Assembly (NCBI GenBank): GCA_964474825.1 | Contig: CAYYWQ010000001.1 | Coordinates: 820,152 to 884,151, forward strand | DNA: 64,000 nt | From: an uncultured Candidatus Saccharibacteria bacterium | GTDB taxonomy: Bacteria > Patescibacteriota > Doudnabacteria > UBA920 | Direction of reading: 5' to 3' | Shown: one piece after another, positions 1 to 64,000 of the stretch | How the letters are laid out: each line of letters starts with the position of its first letter | How positions within the stretch are numbered: position 1 is the stretch's first letter | The notes under the pieces: model-generated | Databases searched by the model: none | What the model was told of the DNA's origin: nothing | Seen by the model: only the letters and a program-made list of their open reading frames with translations | Position numbers and translations under genes: made by a program

Positions 1-3000
1 TTACATTAATAGATGCGTAAAGACCTGTTATTTCAGCGGGGGTTAGGGCGCGGTTAAAAACGGCAATGTCATCGAGGTTTCCGACATAGTAGTTGCTTTC
101 AGGCCAGTCATCGGACGTATTGCCGAGGTAGAGAGGCTGGTCGGTCGCTTCCGGACCCGGTGGATTGTTTGTGCTTATGTCGAGTATGCCATCAACATAT
201 ACCTGAGTGTTGGCTGCCTGCCGCAAGAGCGCAATGGGATGCCACACCCCGTCGGCGACGCTGACCGTTCCGACATACCAGCTTGAACCGTCGTAGATTT
301 GCAAAGTCCCGGTATCTTCCACCCGCAAGGTAAAACCGCGGTAGGTCCCACTGTACCTCAAATTGCTCCAAAACGCATCGTTATTTTTGGTGGAAGTTTT
401 AATCCATCCTGCGATGGAATAAGGATAAGTCGGCATTATGAAGGTGCTAATACGGCCGCTGCCTCCAAAACCCCCCCCCTGACCGAATTTGCCGGGGACG
501 TAACTGACGTTTGCAGCTGCGCCATTGTGGTTGCCTTTACTGTCATTGCTATTACCTTCCATTTTGTAGTAGCTAATTAAGGCGGGGTCAGTGGCAAGAG
601 TACTGGAAGCTAACTCCTGGTTAACAGTTATCATAGATTTCGTGGCATCCGGAAACACCAAATACCCGTTGACAATATAATAAATTTCTTCCAGCGCTTC
701 CCTGGTTAAGCTTAAATTTTTATTGGCTTTAACATTAACGTAAATATTCTTAAGGGTATCCAGTTTGTCGGTTTTGCTAATTGTTGTGGTTGTGGAAACT
801 GCTGATGTCCCAAAACTCGCGGGATCTGTTAAATACTGAAAAATGTCATCGCGTTTAGTAATCCCCACGCCTAATAATTCAGCCGCACTTTCTTTGGAGA
901 CGTTCATTTTTTGGGGCAAGGGTAAATCAGCCGCGCTTAAATCCCTAACACTGCTTACTCCCGGAACCACGGATAAGTTTACCAAACTGCCGCGGTCAAA
1001 GACTGCAGAGGTTAGAGTAGAATTGTACTCATTGGCGTCTTGCGGCAGTCTAAGCTTACCCTGCCAGACCATATAAAGTTCTTCCAGGGCCTCGCGGGTC
1101 AGCTTGGTTTCATTTGTTGTGCTGGCGGTTGTCCTAATGCTGTCCCAAACCGCGGCCAAGGTTTGGTCTTTTTGCAATTTTTCGTTTTGGTCAAACAGCT
1201 GGTTTAAGCTGCTAGTAGAGGTTAAATTCGTACCTTTAATTTCATTGTAAGTTTCCTGGGATATTATAGTATTGCCGCCGGGGTTATAATTACGGTCTAT
1301 TCTGGACAAAACTTTAAGCACATTATTTTCCACATCACTGTCTTTGGGATTTATTACCAAAGGCGTATAAACATTCCTTTTAATTTGATCCGCGTCTTTG
1401 GAATAAGTGACAGCCATGGTAAAGCTGTTTATATTGTTAACAAAAGTGTCGTCACCGCCTGTTGCGATTCTTAAACCAAAGTTAGCCATTGCCCCGGAGG
1501 CGAAGGCTTTTACTATTTTGGTTATATCCAGAGTATTAGGCCTGCTTACGTCAATAGTCAAAGCCGGACTTCGCAAGGAAGAGTCAGTATTGTTATCAAA
1601 AAAATAGCTGCCTAAAGCCGGAGCTGCGTTGCTCATTAAAGGCACAAAATAAACGCTGGGTGGATTATAGGGCCGGGCTACTTGAACCCCTCCGGTGTAA
1701 TTTGTATTACCATTAGAAAAACTCAAATCAACCGTAGTTGTGGCAATTTCGTCTTTACGATTAACTAATTCTGCCGGCAACAAAAAATCAAACTCGCAAA
1801 GATGATAATTCGAACTACCTTGATAATAAGTTCCTATCTGGCAAGCACCATTAGTATAAGACGGAAAATTAAATCCGTAATTTACATAAACTTGGCCGTA
1901 ACTTCTTGGATTGGTATTTTGAATAGAATAAATTTTTTGTTCATTAATTTTATATTCATCCAATTTGTTGGGCACGGTTAAATTACCCAGCATGGCATCA
2001 AATATTTCATCGAGGGCATAGGAAGTAAGCTCTTTGTCCTTGTCGTATTTAACTATAGCGTAAAGATATTTAACAAAGGCCTGTTTGCGGCAATCATACT
2101 TGGCATGGTCATTGGCCTCTTGGTCGCAAGCGCCATAGGGGGCAAATGAGTTGTCTATAAGACGGTCATAAATTACCAAACTGGAATAAGTAATACCCAA
2201 ATCCTCAATTTCCTTTAAGGTTTCCTGGGAAATTAATTTAGATTTGGCAAACAAAGAAGGGATACTCTTTTCCTGATAAAGATAGCCATATAAGGCCTTG
2301 TTGGTCCGGTCAATGACTTCGGTTTTTATAGCACTATCAGTTACACTGGGAATAATTTTTGAAGCGTCGTTAACCAAATCTTGGCCAATTAAATATGAGC
2401 CATTTGCCAGTTTGCCGTATGGAATTTTATTTATCGGCAACAGCAATTTGTCTTTAACAACCATGTCCATTTCTGCCAAGGCTTTGGCCGAGAGTAAAAT
2501 ATTATATTTGCTGAAAAGAAATCCGGAAACAAACTTCACGATTTCTTTTTTGGCGCAGTCTTGGTCTGCCGACTGGGAGCATTTTTCCGCAATATACGGG
2601 CTTTGGGCGGCTATTTCAAACAGCGCGTCCGCTTTATTTTTGGAGTTGAGTTTGTTTAAAGCCAGCTCGTCGTAGCCGCTTTCGGACATATAAACCGTCG
2701 GCGCGGGATTGCCGGCTTGGGTTGGCACTCCGTTTATTACCGCTTGGTAATATACGTTGACATTGTCCGGAACAACCGCTTTTACGTTAGAATTGTTAAA
2801 AGGAACGTATGTGCCGTCAAAAATATTTTGTAAGTAAACGCTCAAATCTACAGGCAAACTAACTTTACCCTTAAATACAAACCAAATTTCCTGCAGCGCC
2901 CCAAAAGAAAGATCAAGGCTTTTTTCTTTTAGGGTTTTAGCATAAAAAGCTTTGAGAGTTGTTTCCCTAACACAGGCGTCTTTGTCTGTTGATATAATTT

Positions 3001-6000
3001 TTTTACAGGTATTTGCTACAAAATCGGAAGTATAGACCGGCGTAAGCAAATTGTTAATAAACGCCGAGCTGACGCCTCCGTTTTGCGGGTTTAATTTGGC
3101 AAGCTCGGTAAAAGCCCCCTTAGACATAAAGTACTTCCCGGTTGGCGAAGAGGTGGCGTTTAACTGGTCGTTAAAAAAGATAGCATCGTCAAATTTAACT
3201 TTATTCTTGTCGGCAACAAATCCCGGATTCTTTGCCCTGACTACCTCCTTAATCCTTTCCCCGGAAACATCGTAAGTAAAGTTGGAAATACCGCCCGAAG
3301 AGTCAACAGTTTTTAGCGTATTCTTTTTTGTCCAAGTGTATAAATTATTTCCGTCGTCTAAAACATTACCGTTTAAATCATACGACATCCTTGTGGTGCC
3401 AATTAAGGACGCGGCGTGGGGGTTGCGGTAGTCCGTACCGTCATAATAATAGCTAACATCGTTTGCCGACAATAAATTGCCAACTGGGCTATAGGTAAAC
3501 TGACCGGAGACAGACTGGCCGTTTTCTACTCTAGTGGTGTTAGTCAAGCGCTGGAGTTCATCATAAACAAATTTATTCGCAATACTGCCGCCGTCGCCCG
3601 AATATTTTTCCGTGGTGCTGGTAATTAAACCGGCCAGGTTGTAATTTAGATTTTGGCTATAAAGCAGGCTGGGCGCGGTTGTACTGGCCGAAGAACAGGC
3701 GTCTGTCCCCTTGAAAACGTAAATATCGGAAAGCCTGGGCGCGGTATTTCCGCCGTTTGTGCTCGAATAGTTATAACAAGACTTAGTAATGTTGCCGTAA
3801 GTTAACTCTTTTTGCGTCCCGTCTATATTGTATCTGGCATTATTCACTACGTCAGTAGTTACTGTCTGGCCATTGACGCTTCGCTGCACTTTTACGCTCT
3901 TTTGTTTGCCGTTTGGGTCATAGGTATAAAGCAATTTACTGCCGTCCGGCAAAATTACTCCGGCTATTTGCCCCAGCGCGTTATAAACATAGTAATGGGC
4001 AAAGCTTTGATCGTCTATATATTTGGTTTCGCTCTGGATTTGCCCGCTTTTTGTGTAAGTTATGTTTTGCGTGTAGTCGGAATTACTAACACTGCAAAGC
4101 GCGCCAATGCCGTTTTGGCAATTATCGTAAGTATAGGCCGTGGTTAAATCCCCGTTGCTCTCGCTTAACGGGCGATACAATGAGTCGTAAACATAGGTAA
4201 ACTTATTTTGCTCGGGGTCAGTTTTGCTGGTTAAATTGCCTACTGGATCGTAGGTATATTTATAGACGCCGAAAGTATTGTCGCCTTTTTTGTGCAAATC
4301 TTCCTGGCTTATTAGCCGGCCTTCGCCGTCATAGGTAAAGTTGCGCGCATTGCCTTCGGCGTCTTCTAAATAAACCAAATTGCCCAAAATATTCCATTTG
4401 TAGGCAGTGACATTATTAACAGCCCCATTTTCTTCAGTTACGGATGTTACTTTGTTAAAACTATTGTATTTGTAAATTTTGGTGTGCTTGTCGCCGGTGT
4501 TATCGTAAACTTTTTTGCCGTTTACGTAATAATCCGTGTAAGTCTCGCTGTCGCCCTGTTTGGTTTTAACAAGCCTGCCAATGTTGTCATAAGTGAATTT
4601 GGTGTCCAATGCCGAATTGTACCCGGCCAATACGCCATTTCTGTCATAAGGATAAGTTAAGCTTTCCACCTGGCCTAAATTGTTATAGCGTGTAACGGCG
4701 GTTTTATTGCTATTCTCAGTGTCCGTTTCGCTGGCTTGGATGTTTCGCCCAAAACTATCAAATTTATTTTCCACTGTTTTATAAACACTACCATCTGAAT
4801 AAATACTGTCGGTTTGCACCATTCCCAAACCATAAGCGATATTGGAAGTGGAAACCAATTCCAAGTTGCCGGTCTTGGGGCTGGTGGCTGAAACTTTTAT
4901 TCTGTTGCCAAAACCGTCATAGGCGTTTTCGGTGATGCTGCCGTTAGGGTTAACGCTGGAAACCCGCAAGCCCCAAGCTTTGTCGTATTTTACATTGGTT
5001 ATCTGGCCTAACGCGTTTATGGATTGGACCGGGTTGTTATAATTGTCGTAATAAGTCGTGGTGGTATTGCCGTTGTCGTCGGTAACTTTTTCCGGCAGGC
5101 CTTTGGAATTATAGGCATAAGTGATTTTGGTATATTGGGTAGGGCTGGAATAGTTACGGGCTTCGGTTAACAGCCCTTTTTCCAAATAGCCAAAAGGCAG
5201 GTTATCGTAAAAATTAACCTTTTTGTCTATAAATTTGCCGTTTATGTCGGATTTTTCCTCGGATAAAAACTTTTGCGGGCGGTTGGTGGTGGAAATTAGA
5301 ATTGACGTGACCAAGTCGTCGCCAAGGTCGGTAATTGTGTCACTGGAAATATCATAGTTAACCTCGCCGTAATTAACAATGTGCTTTGGCAGCCTGGAAG
5401 CCAAATCGTAATCGTAGGTTTCGGCTTTTATTTGCTTGCCGTCGCTTGTGTCATACTGGGTGGTGATGGCTTCTTTAGGATAATTAAAAATTTGTCCCGC
5501 GGATTGATAAACGCCAAACGTACGGTAAGTTTCGGAATAAAGGGTGGGGCCGCCAAATAGTTGATCCTTAAACTCTTTGCCAATTAAGTTAATGGAATCG
5601 CCTCGTTCATTTAGTAACGAATTGTCGCCGTCGCCCTGATGGAAATATTTAACCGTTTTTTGACTGCCCTTTTGGACACTAACTTTACCAAACCCGGCGA
5701 ACCTGCGGTCGCGGATGTTATTAACGTCATAATACATTTTCCCCTGCTCAAAGGTATATTGCGTGGTTTCTACTAAATTGTTTACACCTTCGGTTTCCTT
5801 AACCTGGTCAACAGCCAAAATGTTTATAGGCAAATTAGGGTTAAGTAAAACCGCGGAATTTTCCATACTGGCAGTGCCTTTGTAGGCAACATCTATTTTA
5901 CTGCCCAAACTTCCGGTAACGTTAGTTAAAATGTCTGTTTTTTTAGGGTTAGTATTCTCTTGCAAAAAGCTCGTGGTGACTTTTGGATTACCTGCGTAAG

Positions 6001-7861
6001 TGTTCCAATTATTTGTCTCGTAATATATTGTTGTGCCGCCTTTTAAGTCTGGGTTATCTTTTTTTACAAAAGCTTTGCCATTATTTATATAAAGCTCTGT
6101 AAAAGTGCCTTGCGGAATAGCCGGTTTATCTAGCCAATAAGGCGATTGGTTAGTTTTATAAGACCTGATAATATCCGGCAAGCCGTCTAAATTTACGTCT
6201 ACAAACTGAACGCCCAGGTCTGTATCCACCCCCGAACCATTTGTTGGTTGATAATGAAAGGTTAAAGCGGTCGGAATTTTCATCCCCATTTCCGGACTGC
6301 CGTTCCAACCATGTCCGTTATTTAAGTACACGTACTTGCTGTTTAAGGAAGGGTTCGTACTGCTGGCAAAATCCCCTATCTTATCTATTAAACCGTCACC
6401 ATTAAAGTCGCCTTTTAGGGAATCCAGATCAGAATTGGCAAAATCTTGCGTTTGCTCAAAACCATTACCCTTATTTAAAAATGCGCCTGATTGTTCCGCA
6501 CCGTTGGCTAATACGTCCTGCAATCCGTCACCGTTTAAATCAACGGCCACCGCGGTTTTATTGTACCACCAGGAGTTTAGATTATTCGGGGAAGAATAAG
6601 ATATGGGAAAATTATATGTGCTTATAGGATAATTTACTAATGAACCCTTAACGTTCTTTTTATAAATATTGTCTGAAAAATTTTGAAAACCTTGATAATT
6701 TATATACCTGGAATTATTATACATATCCGGCAAATAGTCGCCATTGGCGTCAATAACCAAATAACTCCTGCTTCCGTCTATATAGGTATCCAAATTATCC
6801 GGCCGACCGTCCCCGTTGGTGTCTATGCTTATTGTGGAATTGTTGGACGGCGTAACCCAGTTTAAGCTTGCCGAAAAATCCAAGCCTTGGGTGTAACTAA
6901 AGGTGGTGGCCGGAAGCGATGTCCAGGACCCATCTGTCCCAAGCCGGGATTCGGTTATAGAAGAAAGCAAACTGCGACTGCCGTTTTGGCCGGTGATGTA
7001 CGCCAAGTCCAACTGGGCTTCCAAAACGCCGTCCGTATAAGCTTTAACCGATTTTAGGCGGTCAGTCATTACGGTTAAAAACCCGTTTCTGTAGCCGGCC
7101 TCCTCGTCTGGCCGCCCTTCTCTTTCAAACACCACGCGGTTTGAAAAGTTCCCCTGTTTGTCAAAGGTATAATCTATCTCCTTAGGATAAACAAAATTGT
7201 TTTTCTTTTCGTAAAAATATTTAATTTGGTTTCCGAATACGTCTTTTACTGAATTTAAATAATATTTGGAAATTTTAGTCCCACTGTCGTCCGACAGCCG
7301 GGAGTCCAAGGCCTGGCCAAAAGTGTAACTGTTGCCCGAACGGTCGGCCAGGGTCCAAATATTATTAGTAAAAGTGTAAAGTTGGTAGGAGCCGTCATCA
7401 AACTTTTGCAAATAATTATTCGTTGTTCCGGCTTTTAAGACAAGTTCGCCGCCCAGGCTGGAAACAAAAGCGTTATTGTCCGTAAACATTTTGTCTACCC
7501 CGCTTTTGGACGTGCGTTCAATATAAGGTATAGGCAAAGCCATTCCGTATCCAACAATGCTGTTTTCAGGATTTTGGGAATTATAGTTTATGGAAACAGA
7601 CGGCCCCAAACCAAACTTGCCTTTAGGCACGACAAGCGGATAAGAATAAGTAAACGCGCCGTTTGATGCATCCACACCGCTGCTGCCAATTGTCTTTAAC
7701 CGGTTGGCTTTGGTGCCAACCGTATTTAAAGCATTGGAAGTATCGCTATCCTGGATGGCTTGCGGAGCAGCCAAAGCTATCAACGGCGCCAAAGATTGTA
7801 AAGTAAACAAAAAAGCCAAAAAATAGCTTGTTAGTCGAATTTTTTTACGATTACTGGGCAT
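1..7861 (-). CDS. Giant RHS/YD-repeat protein (signal peptide, SpvB/TcdB-like N-terminal domain, multiple YD repeats, LamG-like domain near window start); ORF continues beyond window start
   Basis: ATG at 7859-7861 (minus). No minus-strand stop-bounded ORFs are listed in 1..7860, and plus-strand ORFs there are short. Hand translation of the N-terminus gives MPSNRKKIRLTSYFLAFLFTLQSLAPLIALAAP ... FTYSYPLVVPKGKFGLGPSVSINYNSQNPENSIVGYGMALPIP (SpvB-like). YD repeats include KFTYDNIGRLVKTKQGDSETYTDYYVNGKKVYDN (about 4500-4600) and YTYDPVGNLTSKTDPEQNKFTYVYDSLYRPL (about 4150-4300). Near 1-300 the translation gives LYLGNTSDDWPESNYYVGNLDDIAVFNRALTPAEI (LamG-like). Confidence 0.6.
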   Translation of the reverse strand, partial: MPSNRKKIRLTSYFLAFLFTLQSLAPLIALAAPQAIQDSDTSNALNTVGTKANRLKTIGSSGVDASNGAFTYSYPLVVPKGKFGLGPSVSINYNSQNPENSIVGYGMALPIPYIERTSKSGVDKMFTDNNAFVSSLGGELVLKAGTTNNYLQKFDDGSYQLYTFTNNIWTLADRSGNSYTFGQALDSRLSDDSGTKISKYYLNSVKDVFGNQIKYFYEKKNNFVYPKEIDYTFDKQGNFSNRVVFEREGRPDEEAGYRNGFLTVMTDRLKSVKAYTDGVLEAQLDLAYITGQNGSRSLLSSITESRLGTDGSWTSLPATTFSYTQGLDFSASLNWVTPSNNSTISIDTNGDGRPDNLDTYIDGSRSYLVIDANGDYLPDMYNNSRYINYQGFQNFSDNIYKKNVKGSLVNYPISTYNFPISYSSPNNLNSWWYNKTAVAVDLNGDGLQDVLANGAEQSGAFLNKGNGFEQTQDFANSDLDSLKGDFNGDGLIDKIGDFASSTNPSLNSKYVYLNNGHGWNGSPEMGMKIPTALTFHYQPTNGSGVDTDLGVQFVDVNLDGLPDIIRSYKTNQSPYWLDKPAIPQGTFTELYINNGKAFVKKDNPDLKGGTTIYYETNNWNTYAGNPKVTTSFLQENTNPKKTDILTNVTGSLGSKIDVAYKGTASMENSAVLLNPNLPINILAVDQVKETEGVNNLVETTQYTFEQGKMYYDVNNIRDRRFAGFGKVSVQKGSQKTVKYFHQGDGDNSLLNERGDSINLIGKEFKDQLFGGPTLYSETYRTFGVYQSAGQIFNYPKEAITTQYDTSDGKQIKAETYDYDLASRLPKHIVNYGEVNYDISSDTITDLGDDLVTSILISTTNRPQKFLSEEKSDINGKFIDKKVNFYDNLPFGYLEKGLLTEARNYSSPTQYTKITYAYNSKGLPEKVTDDNGNTTTTYYDNYNNPVQSINALGQITNVKYDKAWGLRVSSVNPNGSITENAYDGFGNRIKVSATSPKTGNLELVSTSNIAYGLGMVQTDSIYSDGSVYKTVENKFDSFGRNIQASETDTENSNKTAVTRYNNLGQVESLTYPYDRNGVLAGYNSALDTKFTYDNIGRLVKTKQGDSETYTDYYVNGKKVYDNTGDKHTKIYKYNSFNKVTSVTEENGAVNNVTAYKWNILGNLVYLEDAEGNARNFTYDGEGRLISQEDLHKKGDNTFGVYKYTYDPVGNLTSKTDPEQNKFTYVYDSLYRPLSESNGDLTTAYTYDNCQNGIGALCSVSNSDYTQNITYTKSGQIQSETKYIDDQSFAHYYVYNALGQIAGVILPDGSKLLYTYDPNGKQKSVKVQRSVNGQTVTTDVVNNARYNIDGTQKELTYGNITKSCYNYSSTNGGNTAPRLSDIYVFKGTDACSSASTTAPSLLYSQNLNYNLAGLITSTTEKYSGDGGSIANKFVYDELQRLTNTTRVENGQSVSGQFTYSPVGNLLSANDVSYYYDGTDYRNPHAASLIGTTRMSYDLNGNVLDDGNNLYTWTKKNTLKTVDSSGGISNFTYDVSGERIKEVVRAKNPGFVADKNKVKFDDAIFFNDQLNATSSPTGKYFMSKGAFTELAKLNPQNGGVSSAFINNLLTPVYTSDFVANTCKKIISTDKDACVRETTLKAFYAKTLKEKSLDLSFGALQEIWFVFKGKVSLPVDLSVYLQNIFDGTYVPFNNSNVKAVVPDNVNVYYQAVINGVPTQAGNPAPTVYMSESGYDELALNKLNSKNKADALFEIAAQSPYIAEKCSQSADQDCAKKEIVKFVSGFLFSKYNILLSAKALAEMDMVVKDKLLLPINKIPYGKLANGSYLIGQDLVNDASKIIPSVTDSAIKTEVIDRTNKALYGYLYQEKSIPSLFAKSKLISQETLKEIEDLGITYSSLVIYDRLIDNSFAPYGACDQEANDHAKYDCRKQAFVKYLYAIVKYDKDKELTSYALDEIFDAMLGNLTVPNKLDEYKINEQKIYSIQNTNPRSYGQVYVNYGFNFPSYTNGACQIGTYYQGSSNYHLCEFDFLLPAELVNRKDEIATTTVDLSFSNGNTNYTGGVQVARPYNPPSVYFVPLMSNAAPALGSYFFDNNTDSSLRSPALTIDVSRPNTLDITKIVKAFASGAMANFGLRIATGGDDTFVNNINSFTMAVTYSKDADQIKRNVYTPLVINPKDSDVENNVLKVLSRIDRNYNPGGNTIISQETYNEIKGTNLTSTSSLNQLFDQNEKLQKDQTLAAVWDSIRTTASTTNETKLTREALEELYMVWQGKLRLPQDANEYNSTLTSAVFDRGSLVNLSVVPGVSSVRDLSAADLPLPQKMNVSKESAAELLGVGITKRDDIFQYLTDPASFGTSAVSTTTTISKTDKLDTLKNIYVNVKANKNLSLTREALEEIYYIVNGYLVFPDATKSMITVNQELASSTLATDPALISYYKMEGNSNDSKGNHNGAAANVSYVPGKFGQGGGFGGSGRISTFIMPTYPYSIAGWIKTSTKNNDAFWSNLRYSGTYRGFTLRVEDTGTLQIYDGSSWYVGTVSVADGVWHPIALLRQAANTQVYVDGILDISTNNPPGPEATDQPLYLGNTSDDWPESNYYVGNLDDIAVFNRALTPAEITGLYASINV

Positions 7862-7894
7862 ACTGGTTTAAATAGGAATAACTTAGATATTTCC

Positions 7895-7923
7895 AAATTA
7901 CGCTTAAATAACGGGCTTGTCAA
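7895..7923 (-). promoter_or_regulatory. Candidate sigma70-like promoter for the RHS gene (TTGACA-17-TAATTT on minus strand)
   Basis: The reverse complement of 7918-7923 is TTGACA and of 7895-7900 is TAATTT, with a 17-nt spacer, about 35 nt upstream of the ATG. Confidence 0.25.
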
Positions 7924-8094
7924 ATGAGCTTTAAACAAATAATGACTTAAATTTAAGCCATTATAAATTGTTGTCAATAGCTAACTATGTTGGTGTCAAT
8001 GTTTGGCCTTATGCTTATTCGCTTTTTTGATAATATGTTGGAATGGCATAACAGTAAAAATTCCAATTTTTAAAATAAAGGCTACCCGCAGCAG

Positions 8095-8118
8095 AGCCTG
8101 CCTGCCGGCAGGCAGGCT
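8095..8118. repeat. 24-bp perfect GC-rich palindrome AGCCTGCCTGCCGGCAGGCAGGCT in the RHS upstream region
   Basis: Seen directly. It is self-complementary over 24 nt and sits in an otherwise AT-rich intergenic region. Confidence 0.6.
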
Positions 8119-8179
8119 GACGGAAGCTCCCTGTCTACCGCAAGCAGCCGGACTCGCTCTACGTCGCTAATAATTTCTG

Positions 8180-8215
8180 TCAAAAAAGCTCCGGAAGAGA
8201 CTCAGCCGGAGCTTT
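8180..8215 (-). terminator. Intrinsic terminator downstream of the 8254..10503 gene
   Basis: Hairpin AAGCTCCGG-N11-CCGGAGCTT. On the minus strand it is followed by a T-run (plus-strand A-run 8181-8187). Confidence 0.5.
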
Positions 8216-8253
8216 AAAAAACTATTATAGCGGTGTGGGCCTTAAAAACTAAA

Positions 8254-10503
8254 CTACTGCGCGGGTAAAGTTTTTAGGAAATCTTGCGCTTCCTGTATGT
8301 TAGGCGCGTTGGTGTCTATTAATTTTTGGGCGGTTTCCCGAGCTTTGTCTATTTGATTGTTTTGCGCATACGCTTTAGCCAAACTTAAAACCGCGCCGCT
8401 GTCTGCTGGCGAAAGTTTTACTCCCAACTCCCCCCAAAATACCACTTGGGCGTAATCTTTTTTCTGCAAGTAATAATTAGGGAGCCAGGAAATCATAACC
8501 ACATTTTGCGGCAAGAATTCCTTTGCGGCCAGTTCCCCGGCTAAAACCGCGGCTGGGTCGTCCTGCCCAGCTGAATGGTCGGCGTAAACTTCCAGCCAGC
8601 GTGCGGAAGCAGTGTAGGAAGTTAAAGGCAAAACGCTGTTGAGCCTTTTTATTTCTGCTTGGGCTTCAGGAAGGCGCTGCTGTGCAATATAAATTTGGAC
8701 CAGGAGCAGCTCTGGCTCCATACGGTTGGGCGCCAAAGCCATGGCCTTTTTAATGGAAATTTCAGCGGCCGGATCCAGCGCTGTCTGATTAACAACTGCC
8801 TGGAGGTAATAGTCGTTTGCTAATTTTTGCCAGGAAATTGGGTCATTACCCACGGCTTCCGCTACCTGTTTTTCAAAATTTGTTATTGTGCCAAGAATGT
8901 TTTTAGCAACGGACGGGTCCAATTTTTGCGATTGCGCCACGTGCGTAGATAAATCACTGTAACGCTGGGCCGTGTCCTGCAAATCAAAATTAAAAGAAGA
9001 ATTAATGGCAGACTGAAAATATTCCTGGGACTTTAGCTGGTCAATACTGGCGTACGCGTAACCATAATTAACATTCTTAGAAGCCCGGGCCGGCACTATA
9101 TTGGTAACATAGACGGCATAAATCGCAACCACGGCCGAAACTAAGGCTGCGGCAACCGCTAAGCCCGGCTGGTCCTGAATTTTATTTTTTCCTAAGTCCT
9201 GGCTAAAACCATTTGCCTCGTTCCACAAATAAACAGCAAAACCCACGAACACAAAAAACATCATGCTGGCAGGAATGGTGTCGAATACAAAGAGGTTTTG
9301 GACAACATAAGCCACAAAGCCGGCCAGTAGCAGGCACATTTGCAATAAGCTTAAAAACCCGGCCCTAAAGGCGCGGTAAAGCGCCCAAGCCACTAAAGCA
9401 ATTATGGCTAAATACGCTGCCGCTCCCAATACTCCGGTAGTAATTAAAACTTCCAAAATATAATTGTGGGGCTTGTCGAACCACGAAGCATCGTACTTTA
9501 CAATTTCGGGATTATAATACTTGTTGGCAATAAAATAATAATTTTCTGGCCCAACACCCAAAATAGGGTAATCTTTTGATCCCTTAAGTGCTGTACGCCA
9601 CTGAATAAAACGCGCATGTGTGTCGCCGCCCTGCAACTGGAACAGCTGGGTTAAGCGTCCCTGAGGCAAGTGGGGATGGAATAAATAAAGCGACCCAAAC
9701 AATAAAATAAAAAGCACTAAAATCCCATAACCCCACATTTTAAATATTCGGTTCGGATGCAATACAATAAATACAACCAAAGCAAAACCGATACCGGAAA
9801 TTAAACCAACTAAGGCTCCGCGTGTCACGCTCAGTAAAATACCTGCGAACAGCAGCGCCGTTAACAGCCATAACGTTATTTTTTTAGCCTGAGTGTCGTG
9901 GTCCTGAAGCGCAAAAAATGCAGAAAGGAACATGGGAAAGATTAAAAAGCTGCCCAAAAAAATAGGGTTTCCTAATGTGCTGGAAACACGGGAAGGCAGG
10001 GACGGGTCGGGCACAAAAGTTCCCCACCCAAGCCAGCCCGATACGCCGTTTAAGGTAATTAACGCGGCAATACCTAAAGCCACATATAAAATATACTTAA
10101 TATAAGAGCCACCAATTTGCGCCAATATAATAATATACATAGAAAGCAAAACCAAATGCGCAAGGTAATAAGCACCGCCCATGCGTTCAAAATTCCCCCA
10201 TAGGCTGCGCGTAACATTCACACCCGTAAAAGATGCTATAAAAGTTACCGCTAAAAACGCCAGCATGGCTAAAAGTAGCGGATTCTTCCAGGAAGGACGA
10301 TAATCCGGCCGCTTTATTAGTAAATACACATAAACCGGAAAAGCTAATTCAATAAAAGCCCTAAAAGCAAAAGCTTTGCTGGTAATAAAAGGAAATAGCA
10401 AATCCTTAAAAACCCACAGGGGACTAAGCAGGGATAAGGCAACAAAAATAAATAACAAGACCGCGGCTCCGGTTTCAGACGACTTTACTTGCTGTTTGGG
10501 CAT
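8254..10503 (-). CDS. Polytopic membrane protein, O-antigen ligase (Wzy_C)-like core with C-terminal TPR-like repeats
   Basis: 749-aa ORF with many TM helices and a C-terminal soluble helical-repeat region. The pattern resembles O-antigen ligase / TPR fusion proteins. Confidence 0.5.
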   Translation of the reverse strand: MPKQQVKSSETGAAVLLFIFVALSLLSPLWVFKDLLFPFITSKAFAFRAFIELAFPVYVYLLIKRPDYRPSWKNPLLLAMLAFLAVTFIASFTGVNVTRSLWGNFERMGGAYYLAHLVLLSMYIIILAQIGGSYIKYILYVALGIAALITLNGVSGWLGWGTFVPDPSLPSRVSSTLGNPIFLGSFLIFPMFLSAFFALQDHDTQAKKITLWLLTALLFAGILLSVTRGALVGLISGIGFALVVFIVLHPNRIFKMWGYGILVLFILLFGSLYLFHPHLPQGRLTQLFQLQGGDTHARFIQWRTALKGSKDYPILGVGPENYYFIANKYYNPEIVKYDASWFDKPHNYILEVLITTGVLGAAAYLAIIALVAWALYRAFRAGFLSLLQMCLLLAGFVAYVVQNLFVFDTIPASMMFFVFVGFAVYLWNEANGFSQDLGKNKIQDQPGLAVAAALVSAVVAIYAVYVTNIVPARASKNVNYGYAYASIDQLKSQEYFQSAINSSFNFDLQDTAQRYSDLSTHVAQSQKLDPSVAKNILGTITNFEKQVAEAVGNDPISWQKLANDYYLQAVVNQTALDPAAEISIKKAMALAPNRMEPELLLVQIYIAQQRLPEAQAEIKRLNSVLPLTSYTASARWLEVYADHSAGQDDPAAVLAGELAAKEFLPQNVVMISWLPNYYLQKKDYAQVVFWGELGVKLSPADSGAVLSLAKAYAQNNQIDKARETAQKLIDTNAPNIQEAQDFLKTLPAQ

Positions 10504-10654
10504 AGAAAATTCTGTTGATAAATAATGAGAAAATGCTTATTATAGATATAATAGCAAAACAAAGGACGTAGGCCAACTGTTTAACGACCTTACTAAAACC
10601 TTGTAAAGCTAAAGCAAGAAACTCATTCTCGGGACTACTAAGCCGTTCACGATT

Positions 10655-11689
10655 ATGGCAGAAAAAAAACATTTACCAACATATTTAATAGTAATAAGCT
10701 ACTGCGTCGCAGTATTTGTGGGAGCGGCGGGAGCTTCGGTCATTTGGCATAATGGCGGCCAAAAAACCTTACAAACAGTTGCCGCGCAAATTAAGCCGTT
10801 GCGGCAAAAAAATAACCCTTACCAATATATTAATCCCCTGCTGGGTTATGAAGTACCCGGCAATATTAAAGAGTTTAACGACTACGAGCCATTGCGGCAC
10901 AAAATTACCGAGGTCATTAACCAAAACATTGAACATAAACCCGACAGCTACGCTATTTATTTCCGCGATATAACCTTAGGACGCTGGAGCGGTGTCAATG
11001 AAGACACAGCCTACGCGCCCGCCAGTATGATGAAGGTCGTTATAATGATAGCTTACTTTAAGCAGGCGGAAACCGACCCGAACTTACTGGAAAAAACTTA
11101 TACCTACTCTTCCGCGGTTGGAAGCCAAATTAATGAAGTGCCTTTTGAAACTCCTTCGGAGCTGCAAATAAATAAAAGCTACACTGTGCGCCAGTTAATT
11201 GACGCCATGATAATCAATTCGGACAACGGCGCTAAAAATGTTTTACTGGATAATTTAAACCAAAATAACCTGGACGAAATTTATACCGACCTTGGACTGC
11301 CAAACCCCAGCCAGTCGGACAATTACCTAATAACGCCTAAGCAATTTTCTCTTCTGCTTCGCGTCCTTTATAACGGCAACTATTTAAGCCGCCAATATTC
11401 CGAACTGGCGCTGCAAATTATGAGCCAAGCCAAATACAACGAAGGCTTAGTCTCAGGGCTTCCAACCGGAACAACAGTGGCCCAAAAGTTTGGGGAAAAT
11501 ATCAGCACCGCGGAAGACTCTCTTACGATCACCCTGTCTAACTGCGGGATAATTTACCACCCCGGACACCCTTACATTTTATGTGTTATGACCAAGGGCT
11601 CAGACTTAAGTGGCCTTACCAAAACTATTGTTTCCATTTCCAGAGCTGTCTGGGAGGAGGTTGACTCTTACGCAAACAATAAAAAATAG
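10655..11689 (+). CDS. Membrane-anchored serine hydrolase, class A beta-lactamase-like fold
   Basis: N-terminal TM helix. SxxK (ASMMKV), SDN (NSDNGA) and a KxG-like (AQKFGE) motif are present. Confidence 0.5.
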   Translation: MAEKKHLPTYLIVISYCVAVFVGAAGASVIWHNGGQKTLQTVAAQIKPLRQKNNPYQYINPLLGYEVPGNIKEFNDYEPLRHKITEVINQNIEHKPDSYAIYFRDITLGRWSGVNEDTAYAPASMMKVVIMIAYFKQAETDPNLLEKTYTYSSAVGSQINEVPFETPSELQINKSYTVRQLIDAMIINSDNGAKNVLLDNLNQNNLDEIYTDLGLPNPSQSDNYLITPKQFSLLLRVLYNGNYLSRQYSELALQIMSQAKYNEGLVSGLPTGTTVAQKFGENISTAEDSLTITLSNCGIIYHPGHPYILCVMTKGSDLSGLTKTIVSISRAVWEEVDSYANNKK

Positions 11690-11724
11690 AAAAAAGGACA
11701 AACCATAAATTTCCCATATTATAA

Positions 11725-11752
11725 AAGCACCCCCACTCAGGGGTGCTTTTTA
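11725..11752 (+). terminator. Rho-independent terminator (bidirectional) between convergent genes
   Basis: AAAGCACCCC-CACTCA-GGGGTGCTTTTT hairpin with a T-run. Confidence 0.5.
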
Positions 11753-11776
11753 AATTGCAATAAAGTAACCTAAATT

Positions 11777-11989
11777 TTACTTGTCAGTATCCGGAATCAA
11801 GCCCTGGGTAATTAACACTGACCGCTGTTTTACGATTTCCGCGTCTTCCCCATAAAACAAACACAACCTGCCACAGCCGCGGCATTTAACTTCTAAAACT
11901 GTTGCGGAGTCATGTAGAGAGCCTTTGCAAAGAAGTTTATTACAAACCTTGCAGCGGTATTCTTTAAAAAATTTTGAGTCAATCGTCAT
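11777..11989 (-). CDS. Small C4 zinc-ribbon protein
   Basis: 70 aa, CKVC...CRGCG double CxxC pairs. Confidence 0.4.
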   Translation of the reverse strand: MTIDSKFFKEYRCKVCNKLLCKGSLHDSATVLEVKCRGCGRLCLFYGEDAEIVKQRSVLITQGLIPDTDK

Positions 11990-12053
11990 AGAAAATAATA
12001 AGTCTTACTACTATATACAATCACTTTTATCCGGTCCTGTCAAATAAGCTTCT

Positions 12054-12096
12054 GTAAAAAACAACCCCGCCCTGTCTTGCGACAGGGCGGGTTGTC
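12054..12096 (-). terminator. Intrinsic terminator downstream of the large surface protein gene
   Basis: ACAACCCCGCCCTGTC-TTGC-GACAGGGCGGGTTGT hairpin, followed by a T-run on the minus strand. Confidence 0.5.
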
Positions 12097-12147
12097 TTAA
12101 ACTTTTTGCAACTGGTTTAAGTCAGTACCTTATTTCTGGCTAAACGA

Positions 12148-15100
12148 CTAGTTGTGGATTGACACAGAGTTAGTCGGGTAGTTCGGAATATAAGTGGCTG
12201 TTAAGCTGGCGCCGTTAACGTTGTTGGTCTGTTTGACCGCAATGTTATCAGCGTTGCTGTTTACGTCTTTAAACGTAAATCCGGTAGCCGCACCCATTGT
12301 AACGGAGATAGTAGCACCAGGAGAGGCGGCAAATGTACCACCAACAGGCACCTGAATGTTATATGTCTTGCTTGTACCGGCACCAATTGTGTTGTCGGTA
12401 GACAAGGTTACAACAGTGGATCCGGAACCGCCGCTGGAAACTACCACAGCAGTGCTGCTGGCAGTTACACTTTGTCCTGTAGCATCGTCAACTATAGTGA
12501 CGCCTGCGCCGTTAATGATGGTGGTTGAAGCACCGCCAGAAGCGCTAAAGGTCAAAGGCAAGTTCCTGACAATAATATCACCCGCAGCGTTCGCAGTAAT
12601 AGTAACTTTGGCGACAGTTTGTGTGCCTGCAGTTAACAAAGCAGACGGAGCCGCAATGCTAACAGTAGGAGCGCTGCCTACCAAGTTAAAGCTGTTAGTA
12701 GCTGTGTTGTAGTAGTTGTCGTGGGTTGTACCACCGGCAATATACTTAACGTGGGTCAAGTTAACAGTGAATACCTGGTTACCGGTTTTGCCACCGACAC
12801 CAACGTTACCAAGGTTCATAGTAACCGGTACGTCTACACCGCTATAGGTGGTTGGAACAACAATGTTCAAACCAGAAATAGTTGTAGTAGCACCGACTAC
12901 GTTCCCGAGAACGCCGGCCGCAGTAATTCCAGTAACTGGGACTTCGTTAACCGTGCTAGTAGCCATAAAGTCTAACTGAGTAATAGTCAGACCGCCACTA
13001 GCGGCAACAAAGTTAAAGGTACCAGCTGGTTGGTTCTGGCCGCCCGCAATGACAAAGGAGTCGATTGGGGAAGAGGCCTTAAGAGTCAAAGAGCTGATTG
13101 TACCAACACCAACAGTAATGAGCTGACCGGTTACAGAGTTACCAGCAGAAGCAGCGCTCACAGTGGACACGCCTCCGTCAGTTGTTAAGTAAACAGTCTG
13201 GCTGCTGGTTGTACCAATACCCGTACCAGTTAAGCTGGGCTGTAAGGTACCAGAAGTGTTGCTGATGTCAGCATAGACATCAACAGTAGCAGTCTGGTTC
13301 ATAGCCACAGTGAAGTTAACGCTAAACTGGGTGGAAGAAGCGCCGGTCATTGGCGTGGTTCCGCTCGGGAAATCCGGAGTCACCAGGTAAAGGTTAGCAA
13401 TACCGGTGGACGGAGTAATCGAGTTGTTAGCGCCGGCAACAAAGGTGACAGTAAGAGTATTAACTCTTACTCCGTCAGCCTGGCTGGCCTGGATTACGAA
13501 CGAACCAATTTTCTGCTTGGTTAAGTTCGGGGCAATTGTTTGGTTGTTATAAGCAGTATTCTTACCTGTGGTCGCGGAGCTGGCAGAAACAGTCTGGGCT
13601 GTGCCAGTGTAGGTACTACCGGCTGTCGGACCTAAGGTGAAGGAGGTTACGCCCTGGAAAGAAGAAGTGGTGGTTGTCACCAAATCAGCTCTAACCGTGG
13701 CCACTCCGGTGTTGCTTACTAGGGTGTTATCACCCTTAACTGTAACAGTTACAGTCTGGCCGGCCGGGATTGTGAACAAATTGGTCGTGCCATAGGTGTA
13801 AGAAATTACACCGGTACTGTCAGCAGTTGAAGTGGAGTAAAGCGCGCTCTGGGAAGAACCGACGCTACCACCGTTAACATACAAAGAAAGGTTATTGAAA
13901 CCTTCTGTGGCTCCAGCGGAAGCTACAGCTCCAGCCGCGTTCTTGTAAGTCAAAGTGACTTTCAAGGTTTGAACTTTCACATCTTCACCATAAGCCTTCA
14001 TAGTCCATTGGCCTAAGGTTACGTTGGAAGCGTTCTTAACGAACTGGTTTTGGGTGTACGTAGGATCAGTCTGGATGCTGACTGTACCGCTGTTAACAGA
14101 GGTCAAGCCAGGATTTAACTGAACAATGGTCGCACCGCTGCTGCCAGTCAAAGGAACGTTAACGCCGTAGCTTGAGTCCAAGAACAAGGCGTCAGTAGAA
14201 GACTGGATGGTAAATTCGTAGTTGTAGGAAGAACCTTTAACTACATCACCATGAAGTTCAATAGTGTGGCTGCCTGTGTTCAAGTTAACCGGGCTGCCGG
14301 ATAAGTCGAAGATAACCACATTGGTGTTGGCACCGCTGTTCATAACGGAAGCAGTGCTGCCGGCTTGGGAGCCGTCCACCATCAGTTTAAGATTTTGGAT
14401 AGCGTCTGCAGCGACGGAACCAATTTGCTTGAACTGAATGTACTGTAACTTAACAGCTCTCTGGCTGACTGAAACAGTCGTACCCCAGAGGTTAGCATTC
14501 ATAGTGCCGGCATTAATGCTGCCCGCGGTACCAGCGCTGGCGCCGGAACCGGTAATGACACTGTTCATGTTGCTGTTAACGCTCAACTGCACGCTAGCGA
14601 CATCGCTAACCGCGGCAATGTTGAATAAGTTACCAGTAATGGAGGTAGACATTGGGGTGCCGTTGGCAACCGTGTAGGAAGCCAATTGAGCGCCTACTGT
14701 CTGACCGGAAACGGAGCTGGCCACGTCAACTCTCACGCCAATAACGGCAGAGCCATTAACTGTGAACAAACCGTTGGAATTTGCAAAGGTTACCTGTCCG
14801 TTGGAGAACGTACCGGCATCGGTGATGCGGTTGTTGCCCATGTAGAGGTAAACATTGTTGATGCTGGTGTCAGAAGAAACACCAGTTCTCTTAATAACAA
14901 CCTGGGTTACAGTGCCTGTGCCGCTAAAGGCAAAGTGGGCAATGTCAGCGCCAGTTTGGCTACCTCGTGTAGTAACAGAGGAGGAAACCAAGGTGTTAGC
15001 AGCCGGGGTGTCGGAGGAAAGCATAGCGCTTACGCTGCCGTTAACTACCGGAGGCTGATTTGGGTTGCCTGGGTTGCTACCAGTTGTCCAAGTCGGGTTC

Positions 15101-15777
15101 AATTGGCCAGCTTGGCGGGCTACCATGACGCCAGTTTGGGTCAAAGCTTTGTCCGCTGTGTTGGCCGGAACCACGTCGCTGAAGGAATAGCCCCAGCTGT
15201 TGAAGGTGGTAAGGTCAGGAATACCCAATAAGCCGTTGCTGCCGACTAATTGGACTGTACCGCCGTTATTGACCAAAACACCTGTGCGGTGAGCAGCAGT
15301 TGTGTTGTCAATGTTGGAGGTTTTGCTTAAGAAGGAAGAATCACCATACTGTGCGCGGCTAAAGCTAAAGCCGTTGCCGGTGAACACGGAAGCGCTGGTA
15401 AAAGCGGCTTTCATGCCTCCGGTGACCAAGGCACATTCGCCTTTGACATCGGAACCTTTAGTAGCGGTGGCACAGAAGATTTTGCCGTCTTGCGGAGGAA
15501 TGAATCCAGCCGAGTCAACAGGCAAATTGAGGTCATCCGAGTTAGCATCTACTACGGTCGCAAACGAGTTGAAACCATAAGAAGTAAATGCTCCCGCGGA
15601 GGTGTAGGCGCGGCGGGTGCCACTGGAAGTAATGTACCAGATGGTGCCATCCGAGCTTTTGACGTTTGTGCCTACGCCGTGCGCAGCAGCGTGAGCTGCT
15701 AACGGGGCGACTAGGGACGCAACCATCGCGGCAGCGGAACCTACAGCAAAGATTTTCTTTGCGAGAGTATCTTGCAT
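12148..15777 (-). CDS. Large secreted Thr/Ser/Gly/Asn/Val-rich low-complexity surface protein (S-layer or adhesin-like)
   Basis: 1209-aa ORF. Signal peptide MQDTLAKKIFAVGSAAAMVASLVAPLAAHAAAHG. SD AAGGAG upstream. Leader/promoter region of about 680 bp. Confidence 0.6.
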   Translation of the reverse strand: MQDTLAKKIFAVGSAAAMVASLVAPLAAHAAAHGVGTNVKSSDGTIWYITSSGTRRAYTSAGAFTSYGFNSFATVVDANSDDLNLPVDSAGFIPPQDGKIFCATATKGSDVKGECALVTGGMKAAFTSASVFTGNGFSFSRAQYGDSSFLSKTSNIDNTTAAHRTGVLVNNGGTVQLVGSNGLLGIPDLTTFNSWGYSFSDVVPANTADKALTQTGVMVARQAGQLNPTWTTGSNPGNPNQPPVVNGSVSAMLSSDTPAANTLVSSSVTTRGSQTGADIAHFAFSGTGTVTQVVIKRTGVSSDTSINNVYLYMGNNRITDAGTFSNGQVTFANSNGLFTVNGSAVIGVRVDVASSVSGQTVGAQLASYTVANGTPMSTSITGNLFNIAAVSDVASVQLSVNSNMNSVITGSGASAGTAGSINAGTMNANLWGTTVSVSQRAVKLQYIQFKQIGSVAADAIQNLKLMVDGSQAGSTASVMNSGANTNVVIFDLSGSPVNLNTGSHTIELHGDVVKGSSYNYEFTIQSSTDALFLDSSYGVNVPLTGSSGATIVQLNPGLTSVNSGTVSIQTDPTYTQNQFVKNASNVTLGQWTMKAYGEDVKVQTLKVTLTYKNAAGAVASAGATEGFNNLSLYVNGGSVGSSQSALYSTSTADSTGVISYTYGTTNLFTIPAGQTVTVTVKGDNTLVSNTGVATVRADLVTTTTSSFQGVTSFTLGPTAGSTYTGTAQTVSASSATTGKNTAYNNQTIAPNLTKQKIGSFVIQASQADGVRVNTLTVTFVAGANNSITPSTGIANLYLVTPDFPSGTTPMTGASSTQFSVNFTVAMNQTATVDVYADISNTSGTLQPSLTGTGIGTTSSQTVYLTTDGGVSTVSAASAGNSVTGQLITVGVGTISSLTLKASSPIDSFVIAGGQNQPAGTFNFVAASGGLTITQLDFMATSTVNEVPVTGITAAGVLGNVVGATTTISGLNIVVPTTYSGVDVPVTMNLGNVGVGGKTGNQVFTVNLTHVKYIAGGTTHDNYYNTATNSFNLVGSAPTVSIAAPSALLTAGTQTVAKVTITANAAGDIIVRNLPLTFSASGGASTTIINGAGVTIVDDATGQSVTASSTAVVVSSGGSGSTVVTLSTDNTIGAGTSKTYNIQVPVGGTFAASPGATISVTMGAATGFTFKDVNSNADNIAVKQTNNVNGASLTATYIPNYPTNSVSIHN

Positions 15778-16270
15778 TTTATTATATTGCTCCTTTTCCA
15801 GGATTGATTATTCAATTGAGACAATCAATTGGTCTGGAAAAATTTTAATTAATGTTTTCCCAATTCGCATTGGGACACCCCCCTGTCCTTTAAACTATTG
15901 TCGCTCTAGAGATCAACAAAGGCTTAAAAATACAAAGGTGTGATTATTGGTATCCTAAGAAGGAACTTTAACGCCAACAGATCGACCTTGGCACAAAATG
16001 TTCTTTGTATATTTTCCCCAAGCATGGAACTAAAATACGCAAAGCTTTTTGGCCCAGTTAGCTGGCACCTTAATAGGTCAATAACTAAAGTTGTAAAAGA
16101 CAACTAAAGAATGACTCGAAACGCTTTTAAAACTACAGTTGTATAAACGCTATAGTTTTTGGCTTTGTTTCAAGCTTCTAGAGTTATCTAACACCAAGAC
16201 GGGCTAAAGCAGTGGTATGTTACAGCCGTGTTGATGTTTCTGACCAAATGGTTTTTAAGACACAAAAAGC

Positions 16271-16333
16271 CAGGAAATCCACACAAATTTTAGCTTATTT
16301 AAGGCTAATTTATAAATTTGTGGATATTTCCTG
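16271..16333. repeat. 20-bp inverted repeat (CAGGAAATCCACACAAATTT / AAATTTGTGGATATTTCCTG) forming a long hairpin between tRNA-Pro and the surface-protein gene
   Basis: Seen directly. 20-bp arms, 23-nt loop. Confidence 0.4.
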
Positions 16334-16465
16334 ACCTTCTAATTCACAGGCTGTGTATAAATTGGAGATGACGGTAATCAAGCTCTGTTTGAACATATTA
16401 ACCGCATTATAACAGAAGAGCTTAAGGTTGTCAAAGTAAAACAGAAAAATAAAATTAGTGTTCTA

Positions 16466-16539
16466 TGGTCGGGATGCAGGGAATTGAACCCTGTCTACCT
16501 GCTCCCAAAGCAGGCGTACTACCGGTATACGACATCCCG
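16466..16539 (-). tRNA. tRNA-Pro (anticodon UGG), CCA encoded
   Basis: Reverse complement GGGATGT...CTGCTTTGGGAGCAG...GGTTCAATTCCCTGCATCCCGACCA. Cloverleaf with a 7-bp acceptor stem, anticodon loop TTTGGGA. Confidence 0.85.
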
Positions 16540-16609
16540 TAAAACCTTTACAAATCTTAGCATTAAAAAAATAACAGGGCAATGCCCTGTTATTCCGATA
16601 AACTGATAA

Positions 16610-17452
16610 TTACTTAATCAGAGCATTCCAATCTTGAGCAAATTTTTCTAACCCCTTATCTGTAAGTTCGTGATTAACATCATAACTTTCCCATGGCTGG
16701 TCTAAATTTATTTCCTTGTATGGAATTGGCTTAAGATTTTTATTCTCGATTCTAGATTCTAGATTCTTCATTCCAGAAGCCTTCCACTCTTTTAGGACCT
16801 TAAGTGGCACAGTGAGAATATCGGACCCTAGCTCAATTGCTTTAACCATATGCTCTGGGTTGCGAACAGAGGCAGTTAAAACTTCTACATGCCCGTCTCC
16901 GCTGTTATACATTTTTATTATATTTTCAATCAGATCCATGCCATTTTCTCCTCTGTCGTCTAAACGGCCAATGAACGGGGAGACATAAACTTGTCCTTTA
17001 GAAGCGCCCTTGGTAGCCGCATAAATTGCCGCAGCCTGGTCTTGGCTAAAGACCAGGGTCATATTTACCCTAAGACCGTCTTTTACAGCCAATTCAGCGG
17101 CTTTTAGGCCTTCTGAGGTAGTTGGAAACTTAATATGGGCATTGGAAATCCACTGGTTAAACCCTGTTCCCTGCTCAAGCATTTCTTCGGCAGGCGTGTC
17201 CTTGTCAGCATAAACTTCTATAGAAACAGATCCCTCTGGTATTAAGTCCGAAACCCGTTTTGCCACGCTTTCATAAAAATTTAAAATCTCAGCCGCGGAA
17301 AATTTCTTGCCAACAGCGCCGGGGTTTTTGGCAATAAGAGAAGGATTAGTGGTTTGGCCGTCTAAAAAACCAAGCACCTTCAAAGCCTCCCTCGTTTCCG
17401 CCGGATCCCCGCTGTCTAAAAAAATTTTAGTTTTTAAATTTTGGGGCCTCAT
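16610..17452 (-). CDS. tal: Transaldolase / fructose-6-phosphate aldolase family
   Basis: N-terminus KIFLDSGDPAETREALKVLGFLDGQTTNPSL is typical of transaldolase. Confidence 0.8.
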   Translation of the reverse strand: MRPQNLKTKIFLDSGDPAETREALKVLGFLDGQTTNPSLIAKNPGAVGKKFSAAEILNFYESVAKRVSDLIPEGSVSIEVYADKDTPAEEMLEQGTGFNQWISNAHIKFPTTSEGLKAAELAVKDGLRVNMTLVFSQDQAAAIYAATKGASKGQVYVSPFIGRLDDRGENGMDLIENIIKMYNSGDGHVEVLTASVRNPEHMVKAIELGSDILTVPLKVLKEWKASGMKNLESRIENKNLKPIPYKEINLDQPWESYDVNHELTDKGLEKFAQDWNALIK

Positions 17453-17455
17453 GCT

Positions 17456-17923
17456 GTCTTTACTAACTACTAATAGTTACTAATATACTAATCAAGATTT
17501 ACAATCCTTTTATAATGCACACCTCTCGGAGCAAAATAGACTAATATCCCCAATTTTAAATTCTTAGCAACAAGATACTGATAAACTTGTTTAATGTGTG
17601 CCGAAGAAAAATGGTCGCCTTTTTTTAATTCCAATACAATAATATTTTCTATTAAAAAATCAAAAAAGTTTCTGCCAACAATTTTATCCCCAAACATTAC
17701 CGGCGCATACAATTGCTCTGTAAACTTGAATCCCGCTTGCCTTAAAGCTTCTGCCACTGCCTTTTGATAGGTTTTCTCGTCATAGCCATAACCGAGTTGG
17801 TTAAAAACGTTCATCACGCTCCCAACTATTCTATAGCACTCATCTTTATAAACCAAGCCGTCTCTTTTGTTGCCTTCTGCAGTCATTAGTATATTAGTAC
17901 AGATTCGTAGTTAGTAAAGACAG
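17456..17923. repeat. Cassette: two inverted repeats of about 38 bp (TACTAAC family) exactly bracketing the GxxExxY ORF
   Basis: Left 17456-17493 CTTTACTAACTACTAATAGTTACTAATATACTAAT. The reverse complement of right 17884-17923 is CTTTACTAACTACGAATCTGTACTAATATACTAAT. The stop and start codons lie inside the repeat termini. Confidence 0.6.
17488..17886 (-). CDS. GxxExxY-family protein
   Basis: 132 aa. Motif GYDEKTY (G-x-x-E-x-x-Y) and a C-terminal GILVYF region typical of the family. Confidence 0.7.
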   Translation of the reverse strand: MTAEGNKRDGLVYKDECYRIVGSVMNVFNQLGYGYDEKTYQKAVAEALRQAGFKFTEQLYAPVMFGDKIVGRNFFDFLIENIIVLELKKGDHFSSAHIKQVYQYLVAKNLKLGILVYFAPRGVHYKRIVNLD

Positions 17924-17927
17924 AAGA

Positions 17928-18635
17928 CTATCCAAATAGATGCTTGTCTTTGGAAAGCACTTTAATTAACTCGTAAGCTTCCTCAGCGTTGTCTACTAAA
18001 GAGTAAAGAGCCATGTCCTCTTTATTTATTGCTTTATTTTTTTCGTAAACAACTTTTGTTATCCATTCTAATAACGGCTGCCAAAAGGCTTTGTTAACTA
18101 AGATTATTGGTACGGCTTTTATTTTTTTGGTTTGGGTTAGGGTTATCATTTCAAACAATTCGTCTAAAGTACCAAAGCCGCCAGGGAAAAAAACATACAC
18201 CTGGGAAGCGTACTCGAGCATAACTTTTCTGGTAAAAAAGAAAGAAAAGGATTCGTATTCTTTTACGAATTGGTTGGTGCGCTGCTCAAACGGCAGGCGG
18301 ATGTTAATTCCGACCGATTTTCCTCCAGCCTCGTAAGCCCCTTTATTTGCAGCTTCCATAATGCCAGGGCCGCCGCCGGTCATAATGGCAAAACCGGCCT
18401 TGGAAAGCATATTACCAAGCTGCGTGGCTTCTTCGTAAACGCCGTTTTGCAGACCCACCCTGGCGCTACCCATTACGCTCACAGCTTTTTTGTAATGCCT
18501 TAAAAATTCAAAACCCTTAATAAATTCCGCGGTGATTTTGTTTATCATCCACTGCGGAATTTCCCGCATATGCCCTTTACGGACTTTTTCTAAATGCTCA
18601 ATGGGTTTGAATGCAGCTTTTTTTGTTTCAGGCAT
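17928..18635 (-). CDS. LOG-family protein (TIGR00730-like, cytokinin riboside 5'-monophosphate phosphoribohydrolase-like)
   Basis: Motifs [14 protein letters not shown] and [12 protein letters not shown]. Confidence 0.8.
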
Positions 18636-18691
18636 AAATTAATTGACTAGATTGACATGAATGATCAAGATTGGGCAAAAACGGCATTTAT

Positions 18692-18738
18692 GTCGTCCCG
18701 AATGCAATGAGGGACCCCTCGGCTGCACTCGGGATGAC
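18692..18738 (-). terminator. Palindromic element GTCGTCCCGA...TCGGGATGAC downstream of the aldolase gene (family also at 34032-34136)
   Basis: Inverted repeat seen directly. Positioned at a gene 3' end. Confidence 0.4.
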
Positions 18739-18789
18739 AACCATGATATCTTATAGGATTGTCACTTTTTAAATTTTGTTCAATGCTAT

Positions 18790-19839
18790 TTAGTCTTGCG
18801 TTGCTTCCCCGCCTGTTCCTGCTTCAAATCCTTTTTCCATTTCGGCAGAATATTTTCCCAAGGAAGCCAAGCTGTTCATTTTAGCGCGGTGCATAAAAAC
18901 TTTTTGCGCGGCTTCAAAATTTTCTTTCTTTCCCTGCCAAGTTTTTGTAGCTCCGTCCTGAAGCGCTCTGGCAAAAGAGAACGTTAAAGCCCAAGGAAGG
19001 TCACCGGTTTTATGCATGGCGTTTAAATTGGCCGTGGCTTCCAGCTCGCTCTGTCCGCCGCTTAAAAACGCTTGTCCAACTAATTCATTTGGTAAAATTT
19101 TCTTAAATACTCTTAAAGTTGCCTCTGCAACTTGCTCAGGCGTGGCTTTTTGAGCCGACCCTTTTCCCGGAATAACCATACTGGTTTTTAAAATTATTCC
19201 TTCAGTGGCCACGCCAGCGACTTTAAGTTCAGAAAATAGCGCGGTTAAAATTTTCTCGCTAGCTGCTTCGCTTTGCTCTATAGTATGGTCGCCCTCTATT
19301 AATACTTCCGGCTCTACCATAGGAACTAAGCCGTTTTCTTGGCAAACTAAAGCGTAGGCCGCTAAATCTTTAGCATTTTGGGCAATATTTGCGTCTGTTG
19401 GTGTGCCTTCACCAATAGTTATTACAGAACGCCACTTGCAGAATTTTGCTCCCAAAGCTACATATTCTTTTAGTCTGTCCCCAAGCCCTTCCAGACCTTT
19501 AGTGATTTTTTCTCCTTTATCACCAAAATCAACCAAACCTAAATCTACTTTTATTCCCGGTAAAATTCCTTCGCTCTGTAAAACAGAAACAAACGAGCGT
19601 CCGTCCGCAAGCGATTGCCGAATAGTTTCGTCGTGTAAAATTACTCCGCTAATATATTCACCCTCTCCCGGAGCAGTTAAAAGCATTTCGCGGAAAGCTT
19701 TTCTATTGGGCTCGTTGTTTTCCAAATTAATAGATGAAAAACGTTTACCTACCGTTTTTTCGCTCTCGTCCGCCGCCAAAATCCCCTTCCCCGGCGCAAC
19801 CATTTGTTTAGCAATTTTATTTAATTCTTGTGTATTCAT
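18790..19839 (-). CDS. fba: Fructose-bisphosphate aldolase, class I
   Basis: GKGILAADESEKTVGKRF...NEPNRKAFREMLLTAPG class I FBA signature. Confidence 0.85.
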   Translation of the reverse strand: MNTQELNKIAKQMVAPGKGILAADESEKTVGKRFSSINLENNEPNRKAFREMLLTAPGEGEYISGVILHDETIRQSLADGRSFVSVLQSEGILPGIKVDLGLVDFGDKGEKITKGLEGLGDRLKEYVALGAKFCKWRSVITIGEGTPTDANIAQNAKDLAAYALVCQENGLVPMVEPEVLIEGDHTIEQSEAASEKILTALFSELKVAGVATEGIILKTSMVIPGKGSAQKATPEQVAEATLRVFKKILPNELVGQAFLSGGQSELEATANLNAMHKTGDLPWALTFSFARALQDGATKTWQGKKENFEAAQKVFMHRAKMNSLASLGKYSAEMEKGFEAGTGGEATQD

Positions 19840-20132
19840 AAATTTTCTCCTTTATCAATTTTTTCTTTTAACAACTTAACTCTTTTTAATAAATCATCTT
19901 TCTCTTCCTGAGTTAATGCTCTTTTAAGCGCTTGTTCACCTTCCGAAACAAAAATATTTAGCACCCACTCAGGACTCTTTCCCTCTTTAAGAGAATCTAT
20001 AACATTTCTACGAAGATGGTCATAAAAAAACTTGCCCACATCATCACTTGATAAATCTCCTTCCAATTCTCTTCTCCAATTTTGTAAATCTTCTACTGGA
20101 ATTTTCCCTGTAAGCTTTTCTGTATCTCGCAT
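19836..20132 (-). CDS. Hypothetical protein (98 aa)
   Basis: ORF tightly packed between glpX and fba (3-nt and 4-nt junctions). Confidence 0.4.
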   Translation of the reverse strand: MRDTEKLTGKIPVEDLQNWRRELEGDLSSDDVGKFFYDHLRRNVIDSLKEGKSPEWVLNIFVSEGEQALKRALTQEEKDDLLKRVKLLKEKIDKGENL

Positions 20133-20134
20133 TT

Positions 20135-21073
20135 TTATTTTTCCTTATGATGCGTAGTAATATAGCGAATAGTCCCGCTTTGGCCGCGGATGACTATGGA
20201 ATGGGTAATAATTTGGCCGTTTTCATAGCGAACGCCGTCAAGCAGTGGGCCGTCTATTATTCCAGTTGCGGTAAAAGTTAATTGGTTTCCTTTGGCTAAG
20301 TCATTCACACTGTAAACTTTTTTGTCGTTAAGGCCGTGTTTTTTTAGGAGCTGATGGTGCGCATCTTTCATTGGGCTAAAGCGCGCGAATATTTGTCCGC
20401 CTAAAATTTTTATGGCAACTGCGGCAAGTACCGACTCAGCCGAAGCCCCAATTCCCATTAAAAGATCAATTCCGGATTCCGGCATACACGGCGCAATTGC
20501 TCCGGCAACGTCGCCGTCAGTTATAAGACGCACTCGGGCGCCTGTCTTTCTTATCTGCGCGATTAAATCCGTGTGGCGCGGGCGGTCCATAACACACACA
20601 GTAACATCACCAACTTTTTTTCCTAAAGCTTTTGCAACTTTTGTAATATTTACCTTAACTGGCGCGCCCATTTTTATAACCTTAGCTGCCTTAGGTCCTG
20701 CAGCAAGTTTTTCCATATAAGTGTCCGGCGCGTTAAGCAGACTGCCTTTGGCTCCCGCAGCAATTACAGAAATTGCGTTATAACGGCCAAAAGCTACGCT
20801 ATCCGTGCATTCTAAAGGGTCGATAGCTAAATCCATCACTGGCAACTTCCCCATACCCACAATCTCCCCATTATAAAGCTCCGGGGCTTCGTCTTTTTGC
20901 CCTTCGCCAATTACAACAACACCTTTAAAATCTATTTGGTTAAACCTGTCGCGCATTTCGTCCACTGCCGCGCCGTCGGCCTTTTTAGCCTCACCCTTCC
21001 CCACCCACTTAGAAGCCGCTATGGCAGCTGCCTCTGTAACCCGCACAAATTCTAACGCTAAGTTTCTATCCAT
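20135..21073 (-). CDS. glpX: Fructose-1,6-bisphosphatase class II (GlpX)
   Basis: MDRNLALEFVRVTEAAAIAASKWVGKG...DGAAVDEM is a typical GlpX N-terminus. Confidence 0.85.
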   Translation of the reverse strand: MDRNLALEFVRVTEAAAIAASKWVGKGEAKKADGAAVDEMRDRFNQIDFKGVVVIGEGQKDEAPELYNGEIVGMGKLPVMDLAIDPLECTDSVAFGRYNAISVIAAGAKGSLLNAPDTYMEKLAAGPKAAKVIKMGAPVKVNITKVAKALGKKVGDVTVCVMDRPRHTDLIAQIRKTGARVRLITDGDVAGAIAPCMPESGIDLLMGIGASAESVLAAVAIKILGGQIFARFSPMKDAHHQLLKKHGLNDKKVYSVNDLAKGNQLTFTATGIIDGPLLDGVRYENGQIITHSIVIRGQSGTIRYITTHHKEK

Positions 21074-21089
21074 ATGATTATAAAAATAT

Positions 21090-21365
21090 TTATTCTAAAC
21101 CTTTTTCTTTAACAGTTTTTGGTAATAACCTTGTCCCAGGATCTTGAGGGTCTATGCTCATCCAAAATTCCTCTCCATTTACTCTAACTTTTAGAAATTC
21201 TCCTTCTTTAGGAGTTATATTTTTTGAAGCTAAAAGACGAGCCATCTCAATTCTTTCATCCCTAGTTTTTGGAGAAAACCCCGCGAGTATAAAATCATAC
21301 TCAAATGGTTCCAAATCAATAGGTTCTTTAGGCCCTTCTCTTCTTTCACCTTTTTCACTTGTCAT
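21090..21365 (-). CDS. Hypothetical protein (91 aa)
   Basis: ORF in an operon-like arrangement. Confidence 0.35.
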   Translation of the reverse strand: MTSEKGERREGPKEPIDLEPFEYDFILAGFSPKTRDERIEMARLLASKNITPKEGEFLKVRVNGEEFWMSIDPQDPGTRLLPKTVKEKGLE

Positions 21366-21371
21366 AATTGC

Positions 21372-23219
21372 TTAAATTAATTTTTTTACTTTTTTAATTA
21401 TAGCATCCTTATCTATCTCTTCATAAGCTAAAAGTTCTTCGGGTTTACCACTATGAGGCATCTTCCGGACAGTAAGACTTGCAACTTGATAACTTGATAA
21501 CTTTCCACTTGTGGCCAGTGCACTGGCCACCGCTTCTCCAATACCGCCCGCTTCAAAGTGATCTTCAACAGTAATAATTGCTTTGGTTTCTTTGGCGGCT
21601 TTTTCTAAAGTTGCAACATCTATTGGCTTTATAGAATATAAATCTATAACTCTAATATTTATATTTTCTTTTTGCAGTTCTTCGTAAGCAGCAAGGGCTT
21701 CGTGAAGTGTTATGCCTGCGCCGATTACAGTAACTTGGTCGTTAGCGGATGTTTTTAAGGTCTTAGATCCGCCAATGGGAAATTCATCAGCCTGATTATA
21801 TAAAATAGCTGTGTCTTTTCTTGTGGTCTGGATGTAAACATTCCCAAAATGTTTTGCGGCTTCGGCGACTAATTTTCCTGTTGAAACTGCGTCAGAAGGA
21901 TACAGCACAACTGACCCTAAAAGCGTTCTAAACATTGCAATTTCTTCTAAACCCATTTGTGAGGCGCCGTCTTCGCCAATGCTTACGCCAGCGTGGGAGC
22001 CCACGAATTTTATGTTGCTGTTTGCAAACTGGGACATTCTAATTTGGTCAAAAGCGCGGCTAAAAAATGCCGCGAATGTGGAAATAAACGGAATTTTTCC
22101 GCGCCTGGAAAACCCTAGCGCCACCCCAGCCATATTCTGCTCCGCAATAAACATTTCAACGTAATGTTCTGGGTGGGCTTTGCGGAACAATTCTGCAAAA
22201 GTGGAATTAGAAGTCTCTCCGTCCAACACCACCATATTTGGGTGCGCCGCAAAAATATTTACCAAAGCATTTCCATACGCTTTTCGCGTAGCAACTTTTT
22301 TGTCCAACGGATAATCTGTAAATTTAATTTCGCTCTTTTCACTTTTAACTTTCAACTTGTCACTTTCAACTTGTTCCGGTTTCGCAATGTGGCCGATTAA
22401 CCCCTTATCCACCGTCCCCAACTCCTCCAGCGCCTTAGCTAAATCTTCCCCCGAAAGCGCCACCCCATGCTTGCCTTCTTTGTCTTCCAAAAATGAAACG
22501 CCTTTACCTTTTAAAGTTTTGGCAATTATTATGGCTGGCTTGTCGCTAGACTGCATTACGCGCATAAAAGCAGCGCTAATTTCGTTTAAGCTGTGGCCGT
22601 CTACCACAATAGTTTCCCAGCCAAAAGCTTTAAACCGCTGCTCATAAACCTCGGTGTGGTGTCCAAGCATGGTTTCTCTGCTTTGCCCCAGGCGGTTAAC
22701 GTCTAAAATTGCAATTAAATTATTTAATTTATAAAAACTTGCCGCAGCGGCAGCTTCCCAAGAGCTACCTTCGGCCATTTCGCTGTCCCCCAAAAGTACA
22801 AAAGTTCTGTAGGACAAATTATCCATTTTTGCATTAAGCGCCATACCCACGCCAACGGAAAGACCTTGCCCCAAAGACCCGGTAGGCACCTCGGTATATT
22901 TAAATTCCATGGTCGGGTGTCCCTCTAACTTGCTGCCAAATTTTCGCAACGTCAAAAGTTCCTGCTCGCTTACTTTTCCGGCCACAGTATACAAAGAATA
23001 AAAAAGCGGGCTGGCGTGCCCTTTGCTAAAAATTAAACGGTCGTTATTTTCAAAATCTGTATTATCCAAGTCCGCCTTAAAATTTCCGCCAAACATTAAC
23101 ACGGTCATTAAGTCGGCGGCCGACAAACTAGATGTAGGATGCCCACTCCCCGCGGCCGTAGTGGAGGTTAAAATATAGTAGCGGACAAGTTTGGCTAATT
23201 CAGATAAGTCATTCTTCAT
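21372..23219 (-). CDS. tkt: Transketolase
   Basis: 615 aa. GHPTSSLSAADLMTVLMF TPP-binding N-terminus and a C-terminal domain. Confidence 0.85.
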   Translation of the reverse strand: MKNDLSELAKLVRYYILTSTTAAGSGHPTSSLSAADLMTVLMFGGNFKADLDNTDFENNDRLIFSKGHASPLFYSLYTVAGKVSEQELLTLRKFGSKLEGHPTMEFKYTEVPTGSLGQGLSVGVGMALNAKMDNLSYRTFVLLGDSEMAEGSSWEAAAAASFYKLNNLIAILDVNRLGQSRETMLGHHTEVYEQRFKAFGWETIVVDGHSLNEISAAFMRVMQSSDKPAIIIAKTLKGKGVSFLEDKEGKHGVALSGEDLAKALEELGTVDKGLIGHIAKPEQVESDKLKVKSEKSEIKFTDYPLDKKVATRKAYGNALVNIFAAHPNMVVLDGETSNSTFAELFRKAHPEHYVEMFIAEQNMAGVALGFSRRGKIPFISTFAAFFSRAFDQIRMSQFANSNIKFVGSHAGVSIGEDGASQMGLEEIAMFRTLLGSVVLYPSDAVSTGKLVAEAAKHFGNVYIQTTRKDTAILYNQADEFPIGGSKTLKTSANDQVTVIGAGITLHEALAAYEELQKENINIRVIDLYSIKPIDVATLEKAAKETKAIITVEDHFEAGGIGEAVASALATSGKLSSYQVASLTVRKMPHSGKPEELLAYEEIDKDAIIKKVKKLI

Positions 23220-23227
23220 AACGAAAA

Positions 23228-23545
23228 TTAATTTATATACTCAGATTTATGATTTTCTAGAAACTCTCTCGCTGCAATGTCATGTGAGGCTAATTCAGTA
23301 ATCTGGCTAACAATATCTTGACGATATTTAGTTAATCTCTCTATTTCTTTTAACGCTTCGCCATAAGCCTTAGTTTCTTTACTAACTTCCCTTTTTGAGA
23401 CTTTTGCTTGTTCAAAAATTTCCTTATAGCCCGCGACCTCAGCTTCCAGAACCTCAAGCCTTTTTTCAACTCCCTCCCATACATGCATTAATGGCCCAGA
23501 TTCTTCCTGGTAGACAGAATAATCACTTGATAATTCATTTTTCAT
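23228..23545 (-). CDS. Hypothetical coiled-coil protein (105 aa)
   Basis: ORF, charged and helical composition. Confidence 0.35.
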   Translation of the reverse strand: MKNELSSDYSVYQEESGPLMHVWEGVEKRLEVLEAEVAGYKEIFEQAKVSKREVSKETKAYGEALKEIERLTKYRQDIVSQITELASHDIAAREFLENHKSEYIN

Positions 23546-23579
23546 ATATTTTGATTATATACAATTCCTGTCATATTTT

Positions 23580-23608
23580 AAAGGGTCGACCTTAAGGTCA
23601 ACCCTTTA
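23580..23608 (-). terminator. Terminator hairpin downstream of metK
   Basis: AAGGGTCGACC-TTAA-GGTCAACCCTT immediately 3' of the metK stop. Confidence 0.4.
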
Positions 23609-23618
23609 TTTACAATAA

Positions 23619-24797
23619 TTATTTCCTGGCTTTAGAAAGTTTTTTAAGCTCCCTTACCTTGTCTGTTCTTTCCCACGGAAATTTAACGTCTGTTCTGCCA
23701 AAGTGGCCGTAGGCCGCGGTTTGTTCGTAAATTGGTTTTTCCAAACCTAATTGCTTAACTATGTCCGCTGGCTTCATTGGAAAAATTTGCTCAACTATAT
23801 TTTCCAATTTGTCGTCCGAAATTTTTCCGGTGCCATAAGTGTCTACCATAGCGCTAACCGGTTTTGCCACGCCAATGGCGTAAGCCAACTGTACCAAACA
23901 TTTTTTAGCAAGGCCCGAAGCCACAACATTTTTGGCAATGTAGCGAGCGGCGTAAGCAGCGCTTCTGTCTACCTTAGTAACACACTTACCAGAAAATGCG
24001 CCGCCGCCGTGTGGGGCATAGCCCCCGTAAGTGTCTACTATAATTTTGCGGCCAGTTAGGCCTGCGTCTGCGGGCGGCCCACCAATTACAAACCTACCTG
24101 TGGAATTTATAAATACTTTTACATTTTTGTTAAACCATTTGCCAAGCACAGGCTTTATAACCTGGTTTGTAATGTCGGCACGAAGCTGCTCTGTAGTAAC
24201 ATCTTCGCTATGATGCGCAGCAATAACCACAGTAGTCACAGTTTTTGGCTTGCCTCCAACATATTCAATACTAACCTGACTCTTGCCGTCTGGCCGCAAA
24301 TACGGTAATTTTTTATTCTTGCGTACTTCAGCTAATTTTCTTGTAAGACGATGCGCCAGTGAAATAGGCAGCGGCATTAACTCTTTAGTTTCGTCGCAAG
24401 CAAAACCAAACATAAGACCCTGGTCACCCGCGCCCTGCTCTTTAAACTCTCCTTTACCTTCGTCTACGCCCTGGGCTATGTCTGGCGACTGTTCGTGCAA
24501 AGTGGAAATAACGCCGACGTCTGAAAAACAAAAGCCATATTCTGGTTTGTCGTAACCAATTTTTTTAAGCGTCCTGCGCACAACCGCCTGAATGTCTACA
24601 TAGGCTTTAGTCCTGGCCTCGCCGCCAACTACCACTAAACCTGTGGTGGCAAAGCACTCAATGCCAGCATGAGCTTTTTTGTCCTGCTTAAGCATTTCGT
24701 CATAAATGGCGTCACTAATTTGGTCGCATACTTTGTCCGGATGTCCTTCTGTTACGGACTCGGAGGTAAACAGTTTGGTTTGTGCTGATATTTTCAT
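23619..24797 (-). CDS. metK: S-adenosylmethionine synthetase
   Basis: [18 protein letters not shown] and GGGAFSGK motifs. Confidence 0.9.
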
Positions 24798-24869
24798 AGT
24801 ATTATCCTTACCCTCCTACGCCAAGGCTACGAAGGGTTATTACTCTAAAAAATAAATTAATATTGTGTA

Positions 24870-25003
24870 ATAAAAAAATCCGCCAAAGCGGATGGATAAT
24901 TTTATCTTCCCCGCGAGGGGCTAGAATTAGCACCGTATCGCCTTTCGGCGGATTGGTTGCTGGCAGGTCATTGGGCTAGTTCCCTAACTGCGCTCTTGAT
25001 AAA
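24870..25003 (-). promoter_or_regulatory. SAM-I (S-box) riboswitch with expression-platform terminator, in the metK leader
   Basis: Minus-strand RNA UUAUCAAGAG...UAGGGAACUAGCCCAAUGA...GCAACC...GGUGCUAAUUCU...GAAGAUAA matches the SAM-I conserved core. It is followed by the hairpin AUCCGC-UUUG-GCGGAU plus a U7 run (24873-24896). Confidence 0.65.
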
Positions 25004-25020
25004 TATTAAGTTGTAAAAAC

Positions 25021-25049
25021 ATTATACTCCTAAAAAGCTAAGTTGTCAA
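25021..25049 (-). promoter_or_regulatory. sigma70-like promoter TTGACA-17-TATAAT driving the riboswitch and metK
   Basis: The reverse complement of 25044-25049 is TTGACA and of 25021-25026 is TATAAT, with a 17-nt spacer. Confidence 0.5.
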
Positions 25050-25054
25050 ATTTG

Positions 25055-25639
25055 TCAGCCAAAACCAGCCAAATGCGTGCCCAAGGGTTTTCCGCGAATG
25101 CCTGTGCCTGCTGGGTCAATATCAATCCATGTATTCCCGACCCGTACCTTTAAATACTGATGAATAAACATATTCACAAATACGTGCTGAACTTTTATGT
25201 CCTCGGGCCTAAAATATTTACTATTAACTAACAAAGCCGAAACTAAATAGTTTATGGCAGTGCAATAAATAAAATCTTTAGTACTCCAAATTTCACTTAA
25301 GTCCTTAACAAATGCCCGTGGCAACCGAGTAGCCGCCTGGAAACGGGTATGGTTCCACTGGTATTTGTTCTTTTCCATAACTAAATCAAACACCGCCTGC
25401 AAATAGGAGAACTGGTCTTTTGACTGTGCTTCTAAATCTAAAATGACCGCTTTAATTTCCTCGGGAACTTTTAACGGGGGCTTAAAACCTCCCCACTCCA
25501 TAAAAGGAACTACAAAGCGCGACATCACGTAGACGAGTAAAACATAAATCGCGACCAATATAACAATAAAAATAAATGTGCTCATATTAAGGAACATTTT
25601 CCGCTGGAAGGCGTTATATACAGTAACGGCTTTTAACAA
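25055..25639 (-). CDS. Membrane protein with transglutaminase-like Cys-His-Asp core
   Basis: N-terminal TM. FIYCTAINYLVSALL ... QHVFVNMF ... WIDIDPAG resembles a transglutaminase-like triad. Confidence 0.4.
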   Translation of the reverse strand: MLKAVTVYNAFQRKMFLNMSTFIFIVILVAIYVLLVYVMSRFVVPFMEWGGFKPPLKVPEEIKAVILDLEAQSKDQFSYLQAVFDLVMEKNKYQWNHTRFQAATRLPRAFVKDLSEIWSTKDFIYCTAINYLVSALLVNSKYFRPEDIKVQHVFVNMFIHQYLKVRVGNTWIDIDPAGTGIRGKPLGTHLAGFG

Positions 25640-25653
25640 ATAAACCTGCGCTT

Positions 25654-26166
25654 ATGTTACTAATTATAATTGCTATTGTAATATTTGTACTGCTGATTTT
25701 TTACTGTATAGAAATTGTCAGCGAAAACACCGTATATGTTATTGAAACTTTTGGTAAATTTAGCCGCATTATGCCTGCAGGACTGAATTTTCGCGTTCCC
25801 GTGTTGGAACAAGTGGTGGAAAAAATTAGTTTAAAGCAGCAGACTTTTTCCTTTACCGGGCGCTACCACACTGTAAATAAAGAAGCTCTGGACGTAACAG
25901 CCAACATAATTTTTTCAGTAACACCAACCGCGGAAGCAATAACAAACTTTGTTTACACTTTGGAGGACCGCGACAAAACAATTAGCGCCACAATAGAAAA
26001 CGCATTACGGACTTCCATTGCCAGAGAAACTCATGACGATGTTTTGCAAAAAAAGGAAGCACTGACCCAAGAAGTAAAAAAAGACTTACAAACCCAATTC
26101 ACCCAATGGGGAATTGAAGTATTAAATTTTCAAATATTGGCGGTGAAGTTTATATTGAATGTTTAG
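25654..26166 (+). CDS. SPFH/band-7 domain protein (short)
   Basis: N-terminal TM, then VIETFGKFSRIMPAGLNFRVP, which is a typical SPFH start. Confidence 0.5.
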   Translation: MLLIIIAIVIFVLLIFYCIEIVSENTVYVIETFGKFSRIMPAGLNFRVPVLEQVVEKISLKQQTFSFTGRYHTVNKEALDVTANIIFSVTPTAEAITNFVYTLEDRDKTISATIENALRTSIARETHDDVLQKKEALTQEVKKDLQTQFTQWGIEVLNFQILAVKFILNV

Positions 26167-26221
26167 AATCTGGTTTTTTAACTTAAAGGGTGATCAAAAT
26201 TAACCCTGCAATTACCATGAA

Positions 26222-26599
26222 TTAACTTTTTGTAACGTCAATAGCTGTTTTTAATTGTTCGCCATATTTCTGAATATCTTGTGGATGTGTAACTGCTGGG
26301 TTAAGGAGTACCTCCATAACACCTTTGCGTTTGCTGTAGTAGAATCGGAAAACAGTATTAATGGTATATTGGTTATGAGCACTCTCGTTTTGCAAAAAAT
26401 GATCAGCCTCACTATCGCTTAAATAATACTGAAGTGCTTCACAAAGCCTAATGAAAAAAGGTTTTATAACGGAGACATCGCCGCTTATATTATACCTGTA
26501 CTCACCCACCTGTTCTATGGAAACGCCATAGGGTTTAAATTCTGGACTACCTAATGTATCTGTCATATAAGGAGTATAACAAAAAATATCTACAACCAA
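26222..26599 (-). CDS. Hypothetical protein
   Basis: ORF only. Confidence 0.3.
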   Translation of the reverse strand: MVVDIFCYTPYMTDTLGSPEFKPYGVSIEQVGEYRYNISGDVSVIKPFFIRLCEALQYYLSDSEADHFLQNESAHNQYTINTVFRFYYSKRKGVMEVLLNPAVTHPQDIQKYGEQLKTAIDVTKS

Positions 26600-26687
26600 A
26601 AATGTTCTTTATGCGACAAAAGAATTAACACCCCACAGCCCCCTTTTCATAAAAGGGCTTTTTTGGTAGAATTGGTAAGTAAAATCC

Positions 26688-26762
26688 GCGGGTATCGTAT
26701 AGCGGTTATTATCTCAGTTTTCCAAACTGATGATGGGGGTTCGACTCCCCCTACCCGCTCCA
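26688..26762 (+). tRNA. tRNA-Gly (anticodon UCC)
   Basis: GCGGGTA acceptor / TACCCGC. Anticodon arm TCAGT-TTTCCAA-ACTGA. T-arm GGGGG-TTCGACT-CCCCC. 3' TCCA. Confidence 0.85.
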
Positions 26763-26771
26763 GACAATTTT

Positions 26772-26799
26772 AAAAGCCCCCACTTGGGGGCTTTTTCTT
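26772..26799 (+). terminator. Terminator after tRNA-Gly
   Basis: AAAAGCCCCC-ACTT-GGGGGCTTTTT. Confidence 0.5.
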
Positions 26800-26843
26800 C
26801 TGTAGGCATCTGTAGTGTAATTTAATCCGTAGTTCTGTAGCTC
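26800..26843. repeat. CTGTAG-family repeat (right-arm copy CTGTAGGCATCTGTAGTG plus TTCTGTAGCTC tail) abutting the HU stop codon
   Basis: Shares about 40 nt with the copy at 48979-49016. Confidence 0.5.
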
Positions 26844-27124
26844 TATCTTAATTTTACCGCAGCCTTAAACGCTTCACCCGCTTTAAACTTTGGGGTGTTG
26901 AGCTCAGGGATGGTAATTTTCTGGGAAGGATTACGGGGGTTAACGCCAATTCTGGAAGCACGGTGGGACACGCTAAACTGGCCAAAACCCGAAATATTAA
27001 CTTTGTCTCCGGTCCTTAGCTGTTCGTAAACCATGCTAATTAAGGTATTTAAAAATCTTTCCGCTTCGCTGTGGGTTATACCCAATTTAGCGGCTAATTG
27101 CTCGGTGAGCTGGAGTTTATTCAT
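26843..27124 (-). CDS. hup: HU family DNA-binding protein
   Basis: 93 aa. GFGQFSV...RNPRTGE-like HU arm. Confidence 0.85.
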   Translation of the reverse strand: MNKLQLTEQLAAKLGITHSEAERFLNTLISMVYEQLRTGDKVNISGFGQFSVSHRASRIGVNPRNPSQKITIPELNTPKFKAGEAFKAAVKLR

Positions 27125-27193
27125 ATATGTTTGTGTTAATTATCTTTAGGCCTTTTAGATACGAAACTTGGCTCAAAAAAGGTGCGTATTAAT

Positions 27194-27222
27194 ATTATAG
27201 GTTATTTTTTTTACTCTGACCA
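27194..27222 (-). promoter_or_regulatory. Candidate promoter for hup (TGGTCA-17-TATAAT)
   Basis: The reverse complement of 27194-27199 is TATAAT. The -35-like box lies within the palindrome TTTTACTCTGACCAGAGTAAAA. Confidence 0.3.
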
Positions 27223-27306
27223 GAGTAAAACAGCTTAAATAAGCAGGTCCTAATTATACTAACGTTAGTTTGGGCAATTTGTTGCTCTTTTTTATTTCTA
27301 AATTTT

Positions 27307-27774
27307 TTATTCTTTATCTGCCTCATCTATTTTTACCGGCACGTCTGTAATTTCTTCCCCTTCCGGAAACAATTCTTTATACAAAGTCCCAAGCACACCA
27401 TTTAAAAATTTGCCGCTACCATCCCCGCCAAAAGTTTTGGCTAATTCCACGGCTTCGTTAATCGCCACTTTAGGCGGCACGGCTTTTAAAAACATAAGTT
27501 CAAAAATACCCAAACGCAAAACGCTCCGGTCCACGCCGTCTATTTGGTCCAGTGGCCACTCCGGCGCGGTTTTAACAATAATTTTGTCTATTTCTTCCAA
27601 ATTATTAGCCACGCCTTCGGCCAACTCAAAAATAAAAGACGTGTCTTCCATTTCGCCGGAAAATTCCGCAATATGGTTTTTGACGATCGTCTTTAAATCT
27701 TCCTGCCTCTGTTTAAAATCCCATTCAAACAGGGACTGCATGGCAATGGTTCGTGATAGATGCCTATTAGCCAT
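27307..27774 (-). CDS. nusB: Transcription antitermination factor NusB
   Basis: 155 aa. [18 protein letters not shown]-terminus. Confidence 0.8.
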
Positions 27775-27799
27775 TTGTTTTCAAGAATTTCTACTAAAG

Positions 27800-27971
27800 T
27801 TATTTAGTAACTTTACGTCCCTTATAATAACCGCAGCTCATGCAAGGTAAATGAGGCTTGGTCGGGCTGCCGCAATTTTTACAAACTGCAAAAGAAGTAG
27901 CTTTTAAAGCGTGGTGGCTTCTGCGCTGGTTACGTCCACTCCGGGTCTTATGTTTCTTTGGAACTCCCATG
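27800..27971 (-). CDS. rpmF: 50S ribosomal protein L32
   Basis: Hand translation gives MGVPKKHKTRSGRNQRRSHHALKATSFAVCKNCGSPTKPHLPCMSCGYYKGRKVTK. It is below the ORF-track size cutoff. Confidence 0.7.
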
Positions 27972-28102
27972 GAATTGAATTTAAGATTAAAAATTTAAGA
28001 AAGTAAACAAATTATAGCGAATATTGGCACTTTCGTCAATTGTCCCGCCTGGAAATATAAACCTTAAAAAACCGGCGCGCAACCAAACATCGTTGCGCGC
28101 CC

Positions 28103-28612
28103 TTAGCCGTTGCTCCTCTGCCAAGATCTGAGCTCATGGAGCCACAGTACCCTCTCCCAGTTGTAAGGGAGCTTCTTGGCAGGAACAATGCTAAAAAGAA
28201 AAAAGTCGTCCAAGTCATCCCACCGCCACCCAATGCGGGTGTGGTACATTTCTTTATTGGTGTACGCAACATAGTATAGCTTCACCTTCCAGTAGCTTGT
28301 GGAAACTACTGTGCGAGACACCTGCCATTGGCCGGGCAGCGGTATGGGTTTGGGGTGACCTTCGTAAGTGCTGTAGCTCTGGTTTCCCAGAACCATTAGC
28401 GGAGGGTCGATACCGCACAGCACGGTATCCTTCCACTTTACAAAAGTTATCAACCCCCAAAGATAGTCGGCGTGATAACCGTCTTTACGTTTATCCACCA
28501 AACACCCGCCTCCCCCGTATTCCAAAAACACCGGGAGAACGTAGATGCCATAGGCGAACAACGGAATGAAAGTTACCAAAAATAACATCAAAAACTTCCG
28601 CCTTTTGGACAC
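28103..28612 (-). CDS. Hypothetical membrane-anchored protein (GTG start, GC-rich codon usage)
   Basis: SD GAGGAGG 6 nt upstream of GTG. N-terminal TM helix. Confidence 0.45.
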   Translation of the reverse strand: MSKRRKFLMLFLVTFIPLFAYGIYVLPVFLEYGGGGCLVDKRKDGYHADYLWGLITFVKWKDTVLCGIDPPLMVLGNQSYSTYEGHPKPIPLPGQWQVSRTVVSTSYWKVKLYYVAYTNKEMYHTRIGWRWDDLDDFFLFSIVPAKKLPYNWERVLWLHELRSWQRSNG

Positions 28613-28834
28613 TTAAGTCCTCCTCTAATAAAACAAACTTTAGCAAACAGCTCTATTTATTGCAAGCAATAATAAAAGACGTTTTTGCGAAGAAAAACGT
28701 CTTTTATTATTCTGTATTGTAAACCGTTGACTATGACAGGAGTTAATTTAAATTTGTGTCTTGCGATACAAACTTACATTAACCATAGTCAACGGATCAC
28801 AAAAAAGAAAGTGGGAGAGGGGCGGACGATCTTG

Positions 28835-28969
28835 TCATTCTGTGCCCCTTCCTTTGTAATTACTCTTGTCGGAGCGGTCCGACCGACTAATAGGAGGCTC
28901 TACCAGAATACTAAGTAGAACCAAAACTATTACAATCAGCCAACCGTAACCGACAAAAAAATCTGCCAT
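28835..28969 (-). CDS. Small hydrophobic peptide, 44 aa (MADFFVGYGWLIVIVLVLLSILVEPPISRSDRSDKSNYKGRGTE)
   Basis: ATG preceded by GGAGGGAAG. Single TM helix. Confidence 0.35.
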   Translation of the reverse strand: MADFFVGYGWLIVIVLVLLSILVEPPISRSDRSDKSNYKGRGTE

Positions 28970-29049
28970 CTTCCCTCCTTACGCTGGACCGCGGCGGGCC
29001 CAGGGAGCAAACCGCAAAAGACTTTACGGCCCGCTTTCGATTCACGAAG

Positions 29050-29142
29050 TTAGTGGCAGTGCTGATCCCCTGCAATCAACTGAACCACCGCCATCAAGAG
29101 AAAAAAGATGGCTGTAATGGCAGTAATCAAATCTCCCGCCAT
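29050..29142 (-). CDS. Small hydrophobic peptide, 30 aa (MAGDLITAITAIFFLLMAVVQLIAGDQHCH)
   Basis: SD AAGGGGGA upstream. The ATG overlaps the upstream peptide stop. It is in frame with a longer TTG-start ORF that has no SD. Confidence 0.3.
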   Translation of the reverse strand: MAGDLITAITAIFFLLMAVVQLIAGDQHCH

Positions 29143-29267
29143 TAATCTTTCCCCCTTTCCCAAACCAGGACCGGAACAAGCCCGATCCAAAGCAGCGCTT
29201 GGAACCACCAAGCCTGGCGATGGCGCTGCACCCTGCAGTGCCACCTTGTTTCGGTCTTTACCTTCAT
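29142..29267 (-). CDS. Small peptide, 41 aa (MKVKTETRWHCRVQRHRQAWWFQALLWIGLVPVLVWERGKD), translationally coupled to the next peptide
   Basis: SD GGAGG 6 nt upstream. Its stop overlaps the next ATG (TAATG). Confidence 0.3.
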   Translation of the reverse strand: MKVKTETRWHCRVQRHRQAWWFQALLWIGLVPVLVWERGKD

Positions 29268-29458
29268 TCCCTACCTCCAAACCTGCCCACTAAAATTTAA
29301 CAGGCAAATTTGGAAGTCGTATTTTAAAAAATTTGGGTGGGAGAGTGAAAAACTACGAACAACATCACTCTCCCCATTCTGCAATCAATCGCGATCCTCC
29401 TTTGCCCCGGGTAACGGGGCGATGTGTCTTCCCGCGCGGCGGCGGGATTATCTCGTGC

Positions 29459-29605
29459 CTATCGGTACAACATTCTGGCTGAGAACTGCCGTCCTAGCAT
29501 CTCAAGCCAATCCGAGTGGGTCAGGATTAATATCATGGCCCCACCCAAAAAAACCCAACAAATCCACGGGATTCTTACCCGTGGGAAACGGATATGAAAC
29601 GTCAC
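29459..29605 (-). CDS. Small hydrophobic peptide, about 48 aa, GTG start (VTFHIRFPRVRIPWICWVFLGGAMILILTHSDWLEMLGRQFSARMLYR)
   Basis: SD GGAGGAAGGAG 5 nt upstream of GTG. TM helix. Confidence 0.3.
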   Translation of the reverse strand: MTFHIRFPRVRIPWICWVFLGGAMILILTHSDWLEMLGRQFSARMLYR

Positions 29606-29829
29606 CCGATTCTCCTTCCTCCCGGCGTTTGGGGGACTACTTCCTTTCGGAAGCATTCACGCGCGTGAGGATAAAAATTCCAAATTATTTTGGAAACTTT
29701 ATTCCAACTGCGTTATGAACATTCTATTCCTTTTTCTATTTTTTTCAAGCCAGTACCTTAATGTCTGATACTTTGGCCGCGTTAAGTTTGGGCGGGGTCG
29801 TGGACATGTTCTGTCCACGACCCCGCGTG

Positions 29830-30006
29830 CTAACGATGGATAATGATAATGGCGAGGGCGATAACAGCCGTCGCGCTCCCCATAAAAACAACCCTGTACA
29901 GTAGCTCCCAGGACCCCCACCACTCCTGGAACCGTTTGCTGAAACAAAACATTACCAGCAAAACTAACAGGACAAACGCAACAAAGAGATCTCGGTAATA
30001 GATCAT
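29830..30006 (-). CDS. Small two-TM peptide, 58 aa (MIYYRDLFVAFVLLVLLVMFCFSKRFQEWWGSWELLYRVVFMGSATAVIALAIIIIHR)
   Basis: SD AAGGAGGAGGAG immediately upstream. Below the ORF-track cutoff. Confidence 0.35.
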   Translation of the reverse strand: MIYYRDLFVAFVLLVLLVMFCFSKRFQEWWGSWELLYRVVFMGSATAVIALAIIIIHR

Positions 30007-30678
30007 CTCCTCCTCCTTATTTTTCTATAATCTGCGGAAAGGGCGTGGGCAAAATAGGCACTTTAAAAGGGACGCCGACCGTCCCTCTCTTATATTAAAT
30101 TTTGCCAAAACCTTTTCCGCAGACAAATTTTGTAGAAACAAGACTGGCAACTGGCTGGATAACCCTCCAATCGCCAAACTTTTTCCTGCAAACTTATTTT
30201 CACAATTGTGGGTCTAAACAAACGGATGAGGCCAAAAGGTCTAAAGCGACCTCATATAAATTCGCCTTCCTGTTAGGCCCACTATAGTGAAAATAAACTA
30301 AAAACCGTATATTCAATACAGGAGAATCAATTAAAAATTATTCTTGTATGCAATATACGGCTTTATTGCGCCGCCGATTCGGTTTAACGAAATCAGCAGC
30401 ATGTTGTTTGTCCCCACACCAATCTCCATCAAATCTTTTCTAACAATAATTGAATCTCTTAAACTAGTGGGAAATTTTATTCTTAACTAACCTGGTGAAG
30501 ATTAGTGTAGGGACACCCGTATATTCTCCTGCAAAAACAGACGGATACTATATTTGTGTTGTAAAAGAAAAATCATGCTACATTTAGCATGACCAAACAT
30601 TCTACACCTTTTTCACCCTTTTGTCAAGAGTTTTTAAGGCTTTGATAAAAACTTGGCTTATTTAAGATAATATTTTAA

Positions 30679-30975
30679 TTAATTAGCGTGTCTTTTCTCC
30701 CATTCGTTGTGTAAATCTACCCACATTTTATCCAACTCCATCGTAATCACGGCTTCCTCATTTGGGGTGATAAGTTTCGGCCTTTTATCAATCTTTTTAT
30801 AAATAAACCAATAAATATTTCGTATCCGCTCCTTAAGCCAATCATCAGTTTCTAAGGCCGCAATCATTGCCCGCGTTTGCGTGAGATTTAAATAATGAGC
30901 GTGCAAAATCATATCTTTAAACTCTTGGTCTGTAGGATCTTCCATACCCTCTGGAGTTGGAAATTCTCTCGCCAT
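30679..30975 (-). CDS. Hypothetical protein (98 aa)
   Basis: ORF only. Confidence 0.35.
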   Translation of the reverse strand: MAREFPTPEGMEDPTDQEFKDMILHAHYLNLTQTRAMIAALETDDWLKERIRNIYWFIYKKIDKRPKLITPNEEAVITMELDKMWVDLHNEWEKRHAN

Positions 30976-31101
30976 AATATTTATAATTTAGTATTTCACT
31001 ATTATAATAGCAAAACCCGCCTCTATTCGCCAGTTGGCGATGAGGCGGGTTTGTTCCATCTGCTTTAAATCCGCGTTGCTATCCCCGTGTAATCTGCGGT
31101 C

Positions 31102-32775
31102 TTAGTAATCCATTCCACCCATACCGCCCATGCCTCCAGGCATGCCGCCTGCTGGGGCTGAGGATTTTGGTTCTGGCTTGTCGACAATTATTGCTTCGGT
31201 GGTAACTAATGTGGAAGCAATGGACACCGCGTTCTCTAAAGCTAAGCGAGTAACTTTAAGCGGGTCAACAATTCCGGCTTTCATCATGTCCGGTTCCTGG
31301 CCTTTGGTCCAATCGGCTTCGTCGTATTTGGTAAAATCATAACCCGCGTGTGTGCCGCCGTTTTGAATGTAGGTAATTACTCCGGTTGGCTCAACGCCGC
31401 TGTTTTGGGCAATTTGCCTAAGCGGTGCTTCCAAAGCTTTTCGAACAATTTTGTATCCGGTCTTTTGCGCGCCGTGGGCTTTGGTCATTTCTTTTTCGAG
31501 CATTGGCGCAATTTTAGCAAGAGCCGCGCCGCCTCCGGCAACAATTCCTTCTTCCACAGCCGCTTTGGTGGCGTTTAACGCATCTTCAATTTTAAACTTT
31601 TTGGCTTTCATTTCCGTTTCCGTAAAAGCGCCAACTTTAATAACGCCCACGCCGCCGGCCAAACGGGCCATGCGTTCCTGGAGTTTTTCTTTGTCGTAAT
31701 CCGAAGTAGATTCTTTAATTTCCGCTTTAATTTGGTTAACGCGGTCTTCAATATTCTTTTTGTCGCCCTGGCCGTCTACAATGGTGGTATATTCTTTGGT
31801 GGCAACAACTTTGCGGGCGCGACCCAGCTGGTTTAATTCAGTCTTGTCTAACTTAAGGCCCATGTCTTCCGAAATAACCTGGCCGCCAGTAAGCACCGCA
31901 ATGTCTTGCAACATTTCTTTGCGCCTGTCGCCAAAACCCGGGGCTTTTACCGCCAAAACATTAAAGGTACCTTTGAGTTTGTTAATGACAAAAGTGGTCA
32001 AAGCTTCGCCTTCCACTTCGTCCGCAATAATAACAATATCTTTTTTACCGCTCTGCGCGACTTTTTCTAAAATTGGCAAAATTTCCTGCACACTGGAAAC
32101 TTTTTTGTCCGTAATTAAAATGTACGCGTCTTCCCAAACAGCTTCCATTCTCTCAGCGTTAGTCACCATGTATGGGTTTACAAAACCTTTGTCAAAGCGC
32201 ATGCCTTTAACCACTTCTTTTTCAAGCCCGGTAGTCTGGCCTTCTTCCACGGTAATAATGCCTTCGTGGCCGACTTCTTCCATAGCTTCGGCAATAAGTT
32301 TGCCAACTTCTTCGTCTAGCGAAGCAATGGTGGCTACCTGTTGGATTTCTTCTTTATTCTTTACGTCTTTTTTTACTTTTATAAGTTCGCTAACGACAAA
32401 CCTAACCGCGCTGTCCATGCCCTTCTTTATTTCGTTAGCTTGGGTTGAGGCAAGAGCCGCAGCTTCAAAGGCTTCCTGGATCATAGTTTGGGCCAGCACA
32501 GTTGCAGTAGTCGTACCGTCACCGGCTGCTTCGTTGGTTTTGTTAGCCACCTCCTGAATGAGTGACGCTCCCACGTTTTCAAACTTGTCTTCAAGTTCAA
32601 TGTCTTTGGCAACGGTAACGCCGTCGTCAGTAATTACTGGACTGCCAAAACCTTTGTCTAAAATTACTGCCTTGCCGGTTGGTCCCAGCGTAACTTTAAT
32701 GGCATTTGCGGCTTTGTCTACACCTGCCTTAATGGCCTGCTTTGCTTCAAAACCGTATTTTATAATTCTGCTCAT
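31102..32775 (-). CDS. groL: Chaperonin GroEL
   Basis: [13 protein letters not shown], the C-terminal GGM repeat, and full-length similarity to GroEL. Confidence 0.95.
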
Positions 32776-32882
32776 AATATTTCTCCGAAATCTCTACTAA
32801 ATACTAAATGAGACTAAAAATACTAAATCTAGAAACCTTCGCTTTCGTATTTTTAGTTATTTTAGTATTTAGTAGAAAATAA

Positions 32883-33188
32883 TTAGTCAATTATTGCTAA
32901 AATGTCAGACTCGTCTTTTTCTTTGCCTACGTATAAAATTTTGTATTCCACTTTCTTGCCGTCTTCGTCCAGCTCAACTTCGTCGCCGGCGTATTTTCCA
33001 AAAACAACTTTGTCTCCTACTTTTAGGCCAAGCGAGGAAATTTCACTGCCTGTCCCCAGCTCTACAATTTTACCAACTGCTTTTTTTTCTTTGTCACCAG
33101 TGTCGGGCAAAACAATTCCGGATTTTGTGACTTCTTCCTGGCTGTCTTGTTTTACCAGCACCCGGTTACCTAAGGGCTTTACTTTCAT
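32883..33188 (-). CDS. groS: Co-chaperonin GroES
   Basis: MKVKPLGNRVLVK... is a typical GroES. Confidence 0.9.
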   Translation of the reverse strand: MKVKPLGNRVLVKQDSQEEVTKSGIVLPDTGDKEKKAVGKIVELGTGSEISSLGLKVGDKVVFGKYAGDEVELDEDGKKVEYKILYVGKEKDESDILAIID

Positions 33189-33257
33189 ATTACTGTCTCC
33201 TTGTTTATTAATGTCTAAGTCTATTTTATAGCAGCATTTATCACTCTGTCAAGTTGA

Positions 33258-34022
33258 GTGATAAATACCTTATGTTATAATAGCACTATGAGTAATGGTT
33301 ATCAAAATCCTAAAAAAGCCCAAATTTACGAGGATTTTTTAGCTTCCACCAACGGGCAGATCCAGCGGGAAATTTTAACCAAAGCCCTCTTGTCTGCCTT
33401 ACCAAGCTCCCCTCAAACGGCTATTCTCGATGCCGCCTCCGGCAATGGTTGGCTGGCTGCGGATTTAAAAAACATTTATGACAAGGTATATGGCTGTGAC
33501 GGATCAGCTGCTCTCATAAGCAGTGCGCGTCAGCGCTACAAGGCCGTAGAATTTTCGCACTGCGACTTGTGCGGCGACCTTCCCTACCCGGCCGGATTTT
33601 TTGACGCCGTAATTCTAAACATGGCCGCGCCGGACATAGAAGACTTAAACACCGCGGTAAAAAACTTAACCGGCAAATTAAAATTCGGCGGCAAATTTCT
33701 AATGACCATACCCAACCCCTACTACAGTTACCCTGTGGCGGTTTGGAAAAGATCTTTGATTGATGTGTTATTATTCCGTAAACCGCAGTTAAAAATAAAC
33801 CGCTCGTATTTTGGCCCTAAAGAAATCCAAAGGGAATTTAACGGGAAAAAAATTGACTCTCATTTTTATACAATGAGCGATTACTTAGGTCCCGCGGGCA
33901 ACGCCGGCCTTGGGCTAACAAAAATCCACGAACTAAAAAGCCAAACTGATGGTAAACAGTTTGACTTAAATTATGAAATGTATCGTTTTCCGCTTATTTT
34001 AATGCTGGAATTTAAGAAGTAA
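33258..34022 (+). CDS. Class I SAM-dependent methyltransferase
   Basis: Motif I ILDAASGNGWLA. Confidence 0.55.
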   Translation: MINTLCYNSTMSNGYQNPKKAQIYEDFLASTNGQIQREILTKALLSALPSSPQTAILDAASGNGWLAADLKNIYDKVYGCDGSAALISSARQRYKAVEFSHCDLCGDLPYPAGFFDAVILNMAAPDIEDLNTAVKNLTGKLKFGGKFLMTIPNPYYSYPVAVWKRSLIDVLLFRKPQLKINRSYFGPKEIQREFNGKKIDSHFYTMSDYLGPAGNAGLGLTKIHELKSQTDGKQFDLNYEMYRFPLILMLEFKK

Positions 34023-34031
34023 TCCCAGTGT

Positions 34032-34136
34032 GTCATTCCGAGGAGTGCAGCCGACGAGGAATCCCTTAAATCTAATTCTTGAATAAGGGATCCCTCCGCT
34101 CACCGTCGGATGCACTCCGGCTCGGTCGGGATGACA
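34032..34136. repeat. Nested palindromic element (TGTCATTCCGAGGAGTGCAGCCGACG ... CGTCGGATGCACTCCGGCTCGGTCGGGATGACA) filling the gap between convergent genes; related to 18692-18738
   Basis: Inverted repeats seen directly. Shares the TGCACTC(C)GG...TCGGGATGACA motif. Confidence 0.45.
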
Positions 34137-34142
34137 GACATA

Positions 34143-35093
34143 CTATTGTACGAAAAACTTGGAAAGCAAACTCTGCTGTTTGCTCTGCGGGTGAAACGAA
34201 AGCTCGTCTTCCCTAACCAAAATAAATTCTTCCTGGCGGATTTTAGGTAACTGCCAGTTTTTTAATTTAATTTCCAGCCATTGCCCGAACCTACCGGACA
34301 ACAGCTTTTCCAATATTTTTTGAGCTGATGATGTCTTCACCTCATCGTGAACTAAAATTTCAAAATTTGGTAGAAAGGCCGCAATCCACGAGCGGTTTTT
34401 TTGTTGGAATTCCGAAATTATTTGACCGTAAACCAAAGGCCGCAGTTTAGCATATTCCCAGGCAGTGTATAAATTTTTTAGCTCGTTAATAGTTTTAACC
34501 CCGGCCAAATAGTGGTTCAAACAAAACCTGTTGGAAATGTTTTTTCCATGCCTGCGTTTGCCCAGTAACTGAAAGTAAGCAGTCACTAAGGTTCTGGTAA
34601 GCCACAAAAATTTGGGATGTACTATTATTAGTAAGTCTATGTCTGAATCTATCTTCTGAAGTCCCATAGCCTGGCTCCCGGCTAAGCCTACGCCGCGCAC
34701 AAAGGGTATGTGCCGCAGGCCCTTGGCAAACCAGCGTATGCTCCGTTCCCTTTCTATTCCATAAAGATAGTTAGCCAAACGCCTGTCTATAATTTCAATC
34801 CGTCCTTTTAAACTATAAAAACCGTTTTTTTGCTCTATATTGTCTTTGCATTCTTGGTTTAAGCACAATAAAATTTCATTTATGCCGGTCTTTTCTTGGC
34901 TATGATTGTTATCTATCAGCTCCCATTCTGTATTAACCTGATGCTTTAAATCACTCACATCCCTAAGCAAAAACTTATACAATTCCAAAAGCGTCAGCGG
35001 GTAGTCCTGCAAATCAAAAAAGCGCAAAGTAGATAAAATTCGGTCTTTGAGCATAATTACAGCCCTAATTTGTCCAAAGTTATTTCGTCCCAC
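34143..35093 (-). CDS. Nucleotidyltransferase-fold protein
   Basis: GVGLAGSQAMGLQKIDSDIDLLII (GS...DxD minimal NTase motif). Confidence 0.45.
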   Translation of the reverse strand: MGRNNFGQIRAVIMLKDRILSTLRFFDLQDYPLTLLELYKFLLRDVSDLKHQVNTEWELIDNNHSQEKTGINEILLCLNQECKDNIEQKNGFYSLKGRIEIIDRRLANYLYGIERERSIRWFAKGLRHIPFVRGVGLAGSQAMGLQKIDSDIDLLIIVHPKFLWLTRTLVTAYFQLLGKRRHGKNISNRFCLNHYLAGVKTINELKNLYTAWEYAKLRPLVYGQIISEFQQKNRSWIAAFLPNFEILVHDEVKTSSAQKILEKLLSGRFGQWLEIKLKNWQLPKIRQEEFILVREDELSFHPQSKQQSLLSKFFVQ

Positions 35094-35422
35094 TCGTCAT
35101 AGTCCACTTCTTTGTAGACCTTTAATTTGTGGAAAAATTCCGTGGCGGAAAATTTATACTGGGCCTGAGCACTTTGCCCCGCGCGGTGGGAGTACAATTC
35201 TTTTTTTTCTAAAACTACAGGGCGGTTCTCGCGGATTAATTTAAAACGGCCCGCAGGATTTTCAAAAATTAAAATATCCTGCGTTCCCTGCTTAACAGGG
35301 CCATCCTGTGTGTCCATAATTAAATCTTCAGAGGTAATTTTTACACCCTGAAAATTCTTTTGCGCCGCCTCCACTAATTGTTGCCATTTTTCGTCTGTCA
35401 TAGAGTATTCGCGAATATACAA
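35057..35422 (-). CDS. Hypothetical protein (121 aa)
   Basis: ORF overlapping the downstream gene by 37 nt. Confidence 0.35.
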   Translation of the reverse strand: MYIREYSMTDEKWQQLVEAAQKNFQGVKITSEDLIMDTQDGPVKQGTQDILIFENPAGRFKLIRENRPVVLEKKELYSHRAGQSAQAQYKFSATEFFHKLKVYKEVDYDEWDEITLDKLGL

Positions 35423-35478
35423 ATAAAAGATAATATACGAATTCGAATATTTGCGCTAGATTAGTATATTAGGGATTA

Positions 35479-35709
35479 CTACTGCAGTCCTCCCCCATAA
35501 ATCCCGCTCAGGCTGCTTAAAGACTTCATTACAATAGGAATTAAAATTACCATGCCGAGCAGAGGCAAAACAATAAGCACAATAGTAATATATAACTGCC
35601 ACTTCATGTAAGTCATGGTCTTGTGTGTGTTGTTGTAAATAGCCAAAAGCATTTCGTCAGTCGTGGGCTTTTGCGGCTGCGGGACTTGCTGATTTTGTTC
35701 TGTTTCCAT
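35479..35709 (-). CDS. Small membrane protein (76 aa)
   Basis: Two predicted TM helices. Confidence 0.35.
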   Translation of the reverse strand: METEQNQQVPQPQKPTTDEMLLAIYNNTHKTMTYMKWQLYITIVLIVLPLLGMVILIPIVMKSLSSLSGIYGGGLQ

Positions 35710-35763
35710 ATTTTATATTTAGATTATTAGTTAAATACATTATACTTAATACCCTACACAATG

Positions 35764-36690
35764 TCACATTTGGCACATTGGACAAAAACTGCCAGTACGT
35801 CCGCCAAGTTTTATGCTTTGTATTACGCTCCCGCATTTCTTACACTTTTGGCCCTTACGGCCGTACACAAAGTGATGCTTGCCCATTTGGCCCCAGGAGC
35901 CATCTGTGCGGACAAAATCACCTACCGACGAACCTTTCGCCGCTATGCCTTTAAGTAGTACCGGCTTAATGTGTTTATAGATGGCCTTTAATTCCGTTGC
36001 TGATAAAGATTCAAAGCTCCTGGTGGGCCGCACGCCGGCGTGGAATAAAATTTCGTCGGAATAAATGTTACCAATTCCAGCCACGACTTTAGGATCCATT
36101 AAAACCAACTTAATTTTTCTTTTAACTGACTTTTTCACGGCCGTGAAAAAGTCAGTTATTTTGAATTTGCTGTCGAGCGGTTCCGGGCCGTATTCGTTAA
36201 GTTCTTTCACCTGGTTAATTTCGTCGTCTTTTACCAACTTCATGTAGCCAAATTTCCGCACGTCGTTAAAATACAAAATGGAGCTGTCTGTAAAATAAAA
36301 AATGACATGAGTGTGTTTTCCGGGCAGGCTAACGAACGGCGCGTTTAATTTGTTTAGCATTCTGTATTTCCCACCGGTTTTTTTGCGTAATGTTTTGTCC
36401 TCAAAAATAAACTGTCCGGTCATTTTTAAATGTACTAAAAGGGATAAAGGTCCTGATAAATCTAAAATAAGCAGTTTCGCCCTCCGCTTTACTTGGCCAA
36501 AGCGTTGTCCTGTTAGCATTTTTTTAAAGAGCTTTACTTTGGAATTATCGGCTTTTCTAATATTGCTCACGGTATTAGGTCCTAACGCAACCATTTTGGG
36601 CGCGTTAACAACCACGGACTTAATTGTCCGGTTTTTTAATTTGCGATTAAGTTCGCTAACTATGGTTTGGACTTCAGGGAGTTCGGGCAA
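35764..36690 (-). CDS. mutM: Formamidopyrimidine-DNA glycosylase (Fpg/Nei family), TTG start
   Basis: PELPEVQTIV N-terminus and a C-terminal zinc finger CKKCG...CPMCQ. Confidence 0.8.
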   Translation of the reverse strand: MPELPEVQTIVSELNRKLKNRTIKSVVVNAPKMVALGPNTVSNIRKADNSKVKLFKKMLTGQRFGQVKRRAKLLILDLSGPLSLLVHLKMTGQFIFEDKTLRKKTGGKYRMLNKLNAPFVSLPGKHTHVIFYFTDSSILYFNDVRKFGYMKLVKDDEINQVKELNEYGPEPLDSKFKITDFFTAVKKSVKRKIKLVLMDPKVVAGIGNIYSDEILFHAGVRPTRSFESLSATELKAIYKHIKPVLLKGIAAKGSSVGDFVRTDGSWGQMGKHHFVYGRKGQKCKKCGSVIQSIKLGGRTGSFCPMCQM

Positions 36691-36706
36691 GAAAAACCTT
36701 TCACCT

Positions 36707-36793
36707 GTCTTTACTAACTACTAATTTTTACGAATATACTAATGCTAGTATTTGGAATTAGTATATTCGTATCCATTCGTAGTTCGTAAAGCC
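36707..36793. repeat. TACTAAC-family palindromic element, cargo-less copy (arms separated by 12 nt)
   Basis: CTTTACTAACTACTAATTTTTACGAATATACTAAT / ATTAGTATATTCGTATCCATTCGTAGTTCGTAAAG. Confidence 0.6.
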
Positions 36794-36868
36794 AGTAAAT
36801 TTATGTTTCCATTATAATTCCTTTTCCTTCACCTGTCTAAAACATCCTAGAATTGTTATAATAACTTT

Positions 36869-38377
36869 ATGGGAAAATCTTTCTTAAACTCTATTCCTCA
36901 TAAATTCACCAAAGAAGAAGAGCAACTGCTTCTCCATGCCTTTGAATTCGCCAAAAAAGCCCATGAGGGACAAAAGCGCAAAAGTGGCGAGGAGTACATT
37001 ATTCATCCCGCTGAAACAGCTTTAATTTTAGGAAAAATTTTTCCAGACACCAAAGCCTTAGTCGCCTCGCTACTGCATGACGTTCCCGAAGACACCCAGG
37101 TAACTATAGAACAAATTAAAAAAGAATTCGGCGAAGAAATTAGCCAAATTATAGACGGTGTTACCAAACTGGGACAGGTAAGACTGCGCTCAAGCAAAGA
37201 CAAATTTTACATAGAAAATTTGCGTAAGTTGTTCATTGCCACCAGCAAAGACATTCGCGTTATTTTGGTTAAACTGGCCGATCGGCTTCATAACATGCGC
37301 ACCCTGAAGCACATCCCCCCGGAAAAACAAGTTAAGGTCGCCACTGAAACTTTAGAAATGTACGCTCCAATTGCCAGCCGCCTGGGCATTAGCTCCTGGA
37401 AGGACGAACTGGAAGACCTTTCTTTTAAAATTGTTTTTCCAAAAGAATATGAGGAAACCAAAATTACTTTGGACCAAGAGTTGGAGCGGCGCGGCGCGGA
37501 TATAAAAGAAACCCAGCGTCTGCTGGAACACATGCTTAGGACCGAAGGCATAAAATTTTTGGAAGTTAACGGGCGCGTAAAACGGCTTTATTCCCTGCAC
37601 CGGAAACTGCAGCGCTACAAAGGCGATATCCAGAAAATTTTTGACGTAGTGGCCTTTAGGGTCATTACCAAAGCTACCACGGACTGCTACGCGGCCTTAG
37701 GCGTTATTCATAAACATTTCCAGCCAGTACCGGGAAGGATTAAAGATTACATTGCAACACCCAAACCCAATGGCTACCAGAGCATTCACACCACTGTATT
37801 TAACCAAAGCGGCCAAACCCTGGAAATCCAAATCCGTACCGATTTAATGCACGAGGAGTCTGAACGTGGAGTAGCTGCCCATTGGTTTTACGAGGAAGAA
37901 GGCAAGGGCGATTACACAACCAGGCTGCAGGCGCCGTGGATTAAAGAACTTTCCGCCTGGCAGGACCTGGCCGACGACCCCGAGGAATATTTGGAAAGTT
38001 TGCGCATAGATTTTTTCCGGGACCGGATTTTTGTATTCACTCCCAAAGGCGACATCAAAGACCTCCCTCTTGGCGCCACAGCAATAGATTTTGCGTTCAA
38101 TGTCCACACCGACCTGGGCTACCACATGATGGGCGCCAAAATTAACGACAAAATGGCCAGCATTTATGACGAACTGGACAACGAAGACACAGTGGAAATT
38201 ATTAAAAGCAAAAAGCCGGTTAAAATTTCCCAGGACTGGCTTAAGGCCGCAAAGACTTCCAGCGCCAGAAACAGAATTCGCCACTACCTAAACGAAAACA
38301 ACAGAGGCATTATCCAGCGGGTTAAAGAATTAAAACTAAAAGACCTCTCCCTCCCGAAATTTTTTAGAAAAAAATAG
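36869..38377 (+). CDS. RelA/SpoT homolog, (p)ppGpp synthetase/hydrolase (HD + synthetase + TGS domains, no ACT)
   Basis: HD motif HDVPED, synthetase region, and TGS FVFTPKGDIKDLPLGATAIDFA. Confidence 0.8.
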   Translation: MGKSFLNSIPHKFTKEEEQLLLHAFEFAKKAHEGQKRKSGEEYIIHPAETALILGKIFPDTKALVASLLHDVPEDTQVTIEQIKKEFGEEISQIIDGVTKLGQVRLRSSKDKFYIENLRKLFIATSKDIRVILVKLADRLHNMRTLKHIPPEKQVKVATETLEMYAPIASRLGISSWKDELEDLSFKIVFPKEYEETKITLDQELERRGADIKETQRLLEHMLRTEGIKFLEVNGRVKRLYSLHRKLQRYKGDIQKIFDVVAFRVITKATTDCYAALGVIHKHFQPVPGRIKDYIATPKPNGYQSIHTTVFNQSGQTLEIQIRTDLMHEESERGVAAHWFYEEEGKGDYTTRLQAPWIKELSAWQDLADDPEEYLESLRIDFFRDRIFVFTPKGDIKDLPLGATAIDFAFNVHTDLGYHMMGAKINDKMASIYDELDNEDTVEIIKSKKPVKISQDWLKAAKTSSARNRIRHYLNENNRGIIQRVKELKLKDLSLPKFFRKK

Positions 38378-38474
38378 CTACCGAACTACGAAAACAAAAA
38401 CACTACAGATACCTACAGAAAAGTACTTAATTTCTGTAGGTATCTGTAGTGCAAAAAATCCTTAGTTCGGTAGC
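38377..38474. repeat. CTGTAG-family nested palindrome (outer GCTACCGAACT/AGTTCGGTAGC; inner CACTACAGATACCTACAGAA / TTCTGTAGGTATCTGTAGTG), probable bidirectional terminator
   Basis: Fills exactly the space between convergent stop codons. Confidence 0.6.
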
Positions 38475-39073
38475 TAAAACATTATATCTTCCTCAGCGCG
38501 TTTGTATTCATGAATTTCGTCTTTAGCAAACCAAAGGCCAATTTCGTTATTGGCTTCGTCTGTTGTTTCAGAGGCGTGCATGATGTTATGGATGGCGCGG
38601 CGTTCAATGTTAGCCACAGAAGGGCTGTCTACGCTGTAATCGCCCCTTATGGTGCCCATTTCCGCAAAAACCGGTAAAGTGTTACCAGCCAGCTTACGGA
38701 CCATGTCTATGGCATGAATACCCTGGACCACCATGGCTACCACTGGCCCGGACTGCAAATATTTAAACAAACTTTCTTTTACCATTTTACCAAGTTCTTT
38801 TGGGTCAGCTGTTCCCTGAGCGGCAACCGGGTCAATGGCGTATTCAGTAAAAGTTTTTAAAGTTTTAGTCCCCAAGCGTTCCACCCATTCCTCGCTTTTT
38901 GGAAAATGGTTTTCCAAATGCTCGCGGCCAACCTGGACCATTTTCATGGCAATGACTTTAAGGCCGCGGTGTTCAATGCGGCTAACCACTTCACCAATAA
39001 GGCCGCGCTTTACGCCGTCCGGCTTAACCAAAACTAATGTACGTTCCTGTTTGATTTGCAAATGTTTTTCCAT
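38474..39073 (-). CDS. ndk: Nucleoside diphosphate kinase (extended)
   Basis: LVLVKPDGVKRGLIGEVVSRIE. Confidence 0.8.
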   Translation of the reverse strand: MEKHLQIKQERTLVLVKPDGVKRGLIGEVVSRIEHRGLKVIAMKMVQVGREHLENHFPKSEEWVERLGTKTLKTFTEYAIDPVAAQGTADPKELGKMVKESLFKYLQSGPVVAMVVQGIHAIDMVRKLAGNTLPVFAEMGTIRGDYSVDSPSVANIERRAIHNIMHASETTDEANNEIGLWFAKDEIHEYKRAEEDIMF

Positions 39074-39092
39074 TTTAATCCTTTTAACTGTT

Positions 39093-39175
39093 TTTACTAA
39101 CTACGAATGCGTACTAATATACGAATTCCAACCTTTAGCATTAGTATATTGGTAAAGATTAGTAGTTAGTAAAGG
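39093..39175. repeat. TACTAAC-family palindromic element, cargo-less copy
   Basis: TTTACTAACTACGAATGCGTACTAATATACGAAT / CATTAGTATATTGGTAAAGATTAGTAGTTAGTAAAGG. Confidence 0.6.
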
Positions 39176-39183
39176 CAGAAGTG

Positions 39184-39939
39184 TTATTTAATAATTTTTA
39201 CGCTCTCCATAACTACAGGAGTTACCGGTGCGCCGTCGCCCGGAGGGTTTGTTTGAAGCTCACCAATTTTGTCCACTACGTCCTGCCCTGCTTTAACTTT
39301 GCCAAAAATTGTGTAGTTGTGGGGCATCCAGGAAGTTTGATCACCCAGCAAAATAAAGAACTGGCTGCCGTTGGTGTTAGGGCCTGCGTTGGCCATGGCC
39401 AGCACGCCTTTTACGTAACCTGTTTTGTAACTGGCAGTTTCCGGATTCAATTCGTCGGCAAATTTTTCGCCAAACGCGCTTACTCCTCCGCTGCCGTTAC
39501 CGCTTGGGTCTCCGCCTTGAATGACAAAACCTTTAGCCACACGGTGGAAAGTTAAACAATTATAGTACCCCGAGTCTGTTAAGCGCAAAAAATTCTCCAC
39601 GGTTTTGGGCGCGTCTTTGTCAAAAAATTCCAATTGAATCTTACCAAAACCCTTAACATTTATTTCGGCTATGCGGTTTAAAATATTCACTTTGTTGTTG
39701 GTTAATTTTGTCTGGCTAAAATCTCTGGTACAGCCGCCGACTGCAACAGGGGTTGACGTTGCGGTGTCTGCGGTAGGAGTAGGCTGAGTGTCTACAGGTG
39801 TTGGATTTAACATTTCGTCTGTTACAACAGGCTCAGTACCGCTTACAGTGTTGTCACTGCGGTAGCGAAAAAAGGCAACAACTCCGGCAAAAACTAATAA
39901 AATTACTACAATACTAATAACTAAAGTTTTGTTGGACAT
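39184..39939 (-). CDS. Membrane-anchored cyclophilin-type peptidyl-prolyl isomerase
   Basis: TM, then a Thr/Pro linker, then FHRVAKGFVIQGGDPSGNGSGG. Confidence 0.8.
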   Translation of the reverse strand: MSNKTLVISIVVILLVFAGVVAFFRYRSDNTVSGTEPVVTDEMLNPTPVDTQPTPTADTATSTPVAVGGCTRDFSQTKLTNNKVNILNRIAEINVKGFGKIQLEFFDKDAPKTVENFLRLTDSGYYNCLTFHRVAKGFVIQGGDPSGNGSGGVSAFGEKFADELNPETASYKTGYVKGVLAMANAGPNTNGSQFFILLGDQTSWMPHNYTIFGKVKAGQDVVDKIGELQTNPPGDGAPVTPVVMESVKIIK

Positions 39940-39989
39940 AGATTCATTTAATTTTTAAGGGCTAAACTTTATGTATATTAACAAATAAT

Positions 39990-41432
39990 CTACTTCTCAT
40001 CAACTGCCTTTTTACGGCCCAAACTTATATGCCTTAGCCAAAAATATGCGCCGACAATAATGATCCCTAAAAACGCGAACTGGTATTGTGAAATTTTTAT
40101 GCTCACATTCCCGTAAGGCACATGGGAAAAATTTTCGGTTACGCTTAGCATATAACGTAAGGCAAGGCCGGCGGCAAAAGCAAAACCGCGACCAATCCAT
40201 GGCAAAACACTAAAAAACCCAAGGAGCATAGTTAGCGGAACCAAGGGTAAAATTAAAATGTTAACCAAAGGAGCAACAATACTTAACCGGCCAAAGGTAA
40301 ATAATATTAAGGGCAGGGTTGCGGCAATGGCGGAAATAGTCGTAAGCAAAGTGGATTTAATATTTAAAAAATTATCCCACTTGGGAGTTAACTGTTCCAG
40401 CAGCGGCATAAAATAAACAATACCCATGGTTGCCAAGAATGAAAGCTGGAAGCCCGCGTCCCAAAATAAAATTTTAGGGTTAAGGAGAAGCATTATAAAA
40501 GCCGCAAAAAATAACGAAGGCCCCACGCTATACTGGCGGCCAATATTCCCGGCGAGCAATAACAAAACTCCCATAACCGCCGCGCGTATAACAGAAGCAG
40601 ATGCGCCCGACAAAACAACAAAACCTAAAATGACCGCGAGCGTTATGTAAAGCCTGGCGCGCCTGCCAGGCCAATGGGCTAAAAAGCCCAGCCAAGACAC
40701 AATAATACTAATGTTATAACCGGAAATAGCAATAACATGGGAAACCCCGGTGGCGTTAAAGTTGTCTATAACTTCTTGCGGCAGGGTCTTCCTCGCGCCA
40801 ATTAATATACCCATAAGCAAACTGCTTTGCGGCTCCTGTAAAAACTTGTCTACCCTTTTCGTAAAACTCCACTTAATCTGCAGCAGCCACTCTTTTACCA
40901 AATTTTGCTTGTGACTTTTGAGCGGCAAAATTTTTGGATATTTCATAACCGCGTAAACATTGTGGCGTTCCAAATATTTTGGATAATCAAAATCGTCAAA
41001 AGCTTGCGGCTCCTGAACCTTGCCGTTGAGCACCACCCAGTCGCCGTAAAAATAATTTGAAGTTACGGGCACGCTCACTAAAATTCGCTGGCTAAACCCT
41101 TTGGGCAAAATTGTTAAAAACTGGAAAGTTTGGCGTATGTCTACATCTTCCACAATATAGCCTTCCATTTCCTGCTTGCTGTCGAACAATTCTTGATATT
41201 CGCTTTGGTACATAGATGCTTGCAACCTAAGCGCGCCTAAAGACGCGCAAAATAAAAACACCGCCATAAGCGGCAGTATTTTATTTTTTAAATTAAAGCT
41301 TAAAGCAAATGCGACAGCGCATAATGCTAAAGCAATGAAAATTATTTGTCTTGGCAAAACAAAACGTGAAGCCAGCCAGATCCCGGCTGCAAAACTCACC
41401 GCAATCCCTATAAAAATCCTGCTCTTAGACAT
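39990..41432 (-). CDS. comEC: ComEC/Rec2-family competence membrane protein (no metallo-beta-lactamase domain)
   Basis: Polytopic, with the VSHVIAISGYNISII motif. Confidence 0.7.
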   Translation of the reverse strand: MSKSRIFIGIAVSFAAGIWLASRFVLPRQIIFIALALCAVAFALSFNLKNKILPLMAVFLFCASLGALRLQASMYQSEYQELFDSKQEMEGYIVEDVDIRQTFQFLTILPKGFSQRILVSVPVTSNYFYGDWVVLNGKVQEPQAFDDFDYPKYLERHNVYAVMKYPKILPLKSHKQNLVKEWLLQIKWSFTKRVDKFLQEPQSSLLMGILIGARKTLPQEVIDNFNATGVSHVIAISGYNISIIVSWLGFLAHWPGRRARLYITLAVILGFVVLSGASASVIRAAVMGVLLLLAGNIGRQYSVGPSLFFAAFIMLLLNPKILFWDAGFQLSFLATMGIVYFMPLLEQLTPKWDNFLNIKSTLLTTISAIAATLPLILFTFGRLSIVAPLVNILILPLVPLTMLLGFFSVLPWIGRGFAFAAGLALRYMLSVTENFSHVPYGNVSIKISQYQFAFLGIIIVGAYFWLRHISLGRKKAVDEK

Positions 41433-41646
41433 TCACCCGAAAAGTTTTAATTTTAGATTTCTGGCCCTTTGTTAGTTCAACCTGATGTTTCTTGAGTTTA
41501 AGATGTTCTGCCAAGGCCAAAATAACCGCTTCATTAGCCCTACCTTCCAGCGGCGGCGCGCTTACATAAATATGAAGTTGGCCGAACAAATCTTTTTCTA
41601 CGCGCGGTTTTTTGGAATTTGGATGTGCAGTAACAGTTATATTCAT
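41425..41646 (-). CDS. DUF167/YggU-family protein
   Basis: 73 aa. SAPPLEGRANEAVILALAE pattern. Overlaps comEC by 8 nt. Confidence 0.55.
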   Translation of the reverse strand: MNITVTAHPNSKKPRVEKDLFGQLHIYVSAPPLEGRANEAVILALAEHLKLKKHQVELTKGQKSKIKTFRVNV

Positions 41647-41666
41647 TATAGTTAAAACTCCCTCGC

Positions 41667-42182
41667 CTAGGCGAGGGAGTTTTTTACGAGTTGTTCCTTA
41701 CGGTTTGCCACAAAATATTTAACTAACTCATAGACTCCAAATAATGCTACCGTGTAGCCAACGTCGCCTATTAAGGTTCCCCGGAAAAACGGGAGGCCGT
41801 TGGTGTACGCGGAAATTATACCGCCCCAAGTGTGGGGATATTCAGAATATAAAAAGGCAAAGTTTGTTGTCAGAAAAAACACAAGAGCGGAAATAAATCC
41901 GGAAACACCAATTTTGAGCCACTTATTGTCCGGCGACTTTTTTATCCAAAGCCCCAACAAAATCCCAAATAAGTGCGCCGCGTAAACCGCAACCATTTGC
42001 CAAAAGCCAAAAAAACCAAGAAAAATGTCTGAAACTAAACGCGCTGCCATAGTCATACCAACCGCCTGCTTCTTAGGCAAATTAGCTGCGGCAAAAATTG
42101 CCAAAGCCGTAATTGGCACGGCATTGGACATGTGAGGAACAAACCTGGTTGCTATTGCTAAAATTATTATTAAATAAATCAT
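41667..42182 (-). CDS. Hypothetical polytopic membrane protein
   Basis: ORF with about 5 TM helices. Confidence 0.4.
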   Translation of the reverse strand: MIYLIIILAIATRFVPHMSNAVPITALAIFAAANLPKKQAVGMTMAARLVSDIFLGFFGFWQMVAVYAAHLFGILLGLWIKKSPDNKWLKIGVSGFISALVFFLTTNFAFLYSEYPHTWGGIISAYTNGLPFFRGTLIGDVGYTVALFGVYELVKYFVANRKEQLVKNSLA

Positions 42183-42466
42183 TTAGGTGCAATTAGTTTT
42201 TTATAATTATCATCTATTAACTTAAATAAATCATGCGCCACTTGATAGTCTTTTCTACTTTTTAAAATTTCCGAACACTTCTCTATTTCTGACATTACCC
42301 CCTCATCAAACAGTCGGGATCTTACAACCGAGTTTGCAATACCCTGAACCCGTCCAATATATTCATCAGGATCTAAAACTTCATTTTCTAATGTACCAAG
42401 TGAGTTTCTCAAATTTTCCAAGGACAACGCTCTTAAATTTGCTCTCCTGCTTTCTAAATTGTCCAT
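42179..42466 (-). CDS. Hypothetical protein (95 aa)
   Basis: ORF, 4-nt overlap with the neighbour. Confidence 0.35.
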   Translation of the reverse strand: MDNLESRRANLRALSLENLRNSLGTLENEVLDPDEYIGRVQGIANSVVRSRLFDEGVMSEIEKCSEILKSRKDYQVAHDLFKLIDDNYKKLIAPK

Positions 42467-42469
42467 AAA

Positions 42470-43096
42470 TTATTTTATTGCTTCTAATTTCCATTCTATC
42501 TTGTCTTGGTCTTTGGGCTTGTAGCTGCTGGCGCCCACGTTGCTGGATTTACCGTTTACATAAAAGGCCCAAAAGTGCCTGGTGTCCGGCTTTATTCCGT
42601 CAATCACCACAACCATTTCGCCAATACTGCCGTAACTTTCGGTTTCTATTGTATGGTCGCGCCTTAATAAATCTATGGCATTTTCCCCTACAGGAACAAC
42701 AGTTGAAAGTTTATTTAAATTAGAACCTTCAACAGTTTGCGCAACCGTTATGGTTGGTGCTTTCGGAACGCTGGTGGGTGTTGGCTGATTTGGAATATAG
42801 TCAGGACCATTTGGATTGTCCCGCGTTTGCGTTTGCCCATTCGGCTTAGGCTCCTGGCAAGCGTCACCTACGTCGTTATGATCACTGTCTTTCTGGTCGG
42901 AGTTAGATATTGCTGGGCAGTTGTCGTCCAAATTTGAAACCCCGTCCTTGTCAAAATCAAGTTGCTCTGCGGCCTTCTTTACATCTGCCAGACGCAGCTC
43001 AGCATCAGATACAGAATCCTTACTATTATTACAGCCTGCTGCTAAAAGCGTTGCAACCAATAAAACTAATAAAATTTTTGTGTACTTTTTTTGCAT
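42470..43096 (-). CDS. Lipoprotein with thrombospondin type-3-like Ca-binding repeats and a C-terminal DUF4430-like (transcobalamin/intrinsic-factor beta-domain-like) domain
   Basis: Lipobox LLAAGC. DKDGVSNLDDNCPAISNSDQKDSDHNDVGDAC. C-terminus FWAFYVNGKSSNVGASSYKPKDQDKIEWKL. Confidence 0.45.
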   Translation of the reverse strand: MQKKYTKILLVLLVATLLAAGCNNSKDSVSDAELRLADVKKAAEQLDFDKDGVSNLDDNCPAISNSDQKDSDHNDVGDACQEPKPNGQTQTRDNPNGPDYIPNQPTPTSVPKAPTITVAQTVEGSNLNKLSTVVPVGENAIDLLRRDHTIETESYGSIGEMVVVIDGIKPDTRHFWAFYVNGKSSNVGASSYKPKDQDKIEWKLEAIK

Positions 43097-43134
43097 AAAT
43101 CCTAAAAGCTAAAACCTAGAACCTAACACCTATT

Positions 43135-43749
43135 TTAATAGTCTATACCTTTTTGCGCAAGTATCCCCTTGTAATAAGGATGTTTAACCATTTTCATTTC
43201 CGTAACTAAATCACACTGCGCCACAATTTTGGGGTACTTGTTGTGCCCGGTTAAAACCAAATGTGTCATTTCGGGTTTTAATTTAATTAGGTCTAATATA
43301 TCGCGCTCTTCAATTAACTTGAGTTCCAAAGCAGAAATAAGTTCGTCTAAAATTATTACTTCATACTTTTTAGACAAAATAATTTCCCGTGCTCGTTCAA
43401 GACCATTAAGCGCCTCGCGAACATGCAAATCTTTTTGCTTTTGGTCGCCCAAAATTCCCACAAAGCCAATACCAACTTGTTCGTTGTCTATTTTACCAAC
43501 CTTTGACGAATAGCTAATGTTGTTAAAAAAATCAATTTCGCAGCTAAGCGGCCACTCACCCTCTTCGGTCTTGTCGACTGATGTTGCTTTAGCCTTTACA
43601 AACTGCAAAACAAAAACATTCATCCCCGCCCCACTAGCACGAACGGCAAGACCCATAGCAGCAGATGTTTTTCCCTTGCCTGTGCCAATGTAACAAATAA
43701 CCAGGCCTTTATTCTCTATTTTTTTATCGGGAATTTTTATCTTCGGCAT
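43135..43749 (-). CDS. cobO: Cob(I)alamin adenosyltransferase (CobO/BtuR type)
   Basis: P-loop YIGTGKGKTSAAMGLAVRA and DELISALE. Confidence 0.8.
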   Translation of the reverse strand: MPKIKIPDKKIENKGLVICYIGTGKGKTSAAMGLAVRASGAGMNVFVLQFVKAKATSVDKTEEGEWPLSCEIDFFNNISYSSKVGKIDNEQVGIGFVGILGDQKQKDLHVREALNGLERAREIILSKKYEVIILDELISALELKLIEERDILDLIKLKPEMTHLVLTGHNKYPKIVAQCDLVTEMKMVKHPYYKGILAQKGIDY

Positions 43750-43757
43750 AAATTTTT

Positions 43758-43786
43758 AGGCGGCCGGCTGGAACAGCCGGCCGCCT
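43758..43786 (-). terminator. GC-rich hairpin downstream of nrdJ
   Basis: AGGCGGCCGGCTG-GAACA-GCCGGCCGCCT. Confidence 0.4.
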
Positions 43787-43833
43787 ACTTTATAACTTTA
43801 TAAACTTGATAACTTTCAACTCTCAAAATTCGG

Positions 43834-46497
43834 CTAGCCGCATTTTGAATACCCACACATCTCACACTTTTGGCAGCCTTCGGCAAAGACTAACATGTTG
43901 GCGCAGGAAGGGCAGACTGGGGAGTTACCAAGGTTGGCAATGGAAACTTTGTGCGAAGTTTTGTAGGTTAGTTCACCGTTGGTCTTAATTTTTTCTTCCA
44001 CTGTAACGGTTTCGCTAATTTGTTCGCCAACTTTTAAAGCTGCGGCCGGGGCCATGGGAAGCTCTAACGCTAGCTGCTTACCGGGTCTCTTTATATGTTT
44101 TTCCAAAACTTTGGCAATGGCGTCCGGCAAGCTAAACACTACGCCGTCGGCAGAAAAGGAAACGTCGGGACTGCGAATGCCTTTTAACTGGGCAATAATT
44201 TCTTCGGTTGCCACGTTAGAACGCAGGGCCAAGCTAATCATTCGGGTAATAGCCTCGGTTTGAGCGCTAAAGAATCCGCCGGCTTTGCCCATGGTGGCAA
44301 AAACTTCAAACGGCCCTTCCTGGTCTTCGTTAATGGTAATGTACAAATTACCGTAAGCCGTGTTCATTTTATAAGTTACACCCTGCATTATGTCCGGGCG
44401 CTGTCTTGGCGCGTATTTTATTTGCACATTGTCGCCTACTACAGACATAACCTGTGGCTGCTCCAATTTCTTTTCCAACTTGTCTTCCGCGGCTTTTTTG
44501 TCCGAAGTCATTTTAGCTTCCACTTGGTCGGAGGCATCCTTCCCTAATTTGGTGTGGTCAGTGGCCAAAATTTGCTCGTCTCTGCTGCCGTCACGGTAAA
44601 TGGTGCCGCCCTTACAGCCTAAGTCGTACATTAAAGTGTAGAGCTGTTTGGTTTGTTCAATAGTGTAATCGGCCGGCGCATTGCAGGTTTTGGAAATGGC
44701 GCTGTCTGTCCAGCGCTGAACCGCGGCCTGGACTTTTACGTGCTCTTCAGGCATTAATTCCATTGCGGTTGTAAAATATTCCGGCAGTTCTTCTCCGGGG
44801 TGATTCTCCAGCCAGTCCTTAGCCAGCTTAATTTTTTCTTCGTGAACACCCAAACGACTCTTGCGGAAATATGTCCAGGAAAAGAACGGCTCAATGCCTG
44901 TAGATGTCCCAACCATGGTCCCCACAGTTCCGGTAGGCGCCTGAGTCATTATGGTAACGTTACGAATGCCGTACTGAGCAACAAGGTCCCGAATATAGCC
45001 GGGCATATTTTTCATAAAACCGGACTGCAAAAACTTGTCGGCATCAAACTGGGAGAAGGAACCTTTTTCGCGCGCAAGTTCCACCGAGGTTTCGTAAGCA
45101 GTAACCGCAATAAACTGGTAAAGCTTGTCTATAAATTCCACGCCTTTTTCGCTTCCGTATTTAAGCCCCAAATGAATTAACATTTCAGCCAAACCAATAG
45201 TGCCCATACCAACACGGCGTTCAGAGAGCTGCTGTTTTTTGTTCTCGTCAAAAAAGTAAGGAGTGGCGTCTATAACATTGTCCTGGAAACGCACAGCCTG
45301 CTGTACTGTAGTTTTTAATTCATTCCACAAAACTTCGCGCGTGTCTTTGTTAACATGCTTGGCCAAATTTACGTGCCCCAAATTACAAACGCCCCAGGCC
45401 GGCAGCGGCTGCTCTCCGCAAGGGTTAGTGCAAGGCAAGTCCGCGTAGTAATATGAGTTAGAAAAATAGTTAGCGCGGTCAATAAAATACATACCGGGTT
45501 CCGCGGACTTCCAGGCCGACTCAATTATGTTGGTCCAAATATCCTGGGCACGCACAGTTTTGTGTTTAATAACTTTGCCGCCTAATTCCTTCCAGCGTTT
45601 AATGTTGCCGTCCCACTTTTTTTCGTACAAAGGGTCTGTGGGGTCCGGGAAAATTAAATCCCATGGCTGGTCATTTTTTACAGCTTCCATAAAATCGTCG
45701 GTAATGCCTACGGAAATGTTGGCATTGGTAATTTTACCGGCTTCTTTTTTGCTGTTTATAAAGTCTATAACATCTGGGTGCCAAACATTCAAGATTAACA
45801 TCAAGGCCCCGCGTCTGCTGCCACCCTGTTCAATTAAGCCGGTAACGAATGAATAAAGAGATGCCCAGGAAACAGACCCAGAAGAGCGTCCGTTAACGCC
45901 TTTAACATAAGCATAGCGTGGCCGAAGGGATGATACATTAATTCCCACTCCGCCGCCGCGGCTCATAATTTCCGCCATCTGACTTAGCGTGTCAAAAATT
46001 CCCTGCCTGCTGTCTTTCGGATGCGGAATAACATAGCAGTTATAAAAAGTTAAATTCTGTCCCGTACCCGCGCCTGTAAAAATTCTGCCGGCTGGTACGT
46101 ATTTCCAGTCGTCCATCATTTCCCGGAATTTGCTTTCCCATTCCGTTCTTTTCTCCGCAGTTTTTTCCACGCTGGCAATGTGCCGGGCAATGCGTTCAAA
46201 CATTTGTTCCGGCACAGTTTCAAGCGGCTTGTCTACGTGTTCAATAGTGCGCATTTCCAAACTGTTGTCGCGCATTCTCACCTGGACTTCTTTTTTACCC
46301 AAATCTAAACTTTCAATAACCCCGATTTCCCGCTGTCCGGTTTTTGGATTTACCAAAACCACAACCGTGTCACCCACGGCTAAAGTTTCCCGCTTAACGT
46401 CCTTAACCGCATAGCGGTCTAAAAATATTTTTTCGCCTAATTCGGAAAGGCCGTTTACTTTTCGGGTTTGCAAGTTTTCTTTTATTTGGGTAGACAT
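43834..46497 (-). CDS. nrdJ: Adenosylcobalamin-dependent (class II) ribonucleotide reductase
   Basis: 887 aa. N-terminal IFLDRYA...ERIARHIA pattern and C-terminal Cys pairs. Confidence 0.85.
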   Translation of the reverse strand: MSTQIKENLQTRKVNGLSELGEKIFLDRYAVKDVKRETLAVGDTVVVLVNPKTGQREIGVIESLDLGKKEVQVRMRDNSLEMRTIEHVDKPLETVPEQMFERIARHIASVEKTAEKRTEWESKFREMMDDWKYVPAGRIFTGAGTGQNLTFYNCYVIPHPKDSRQGIFDTLSQMAEIMSRGGGVGINVSSLRPRYAYVKGVNGRSSGSVSWASLYSFVTGLIEQGGSRRGALMLILNVWHPDVIDFINSKKEAGKITNANISVGITDDFMEAVKNDQPWDLIFPDPTDPLYEKKWDGNIKRWKELGGKVIKHKTVRAQDIWTNIIESAWKSAEPGMYFIDRANYFSNSYYYADLPCTNPCGEQPLPAWGVCNLGHVNLAKHVNKDTREVLWNELKTTVQQAVRFQDNVIDATPYFFDENKKQQLSERRVGMGTIGLAEMLIHLGLKYGSEKGVEFIDKLYQFIAVTAYETSVELAREKGSFSQFDADKFLQSGFMKNMPGYIRDLVAQYGIRNVTIMTQAPTGTVGTMVGTSTGIEPFFSWTYFRKSRLGVHEEKIKLAKDWLENHPGEELPEYFTTAMELMPEEHVKVQAAVQRWTDSAISKTCNAPADYTIEQTKQLYTLMYDLGCKGGTIYRDGSRDEQILATDHTKLGKDASDQVEAKMTSDKKAAEDKLEKKLEQPQVMSVVGDNVQIKYAPRQRPDIMQGVTYKMNTAYGNLYITINEDQEGPFEVFATMGKAGGFFSAQTEAITRMISLALRSNVATEEIIAQLKGIRSPDVSFSADGVVFSLPDAIAKVLEKHIKRPGKQLALELPMAPAAALKVGEQISETVTVEEKIKTNGELTYKTSHKVSIANLGNSPVCPSCANMLVFAEGCQKCEMCGYSKCG

Positions 46498-46530
46498 AAT
46501 TTTAGAATTTAGAATATTGAATTTAGATTT

Positions 46531-46977
46531 TTATAATTTTTTTAGTTCTGCTTTAAACTCTTCCACGTCTTCAAACTGGCGATAAACAGCGGCAAAGCGG
46601 ATGTAAGCAACCTTGTCCGTCTTTCTTAATTTTTTCATAACTATTTCGCCAATGTCCGCGCTCTTTATTTCCCCGTCTTTGGCTTTACGCTGAATGTCTA
46701 TTTCTATAGAGGAAAGCAGTTTGCGGAATGTCTCGTCTGTATGGGGCCGCTTGTCCAGCGGCAGGCGGATACTGCGCTCAAGCTTCTCCCTGGAAAATGG
46801 CTGCTTCTTCCCTTCCTTTTTTACTACCGACAAATCCAGAATTTCTATTTCTTCATAGGTGCTAAACCGGAACTCACACTTGTCGCATTCGCGGCGGCGC
46901 CTAATTGCATTGCCTTCGTCTACAGGCCTACTATCCAGCACCTTAGTGTCTTCATTGCTGCAATTTGGACAACGCAT
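46531..46977 (-). CDS. nrdR: Transcriptional repressor NrdR
   Basis: MRCPNCSNEDTKVLDSRP zinc ribbon plus an ATP cone. Confidence 0.85.
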   Translation of the reverse strand: MRCPNCSNEDTKVLDSRPVDEGNAIRRRRECDKCEFRFSTYEEIEILDLSVVKKEGKKQPFSREKLERSIRLPLDKRPHTDETFRKLLSSIEIDIQRKAKDGEIKSADIGEIVMKKLRKTDKVAYIRFAAVYRQFEDVEEFKAELKKL

Positions 46978-47176
46978 ACTTTTAAAAGTTAACGGTCAAA
47001 TGGCTTAAAATATTTAATCTTATTATTTTTAGGGAAATTTAAAAACCCTTCTTTCCTATAAAATAGGATATTTGGCGCAGTAGCTCCTAACTTTCCCCTC
47101 TTCCCCAAATGAAGGGTTTTATGCGGTTTTGTTTTAAACTTGGCTTTTATGTCTGGAATCTCAGATATTCTGAAAC

Positions 47177-47222
47177 CACAATATGTAGTGCGTTACTAGT
47201 TAACTATAATACTACATATAGT
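47177..47222 (-). promoter_or_regulatory. Two NrdR-box-like palindromes (CACAATATGTAGTG and ACTACATATAGT), centres about 33 bp apart, upstream of nrdR-nrdJ
   Basis: Imperfect palindromes with a CAATAT / ACATAT core. The second lies inside a predicted promoter spacer. Confidence 0.3.
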
Positions 47223-47231
47223 TTATGTCAA
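47203..47231 (-). promoter_or_regulatory. Candidate promoter TTGACA-17-TATAGT (minus strand)
   Basis: The reverse complement of 47226-47231 is TTGACA and of 47203-47208 is TATAGT. Confidence 0.35.
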
Positions 47232-47352
47232 AAGCTTTATATTTTAAATCAAATCCTGTTTTGGCATTTAGATATCCACAAAAATAAATTAAAAAACTCT
47301 CCGGCGGCCACGAGGGACGCCGGAGAACAAAGATAATCCCCTTGCGCGAACG

Positions 47353-48024
47353 TCAATGAACGTTCGGCGGACGAAATCTGGCAGACTTGATGTAAATGCC
47401 CGCGCCCTCCAGGTGGGGTGCAAGATAATCAGTGACCATCTTGCGAAACTCCTTCTGCTGGTTGGCGTCGTAGGAGTTGTAAAACCTCCCTAAGGCAGTG
47501 TGGTTCGCGTGCTCGAACTCGTTCAGATACCACTGCAGAGTGGCCTGCGGTGTCGCGATCCACTCCGTCTTACGACGCCGTAGGTAACCCTCCACCGTTC
47601 CCACGGTTTCCAGCTCAACTTCACAAACCAACTCCTTGACCTCAGGGTTCGGGTTAATGGGGCTTGAGCCAACCCGAGCCGCTGCCGTAAGGCGCGAGTA
47701 CACTTCTCTTGTTGTGCCCTTGAGACGTTTGTCCCACGACCACAGAAGGGCGCCGTTGGGAAAATCAACAACTACTCGGTCGGCCGACAGGATCACAGTT
47801 TGAGAATCAATTCGCGTAACCGCCTGCCACCAGCCCAGGACAGCGACAAAGATAAATAACACCATCCCTGTCAAAGCCAAGTCAAAGAAATCCGGCGCTT
47901 TTCTCTCTTCATTACAGTCGTCCCTGTACTTCTTATTCTGCCATCGGTAAACCATAACGGGAACCCCGATGCCGACAGCAAAAGCCAAAGCAAGTACCAC
48001 AAAAGTCGGGTATGCATCAAGCAA
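47353..48024 (-). CDS. Hypothetical membrane protein in a short GC-rich segment
   Basis: 223-aa ORF with 2 TM helices. Local GC is clearly above the flanks. Confidence 0.45.
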   Translation of the reverse strand: MLDAYPTFVVLALAFAVGIGVPVMVYRWQNKKYRDDCNEERKAPDFFDLALTGMVLFIFVAVLGWWQAVTRIDSQTVILSADRVVVDFPNGALLWSWDKRLKGTTREVYSRLTAAARVGSSPINPNPEVKELVCEVELETVGTVEGYLRRRKTEWIATPQATLQWYLNEFEHANHTALGRFYNSYDANQQKEFRKMVTDYLAPHLEGAGIYIKSARFRPPNVH

Positions 48025-48135
48025 AATCCGCTCCTCCTTAGTGAGCTTCTAATATATTAACATTTCCCAATACATAAAAAAACTCCCCGGAGGCACAGCC
48101 GAAGAGTTTTTAATATTATTACAAATTTCCAATTC

Positions 48136-48534
48136 TTATTGTGACCAGTGCATTGTGAATGCGCCGGCTACGGAACCAGCAGACGCAGTCTGGGGTTTAG
48201 AATAGTCAGGCACTAAACTTGAAAGGCCAGCCATGGCGACAATCTTGGTGTCAGCATTGTCCATAACAAAGGCTAAACCCTCGTGGTAGCTTTGGCCATA
48301 AAATGCCAAGCTTTCCGAGGCAGGGCCTGTAATATAACTATGGACAAAATTTCCATAGCTACTGGCCGTGCTGTCTAACATAGCCACTACATTTTCCGGA
48401 GTAGGAGCCTGGGGCAGGGCGTTTGCTCTGCTGAAGCTGGCGTCGCTGGCACTAATGGCAAACATAAATGCCAATGAGAACAGCGAGACACCTAACAGAC
48501 TCATTACTTTTACCGGAGTTTCTTCAGTCATCAT
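48136..48534 (-). CDS. Small secreted hypothetical protein
   Basis: Signal-peptide-like N-terminus. Confidence 0.4.
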   Translation of the reverse strand: MMTEETPVKVMSLLGVSLFSLAFMFAISASDASFSRANALPQAPTPENVVAMLDSTASSYGNFVHSYITGPASESLAFYGQSYHEGLAFVMDNADTKIVAMAGLSSLVPDYSKPQTASAGSVAGAFTMHWSQ

Positions 48535-48927
48535 AAATTTTTATTTATTTTTTTTTAAAGACTAAAGTAACCTATTTTAAAAATCCTTTGGGCTGCAATT
48601 TTAGTATTTCGGCATCTTGTCAGAAAAAATTTTTCAGCTTAGCTTTGGCTAAACCTCAAAATTTATTTCTGCCGATCTGCTCGAAATCCTAAAATTTCGC
48701 CTCTCAAATTATTTTTCAAATAGGTTAGCAAAAAATTTAGCTCTCCAATTGTCAGAGCCAATCGCTAATCTTTAAAATCTTCTTTTCTTAATTGTGTTTT
48801 GTTTTTGTTTCTTAATCCGCGATTTTGGCGGATTTAGATAAAGTTTTCTTTGCCTTTTTGGCAATCGACCTTTGAAAACCTTGTACATGTATTATAGCAC
48901 AGCTGCGGAAAAAAAGCAAGAGGTTTC

Positions 48928-49016
48928 CACTACAGATGCCTACAGAATAAAAAAACTTCCGCCCAATCAGGATGGAAGTTTCTGTAGGTATCTGTAGTGA
49001 ATTTTTTCTGTAGCTC
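48928..49016. repeat. CTGTAG-family palindrome (CACTACAGATGCCTACAGAA ... TTCTGTAGGTATCTGTAGTG) plus TTCTGTAGCTC tail, immediately 3' of ftsZ
   Basis: 20-bp arms with a structured 31-nt loop. Third copy of the family. Confidence 0.6.
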
Positions 49017-49023
49017 CGTAGCC

Positions 49024-50232
49024 TTACTTCATCTTCTTGCGAATGAAGGCGGGGATGTCCAGTTCGTCGTCTGAGGCAGAGGGATCTTCTGCGGTTGGTT
49101 TAGTAATGGGACGAATGGGCTGGGGTTGGAACGGCTGCTGCATGGGCTGGGAAGGCTGGGGGTTAAACAAAGGCTTCCTGACTTCAGTCGGCTGCAGGGG
49201 CCTGGCTTCCAATTTTTTAGTTTCCTCGCGGGTAGGAAGCTGCACCGGCATGGGACGTTTGTTGCCTTCGTCAAAACCCGTGGCAATAACAGTAATGCGG
49301 ATTTCGTCGCCCATGGCCTCTTCTACCACCGCGCCAAACTTTACTTTGGCGTCCGGGTCTATACTCTTGGTAATAACTTTGGCGGCTTCGTCTATTTCAA
49401 ACATTCCCAAGCTGCTGCCGCCGGTAATGTTAAACAACACTCCCCTGGCGCCGTCTATTGTCATTTCAAGCAGCGGAGAATTAATAGCCATACGAGCCGC
49501 GTCTTGCGCGCGGGTTTCACCGCTGGCTCTTCCAATACCCATAAGGGCCGTGCCCGCGTCTTGCATTATGCTGCGCACGTCCGCGAAGTCCGCGTTAACA
49601 ATTCCGTGGGTTGTAATTAAATCGGAAATACCGGCAATGCCCTGGCGCAAAACTTCGTCTACTGTTTTAAAAGCTTCCATGAGGGAAGTTTTTTTGTCTA
49701 TAATTTGAAGTATGCGGTCGTTGTGAATGGAAATTATGGCGTCTACTTTGTCTTTTAAATTGTCATAACCTGCCTCGGCAACTTCCTTGCGCTTGCTGCC
49801 TTCAAAAGTAAACGGCTTGGTTACAACTGCCACTGTGAGCACGCCTTTATTTTTTGCAAGCTCGGCTAAAATAGGTGCCGCGCCTGTTCCTGTGCCGCCG
49901 CCCAAACCACAAGTTATAAAAACCATGTCAGCGTTGTCTACAACTTCTTCCAGCTCCTCTACGCTTTCTTCTGCCGCCTGCCGTCCGAGTTCCGGATTCA
50001 TTCCCGAACCAAGGCCTTTGGTAATACTTTTGCCAATATGGACTTTGCGGTCTGCCTGGTTGTTGTGGAGCGCCTGGGCGTCGGTGTTAACCGCAATAAA
50101 TTCCACGCCGCGGATACCCAACTGGCTCATGCGGTTAACGGCCGAAGTGCCGGAGCCGCCAATGCCTAAGACCTTAATTCTGGCAAAAGTTTCGATTTTT
50201 GGTTTCACTTCCATTGATTGGTGTTTTTTCAT
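49024..50232 (-). CDS. ftsZ: Cell division protein FtsZ
   Basis: VLGIGGSGTSAVNRM (T1) and GGGTGTGAAP (T4). Confidence 0.9.
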   Translation of the reverse strand: MKKHQSMEVKPKIETFARIKVLGIGGSGTSAVNRMSQLGIRGVEFIAVNTDAQALHNNQADRKVHIGKSITKGLGSGMNPELGRQAAEESVEELEEVVDNADMVFITCGLGGGTGTGAAPILAELAKNKGVLTVAVVTKPFTFEGSKRKEVAEAGYDNLKDKVDAIISIHNDRILQIIDKKTSLMEAFKTVDEVLRQGIAGISDLITTHGIVNADFADVRSIMQDAGTALMGIGRASGETRAQDAARMAINSPLLEMTIDGARGVLFNITGGSSLGMFEIDEAAKVITKSIDPDAKVKFGAVVEEAMGDEIRITVIATGFDEGNKRPMPVQLPTREETKKLEARPLQPTEVRKPLFNPQPSQPMQQPFQPQPIRPITKPTAEDPSASDDELDIPAFIRKKMK

Positions 50233-50420
50233 TTAATTTCAATTTAAAGATACCTTATAGATAAAATAAAATCAAGCCTCAAGTAGTTCAGTAGTTTGGC
50301 TTGTTTTTGTTTTTGTTTAGCCCTGTTAAATGCCGCAAAGCGGCAATTTGCCTTCGGCCAATTATTTAACAGGGTGGAACCTTTGTTTTTTTGATTATAG
50401 CATAAATTTGTAGGTTAGCA

Positions 50421-50461
50421 AAAAAACCAAAACACCCCCGCCTAAGCAGGGGTGTTTTTAT
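50421..50461. terminator. Bidirectional intrinsic terminator after the giant protein gene
   Basis: ACACCCC-CGCCTAAGCAG-GGGTGT flanked by A- and T-runs. Confidence 0.5.
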
Positions 50462-50469
50462 TCAATTTA

Positions 50470-53400
50470 CTAAGCTGCAGCTGCTACCGAAACCAATTCT
50501 CTAATATTGTAAGCATTCACAATCTTGGGTTTAATATTCCCATCTTTATCAACAAGAGAATTTGGCAAATAAGCTTTAGCTTCCGTTGATAAGACAACAG
50601 GCTGGCCTTCAATTAAAGCCTTGGAAAGCTCGTAACCAAACCTGTCAGCGTCATGTTCGTAATCCATTATTGCCATTAGTACTTCCATAAACTGAGGGCG
50701 GGGGCGTTCCTTCTTCCCTTTTTCGCGGCCTTCCAGTTTTTCCACTAAAGGCTTTAAGGCCTTGCGGTTAACAGCGCTCTTGGCAAAATCTTCAAAATCA
50801 ATTTCAAACTTTCTTTGAAGTAATTCTAAAACTTCTCTTTCCCCACTATAGGCTTCTAAAGGTATTTTGGGGTAACCTTTCTCTTCTTTTGAATAAACAT
50901 TGTCTAAAACTTTTCTGGCCAACTTTTCTGTAATAGCTTCGTTCAAAGCCCTACCCCGCTCGCGAATATTTTCATTAGCCCTTCTGACCATTTTTATGCC
51001 GCCTCGTCGCGGAAGATAGGCCGAGTCGCCGGGTTTTTCCGTGGCAAAGCGCCAATAATTATTAACTGCCGTGGCATGAATGACTTCGTGCGCTACAATG
51101 TGTTTAATTTCCATAATAGTCTGCTCAAGGGAGGTAGTTTCTTGCACGAGCAAATCCACGTTAACAAAGACTTCGCCCTTCTTATTAAAGAACAAACCGT
51201 AAGTATCATAGCCGCTGGTTTCAGCCTGGGCCTGGTACTCGTACATATTAACCAAGTGGATTTTTTCTATGCCGGGCAATTCACTGCGCCCCTCTTTGCC
51301 GTATTCCTCAAAAACTTCATTAACTTTGTCCAGAGTGAACTGGACAATTTGACGCAACTCAACAAGTTTTTCATTTTTGTTGAAATCGTAATTGCTTTCT
51401 TTTACAATACGCTCTAAAAACTTAATCTTTTCTTCGCGATTAGGAATACCATTTAGCTGGGCAAGATCTTTCTTGTCCGCATAAATGCCAGGCTTGCCCA
51501 AGTTGTCCAGAATATATTCCGCGATTTGGCGGTCATTTTTGAATGGGAATTTTTCCGGATAATCTTTACCAAAATCTTTTTTGTCGCCTTTAATTTTTTG
51601 GCCCCGCGTATCCACGACTACATCACCTTTACCGGTTTTAATCTTCCTGTCTGTAATTTTCTTTTTTATCTCGGGCTCATCGGGGTCATCATCATATGAA
51701 CCGTCTTCCAAATTGCCCAATCTTGGTTTAATCTCTTTCCCCTTGCCGTCCTGGATTTGTTTTTTGTTTGTTTTTGGGTCTAAAATTTCATAGCCCTGAC
51801 CTTCATGACCGCCGATCTTCTCCTGTTTCTCCTGTTTCTCCTGTTTCTCCTGTTTCTCCTGTTTCTCCTGTTTCTCCTGTTTTCCGCGTTTATAAATTTT
51901 TCTGTCAGGCAAAATAACCGGGGTAGTCCAATCATCACGCTTTATTGGGCCGTCGCTGGAGGGACCAGGTTGAATAATTCGGTCATCCCCAACAACAGGC
52001 TCCTCAGGCACTGGCGGGAAATACCCCTCGCCTTTTACAACAGAAGTAGCCAAGGTGTCAAAGTGTCCATCTTTGTCCTGGCCAATTTCCAAATACTTGG
52101 CTAATTGCTTGCCGTCGCTGTCAAAAAATGCTTTTCTAATATTTTCGTCGAATACAATATTACCCTTTGCGTCAACATGGCCGGCAATAATTCCTTCGTG
52201 GGCCTTATTCATGGCCTCGGTGGGAATAATCCTCACAACCAAATTTTCATGGAAAGTGCTTAAAAACTTCTTGGCTTCTTCTTGGTAATGCTCATGCAAA
52301 TTAACCAAATTATGCACAGCCTCTTGCAAATCTTCCGGGGCTGAGTCATCGTCGTAATCCTCGGCGTCAAAATTCGGGAATTTTACTTTTAGCTCGTTCT
52401 TAGCTTCTATTAGTTCCTGCATTTGGTTCTTTAAACCTTCTGGCATTAAATGCTGGAAGCGGCTGTCCACGGTCTGGTCCCAATTTTTACCTAACTCGTG
52501 GGTTTCCCCGCGGATATTTTTGGCAATATTTGCCAAAGCATTGTGGTAACTAAAAATAACCTTGTCACCCTTAGCTTCATGCATTAACTGGCCTTGCAAC
52601 TCTTTACCGGAATGAATATGGGAGCCGGCCGCAGTTTGTTCCGCGGTTTCCATATCGTGATTATGATGCCAGTCAAAATGAAAGATCTTGGTTATGCCCC
52701 AATTCTTCTTCCAGGCCTCGCCGGACATTAGTGGTCTCATTTCAGTATGAGTATGGTTAGTGAGTATTTCTGTACCCTTACCGCCTACTCCAGCCGCGCT
52801 CATTTCCCATGGGTGCTGGGCCAAATCTTTTTTACTCCAATGTTTAACTATTTTTTCCAAAGTAGTGCCGTGTGTTTGGAAATAATGCTTCATACCAGCC
52901 CAGTGGAATTTATCGGCCATAAAACCTAGGCCTTTGTTCAATGCAAACTGCCCCAAAACACCGCCCACGCTGCCCATAAGCGCTCCACTAACAGCCCTCT
53001 TGGTTGCTTCCCAGCGGCGGAACTTGTCAAAGTCCTTGTCTTTTTCGTTTATGTCTTTAATAAGTTCCTGGCGCACCGCCAAAGTAAACTTGTCTAAATC
53101 GGCTTCTTTTAGTCCCGTTGTCTTTAAAATTTCTGTAATTGCCAAACGCAAATCTGTTTCCGCAACTTCCGTAGTGCCGTATTTTTTACCCTGCTCTTCG
53201 TTTAAGTAAAACAAATCTACATTGTCTTTGCCTTTAGCTTCACGCATTTGCCAACGGCCCATAACTCCGGCCAAAGTTTGTTTTTCGGCATCGCTTAAAG
53301 CTGCTTTGCCTTTTAAGGTGTTTAAAGAAGCAATGGCATCTTCAAAACTCATTAAACTGCTGTATTCCCGCTCTTTGGTTAACAACTCGCTCGTCTCCCC

Positions 53401-55509
53401 GCCTAAAGTTTTTTGGCGCTGTTCCTGCGCCATGTCGTATTTCAGATCTTTACTGCGTTTGCGGTATGCCCAATACGCGCCCATAGCGCCCCCGGCAATT
53501 AAAGGCGCGGCAAAAGACACACCAACACCCAAGCCCACCAACCCGCCAGTCACGGCCAACTTACCCAAACGGCGGCCTGCTTGCCCGCCAATAACGCCTC
53601 CTATTACACCCACAGTAAATGGATTGGCAACAATCCTGCCAAGCAAGCGGTTGTCTTCAAACTTGTCTTGCAGCCGTTCCATTAAAGTCAAAAGCCCTTT
53701 GGGTTTGTTGTTAGCCAAGTCACGCTGCTGCAAACCCAACTGGAAATTTATATCCATACTGCCGGCCACGTGGTCCATAATGGCTTTTTCATTTTCCGGA
53801 CCATGTTCTTTAACTGCCTTGTCCACTTCTGCTTTAACTAAATCTTTGTAGCCTTCGGCCAAATTATAAAAATTGCTGGCAAACAGCCTTTTCTCAACAT
53901 TTTTTTGGACTTCGTTTTCCCTGACCTTATTGCCTTTTTCATCAACCGCCCATTTTTTGTCTTGTAGCAGCGGGGCAATTTTTTCCTTAACATACAACTC
54001 AACTGCGTCGCGTCCGGTTTGCCCTGTAAACTTATCGCCTAAATCGTCCCACTTGCCTTGCTGGTGCCTATAAAACAATTCGCCCGCGGCCGCGGCTAAA
54101 TTTGGGTCATTGGAAATTTTTTCACCAAGCTCCTGCTGGGCGCCGTAAAGCTCCTGCTCATACTGCACCACAACTTTGTCTAAAATTTCAAAATAATCTT
54201 TTTTGTCAGCATGAGGGCCATTTAAACCCAAAGAACCGTGCGCATATTTATTTTCAGCGCCAACTAAACGGCCCTCAATGGCTTTGAGCAGGTTGTTGTC
54301 TGTCTGAATTTCCTTTAAAGCTTCGTTGTAAAACTTTAAGCGGTAATAATTCTCGGTTAAACTGCGCGCCTTGCGCATAAACCAGTTAGACTTTTCGAAA
54401 TGATTAGTCAACTGTTCCTCAGCCTTAGTCCAGGCCATGCGTTTGGCAACTTCGGAGATGTCTATAATAAAAGCGGTCTTGGCTTTTTCTATTTTCTTAG
54501 GGTCCTCAATTTTTTTAGGATCCTCCACCTTTTTGGGATCCTCTATCTTCTTAGGATCTTCAATTTTTTTGGGGTCTTCGATCTTCTTTGGATCTTCTAC
54601 CTTTTTAGGGTCCTCAATTTTTTTAGGATCCTCCACCTTTTTGGGATCTCCCGTTTTTTCTTCTTCCTCCGCCTCTAAATCCATTTCACGGCGGTGTTTT
54701 AAAATTTCCATACCGGCTTCGTAATTGCCATGCTCACTGCCTGTGTCGCGATAATCTAACGAAACCAATTTGGCTTCGTGGCGCGTGCGCAAATTTTGCC
54801 GCTCACGCTGTGGATCTTCCCAAACATTTGGGTCTTCTCCATGTTGTTTGGTATAGTGCTCTTCCCAATATGTTTTACTGTTTTTTTCTAAATCTTTTGC
54901 CAGGTCTTCCAAAGCGCTTCCCTGCAGCATGCCTTCTTCAGCCTCCTCCTCTGCCTTTTTCCAAGCCTGGTCCGCAACATCGTACTGGCTTCCCCAATTG
55001 GCTTTTTCTATAACTTCAAAAGTTCCTTGATATTTTTCCCATAATTTATCGCGCTTTTGTTTCAGATCAGCTAAATTTTGCTTAACTTCATTCCTGACTT
55101 CTTGCCCACGCTTTCGCAAAATACCAATGGCTTCGTCTACCGGAATGCCTTCTTTTTGGTTATACCCCGGCTGGCCTCCAAAACCTTCAACAGCCACATT
55201 TATTTTTCCGTCTTTACCCGCTAGTTTAAGTCCCCCGTTTATGGAATCTATGGTATGCTCCAGGCGCTTTCTGTCCCTGCTGCCGTCCGGAAAAACCTGG
55301 CGCAATTTTTCCAGTTCGCTTACAGTGCGGGCCAGTTTTTCCCTGCGTTTTTCGTTTTCTTTTTTCTCCTTGGCTTCCCGAGCTTTGTCTTTTTGAGTTT
55401 GGCGTTTTTCTTCGGCGGCACGCTGCTCCCGGCTGGGCCTGTGTTCACGGTCCGAGTTTAAAATAACTTTTTTTTCTTCGTGATGCGGCCCAGAGTTTTC
55501 TTTGGACAT
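50470..55509 (-). CDS. Giant 1679-aa protein: charged coiled-coil N-terminus, (E/K)DPKKI and QEK tandem repeats, Gly-zipper TM pair, His-rich region, C-terminal HExxH (HEVIH) putative zinc-peptidase-like domain
   Basis: ORF. HEVIH is encoded near 51078-51092. TM segment VGVIGGVIGGQAGRRLG...GLVGLGVGVSFAAPLIAGGAMGAY. Confidence 0.65.
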   Translation of the reverse strand: MSKENSGPHHEEKKVILNSDREHRPSREQRAAEEKRQTQKDKAREAKEKKENEKRREKLARTVSELEKLRQVFPDGSRDRKRLEHTIDSINGGLKLAGKDGKINVAVEGFGGQPGYNQKEGIPVDEAIGILRKRGQEVRNEVKQNLADLKQKRDKLWEKYQGTFEVIEKANWGSQYDVADQAWKKAEEEAEEGMLQGSALEDLAKDLEKNSKTYWEEHYTKQHGEDPNVWEDPQRERQNLRTRHEAKLVSLDYRDTGSEHGNYEAGMEILKHRREMDLEAEEEEKTGDPKKVEDPKKIEDPKKVEDPKKIEDPKKIEDPKKIEDPKKVEDPKKIEDPKKIEKAKTAFIIDISEVAKRMAWTKAEEQLTNHFEKSNWFMRKARSLTENYYRLKFYNEALKEIQTDNNLLKAIEGRLVGAENKYAHGSLGLNGPHADKKDYFEILDKVVVQYEQELYGAQQELGEKISNDPNLAAAAGELFYRHQQGKWDDLGDKFTGQTGRDAVELYVKEKIAPLLQDKKWAVDEKGNKVRENEVQKNVEKRLFASNFYNLAEGYKDLVKAEVDKAVKEHGPENEKAIMDHVAGSMDINFQLGLQQRDLANNKPKGLLTLMERLQDKFEDNRLLGRIVANPFTVGVIGGVIGGQAGRRLGKLAVTGGLVGLGVGVSFAAPLIAGGAMGAYWAYRKRSKDLKYDMAQEQRQKTLGGETSELLTKEREYSSLMSFEDAIASLNTLKGKAALSDAEKQTLAGVMGRWQMREAKGKDNVDLFYLNEEQGKKYGTTEVAETDLRLAITEILKTTGLKEADLDKFTLAVRQELIKDINEKDKDFDKFRRWEATKRAVSGALMGSVGGVLGQFALNKGLGFMADKFHWAGMKHYFQTHGTTLEKIVKHWSKKDLAQHPWEMSAAGVGGKGTEILTNHTHTEMRPLMSGEAWKKNWGITKIFHFDWHHNHDMETAEQTAAGSHIHSGKELQGQLMHEAKGDKVIFSYHNALANIAKNIRGETHELGKNWDQTVDSRFQHLMPEGLKNQMQELIEAKNELKVKFPNFDAEDYDDDSAPEDLQEAVHNLVNLHEHYQEEAKKFLSTFHENLVVRIIPTEAMNKAHEGIIAGHVDAKGNIVFDENIRKAFFDSDGKQLAKYLEIGQDKDGHFDTLATSVVKGEGYFPPVPEEPVVGDDRIIQPGPSSDGPIKRDDWTTPVILPDRKIYKRGKQEKQEKQEKQEKQEKQEKQEKIGGHEGQGYEILDPKTNKKQIQDGKGKEIKPRLGNLEDGSYDDDPDEPEIKKKITDRKIKTGKGDVVVDTRGQKIKGDKKDFGKDYPEKFPFKNDRQIAEYILDNLGKPGIYADKKDLAQLNGIPNREEKIKFLERIVKESNYDFNKNEKLVELRQIVQFTLDKVNEVFEEYGKEGRSELPGIEKIHLVNMYEYQAQAETSGYDTYGLFFNKKGEVFVNVDLLVQETTSLEQTIMEIKHIVAHEVIHATAVNNYWRFATEKPGDSAYLPRRGGIKMVRRANENIRERGRALNEAITEKLARKVLDNVYSKEEKGYPKIPLEAYSGEREVLELLQRKFEIDFEDFAKSAVNRKALKPLVEKLEGREKGKKERPRPQFMEVLMAIMDYEHDADRFGYELSKALIEGQPVVLSTEAKAYLPNSLVDKDGNIKPKIVNAYNIRELVSVAAAA
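51820..51891. repeat. 9-bp tandem repeat (CTCCTGTTT) x8, in frame and encoding (QEK)n within the giant gene
   Basis: Seen directly. Confidence 0.7.
54488..54656. repeat. 18-bp tandem repeat, about 9 units, encoding (DPKKIE)n within the giant gene
   Basis: Seen directly: TTTTTTAGGATCCTCCACC-like units. Confidence 0.7.
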
Positions 55510-55560
55510 AAAATTTTAAATAATAAAAATTCCTCGCTAATAAAAAAACGCCCAAAAACT

Positions 55561-55887
55561 TTAGGCGCCTACGTAAACTTTTTTAAATTTTTCCATTTCT
55601 TCCGCAACGACTGCCTGAAAATCCGGCACCCTGGCGCGCAAAAATTCCATAATTTCCGTCTGAGTCGCGCCTTTGTCTACCAAAACTTCCAGCGGCTGGA
55701 CATCTTTTTCTTCCAGTTTCTTAAACATAGCCTGGAGCAGCCAAGTTTCTAAACGCACTGCTAAATCTTGCGTCATTTGCACATGCAGCTCTTTTGGCAC
55801 TTCACGAATTCCTTTTTCCCACAAGCAGGAATCTAAAAACGCTTCCAAGGCGGGATCAACAGACACTTTTGTTTTATTTTCGGCCAT
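55561..55887 (-). CDS. Hypothetical protein (about 108 aa, internal Met start preferred)
   Basis: ORF. The start was chosen at MAENKTK. Confidence 0.35.
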   Translation of the reverse strand: MAENKTKVSVDPALEAFLDSCLWEKGIREVPKELHVQMTQDLAVRLETWLLQAMFKKLEEKDVQPLEVLVDKGATQTEIMEFLRARVPDFQAVVAEEMEKFKKVYVGA

Positions 55888-56058
55888 AAAAAATGTATTA
55901 ATGGCAATTTTCTTTTTATATAACGCAACTATAGCATATTTTGGGCAAAAAGAAAAGGGAGGCACGTGCGCAAAGCGCAGGCGATCTCCCCTTCCAGTTT
56001 TTCTATTAGATCGGTAGGTTTGTTGGCAGTGACCTGTCCGATTCAATCTTTAACAACG

Positions 56059-58029
56059 TTACTTCTTGTCCTTGGAATCCGGCTTCTTGGCCGGTTTTTC
56101 CTTTGGCGCCGGAACATACAGTTCCGGGTAAAGCCGCGCAGCAGCCCGCAGCGCTTCCTTCCGAGAAGACCTGCTCGTGCCTTTCGGCTTGAGCTTATCC
56201 TGAAGCAAGGCCTTAGCGGCTGTGTCGGTCCGGGCAATCTTCTTTCCCGTGTCGCCGGTCGGCGACAGGTCAGTTTCGATCTTGGCGACTTTGGCCGCCA
56301 CCGGCTTCAACTCCGCCTCGATTTGCTCATTCGTGTACTTCCTTGCGTCGTACAAAATGAGCGACCGCTCGGTATTGCTGAGCGATCCGGTAGCGGTTCC
56401 GACCACGGGCGCATACTGGGCAATTAAAGCCCTGAAACCCGCCGGGTCAGCCGCAGCGACCTTTTGCAGGTCAGCGAGTGTAACCTCGTCTCCCCCTGCA
56501 TCAATCGCCTCCTTGATCTTAGACTGAAGGGACTGAAGGGCCTTCATCCGGCCCTCCAAGTCCGCAACCTGCGAGCGGGTTTTCACATCAACCACCACCT
56601 TGGTGAGGGTGGTAGTCTTGGTCGGCACCGGAGCAGAAACGGAAACTGGCGGCCTTGCAGCAAGCTGCTTGGCCACATAGCTCCGCATCATTTCCGTCGC
56701 TCCATCCACAACTCCCGCCTGGTCAGGCGGATAGAAGCGGAGGAGCCGACCAAGATTCTGCCCGTTCACCACCATGTTCGGCCGGGAGGCCGGAACATTG
56801 CGGTCAACAGTCAGGTTAAACTCGGTCCGGCTGCCGGACGAACGGATGTTGGCAACGCGAACGCCGGGAACAGCGCGCCCCGTCTGTACATCGGTAAACG
56901 ACACAGACGAAGCGCTGGTCGGCATACCGTCACAAACAAAGTGGCGGGTGTAACCGGTTGCCAGGTAAGGCATACCGGTCTGGAAATCGCCGCACTCGGC
57001 TGAGAAGAGGCGGGTCGCCCCAACCAGCGTTAACACTGCGATCATTGCGACCTTCGCGCCGCCATTACCGCCATTTCCACCGCCAGCGAGTGGCGGCTTG
57101 TTGGAGTCGTCTGCCTTGGGCGGGTCGGTCGGAGGCGGGGGCGGTGGAGGAGGAGTGTTCGGAGTCGCCAAGGTCACTTTAGCCTTGACGAATTTTGTAG
57201 AATCCGACTTGAGGGCGGCCGTGACGGTCACGAACCGCTCTTCCTCCAGCTTATCCGGCGCGGTGTATTCACCGTCGTCGGAAATCTTCCCGGCATCGTC
57301 CCCTGCGGGACGCAGCCACCAGAAAAGCGGTTCGGTCGCGCCAGTCACGGTGAACTTCTGCTTTTCGCCGGCCTTCAACGTGATCGTCTGGGGCGAAATC
57401 AGAAGGGTAGCAGGAGGCGGAGGTGGAGGCGCAGTGGTGGTAGCCGGACGAACCATGAACTTCACGGTCGCCGTTTTGGTCGGATCGAACACCGAAGCCA
57501 CCGTGATGGTTTCTTCGGTCTCGGCCTTCACGTCCGGAGTCGTGTAGCGACCGGTCAGGGGTGAGATGGTTCCGTGAGCGGCGGTCCACTTAACATCCGT
57601 GGAAGCCCCGCCAACAGCGTCAACCTCTGCCTGAAAATTCCAGGTCGCGCCCGCGGTAATCCCGCGCATAGGCGAAGCCTTGATGCGAACTCCGCGAACT
57701 GCAGGAGCCGCAGGCGGAACGACCGGAGGCGGAGTGGGACGGACCGGGGGAGCAACAGGAGGTGGGGGCGGAGGAGTAGGACGAACAGGCGGCACGGGCG
57801 GGGCAGACGGTTTGCGGGTAATCAGTTTGTAAATCAGCCACACCGCAAACAAAATCGCCGCGAGCAATAGTAGCCCGTCCCAGGGAATTTCCCACCCGCC
57901 GCCAGTCCCGGACTCGGGAGCAATGGCGGTCGGCACGGGGTCGTAAACCTGGGCCATCAAAGACACAAAAGCCATGAGGATGCCGGCGAGGAGCCGGGTC
58001 CAGATACTGATAAGGGTAATGCGCTTCAT
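56059..58029 (-). CDS. GC-rich island protein: two-TM, proline-rich (PPVPPVRPTPPPPPP) linkers, Ig-like segments, large C-terminal domain
   Basis: The ORF start was moved to MKRITLISIW, which has SD TAGGAGA 7 nt upstream. Confidence 0.5.
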   Translation of the reverse strand: MKRITLISIWTRLLAGILMAFVSLMAQVYDPVPTAIAPESGTGGGWEIPWDGLLLLAAILFAVWLIYKLITRKPSAPPVPPVRPTPPPPPPVAPPVRPTPPPVVPPAAPAVRGVRIKASPMRGITAGATWNFQAEVDAVGGASTDVKWTAAHGTISPLTGRYTTPDVKAETEETITVASVFDPTKTATVKFMVRPATTTAPPPPPPATLLISPQTITLKAGEKQKFTVTGATEPLFWWLRPAGDDAGKISDDGEYTAPDKLEEERFVTVTAALKSDSTKFVKAKVTLATPNTPPPPPPPPTDPPKADDSNKPPLAGGGNGGNGGAKVAMIAVLTLVGATRLFSAECGDFQTGMPYLATGYTRHFVCDGMPTSASSVSFTDVQTGRAVPGVRVANIRSSGSRTEFNLTVDRNVPASRPNMVVNGQNLGRLLRFYPPDQAGVVDGATEMMRSYVAKQLAARPPVSVSAPVPTKTTTLTKVVVDVKTRSQVADLEGRMKALQSLQSKIKEAIDAGGDEVTLADLQKVAAADPAGFRALIAQYAPVVGTATGSLSNTERSLILYDARKYTNEQIEAELKPVAAKVAKIETDLSPTGDTGKKIARTDTAAKALLQDKLKPKGTSRSSRKEALRAAARLYPELYVPAPKEKPAKKPDSKDKK

Positions 58030-58540
58030 CGAGTTATCTCCTAAAAAGGTTGCGAACTCTCCACGGACCCTATGACATCTAGGACCCAAAATATCTCGCT
58101 AAGGCACTCACGGCCTAGCACAGCAATGGGTAAAGTGAGTGCCCTTTGCGGTAACCTACCCATAACAAAATGAGTAAACAGCCGCAAAGGACAGCTCACA
58201 AAAAAACAAAAAGTAACGTTTATATCCCCCTTACAAAATTTTTAAAGAACTTTGGAGCCAAAAACTACGGGCTCACGGCTGGCTTCCCTAAAAAAGCCAC
58301 CCACAAGCCCACAATTAACTATTCAACTTTGACCTAGTATTATACACCTTTTTAGGCTTTTTGTCAAGGTCTAAACCAAAAACTCCTTTAAGTTTAACAA
58401 ATTCCTCTTAATTGAAACAAGAACCCCAAACTTATCTTCCGGCCGCGTAGGCAAGAAAAGAAAGTTTGGGGTTCTCTTGGTAATGATGTACTGGTCTGTT
58501 CACGGCCGCCGAGGGGCGGCGTGTCGCCGGAAATTAGTGG

Positions 58541-60298
58541 TTAGGGATCGACGAATCTTGCGGCAAGGCCGGAGACGGTGGCAATGGCCCCGTCGGTAAA
58601 CTTCTTGACGGCGCTGGGCTCCACATATGGAACAACCAACTGAGCAAACTGTTCGTCGCCCAGGACTGCTCGGGCCCAGCGCACACGGCGGAAATCGTCG
58701 AGATTGGTGGGGTTCTTGCGTTCGTAAAGAATCAAGTTGTCCAAAGACTCGGCCGCGACGTCTACCGTCGTTTTGCCGCCTTCGGAAAGTTCTAACACGA
58801 ACTTGGACGGGAAACTACAGAGTGCTCCCTGACAAAGTTGGAAGTACAATTGCCGGAACCCTTCCGACAGTTGGTGCTTCCTAACAAGAACAGCAAGACC
58901 GTCCAGGCTCTCCTGGAAGTCTGAGTAGGTAATAGCGAAATTGGGCTCACTGCCCATGGAGACAACAACCGCGTTGGCGAGCTCAATCAGTTTGGCGGGC
59001 TCGCCGACGAAAAGCGTTTTTGCCGTAAGATTGTCGTCCTTGCTCGCAGCGACAACAAACTTTTTGAAAGTTACTGCCGTGGGGTCGGAGTCGGTTTTGA
59101 AAATCCGCTCCTTCAGGGAAGTAAGCTGACCGGTCGAGAAACCGCGGTATTGAAGCGGAGCCTCGGGAGCCGGCACGCCTTGCGCAACTGCGACGAGGAT
59201 CTTCTCCTCTGCGGGAGCCGGGGAAGGAGCAATACTCTGAACGTGCGCTCGCCTTTTCCAAAGGCGGGGCGGGTCGACCGAAACGGTTTCAACGTCGGAT
59301 GTCGCGAGCAAAACGGCAAACGTAGGGTTAGCCTCCGGTTCCGTCCTGCCGGTTACAATCTTGAAGTCAGGAGCGACATTATCGCCGCCGAAGTTGCGGA
59401 TTTGCGAATAGAGCACCTTCATCATATGAGGCGTCCACTTGCCGGTGCGGTAAACAAGGGCGCGTTGGAGAATTTTGCCGCGTTCAAAGTAGTTTGGGAT
59501 TGCTCGCGCCCAAACCTCGGCCACGGTTTTTTCCACGTCCCCAATTTCGGAGATTGCGGGCAGCTCACCATACACAGGATACAAGTAGCCGCCGCCGTCC
59601 TGGTAAATAAACCGCTGGACCAAGTCGACAATGTCAATCTGGTCCGGGTTGAGCACAATGCGTCCTACGCAGTGGCTCAAGATTTGCTGGACGCGCCGGT
59701 CAAGCTCGGAAAACGCCTCGTCTTCTTCCATATCCACGAGGTTCTTGTCGGTGTCGAGGGCTGTTGTGTCCACGGCAATAATGCGCACGCCGAGACCAAC
59801 AACTTCCGCGAGCTGCTTTTTGTAGCCCTCAAGTTCCCCGGGGGAAACCGAAGGGTTGTCGCTGGAAGGGACGCTGACCACAACAATCGGGACAACCCCT
59901 TCCTGCAGCAGCAGCTCCACCATAGGCTTAAGCGTGCCCGTTCCGGTCCCCTTGCCCAGGGCAAAGAAACTGACGGCAATATCTAGCGGCTGAAGCGCCG
60001 CCGAAACTTTGTCGCGATGAAATTCAAACGCTGCCCGCGCGACCTCGGGGTTAAAGCCTGTGCCGTCGCGGCCCGTGCCGTCTTCACCTGTTCCCAGCAG
60101 CACGGAAGAGAACTCCAAACCGAATTCCCCGGCTTTAAAAAACACTTCCACTGCTTCAAGTGTGGCGTGATTTGTGTCGAGCGATGCATACCGCTCGGCT
60201 GGCCATCCGCTGCTTCTTCCGTAAGCAGCAAAGCGTTTGGCCATTTGGTTGCCGCCATAGCCGGAGCCAATGACTCCGACCGTTAATCTATTGGACAT
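58541..60298 (-). CDS. Divergent tubulin/FtsZ-superfamily GTPase, TubZ-like (585 aa with a long C-terminal extension)
   Basis: T1-like GVIGSGYGGNQMAKRF. SLDTNHATLE (compare FtsZ NTDAQAL). T4 GKGTGTG. T7-like LNPDQIDIVD (N-x-D-x-x-D). SD GGGAGGGG 4 nt upstream of the ATG at 60296-60298. Confidence 0.65.
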   Translation of the reverse strand: MSNRLTVGVIGSGYGGNQMAKRFAAYGRSSGWPAERYASLDTNHATLEAVEVFFKAGEFGLEFSSVLLGTGEDGTGRDGTGFNPEVARAAFEFHRDKVSAALQPLDIAVSFFALGKGTGTGTLKPMVELLLQEGVVPIVVVSVPSSDNPSVSPGELEGYKKQLAEVVGLGVRIIAVDTTALDTDKNLVDMEEDEAFSELDRRVQQILSHCVGRIVLNPDQIDIVDLVQRFIYQDGGGYLYPVYGELPAISEIGDVEKTVAEVWARAIPNYFERGKILQRALVYRTGKWTPHMMKVLYSQIRNFGGDNVAPDFKIVTGRTEPEANPTFAVLLATSDVETVSVDPPRLWKRRAHVQSIAPSPAPAEEKILVAVAQGVPAPEAPLQYRGFSTGQLTSLKERIFKTDSDPTAVTFKKFVVAASKDDNLTAKTLFVGEPAKLIELANAVVVSMGSEPNFAITYSDFQESLDGLAVLVRKHQLSEGFRQLYFQLCQGALCSFPSKFVLELSEGGKTTVDVAAESLDNLILYERKNPTNLDDFRRVRWARAVLGDEQFAQLVVPYVEPSAVKKFTDGAIATVSGLAARFVDP

Positions 60299-60953
60299 CT
60301 TTCCCCTCCCTAAAATCAAAAAGTAACCAAACCTGGTTTGTCTCCACGGCCCGCGCAAGGCGAAAACGTGGATCCGAAAATTCTTTTTCAATCAGCCTTA
60401 ACTCTTCGAGCGCGTGGCCTTGAAAGCCATGGCCCAAAGTTGGGTAAGTGCGGGACGGGTTCGGTCTGAGGCCAACCCAGACACCAGGCAATTCCAACCA
60501 CGGCTGAACGCTATAGCTTAAAGGGTCCCGGTGTGCGGGACTCGACCGGCGAACAAAAAATTGCTCGCCAATAAGCTCGCCGTGTTTGACCAACACCTCT
60601 CGAAGATACGTGTGAGCAGGTGGTGGCCGCCAATTGTATATATTTTGCGCCTGCAAGTCAAAACTCAAACCCTTTGTAAAACAGGGCTGAGCAAAATCGA
60701 CCGGAAAGAACCGCAGACTTGCTTCCGCAAATGCCTGATTTGCTAAAAGCAAGGAACGTATAAAACTATCGCGTTCGGGACCGTTAAGAACTGCGTGGTC
60801 GAAACGGATTACTCCATCCCGAACCACAAAATTCTGTTCGTAATCCGTGTTCCGGTTATGGTCGCGAAGGAACCGAAGCAAAAATTCGAGGAACTCCCTC
60901 AAAGCCTGCTCCAGCTCCCGGCCATTCCGGGAAAAACCAGACATCATATTCAT
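60288..60953 (-). CDS. Hypothetical protein, translationally coupled upstream partner of the TubZ-like gene
   Basis: 11-nt overlap (ATGTCCAATAG). SD GGAGG 6 nt upstream of the internal ATG. Confidence 0.4.
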   Translation of the reverse strand: MNMMSGFSRNGRELEQALREFLEFLLRFLRDHNRNTDYEQNFVVRDGVIRFDHAVLNGPERDSFIRSLLLANQAFAEASLRFFPVDFAQPCFTKGLSFDLQAQNIYNWRPPPAHTYLREVLVKHGELIGEQFFVRRSSPAHRDPLSYSVQPWLELPGVWVGLRPNPSRTYPTLGHGFQGHALEELRLIEKEFSDPRFRLARAVETNQVWLLFDFREGKDVQ

Positions 60954-60981
60954 TGGTTTCCTCCACCAATTTGTCAAAGTT

Positions 60982-61010
60982 CCAGAGAGATATTATAAAC
61001 AGAAGCAGGT
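60982..61010 (-). promoter_or_regulatory. sigma70-like promoter TTGAAA-17-TATAAT for the two-gene TubZ-like operon
   Basis: The reverse complement of 61005-61010 is TTGAAA and of 60982-60987 is TATAAT. Confidence 0.45.
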
Positions 61011-61182
61011 ATTATTTCAAGGTATATTATTGGCAAATTGCGCTTAAATATAAGATAAAATTTTTTAACCCTCTTTATAAAAATAAAGATTCCTCGCAGC
61101 AGAGTTATGAATGCGGAACCTGTGTTAGCTCCTCGGCTCGCTTATCCAGATTTCCGTTGGAATAGACACACCTACGTCGCTA

Positions 61183-61241
61183 ATAAAAAAGGCCGAGTGC
61201 GGGATCAACCATCTTAGGAATGGGATCCGCGCGCACTCGGC
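61183..61241 (-). terminator. Strong intrinsic terminator downstream of the 61288..62375 gene
   Basis: GCCGAGTGCGCGCGGATC...GATCCCGCACTCGGCC hairpin, followed by a T6 run on the minus strand. Confidence 0.5.
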
Positions 61242-61287
61242 GTTGGAAGGTTTGACGATGCTTAACGCGTAACTAAAAAGTATAGCG

Positions 61288-62375
61288 CTATTTAATTGGA
61301 ATTATTGGCCCGCCTCGACCGCCGCTTGCGACGGGAGGCCTACGGGGTACGGGATCGCGAGAGCGATCCTGCTCCTGTTTCAACGCATTGATTTGCGTTG
61401 TCAGTTTGTCATTCTCATGTCTACCCGCCGCCCGGACTTCGGACAGCTTAAAGTAAAAAACAATTGACACGATTACTAACCCTGAAGCTAGTACAGTGAA
61501 AACTGCGACAGCAACTCCAATCCACAAAGGCGGGATCGGCGCCCTGGTAACCACCAGGTCGTAAACCACAGTGTATCCAGTATGCTCGATCTGGAAACCC
61601 GCAAATCCTTCGCCCAGAATTTGAACAAGCATCTGCCCGTTTTCCTGGCGAACTTTTACCACATCAAACCCCGTCTGTTGGTCTAACTTCCCCAACTCCA
61701 CGGTAAAAGTATCCCCCACTTTCAGACTCATATGTTGAACAATCATATGATGGGACGGAAGCCCAACTTCTACCGGCTCTACGGTTTTAGGGTCAATCGT
61801 AATAATCATCTCTTTCGAATTATCTTGCCTGGACACCACGGTGTCGGAAGCGGCCGGTGGGGCCGCCAAAGTCTTAGGCTGGGAAATAACGAAAGTGTCG
61901 CTCGGTGCTGGGATGGTGGCAGGAGTGGCGGACGCCGAAGTTTTCGGGGCCGCGGGAGAAGCAGACTGAGGAGCCGGGGAAGATGTTTTCGCTACCACGG
62001 CTTGGGAGGAGGTTGAAATTCGGGAAGCAAAAAACACATTCGCTTCCTTAAAAAACAGGTTCGCCAGTTTCGGGTCTGCCTTAGCGTCTACCGCCAGCCA
62101 AAACTCCGGCTGGAGATGGGCGTCTTCGGGATTAATGAACTCACCCTTTGCCGGCTTTTGCACGGCGGGGATAAGGTTCGCGAAGTTGCGAACCTGCGGG
62201 AACAACTGGCCGCAGTTGTGCTGCAACCACCGAAGTCCATCCAGGGCGCCTTCGCCCTTGCTCACATCAACCGAGAGTCGATAGCGTCCGTCCACGGGCG
62301 ACGAACATTCTTGTGCCGTAGCGGCCGGAGCCGCCAAAAGCGCAAGGAAAAACAACAAAGCTATACGCATCGTCA
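61288..62375 (-). CDS. GC-rich island protein: signal peptide, Ala/Pro/Ser-rich linker, C-terminal TM anchor and basic tail
   Basis: Start chosen at MTMRIALLFFLALLAAPAATA, with SD AGAGGA. Confidence 0.5.
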
Positions 62376-62706
62376 TATTGTTCCTCTTTATGGGACTCAA
62401 AACTTCCCGACTAATCGTCTCGCTTGTGTTCGTAAACAACAAACAAAAACCAAACAATAAGCCCTAATGGGACTCCTTACTATATCAAAAAACCTCCAAA
62501 ATTGCAAGAGCCGGAAGTTTAAAAATTTTATATTTAAAAAAATTAGAGTAAAACGATTTAAACCATTTTTTCACTTTACCCACCAAAAGAAAAACTGCGG
62601 CTTGCTGGTAGGCAGGCCGCAGTCGTCCAGATAAGTTGTTACTTAGAGGTTGTCGCCTTTCTGAACTAAGGCGCCCGTTTAGGCCTAACGGGAAGGTTTC
62701 GCGTGT

Positions 62707-63714
62707 TTAGGGGCAGGGTACGGGTACGCCGTTAGCCCCAGTGAAGGCAACGCAGGCGGCTGTCTTAAACAGTGCCGGAGCACTAGGCCAGAGCCACCAT
62801 GCGCCCCCGACAATAGCCGCGCACTCAAGAATGGGCAGACCAATTCCGTAGAGGGATTTCTCCCGCGGGAAGCATGGGATGGGAACTTTGTGTCGCTTCT
62901 TAGTGATCACAATTTCCTCTTCGGGGGGTGGAGACTGAACAACGGTAAGTGAGCCCCGACAGACAGTACGCCTGCCCATGGAGTCCGTAACCCGGAACGC
63001 AATACTGGTGTTCTTTTCGGCTTTAACGGTTATAGAACCGCCTTGGCCGATTTCTTCCCAGTCGTCCCTCGACCACTTACCCGCCGCGCCGTCGGCATCG
63101 CCACGAATGTAACCTTCAAACGTGACACTGTCGCCGAACTTGGCCGTAGCAGCCGAAGGCCGGATTTCACATTCCGTTTGAGGCGGAATGGAAACAACTT
63201 CTGCGGGCGGAGGGGCCGGTACTTCCACGGGTGGTGGAGGCGGCTCTACGCGGGGTGGAGGGGCCGGAGCAGCCGGCGGCGGCGGAATGATGGGAATACT
63301 AACGACTCGCGGATTTCCGCAAACCTTCCCATTCCCGTCCTCGGGCCCAAGGTCGAACATGTCGCGGCCTTGACTATCAACGGCCACTTTTGTTCCTTTC
63401 GGGCGGATTTTCCACAACCACTGTTTCCCCGCCAAGGTCCAAGTGCACTCATTGGTTGGCTGAACCCGGAACTTAATGCCCGCCGGTACGAACCGAAACA
63501 AATTCACGAAGTGCGGTTCGTACGGTTCCTGCGCTGCGCACTTGGTGAGGTCCGGAAGCTCGGTTGGCCACACGACCTTTACACGCGAGGCCTTCTCCCA
63601 AGCGGAGTAACGGTCGTCGGACTCAATGGATGTCGTCTGGGCGAAGGCCGAAACCGACGCCAGAAAAAACAACGCGAAAACTACCGTAAGAACGGTAGTA
63701 CTTACTTTCTTCAT
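62707..63714 (-). CDS. GC-rich island protein: secreted, poly-proline segments (IPPPPAAPAPPPRVEPPPPPVEVPAPPP)
   Basis: Signal peptide MKKVSTTVLTVVFALFFLASVSAFA. SD AAGGAG. Confidence 0.5.
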   Translation of the reverse strand: MKKVSTTVLTVVFALFFLASVSAFAQTTSIESDDRYSAWEKASRVKVVWPTELPDLTKCAAQEPYEPHFVNLFRFVPAGIKFRVQPTNECTWTLAGKQWLWKIRPKGTKVAVDSQGRDMFDLGPEDGNGKVCGNPRVVSIPIIPPPPAAPAPPPRVEPPPPPVEVPAPPPAEVVSIPPQTECEIRPSAATAKFGDSVTFEGYIRGDADGAAGKWSRDDWEEIGQGGSITVKAEKNTSIAFRVTDSMGRRTVCRGSLTVVQSPPPEEEIVITKKRHKVPIPCFPREKSLYGIGLPILECAAIVGGAWWLWPSAPALFKTAACVAFTGANGVPVPCP

Positions 63715-63857
63715 GCTGATCTCCTTGAAATTTTCTGAAGTCCAAATTTACGGCCCGCTTGGACCGCTGTACTGCTGTGCCAGCGGTCTGCGAGCACATT
63801 ATAAGTGCTATGTAATTCATAACGCTCATAACGCGCCGGCAGATACTAGAACTCTTG

Positions 63858-63886
63858 ACTATAACAAAAAAACCGCTTTTTGTCAA
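63858..63886 (-). promoter_or_regulatory. sigma70-like promoter TTGACA-17-TATAGT at the right border of the GC-rich island
   Basis: The reverse complement of 63881-63886 is TTGACA and of 63858-63863 is TATAGT. The -35 box is embedded in the hairpin AAACCGC...GCGGTTT. Confidence 0.45.
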
Positions 63887-64000
63887 TAGACAATGCGGTT
63901 TTCACTCATTATTAAAGCCTAAATTGTGGCCTTTAAGGCAAGAATGATTTAAGCCACTTCTTGGCTTTGGCAACGTTTGGGTTACTTAGTACGTTTTTCA

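Follow-up and report, generated by a model that had tools for sequence, protein, structure and literature searches.

CTGTAG-box arms at gene boundaries of Doudnabacteria-type Patescibacteria: a possible protein-recognised, REP/BIME- or MITE-like intergenic repeat family

The REP/BIME sequences of Enterobacteria and Pseudomonas are short, dispersed, extragenic repeats that contain GTAG, reach tens to hundreds of copies per genome and are associated with RAYT (Y1, PF01797) transposases, inverted pairs being common at 3' ends or between convergent genes and the consensus being common to related species. Roles in termination and mRNA stability have been proposed for them, as has upkeep by a dedicated protein. 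The Correia elements of Neisseria, which are MITEs of about 100 bp with terminal inverted repeats, are co-transcribed as hairpins that are possible RNase III substrates, can bring promoter or terminator signals, and vary in presence and absence between relatives. To our knowledge nothing is known of such cis-elements in uncultivated CPR bacteria such as Doudnabacteria. Another group of short repeats, the TAACTGA heptamers of Beggiatoaceae, Cyanobacteria and Bacteroidetes, is arranged in contiguous tandem and almost never inverted, and the genes downstream share no functional pattern and have no canonical ribosome-binding sites (PMC4679880).

In the window, by which we mean the whole 64,000-nt stretch of DNA analysed here, the 20-mer TTCTGTAGGYATCTGTAGTG has five exact matches at three sites, all of them intergenic, against 0.00 expected from 100 shuffles (Table 1), which bears out the near-identical 20-bp arms that a first-pass annotation described at three sites, in two long hairpins and a half-copy. 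This 20-mer is a direct repeat, TCTGTAG-N3-TCTGTAG, in which two identical 7-mers lie 10 bp apart; CTGTAG-N4-CTGTAG occurs five times in the window against 0.08 expected, and 71 same-strand CTGTAG pairs have a spacing of exactly 10. Each arm comprises this inner pair, a variable spacer of 8-16 nt and one or two outer boxes about 8 bp apart, the whole measuring about 45 nt, and its most conserved portion is inner, not terminal. The outer end always points toward the neighbouring gene, usually touching its stop or start codon. Arms stand singly or as inverted pairs, the loop of the latter consisting of only a few nt, of an intrinsic terminator or of promoter-like, AT-rich DNA; 18 inverted pairs were found, with loops of 1-82 nt and in alternating orientation, as in BIME, while about 40% of the arms have no inverted partner. 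The functional unit is the arm of about 45 nt, and not the hairpin.

Table 1. Repeat copies and adjoining features, in positions of the 64,000-nt window.
Feature	Position	Strand	Remark
Matches of the 20-mer TTCTGTAGGYATCTGTAGTG	26798(+), 38401(-), 38432(+), 48928(-), 48980(+)		exact
Sister-family copy with cargo	17454..17923	-	39-nt arms 17923-17885 and 17492-17454
GxxExxY / PD-(D/E)XK_3 gene, 132 aa	17488-17886		cargo between the 39-nt arms
tRNA-Gly	26688-26762	+	
Canonical bidirectional terminator hairpin, tRNA-Gly and hup	26772..26795		adjoins the inner end of the hup arm
Single arm 3' of hup	26798..26842	+	20-mer 26798-26817, spacer, CCGTAG TT CTGTAG
Sister-family palindrome, no cargo	36705..36795		mutM-relA gap; TACTAA/TACGAA boxes, 39-nt arms, 13-nt loop
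relA/ndk left arm, outer boxes, TAG CTACCGAA CTACGAAA	38375..38393	+	first 3 nt are the relA stop TAG, 38375-38377
relA/ndk inner left arm, CACTACAGATACCTACAGAAA	38401..38421	+	two CTACAG boxes 10 nt apart; reverse complement of the 20-mer
relA/ndk palindrome loop	38422..38430		9 nt
relA/ndk inner right arm, TTTCTGTAGGTATCTGTAGTG	38431..38451	+	
relA/ndk outer right arm, TAGTTCGGTAG CTA	38463..38476	+	includes the ndk stop, 38474-38476, minus strand
Sister-family palindrome, no cargo	39088..39178		ndk start to cyclophilin stop; 3-nt loop
Promoter-like TTGCTT-N14-TGcTATAAT (extended -10)	48891..48919	-	8 nt past the distal arm
ftsZ-distal arm, 20-mer	48928..48947	-	toward the downstream promoter
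Canonical intrinsic terminator of ftsZ, ACUUCCAUCCUGAUUGGGCGGAAGU then U7	48948..48979	-	in the palindrome loop
ftsZ-proximal arm	48980..49023	+	20-mer 48980-48999, spacer, outer boxes CTGTAG CT CCGTAG CC

Between relA and ndk (38375-38476) the inner arms of 21 nt are 100% complementary (38401-38451), and the outer inverted repeat reported earlier to enclose them, TAGCTACCGAACT(A), is confirmed, measuring 13-14 nt and containing both TAG stop codons. As RNA, this copy has folding energies of -54.9 and -60.8 kcal/mol for its two strands (z about -14). On the ndk (minus) strand the inner stem is followed by UUUUUGUUUU, a U-tract (complement of 38391-38400, left of the stem), and on the relA (plus) strand by CAAAAAAUCC (38452-38461), which holds no U-tract, so that the stem-loop and U-tract of an intrinsic terminator occur together on the ndk strand and not on the relA strand. 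Judged from its sequence, the inverted-pair hairpin is a plausible terminator only for ndk.

The half-copy described 3' of hup is indeed a single arm without an inverted partner, and it is unstructured when folded as RNA. Its tail TTCTGTAGCTC (26833-26843) shares 1 nt with the hup stop (26843-26845, minus strand); at ftsZ one more box, CCGTAGCC, lies between the same tail (49006-49016) and the stop (49024-49026, minus strand) at which the proximal arm ends. The shared tail is real, but it does not simply abut the stop codon as had been stated. Likewise, the loop at ftsZ is structured as claimed, its identity being that of the canonical ftsZ terminator (stem ACTTCC..GGAAGT followed by U7), which is kept in one relative, L027, with compensatory stem changes. 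The promoter-like site beyond the distal arm is kept in L025, L026 and L027, including relatives that have no boxes.

The family is not genome-specific, as had been supposed, since the exact 20-mer is found at 22 loci in 10 other GTDB species representatives (Patescibacteria MAGs, Doudnabacteria and relatives), 21 of these loci having the same box layout, and in 23 metagenome stretches, about 17 of them with the full box architecture. Three loci lie in the 64-kb window, and other genomes carry 1-6 exact 20-mers each together with degenerate copies. Rfam 15 gave only sub-threshold, generic hairpin (miRNA-precursor) matches and nothing at the gathering or E-value threshold, the plasmid and viral collections gave no meaningful matches to the repeat, and the literature searched contained neither the motif nor any description of CPR intergenic repeats, in agreement with the earlier statement that the family is undescribed for this kind of organism. 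The last box lies 0-5 nt from a stop codon in 15 of about 58 arms and from a start codon in 12, and about six arms lie upstream of -35 boxes. A family that is extragenic, dispersed, palindrome-forming and situated at gene ends is what the first-pass annotation had described, but its restriction to 3' ends does not hold, arms being as often flush upstream of starts or promoters. The neighbouring genes are heterogeneous in function (hup, ftsZ, relA, ndk, rpsG, glmS, pilB/C, mraZ, rplJ, and those of a DEAD-box helicase and an MBL-fold protein).

Identity is 78-87% between orthologous arms and 66-81% between the adjacent coding sequences, and the next 45 nt beside the arms are at the shuffled level (58-64%) in five of six comparisons. 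Since the arms keep such identity beside spacer at the random level, it is the boxes that are under constraint. Orthologous sites are polymorphic for the insertion, as in MITEs: 3' of ftsZ, the window, L027 and L045 have a copy and L025 and L026 have none; 5' of pilB, L015 and L029 have one and L016 lacks it; and L038 has two arms at a site where L050 has one. At the window and LOG|TAL junctions no direct repeat is definable as a target-site duplication, the palindrome merging with the flanking TAG/CTA stops.

The hairpin, on the other hand, is not the conserved feature, because so many arms are single and because the pairing of facing arms is no better than that between unrelated ones. In fact, complementarity at non-box positions is 6.1/10 for paired arms and 6.6/10 for arms of different loci, and conservation of an RNA structure was rejected on this basis.

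We tentatively favour the interpretation that the three sites belong to a protein-recognised, modular intergenic repeat family, REP/BIME- or MITE-like, of a clade of Doudnabacteria-type Patescibacteria, and rate its chance at a little under even. Since it is the boxes, and not the pairing between arms, that are conserved, each arm would most likely be a recognition array for a putative sequence-specific protein, which would spread or maintain the copies in the manner of RAYT for REP/BIME or of a transposase for MITE ends. The elements would persist where they are tolerated, namely in the gaps of a few nt between genes, and this would explain the flush junctions. As a secondary effect, an inverted pair would give transcripts a hairpin of 21-45 bp, which away from ndk would lengthen or flank a canonical terminator and might shield 3' ends or serve as a substrate of RNase III. 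Against this interpretation stand the absence of a transposase or RAYT among the 47 ORFs of the window (Pfam), the absence of an ORF between the CTGTAG arms in about 45 loci and the lack of a clear target-site duplication. A Y1_Tnp gene lies at the edge of one locus of a relative (L059). Furthermore, the spacers show no genome-specific homogenisation and the conservation of the boxes at orthologous sites spans deep divergence (rpsG, about 70% amino acid identity), so that purifying selection at the level of the host fits at least as well as selfish maintenance, and such selection would mean a regulatory or structural role.

A sister family with the same architecture is present in the window, two copies without cargo and one with cargo sharing their arms. 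The arms of the latter are flush with the stop of a LOG-family gene and the ATG of transaldolase, and in relatives the cargo of this LOG|TAL junction is polymorphic, being GxxExxY, a bAvd-like ORF or nothing; in L061 the gap is about 12 nt long. These ORFs are not known transposases. The CTGTAG and TACTAA families share their architecture only, and their relatedness is putative; the former may be the ORF-less counterpart of such sister box arrays with GxxExxY (PD-(D/E)XK) or bAvd-like ORFs in the loop. A bolder proposal, possible although we consider it rather unlikely, is that box-array arms are the ends of an unrecognised class of Patescibacteria mini-cassettes enclosing a small GxxExxY PD-(D/E)XK or bAvd-like ORF, or nothing. 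Such cassettes would have inverted arms with 4-5 phased boxes and would be lodged precisely in the few-nt gaps between genes, with each box flavour matched to its cognate protein, for which the GxxExxY nuclease itself is a possible candidate. On this view the CTGTAG arms would represent a widespread lineage without ORFs, kept up by a protein of this sort and in part domesticated to mark gene boundaries as terminator or insulator.

It is unlikely that the primary, selected function lies at the RNA level, with the palindromes acting at gene 3' ends, in REP-like fashion, as hairpins that terminate transcription and/or stabilise mRNA. The stability of the hairpins (-45 to -61 kcal/mol, z from -7.5 to -14.7), the U-tract after the 21-bp stem on the ndk strand, the arms beginning 0-5 nt past a stop codon, and the location of the 20-mer 0-4 nt upstream of a terminator stem at hup and, in three lineages, at ftsZ are all consistent with it. 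However, single arms are frequent, that of hup being unstructured, pairing is not kept beyond what the consensus gives, and arms are also found flush upstream of starts and upstream of -35 boxes. Two of the three window copies, at ftsZ and hup, are accompanied by canonical terminators of their own, so the repeat is not the terminator there, and the terminator role first proposed for the repeat is not supported except on the ndk strand, the relA strand having no U-tract. Moreover, a bare structural role would not explain the exact conservation of the boxes across species.

Still less probable, in our judgement, is that the arms serve as arrays of operators to which a DNA-binding regulator of the host or a nucleoid protein would bind, controlling adjacent promoters or insulating transcription units. 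A tandem winged-helix protein of the OmpR/PhoB type, which binds direct repeats one helical turn apart, is an example, and the 10-bp spacing of the TCTGTAG 7-mers falls within the 10-11 bp, centre to centre, of such sites. The boxes are phylogenetic footprints at orthologous sites, the number of exact copies per genome is regulon-like, and arms lie just upstream of consensus promoters in L004, L008, L009, L001, L027 and the window (48891-48947). The boxes may resemble Pho/WalR boxes, and also LexA, ops and Spo0A boxes, likenesses that we take as leads only. Nevertheless, the -35 box follows the last box at a variable distance (0, 2, 3, 7, 8 or 12 nt, up to more than 12), and at two of the three window sites the adjacent genes converge, leaving no promoter to control. 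Many arms are inside a 5' UTR, directly against the start codon, L025 and L026 have the same promoter without boxes, and the neighbouring genes are functionally incoherent.

A punctuation of translation or RNA processing, in which the stem joins an upstream stop to a downstream start or is an RNase III site, appears very improbable. It would act either in termination-reinitiation or shunt-like coupling of genes without a Shine-Dalgarno (SD) sequence, or by letting RNase III divide operon RNA into units whose 5' and 3' ends are complementary. It agrees with co-directional gene pairs (two in L016, one in L049, and LOG|TAL with its sister-family copy) in which 0-5 nt separate the stop from one arm and 2-5 nt separate the other arm from the start; those starts have no SD, and a strong SD precedes just 12 of the 47 window genes. 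Read toward the gene, the boxes have TAG in all three frames, and the similar TAACTGA heptamers lie a few nt upstream of starts where ribosome-binding sites are rare (PMC4679880). This explanation is inapplicable, however, to the convergent relA/ndk pair, to a lone arm such as that of hup and to arms that precede promoters, the pairing is not specifically conserved, and insertion into gaps like that of L061 explains the flush junctions equally well. An activator site was rejected for the variable spacing between box and -35, a DNA-uptake sequence because CTGTAG is not enriched outside the three elements (19 against 14.7 expected over the whole window), an invertible promoter because loops of 1-80 nt are too short, an integron attC because the sites lie among housekeeping genes and not in cassette arrays, and a CTRYAG restriction site because the outer boxes do not fit.

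A 20-mer that is better conserved than the adjacent coding sequence and found at many gene boundaries offers a handle on how transcription units are delimited or, alternatively, on how selfish DNA survives in genomes of about 1 Mb. The GxxExxY and bAvd-like ORFs represent two very large protein families for which we know of no function, and their link to bracketing palindromes, if true, would be the first genomic context for them. The arms could also serve annotation pipelines as gene-boundary markers in Doudnabacteria-type genomes.

Among known systems, the 23S rRNA intervening sequences (PF05635), in which an ORF lies in an RNase III-processed stem, resemble the sister families at LOG|TAL, where long inverted arms within a host transcript surround a small, selfish-looking ORF of bAvd/23S_rRNA_IVP-like or GxxExxY type; here, however, the host is the spacer of an mRNA operon and not rRNA, the arms are phased box arrays and the CTGTAG family itself is ORF-less. 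Like the TAACTGA heptamers (PMC4679880), the CTGTAG repeats are short, contain stop codons and lie a few nt upstream of starts, but their boxes are spaced by 8-10 nt in four-box arms that are often inverted and are equally common after stops. Paired copies resemble MITEs and Correia elements in their size of roughly 100 bp, in forming terminal inverted repeats around a short non-coding core, beside or between genes, in the promoter or terminator signals that they can include, and in their polymorphic presence among relatives. The family differs from MITEs in having no recognisable target-site duplication or known transposase partner, in the stronger conservation of the inner part of the arm, in the frequency of single arms and in the retention of orthologous boxes over deep divergence. 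With respect to REP/BIME, the window has no RAYT, copy number appears lower here, and 5' ends have arms too, immediately beside the start codon. Where REP has a GC-rich stem-loop, the unit here consists of directly repeated AT-moderate hexamers, and the CTGTAG 20-mer is not itself an imperfect palindrome of 20-40 nt, a palindrome arising only where two arms face each other. The REP/BIME-like character first assigned to the family therefore fails for the unit and stands for its genomic behaviour, since the CTGTAG repeats are likewise short, dispersed, extragenic and multi-copy, often form inverted pairs and share a consensus across species.

The window sequence was re-read, and the repeat sequences listed in the first-pass annotation were found exactly as claimed. 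In the window TTCTGTAGGYATCTGTAGTG occurs at five sites, which are collected in the table together with the neighboring genes, and it had no match in 100 dinucleotide-preserving shuffles; likewise, the pattern CTGTAG-N4-CTGTAG retrieves the same five sites versus 0.08 expected. Bare CTGTAG is present 33 times, 14 of them inside elements, versus 14.7 expected overall, and is not enriched outside the three loci. The 96-nt gap between relA and ndk is occupied end to end by the repeat element, both TAG stop codons lie inside its outer 13-14-bp stem, and RNA folding gives -54.9 kcal/mol for the plus strand and -60.8 kcal/mol for the minus strand (z about -14).

Window coordinates of the CTGTAG repeat, the adjoining genes and the sister repeat family
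Feature	Position	Strand	Remarks
TTCTGTAGGYATCTGTAGTG	26798	+	
TTCTGTAGGYATCTGTAGTG	38401	-	
TTCTGTAGGYATCTGTAGTG	38432	+	
TTCTGTAGGYATCTGTAGTG	48928	-	
TTCTGTAGGYATCTGTAGTG	48980	+	
tRNA-Gly	26688-26762	+	convergent with hup
hup	26843-27124	-	convergent with tRNA-Gly
relA/spoT	36869-38377	+	convergent with ndk
ndk	38474-39073	-	convergent with relA/spoT
ftsZ	49024-50232	-	
Sister-family copy	36705-36795		loop 13 nt
Sister-family copy	39088-39178		loop 3 nt
Sister-family copy with gene	17454-17923		same 39-nt arms; junction of LOG-family and transaldolase genes

The family had been considered genome-specific, a view that does not hold, as the exact 20-mer formed by the inner box pair was retrieved from 22 loci in a scan of 185,579 species-representative genomes, chance alone predicting about 4 matches to 19 specified bases in 596 Gb. 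Every one of these loci belongs to a Patescibacteria MAG (10 assemblies), three labelled Candidatus Doudnabacteria, and assemblies labelled 'Saccharibacteria' share proteins of 80-88% identity with those labelled Doudnabacteria. A metagenome scan yielded 23 further stretches with the 20-mer, about 17 of which display the full architecture. The nearest named relatives of the source genome are Doudnabacteria (FtsZ 83%, GxxExxY 77% and transaldolase 69% identity).

Alignment of all copies resulted in a directional arm consensus, [TT CTGTAG G(C/T)AT CTGTAG TG]-N8-16-[(C/T)(C/T)GTAG TT] CTGTAG, and same-strand CTGTAG pairs are spaced by exactly 10 nt in 71 cases, with further peaks at 8, 16 and 22-25 nt. 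The outer end of the arm points to the nearest gene in every case: of about 58 arms, 15 have their last box 0-5 nt away from a stop codon (for instance hup, ftsZ in three lineages, relA, ndk, rpsG, glmS and pilC) and 12 have it at 2-5 nt from a start codon (for instance mraZ, pilB and an MBL-fold protein, with N-termini that appear authentic), and about six more arms end directly upstream of a -35 box. The adjoining genes share no common function. About 40% of the arms have no inverted partner, and facing pairs enclose loops of 1-82 nt. Upstream of mraZ in L005, one of the loci from relatives or metagenomes designated here by L numbers, four or five GTGG(T/G) repeats with 10-bp spacing (~2880-2960), which we take to resemble MraZ-binding repeats, are followed by a CTGTAG arm and then by the mraZ ATG, 4 nt past the last box. 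The conserved arm is flush with the rpsG stop in L001 and L020, but in L002 about 560 nt of inserted GC-rich DNA (6655-7241), with an 86-aa ORF on the opposite strand that bears a CPICG motif, lie between the two.

The proposal that the repeat acts as a terminator is plausible by sequence for the ndk strand of the relA/ndk copy, on which alone a U-tract follows the 21-bp stem (UUUUUGUUUU; CAAAAAAUCC on the relA strand). In two of the three window cases the repeat is not the terminator, since separate canonical ones are present: at ftsZ the palindrome loop is a canonical intrinsic terminator, and the single hup arm, unstructured as RNA, directly adjoins a GC-rich bidirectional terminator common to hup and tRNA-Gly. 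The sequence TTGCTT-N14-TGcTATAAT starts 8 nt past the distal ftsZ arm. This entire layout is kept in L027 (Doudnabacteria, FtsZ 83%), where the terminator stem shows compensatory changes, and L045 keeps the proximal arm and a terminator; in L025 and L026 (FtsZ 86% and 84%) the terminator is present, as is this extended -10 promoter, with no boxes whatever at this site. Downstream of ftsZ (window 48535-48927, minus strand), that conserved promoter (TGcTATAAT, shared by L025, L026 and L027) precedes a ~390-nt leader and a 132-141-aa ORF without family match; stretches of the leader such as AAGGTCGAT are kept in relatives, and it matches no Rfam family. At relA/spoT (36850-36871) a perfect TATAAT ends 7 nt upstream of the ATG and no SD is present, so this mRNA is probably leaderless.

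Complementarity at non-box positions is 6.1/10 in paired arms versus 6.6/10 between different loci; pairing as such is not under selection. The 4-nt spacer between boxes is free to differ between partner arms (ATGC, ATAC, ATGT, ATAA, AGAC, AAGC), and mismatches are frequent. Arm identity at orthologous sites (the rpsG-fusA spacer of L001, L020 and L002; the ftsZ 3' side of the window, L027 and L045) is 78-87%, and that of the final 90 nt of the CDS is 66-81%; the next 45 nt beyond the arms fall to the shuffled level of 58-64%, except for the conserved terminator of the window/L027 pair. Because the boxes are conserved and neither pairing nor the neighboring spacer is, the boxes appear to behave as recognition sequences of a trans-acting factor, which we infer to be a protein. 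A role purely at the RNA level, as terminator or stabiliser, is considered unlikely.

Occupancy of orthologous sites varies. The ftsZ 3' side is occupied in the window, L027 and L045 and empty in L025 and L026; 5' of pilB, L015 and L029 carry the repeat and L016 does not, although that genome has the family elsewhere in this operon; and two arms in L038 correspond to a single one in L050. The second palindrome family of the window, with TACTAA/TACGAA boxes in the same four-box layout, gives 9 matches versus 1.2 expected. The arms of its third copy are flush with the LOG-family stop and the transaldolase ATG and enclose a 132-aa GxxExxY/PD-(D/E)XK_3 gene, whose start (ATG) and stop (TAG) overlap the inner ends of the arms. 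Palindromes with arms identical to these, the two gene-free copies of the table and those at 32793-32876 and 35423-35478, stand on the promoter side of genes, among them mutM/relA, ndk and groEL-like ones. Homologous GxxExxY genes elsewhere also lie inside inverted arrays of 2-5 boxes, and their box sequence varies from one element to the next (TACTAA in L051 and L055, TACCAA in L052, TACGGA in L054, CAAATATACAAA in L010 and L050, CCGAAT in L005). At the LOG-transaldolase junction the window, L054 and L055 have a GxxExxY gene, L059 and L060 a bAvd/23S-rRNA-IVS-protein-like ORF between ACAAG/CTTGT arms, and L061 a 12-nt spacer, empty of any element; each element has its own box sequence, the same on both arms. 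These elements are polymorphic mini-cassettes in gaps originally about a dozen nt long, which accounts for the flush junctions. In CTGTAG arms the outer boxes (CTACCGAA, CTACGAAA, CCGTAG) resemble the sister-family boxes, and both families may be related, as their common architecture suggests. A Y1 transposase gene (PF01797; L059 3968-4094), at the locus edge with hairpin-rich DNA upstream, is the sole HUH/Y1 enzyme observed near any of these repeat families.

Tentatively, we hypothesize that a REP/BIME- or MITE-like family has lodged at gene boundaries and that its arms are arrays recognised by a protein, the best supported reading. A protein would bind the box arrays, and inverted arm pairs would secondarily form long hairpins, with possible effects as termination (ndk), terminator extension (ftsZ), 3'-end protection or RNase III substrate. 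Host operator arrays with OmpR/PhoB geometry are less likely than a purely RNA-level role, considering the variable promoter spacing and the sites located in convergent gaps. Translational or processing punctuation is the least probable, even if the stop-stem-start geometry, starts in that arrangement without SD, the generally low SD use (strong SD in 12 of 47 window genes) and the analogy with TAACTGA repeats (PMC4679880) would speak for it.

Other features of the window include GC-rich hairpins that form a third repeat family, starting GTCATCCCGAG/GTCATTCCGAGG...GGGATGAC in two spacers (18692-18738 and 34032-34135), with similar strings in other CPR loci (L008 ~3230-3260, L002 ~7150-7200). 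A stop-free frame of >2,622 codons (1-7867, minus strand) runs past the left end and thus indicates a putative giant gene; the apparent lack of ORFs in this region arises from the exclusion of run-off frames from the ORF calls. Between 56000 and 64000, GC is 50-60% versus about 42% elsewhere, GC skew flattens, and the genes have no Pfam matches except a divergent 616-aa tubulin/FtsZ-like protein (58541-60391); this region may be an acquired island.

Neither Rfam nor the literature searched contains a match to the CTGTAG family, which is not a plain terminator. The REP unit is by definition self-palindromic, whereas that of the CTGTAG family is not. MITEs have a transposase partner and target-site duplications; for the CTGTAG elements no clear duplication was found, no transposase lies within the 64-kb window, and among about 45 loci no copy carries an ORF between CTGTAG arms. 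The family is best filed as a new variety of dispersed intergenic repeat.

Follow-up and report, generated by a model that had tools for sequence, protein, structure and literature searches.

Genes and features of the locus

The analysed window, a stretch of 64,000 nucleotides, is ordinary chromosome with genes for GroEL, MetK, RelA, ComEC, NrdR and ribonucleotide reductase. It carries a GC-rich block with a GC content of 0.545 across 55960-63790, as compared to 0.432 across the rest of the window (1-55959); the block noted in a preliminary description of this DNA is real, although its GC content had been put at about 58%. Two-kb windows outside the block average 0.432 (sd 0.024, maximum 0.506), and those inside it range from 0.50 to 0.60; in a GC scan, the left boundary is sharpest at about 56070. 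The rise is limited to coding sequence: the block genes have a GC content of 0.50-0.60 and a GC3 of 0.52-0.67, while the four intergenic spacers inside the block stay at 0.41-0.44. The borders coincide with gene ends, with the 3' end of ftsA on one side and a DUF5663 gene, a giant ORF and ftsZ on the other. The variable region that parts ftsA from ftsZ is specific to one clade, and the block makes up its GC-rich part; the sub-clade with this region is most likely Candidatus Doudnabacteria of the Patescibacteria. As described before, it looks compositionally foreign and carries no mobility genes: no mobility genes or repeats were found at the block, and no integrase, transposase or att-like repeat.

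Five genes lie in the block, all on the minus strand, encoding 335, 389 (probably 362), 221, 585 and 676 (probably 656) aa. The preliminary description had given six genes on this shared strand, four of them for Pro-rich signal-peptide or transmembrane (TM) proteins; we count three of the latter. The upstream border is formed by the 3' end of ftsA (63936..64000, minus strand), whose frame-2 translation, ending in NVAKAKKWLKSFLP before the stop codon, matches the FtsA C-terminus of relatives by tblastn (compared with FtsA of L005). The gene for the 335-aa Pro-rich secreted protein (62707..63714, minus strand; GC 0.578, GC3 0.607) is preceded by the promoter-like site TTGACA-17-TATAGT with TG (minus strand, 11/12 matches), exactly where it had been placed, at 63858..63886. 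Its product has a signal peptide and a conserved C-terminal PIPCFPRE…GLPILECAA…WWLWP motif, with homologues of 298 aa in L001, 228 aa in L002 and 284 aa in L005. The 389-aa ORF (61288..62457, minus strand) probably starts at MTMRIALLFF… (62376), which would give about 362 aa; its product combines a signal peptide and an ectodomain with one TM region and a short cytoplasmic tail, likely a coiled coil when read by eye. The sole Pfam match is a weak one to DivIC (E 0.26), and a terminator-like hairpin lies near the gene (61210-61191, minus strand).

The partner gene (221 aa; 60288..60953, minus strand) and the FtsZ-like gene (585 aa; 58541-60298, minus strand) follow. The stop of the former overlaps the start of the latter by 11 nt, and the FtsZ-like gene has a Shine-Dalgarno sequence, GGGAGGGG, in line with the translational coupling proposed earlier. 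A promoter-like TTGAAA-17-TATAAT stands ahead of the two genes on the minus strand, at 60992..61020 and not at 60982-61010 as first reported, and a perfect 14-nt inverted repeat 3' of the FtsZ-like stop codon (58420..58475, minus strand) is probably the terminator of this two-gene operon. The 676-aa ORF (56059..58089, minus strand), the most GC-rich gene of the block (0.604), encodes a Pro/Ala/Thr-rich membrane or secreted protein and probably starts at MKRITLISIW… (58029; about 656 aa). It shows weak similarity to a 460-aa protein of L001, and its Ig-like Pfam hints are all sub-threshold. Ahead of it, on the minus strand, lies a perfect-consensus promoter-like site, TTGACA-17-TATAAT (58339..58367, 12/12 matches), which had been overlooked. 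Altogether, 10 promoter-like sites were found where 4.0 ± 1.9 would be expected, and 8 of the 10 lie on the coding strand.

At the downstream border, the DUF5663 gene (55561..55893, minus strand; Pfam PF18908, E 1.4e-7) has a host-like GC content of 0.435 and is conserved in L001, L002 and many relatives. The giant 1679-aa ORF (50470..55509, minus strand), with two TM segments, an HEVIH motif and tandem repeats, is part of the insert that this clade carries between ftsA and ftsZ, yet is not GC-rich. The canonical ftsZ was confirmed at 49024..50232 (minus strand); its product scores 407 bits against TIGR00065 (cut-off 295), carries a C-terminal DIPAFIRKKMK peptide and is 83% identical to FtsZ of L001.

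The 585-aa protein and its comparison with FtsZ

The ORF contains the motifs quoted in the preliminary description, and its product, judged by sequence, is a genuine FtsZ/tubulin-family GTPase that is FtsZ-like rather than TubZ-like. It scores 36.6 bits against Pfam PF00091 (Tubulin), above the gathering cut-off of 33, and the comparison with FtsZ by hhalign gave 99.7% probability (E 1.2e-25) over 307 columns spanning both FtsZ domains. The membership first proposed, with a long C-terminal extension, was thus upheld, while the suggested affinity to TubZ was not: the best PDB match is FtsZ (E 8e-8), with TubZ and RepX structures no better than E ~0.6-1.2. The FtsZ core (residues 1-345; 59264..60298, minus strand) is complete, with a GTPase domain and an activation domain. 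T1 reads G11-S-G-Y-G-G-N17, T3 G79-T-G81..P84, and T4 G115-K-G-T-G-T-G121. T7 is Q220-I-D222-I-V-D225, aligned to N-x-D-F-A-D of FtsZ; the NPDQID originally taken for T7 is three residues out of register. All four loops are conserved in the motif alignment of the full-length members (8/8).

Family alignments place a Pro/Ala-rich linker at residues 346-392 (59123..59263, minus strand), followed by a C-terminal domain (residues 393-585 with the stop codon; 58541..59122, minus strand). This family-specific alpha/beta domain of 170-190 aa is conserved across the FtsZ-like family and its structure is predicted confidently (pLDDT 86), without any structural relative. The terminal helix (…GLAARFVDP) is of low confidence in the model. 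An amphipathic character is only weakly supported, with a hydrophobic moment of 0.45 here as compared to 0.57-0.63 in some relatives; the tail is missing in others.

The 585-aa protein shares with FtsZ (TIGR00065; PF00091 + PF12327) the two-domain core fold seen in the profile comparison, the T1, T3, T4 and T7 loops including both T7 aspartates, and a gene position in the division locus beside ftsA and ftsZ. In contrast, it reaches only 32 bits against the 295-bit equivalog cut-off, FtsZ_C is not detected by Pfam, and its T4 is GKGTG where FtsZ has GGGTG. The FtsA-binding tail D-I-P-x-F-(I/L)-R-K is absent, with the linker and the novel domain of ~170-190 aa in its place. Unlike FtsZ, it has a dedicated, translationally coupled partner, and it evolves much faster, at ~30% identity where FtsZ has 83% between the same genomes.

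The partner protein and the distribution of the cassette

The soluble 221-aa partner had no match in Pfam, NCBIfam, PDB, PADLOC or PHROGs. At all full-length loci, the genes for the partner and the FtsZ-like protein either overlap or abut. Partner homologues in L004, L006, L085 and L086 are bitopic proteins with a signal peptide, an ectodomain and one TM segment, and the C-terminal half of the soluble partner is homologous to the cytoplasmic tails of these membrane partners (hhalign 90%, E 1.6e-6; comparison covering three of the four, all except L085).

The pair was found at about 10 loci among 1.84 billion representative proteins; it is extremely rare, and the FtsZ-like protein represents a new subfamily within a known kind of protein. 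L001 and L002 likewise carry the block between ftsA and the DUF5663-giant-ftsZ genes, so that the neighbourhood is conserved in the same order from ftsA to ftsZ in at least two other genomes. Elsewhere, the cassette is found 6.6 kb upstream of ftsZ (L006), between fusA and tuf (L004 and L086) or before hisS (L085). L005, the closest relative, possesses the Pro-rich genes without the cassette, which is therefore dispensable, and presence among close relatives is patchy. Every copy is a GC-rich patch (0.51-0.61, as compared to 0.42-0.47 in the flanks), and in relative synonymous codon usage (RSCU) the islands of different genomes correlate with one another (r 0.44-0.78) far better than with their own hosts (r -0.23 to 0.43). 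The FtsZ-like and partner proteins are only 28-32% identical between genomes whose FtsZ and FtsA are 83% and 75% identical. Divergence as fast as this could point to relaxed constraint, or to a function in conflict, and away from a structural housekeeping role.

The horizontal acquisition suggested earlier has to be qualified. Since the same location is shared with at least two other genomes, the block did not arise by a recent insertion private to this genome; the accessory nature of the cassette is borne out by its absence from L005, the different junctions elsewhere and the GC-rich codon signature shared across all hosts.

Discussion

The proposal of a second cytoskeletal module beside the canonical ftsZ is supported by our results. 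We consider the chances about even that it is an accessory, membrane-linked cytoskeleton beside the FtsA/FtsZ ring, and not a DNA segregation system. At its core lies a two-gene operon, self-contained in having a promoter and a terminator of its own, which encodes the 221-aa partner and the 585-aa GTPase. We infer that the 585-aa protein, like FtsZ, binds GTP and forms head-to-tail polymers, with the T7 aspartates completing the active site of the neighbouring subunit. In place of an FtsA-binding C-terminal peptide, the flexible Pro/Ala linker would present the novel globular domain, which, presumably by interacting with the partner, would link the filament with membrane and envelope. In L004, L006, L085 and L086 the tether could be the bitopic partner itself with its ectodomain; in the window, the separate adjacent Pro-rich proteins with signal peptides or TM segments may supply the ectodomain part. 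In favour of this reading are the family membership with intact motifs, the conserved gene pair, the partner fusions, the conserved and confidently predicted C-terminal domain, the chromosomal context, the adjacent signal-peptide or TM proteins and the excess of promoter-like sites; against it are the very fast divergence, the absence of the cassette from L005, the weak case for an amphipathic helix and the loci without linkage to ftsZ.

A very improbable reading is that of a TubZRC- or PhuZ-like segregation module of an integrated plasmid or prophage, whose GTPase moves DNA via a centromere-repeat adaptor. The pair does resemble TubZ/TubR/tubC and PhuZ in having a superfamily GTPase just downstream of a smaller partner gene, the block is atypical in composition, and the cassette occupies differing chromosomal sites in different genomes. 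However, similarity to TubZ is negligible (E ~1, with TubZ/RepX at 0.6-1.2 and FtsZ at 1e-7), and the partner has no HTH or other Pfam domain and is fused to a TM segment and an ectodomain in relatives. No TubR-like HTH gene was found, and the spacers are free of iterons and tandem repeats. Searches by tblastn of 50,697 phage records and 72,556 plasmid records gave no match, nor did IMG/VR or PHROGs, the last of which presumably covers phage tubulin families. The location is chromosomal, between core genes (ftsA, ftsZ, fusA, tuf), without replication, integrase or structural phage genes. Plasmid- or phage-type segregation, raised in the preliminary description, is by these results already largely refuted. 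Even less credible, to a vanishing degree, is an assembly chimera with a GC-rich segment from another organism: GC changes abruptly, but the order ftsA-…-partner-FtsZ-like-…-DUF5663-giant-ftsZ recurs in two assemblies made independently from different sources, the spacers within the block match the host in GC and carry promoters of host type, and the borders fall at gene ends.

Somewhat more credible, yet still unlikely, is a regulatory, non-autonomous FtsZ paralogue that co-assembles with or caps FtsZ filaments, or competes for their partners, and would modulate division without building a structure of its own. The gene is located within the ftsA-ftsZ locus and encodes a full FtsZ core with the longitudinal-interface motifs, and Santana-Molina et al. 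(2023; PMC9871819) noted a divergent second FtsZ copy in some CPR genomes. The resemblance to that copy is that of a highly divergent second FtsZ-family gene in a CPR genome; for the CPR copy the paper gives no architecture, partner or context. The extra ftsZ of the few two-copy bacteria lies outside the dcw cluster (PMC9871819), whereas the FtsZ-like gene of the window lies between ftsA and ftsZ. Against co-assembly, the protein is only ~25-28% identical to the resident FtsZ, other members are far from ftsZ, and the host FtsZ scores 60.7 bits on the family profile, no better than unrelated FtsZs (up to 94). The dedicated partner and novel C-terminal domain favour a separate assembly. Membership in, or functional analogy to, the FtsZl1/FtsZl2 membrane-remodelling families of Makarova and Koonin appears a slimmer prospect than such a paralogue. 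The divergent FtsZ-like protein FtsZl2 retains T1, T4, T6 and T7, has a C-terminal alpha/beta region without relatives and coexists with FtsZ (PMC2875224); by description, the 585-aa protein is alike in its T loops, its novel alpha/beta region of unknown type and its coexistence with canonical FtsZ, and its neighbours are membrane proteins. However, FtsZl2 was reported only in Proteobacteria, without conserved gene neighbours (PMC2875224), whereas the present family belongs to CPR bacteria, and its partner gene is always linked. With FtsZl1/Tubulin_2 (PF13809) it shares an FtsZ-like N-terminus, a long non-FtsZ C-terminus and membrane-protein neighbours. In FtsZl1, T7 and the activation domain are not identifiable, and its systems include vWA proteins (PMC2875224); here T7 and the activation domain are retained, there is no PF13809 match, and no coiled coil, vWA, kinase or GTPase partner was found, so that the FtsZl1 membership considered earlier is not supported.

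A selfish or conflict-type mobile cassette is about as improbable as the regulatory paralogue. It would pass between CPR genomes through recombination at highly conserved junctions, with fast-evolving products that act in host-symbiont or phage-host conflict and not in housekeeping. The GC-rich composition of every copy, the codon usage shared between islands and not with hosts, the patchy presence, the extreme divergence and the two different core-operon junctions (ftsA|ftsZ, fusA|tuf) are consistent with it. On the other hand, PADLOC found no defence system, mobility genes and repeats are absent from the block, the synteny seen in the window, L001 and L002 can be explained by vertical descent, and no closer GC-rich donor was found among the 1.84 billion representatives. 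This reading concerns origin and selection and is compatible with the filament mechanism. The accessory, membrane-linked cytoskeleton that we favour would organise some structure of the envelope or associated with the division site, working beside the FtsA/FtsZ ring, rather than segregate DNA.

An FtsZ-family protein encoded near the resident ftsZ

We found that the gene at 60298-58541 (-) encodes a 585-aa FtsZ-family protein whose nucleotide-binding and T7 motifs are intact. The preliminary description had placed it in the tubulin/FtsZ family, and the HMM search suggested there confirmed this: PF00091 (Tubulin/FtsZ GTPase domain) matched residues 8-149 at 36.6 bits, against a gathering cut-off of 33. 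A profile built from five family members aligned with the FtsZ profile at 99.7% probability (hhalign, E 1.2e-25, 307 columns). The alignment reaches residue 346 and covers both the GTPase and the activation domain, showing that the second (activation) domain after helix H7 is present. The T1 loop (G11-S-G-Y-G-G) and the T4 loop (G115-K-G-T-G-T-G) align to their FtsZ counterparts. A T7 loop had also been recognized, as "NPDQID", three residues out of register; the true T7 is Q220-I-D222-I-V-D225, aligned to N-x-D-F-A-D of FtsZ. T1, T3, T4 and T7 are kept in all eight full-length members of the family.

The 585-aa protein is not a canonical FtsZ. It scores 32.1 bits with the canonical FtsZ equivalog TIGR00065, for which the cut-off is 295.2, while the resident ftsZ (49024-50232 (-)) reaches 407. 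FtsZ_C was not detected in it by Pfam, and it carries no FtsA- or ZipA-binding C-terminal peptide, ending in ...GLAARFVDP without a D-I-P-x-F motif; the resident FtsZ ends in DELDIPAFIRKKMK. Among structures in the PDB, FtsZ chains are the best matches (E 8e-8, about 1e-7), while TubZ and RepX reach only E 0.6-1.2, contrary to the TubZ affinity first proposed.

Past residue 345 or so, a Pro/Ala linker leads to a conserved domain of about 170-190 residues. Residues 385-585, modelled from a seven-sequence alignment (mean pLDDT 86, pTM 0.77), are predicted to form a mixed alpha/beta domain followed by a low-confidence terminal helix, and Foldseek searches against the PDB and BFVD gave no structural relative of this domain below E 0.2. 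A possible C-terminal amphipathic membrane-targeting helix is convincing in two relatives' loci (L002 and L004) and in P0005, a protein from the HMMER scan described below; it is weak in the window's protein and absent in L003 and L006.

A dedicated partner with soluble and membrane-spanning forms

All full-length loci have another gene directly ahead of the FtsZ-like one, either overlapping its start or abutting it. The product of this upstream gene, here called the partner, occurs in two forms. The soluble form (214-237 aa) is found in the window, where it has 221 aa (60953-60288 (-)), and in L001, L002 and L003, with 28-35% identity. The membrane form (395-452 aa) is found in L004, L006, L085 and L086 and consists of a signal peptide, an ectodomain, one TM segment and a cytoplasmic tail. 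The partners from L004, L006 and L086 have mutually related ectodomains. The cytoplasmic tails of these three proteins resemble the soluble partner over its C-terminal half (hhalign 90%, E 1.6e-6, 125 columns), a similarity that is significant only in profile-profile comparison, direct hhalign of the soluble partner with single membrane partners being weak or negative. Because of this match, we regard the partner domain as sometimes fused to a membrane-spanning protein, and this fusion is the main clue that the system acts at the membrane. Neither form had a match in Pfam, NCBIfam, the PDB, PHROG or PADLOC.

Linkage of the FtsZ-like protein to its partner is strict, and homologues of this partner can be anchored in the membrane. 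In the window, the two genes form an operon with its own promoter-like site (61020-60992 (-)) and a downstream hairpin (58475-58420 (-)). This cassette is a new subfamily of a known superfamily, with a new architecture and a new partner.

A GC-rich block between ftsA and ftsZ

Genes for envelope proteins surround the cassette, which lies in the division locus within a GC-rich block at 55960-63790. The jump in composition reported earlier is real: GC is 0.545 in the block and 0.432 in the rest of the window, and 2-kb windows range from 0.50 to 0.60 within the block, with a maximum of 0.506 elsewhere. Only coding sequence contributes to the increase. The block genes have a GC of 0.50-0.60 and a GC3 of 0.52-0.67, compared with a GC3 of 0.35-0.54 for host genes, and the four spacers within the block have a GC of 0.41-0.44 and contain sigma-70-like promoters on the coding (minus) strand. 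In order of transcription, the block encodes a 335-aa protein (63714-62707 (-)), a 389-aa protein (probably 362 aa; 62457-61288 (-)), the partner, the FtsZ-like protein, and a 676-aa protein (probably 656 aa; 58089-56059 (-)). The first, second and fifth belong to the Pro-rich signal-peptide or TM class. The first account of the block was largely right, except that it listed six genes, four of them Pro-rich, where we found five and three.

The C-terminus of FtsA (...AKAKKWLKSFLP*) is encoded by the window's final 65 bases, and on the 3' side the block is followed by a gene for DUF5663, then a giant ORF and the canonical ftsZ. It therefore lies exactly between ftsA and ftsZ. The remainder of the window is ordinary chromosome. 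It includes a SAM (S-box) riboswitch (57 bits, 24899-25005 (-)) directly upstream of metK (23619-24797), and two ORFs with above-background GC and no Pfam match: a 223-aa ORF downstream of ftsZ (47353-48024 (-); GC 0.533, GC3 0.616) with a hydrophobic N-terminal stretch, and a 1209-aa ORF (12148-15777 (-); GC 0.504, GC2 0.524).

The giant ORF (1679 aa, 50470-55509 (-)) lies just downstream of the DUF5663 gene (55561-55893 (-)). Two TM segments are located in its central part and an HEVIH (HExxH) motif close to its C-terminus. The ORF also contains in-frame tandem repeats, one of 18 nt x 8 (54477-54666) encoding KK(V/I)EDP and one of 9 nt x 7 (51809-51898) encoding QEK. Many related Doudnabacteria have this pair of genes conserved at the ftsA-ftsZ junction, including genomes without the cassette. 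A Pro-rich secreted family, with members in the window (62707-63714 (-)), L001 (14227-15123), L002 (13810-14496) and L005 (3056-3910), shares the C-terminal motif PIPC(F/Y)PRE...G-x-GLPI-x-ECAA...WWLWP, which could be a lineage-specific anchoring or sorting signal. The Pro-rich gene is upstream of the cassette in the window and downstream of it in L001 and L002, indicating local rearrangement.

Distribution of the cassette among relatives

Relatives whose FtsZ is 63-86% identical to that of the window carry the label Patescibacteria, often Candidatus Doudnabacteria. In about 39 of these 80 species, ftsA directly adjoins ftsZ. The closest relatives have an insert of 5 to more than 10 kb between the two genes, which contains DUF5663 and the giant ORF and, to a variable extent, genes for Pro-rich secreted proteins. 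Across L005-L084, this junction is a clade-specific variable region whose insert genes are fast-evolving and mostly unannotatable. The cassette occurs within the insert only in the window's genome, L001 and L002, with identical gene order, and L006 has a divergent cassette 6.6 kb upstream of ftsZ. These four are the only loci with a cassette near ftsZ, presence and absence being based on 10-kb flanks, so that copies in some loci may be missed. The closest relative, L005 (FtsZ 86% identical), has ftsA, Pro-rich genes, DUF5663 and ftsZ, but not the cassette. In L001, a bAvd/23S_rRNA_IVP-type gene (21741-21848) lies immediately downstream of ftsZ. Proteins of the bAvd type are accessory proteins of diversity-generating retroelements (DGRs); no long repeat of the template/variable type was seen in window positions 40000-64000.

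Other copies of the cassette are located between fusA and tuf in L004 and L086, and before hisS in L085. In L004 (1442-7296) and L086 (3351-11063), the membrane-partner cassette lies within a GC-rich patch (0.54-0.59, compared with 0.42-0.45) in the str/S10 ribosomal gene region, and fusA|tuf is a second ultra-conserved junction occupied by the cassette. Both loci have a small conserved gene of 111-115 aa (MDNLKRLIQLAKADGGKFFVIDE...) after fusA.

When 1.84 billion representative proteins were scanned exhaustively with HMMER, 46 matched at E <= 0.001. Full-length members among them number only four (P0002, P0003, P0004 and P0015), two more (P0005 and P0007) are C-terminal fragments of the family, and the remaining matches are ordinary or other divergent FtsZs. 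One protein, P0006 (711 aa), is predicted from its sequence to combine an FtsZ core with a long, charged, coiled-coil-like C-terminal region and a C-terminal hydrophobic segment; it was not matched by the C-terminal-domain profile and lies outside the family. Profile searches of the relatives' loci added divergent members from L006, L085 and L086, giving about ten loci in total. The relatives emerged from the exhaustive scan and not from word-indexed searches, which returned only the query itself for the 585-aa protein and, for the family alignment, the query and one weak FtsZ-type match (P0047), in both cases probably because canonical FtsZ swamped the candidate list; the partner profile found the three known partners only. 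A pattern-based search of genome, metagenome and viral contigs with the family alignment gave no match, a weak negative because the patterns were narrow and missed the divergent L006 although it was included among the genome contigs.

We found no paper describing DUF5663, the FtsZ-like family or its partner. Santana-Molina et al. (PMC9871819) mention, without description, that some CPR genomes have a second, divergent FtsZ.

Relation to known tubulin-family systems

The interpretation of the block as a second cytoskeletal module is borne out. A plasmid- or phage-type DNA segregation system, as with TubZ or PhuZ, is not supported: the partner lacks an HTH or any Pfam domain and is no TubR-type adaptor, the block spacers contain no repeat arrays that could represent centromere iterons, and the context is that of chromosomal core genes. 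The TubR-like gene and iterons that had been named as search targets were not found. The FtsZ-like protein also had no plasmid relatives, no match in INPHARED phages or IMG/VR, and no PHROG match at E <= 0.01.

The FtsZl-like option was considered as well. FtsZl1 (Tubulin_2) is defined by PF13809, a coiled coil with a helical C-terminal domain, and a vWA-domain neighbour (PMC2875224). It is excluded here, as PF00091 alone was reported for the 585-aa protein at E <= 1, with no PF13809, T7 and the activation domain are retained, and no neighbour of the cassette contains a vWA domain. FtsZl2 has been reported as proteobacterial and without conserved neighbours (PMC2875224); compared by description only, its architecture is similar to that of the FtsZ-like protein, whereas taxon and gene neighbourhood differ. 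A role in anti-phage defence was rejected, as PADLOC gave no match.

Codon usage and origin of the block

All copies of the cassette, together with the genes that accompany them, form GC-rich patches (0.51-0.61) against surroundings of 0.42-0.47. Relative synonymous codon usage (RSCU) of these islands correlates between genomes at r 0.44-0.78 and with that of their own host genes at r -0.23 to 0.43; between the host gene sets themselves, r is 0.37-0.91. For the window, the island has r 0.43 with its host and 0.56-0.77 with the islands of other genomes. The cassette proteins are only 25-35% identical between genomes in which FtsZ is 83% and FtsA 75% identical.

Several explanations of this signature were compared. 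Amino-acid composition as the sole cause of the high GC was rejected, since GC3 is elevated too and the FtsZ-like protein is not rich in Pro. High expression does not account for the high GC3 either, as tuf, fusA and the ribosomal genes of L086 have a GC3 of 0.32-0.42, against 0.62-0.72 in the cassette. Explanations by a DGR, an att site or long repeats were rejected because no such repeats were found in positions 40000-64000. As already noted in the preliminary description, no integrase or transposase domains are found. Flanking repeats are likewise absent from the block borders, and no tRNA lies within 29 kb. Among the usual features of a genomic island, the block therefore shows deviating composition and codon usage and variable presence in close relatives, but not mobility genes, repeats or a tRNA. 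The proposed horizontal acquisition is only partly supported: the cassette is accessory and compositionally distinct, but at least three genomes have it in syntenic position. Exchange of the cassette at conserved junctions may take place from an unsampled GC-rich pool, or a local selective or mutational regime may maintain the signature.

Possible function and implications

The FtsZ-like protein would polymerize head-to-tail in a GTP-dependent manner, and the filament would be held at the membrane or envelope by the C-terminal domain and the partner. It might organize an envelope or division-site-associated structure, in parallel with FtsA/FtsZ. An accessory role, or one in conflict, is also possible, as the cassette diverges fast, is patchily distributed and has a foreign codon signature. 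CPR bacteria (Patescibacteria) are ultra-small, mostly uncultured episymbionts whose cell biology is almost unknown. A more far-reaching reading, which we consider unlikely, is that the cassette is an unrecognized, self-contained transmembrane cytoskeletal system of CPR bacteria, in which an FtsZ-derived filament is coupled to an extracellular domain through its C-terminal domain and a partner domain that is either free or fused to a membrane-spanning protein. Such a system would move as a GC-rich unit into the ftsA|ftsZ and fusA|tuf junctions without a recognizable recombinase, and would build or position an episymbiotic surface structure or drive an alternative mode of division.

The cassette encodes a second FtsZ-type polymer-forming candidate with an unrecognized C-terminal fold and a dedicated partner that spans the membrane in some genomes. 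If the filament is indeed held at the envelope by these two elements, it would represent a new wiring of a tubulin-family filament to the cell envelope. The system would also be a tractable target, as assays of GTPase activity, filaments and membrane binding require the expression of only two genes in E. coli. It also presents an evolutionary puzzle, as one GC-rich codon signature is found in every host while the proteins are only about 30% identical, and the sites occupied are junctions of core operons without mobility genes. This compositional pattern may indicate that CPR genomes exchange gene cassettes through homologous recombination.
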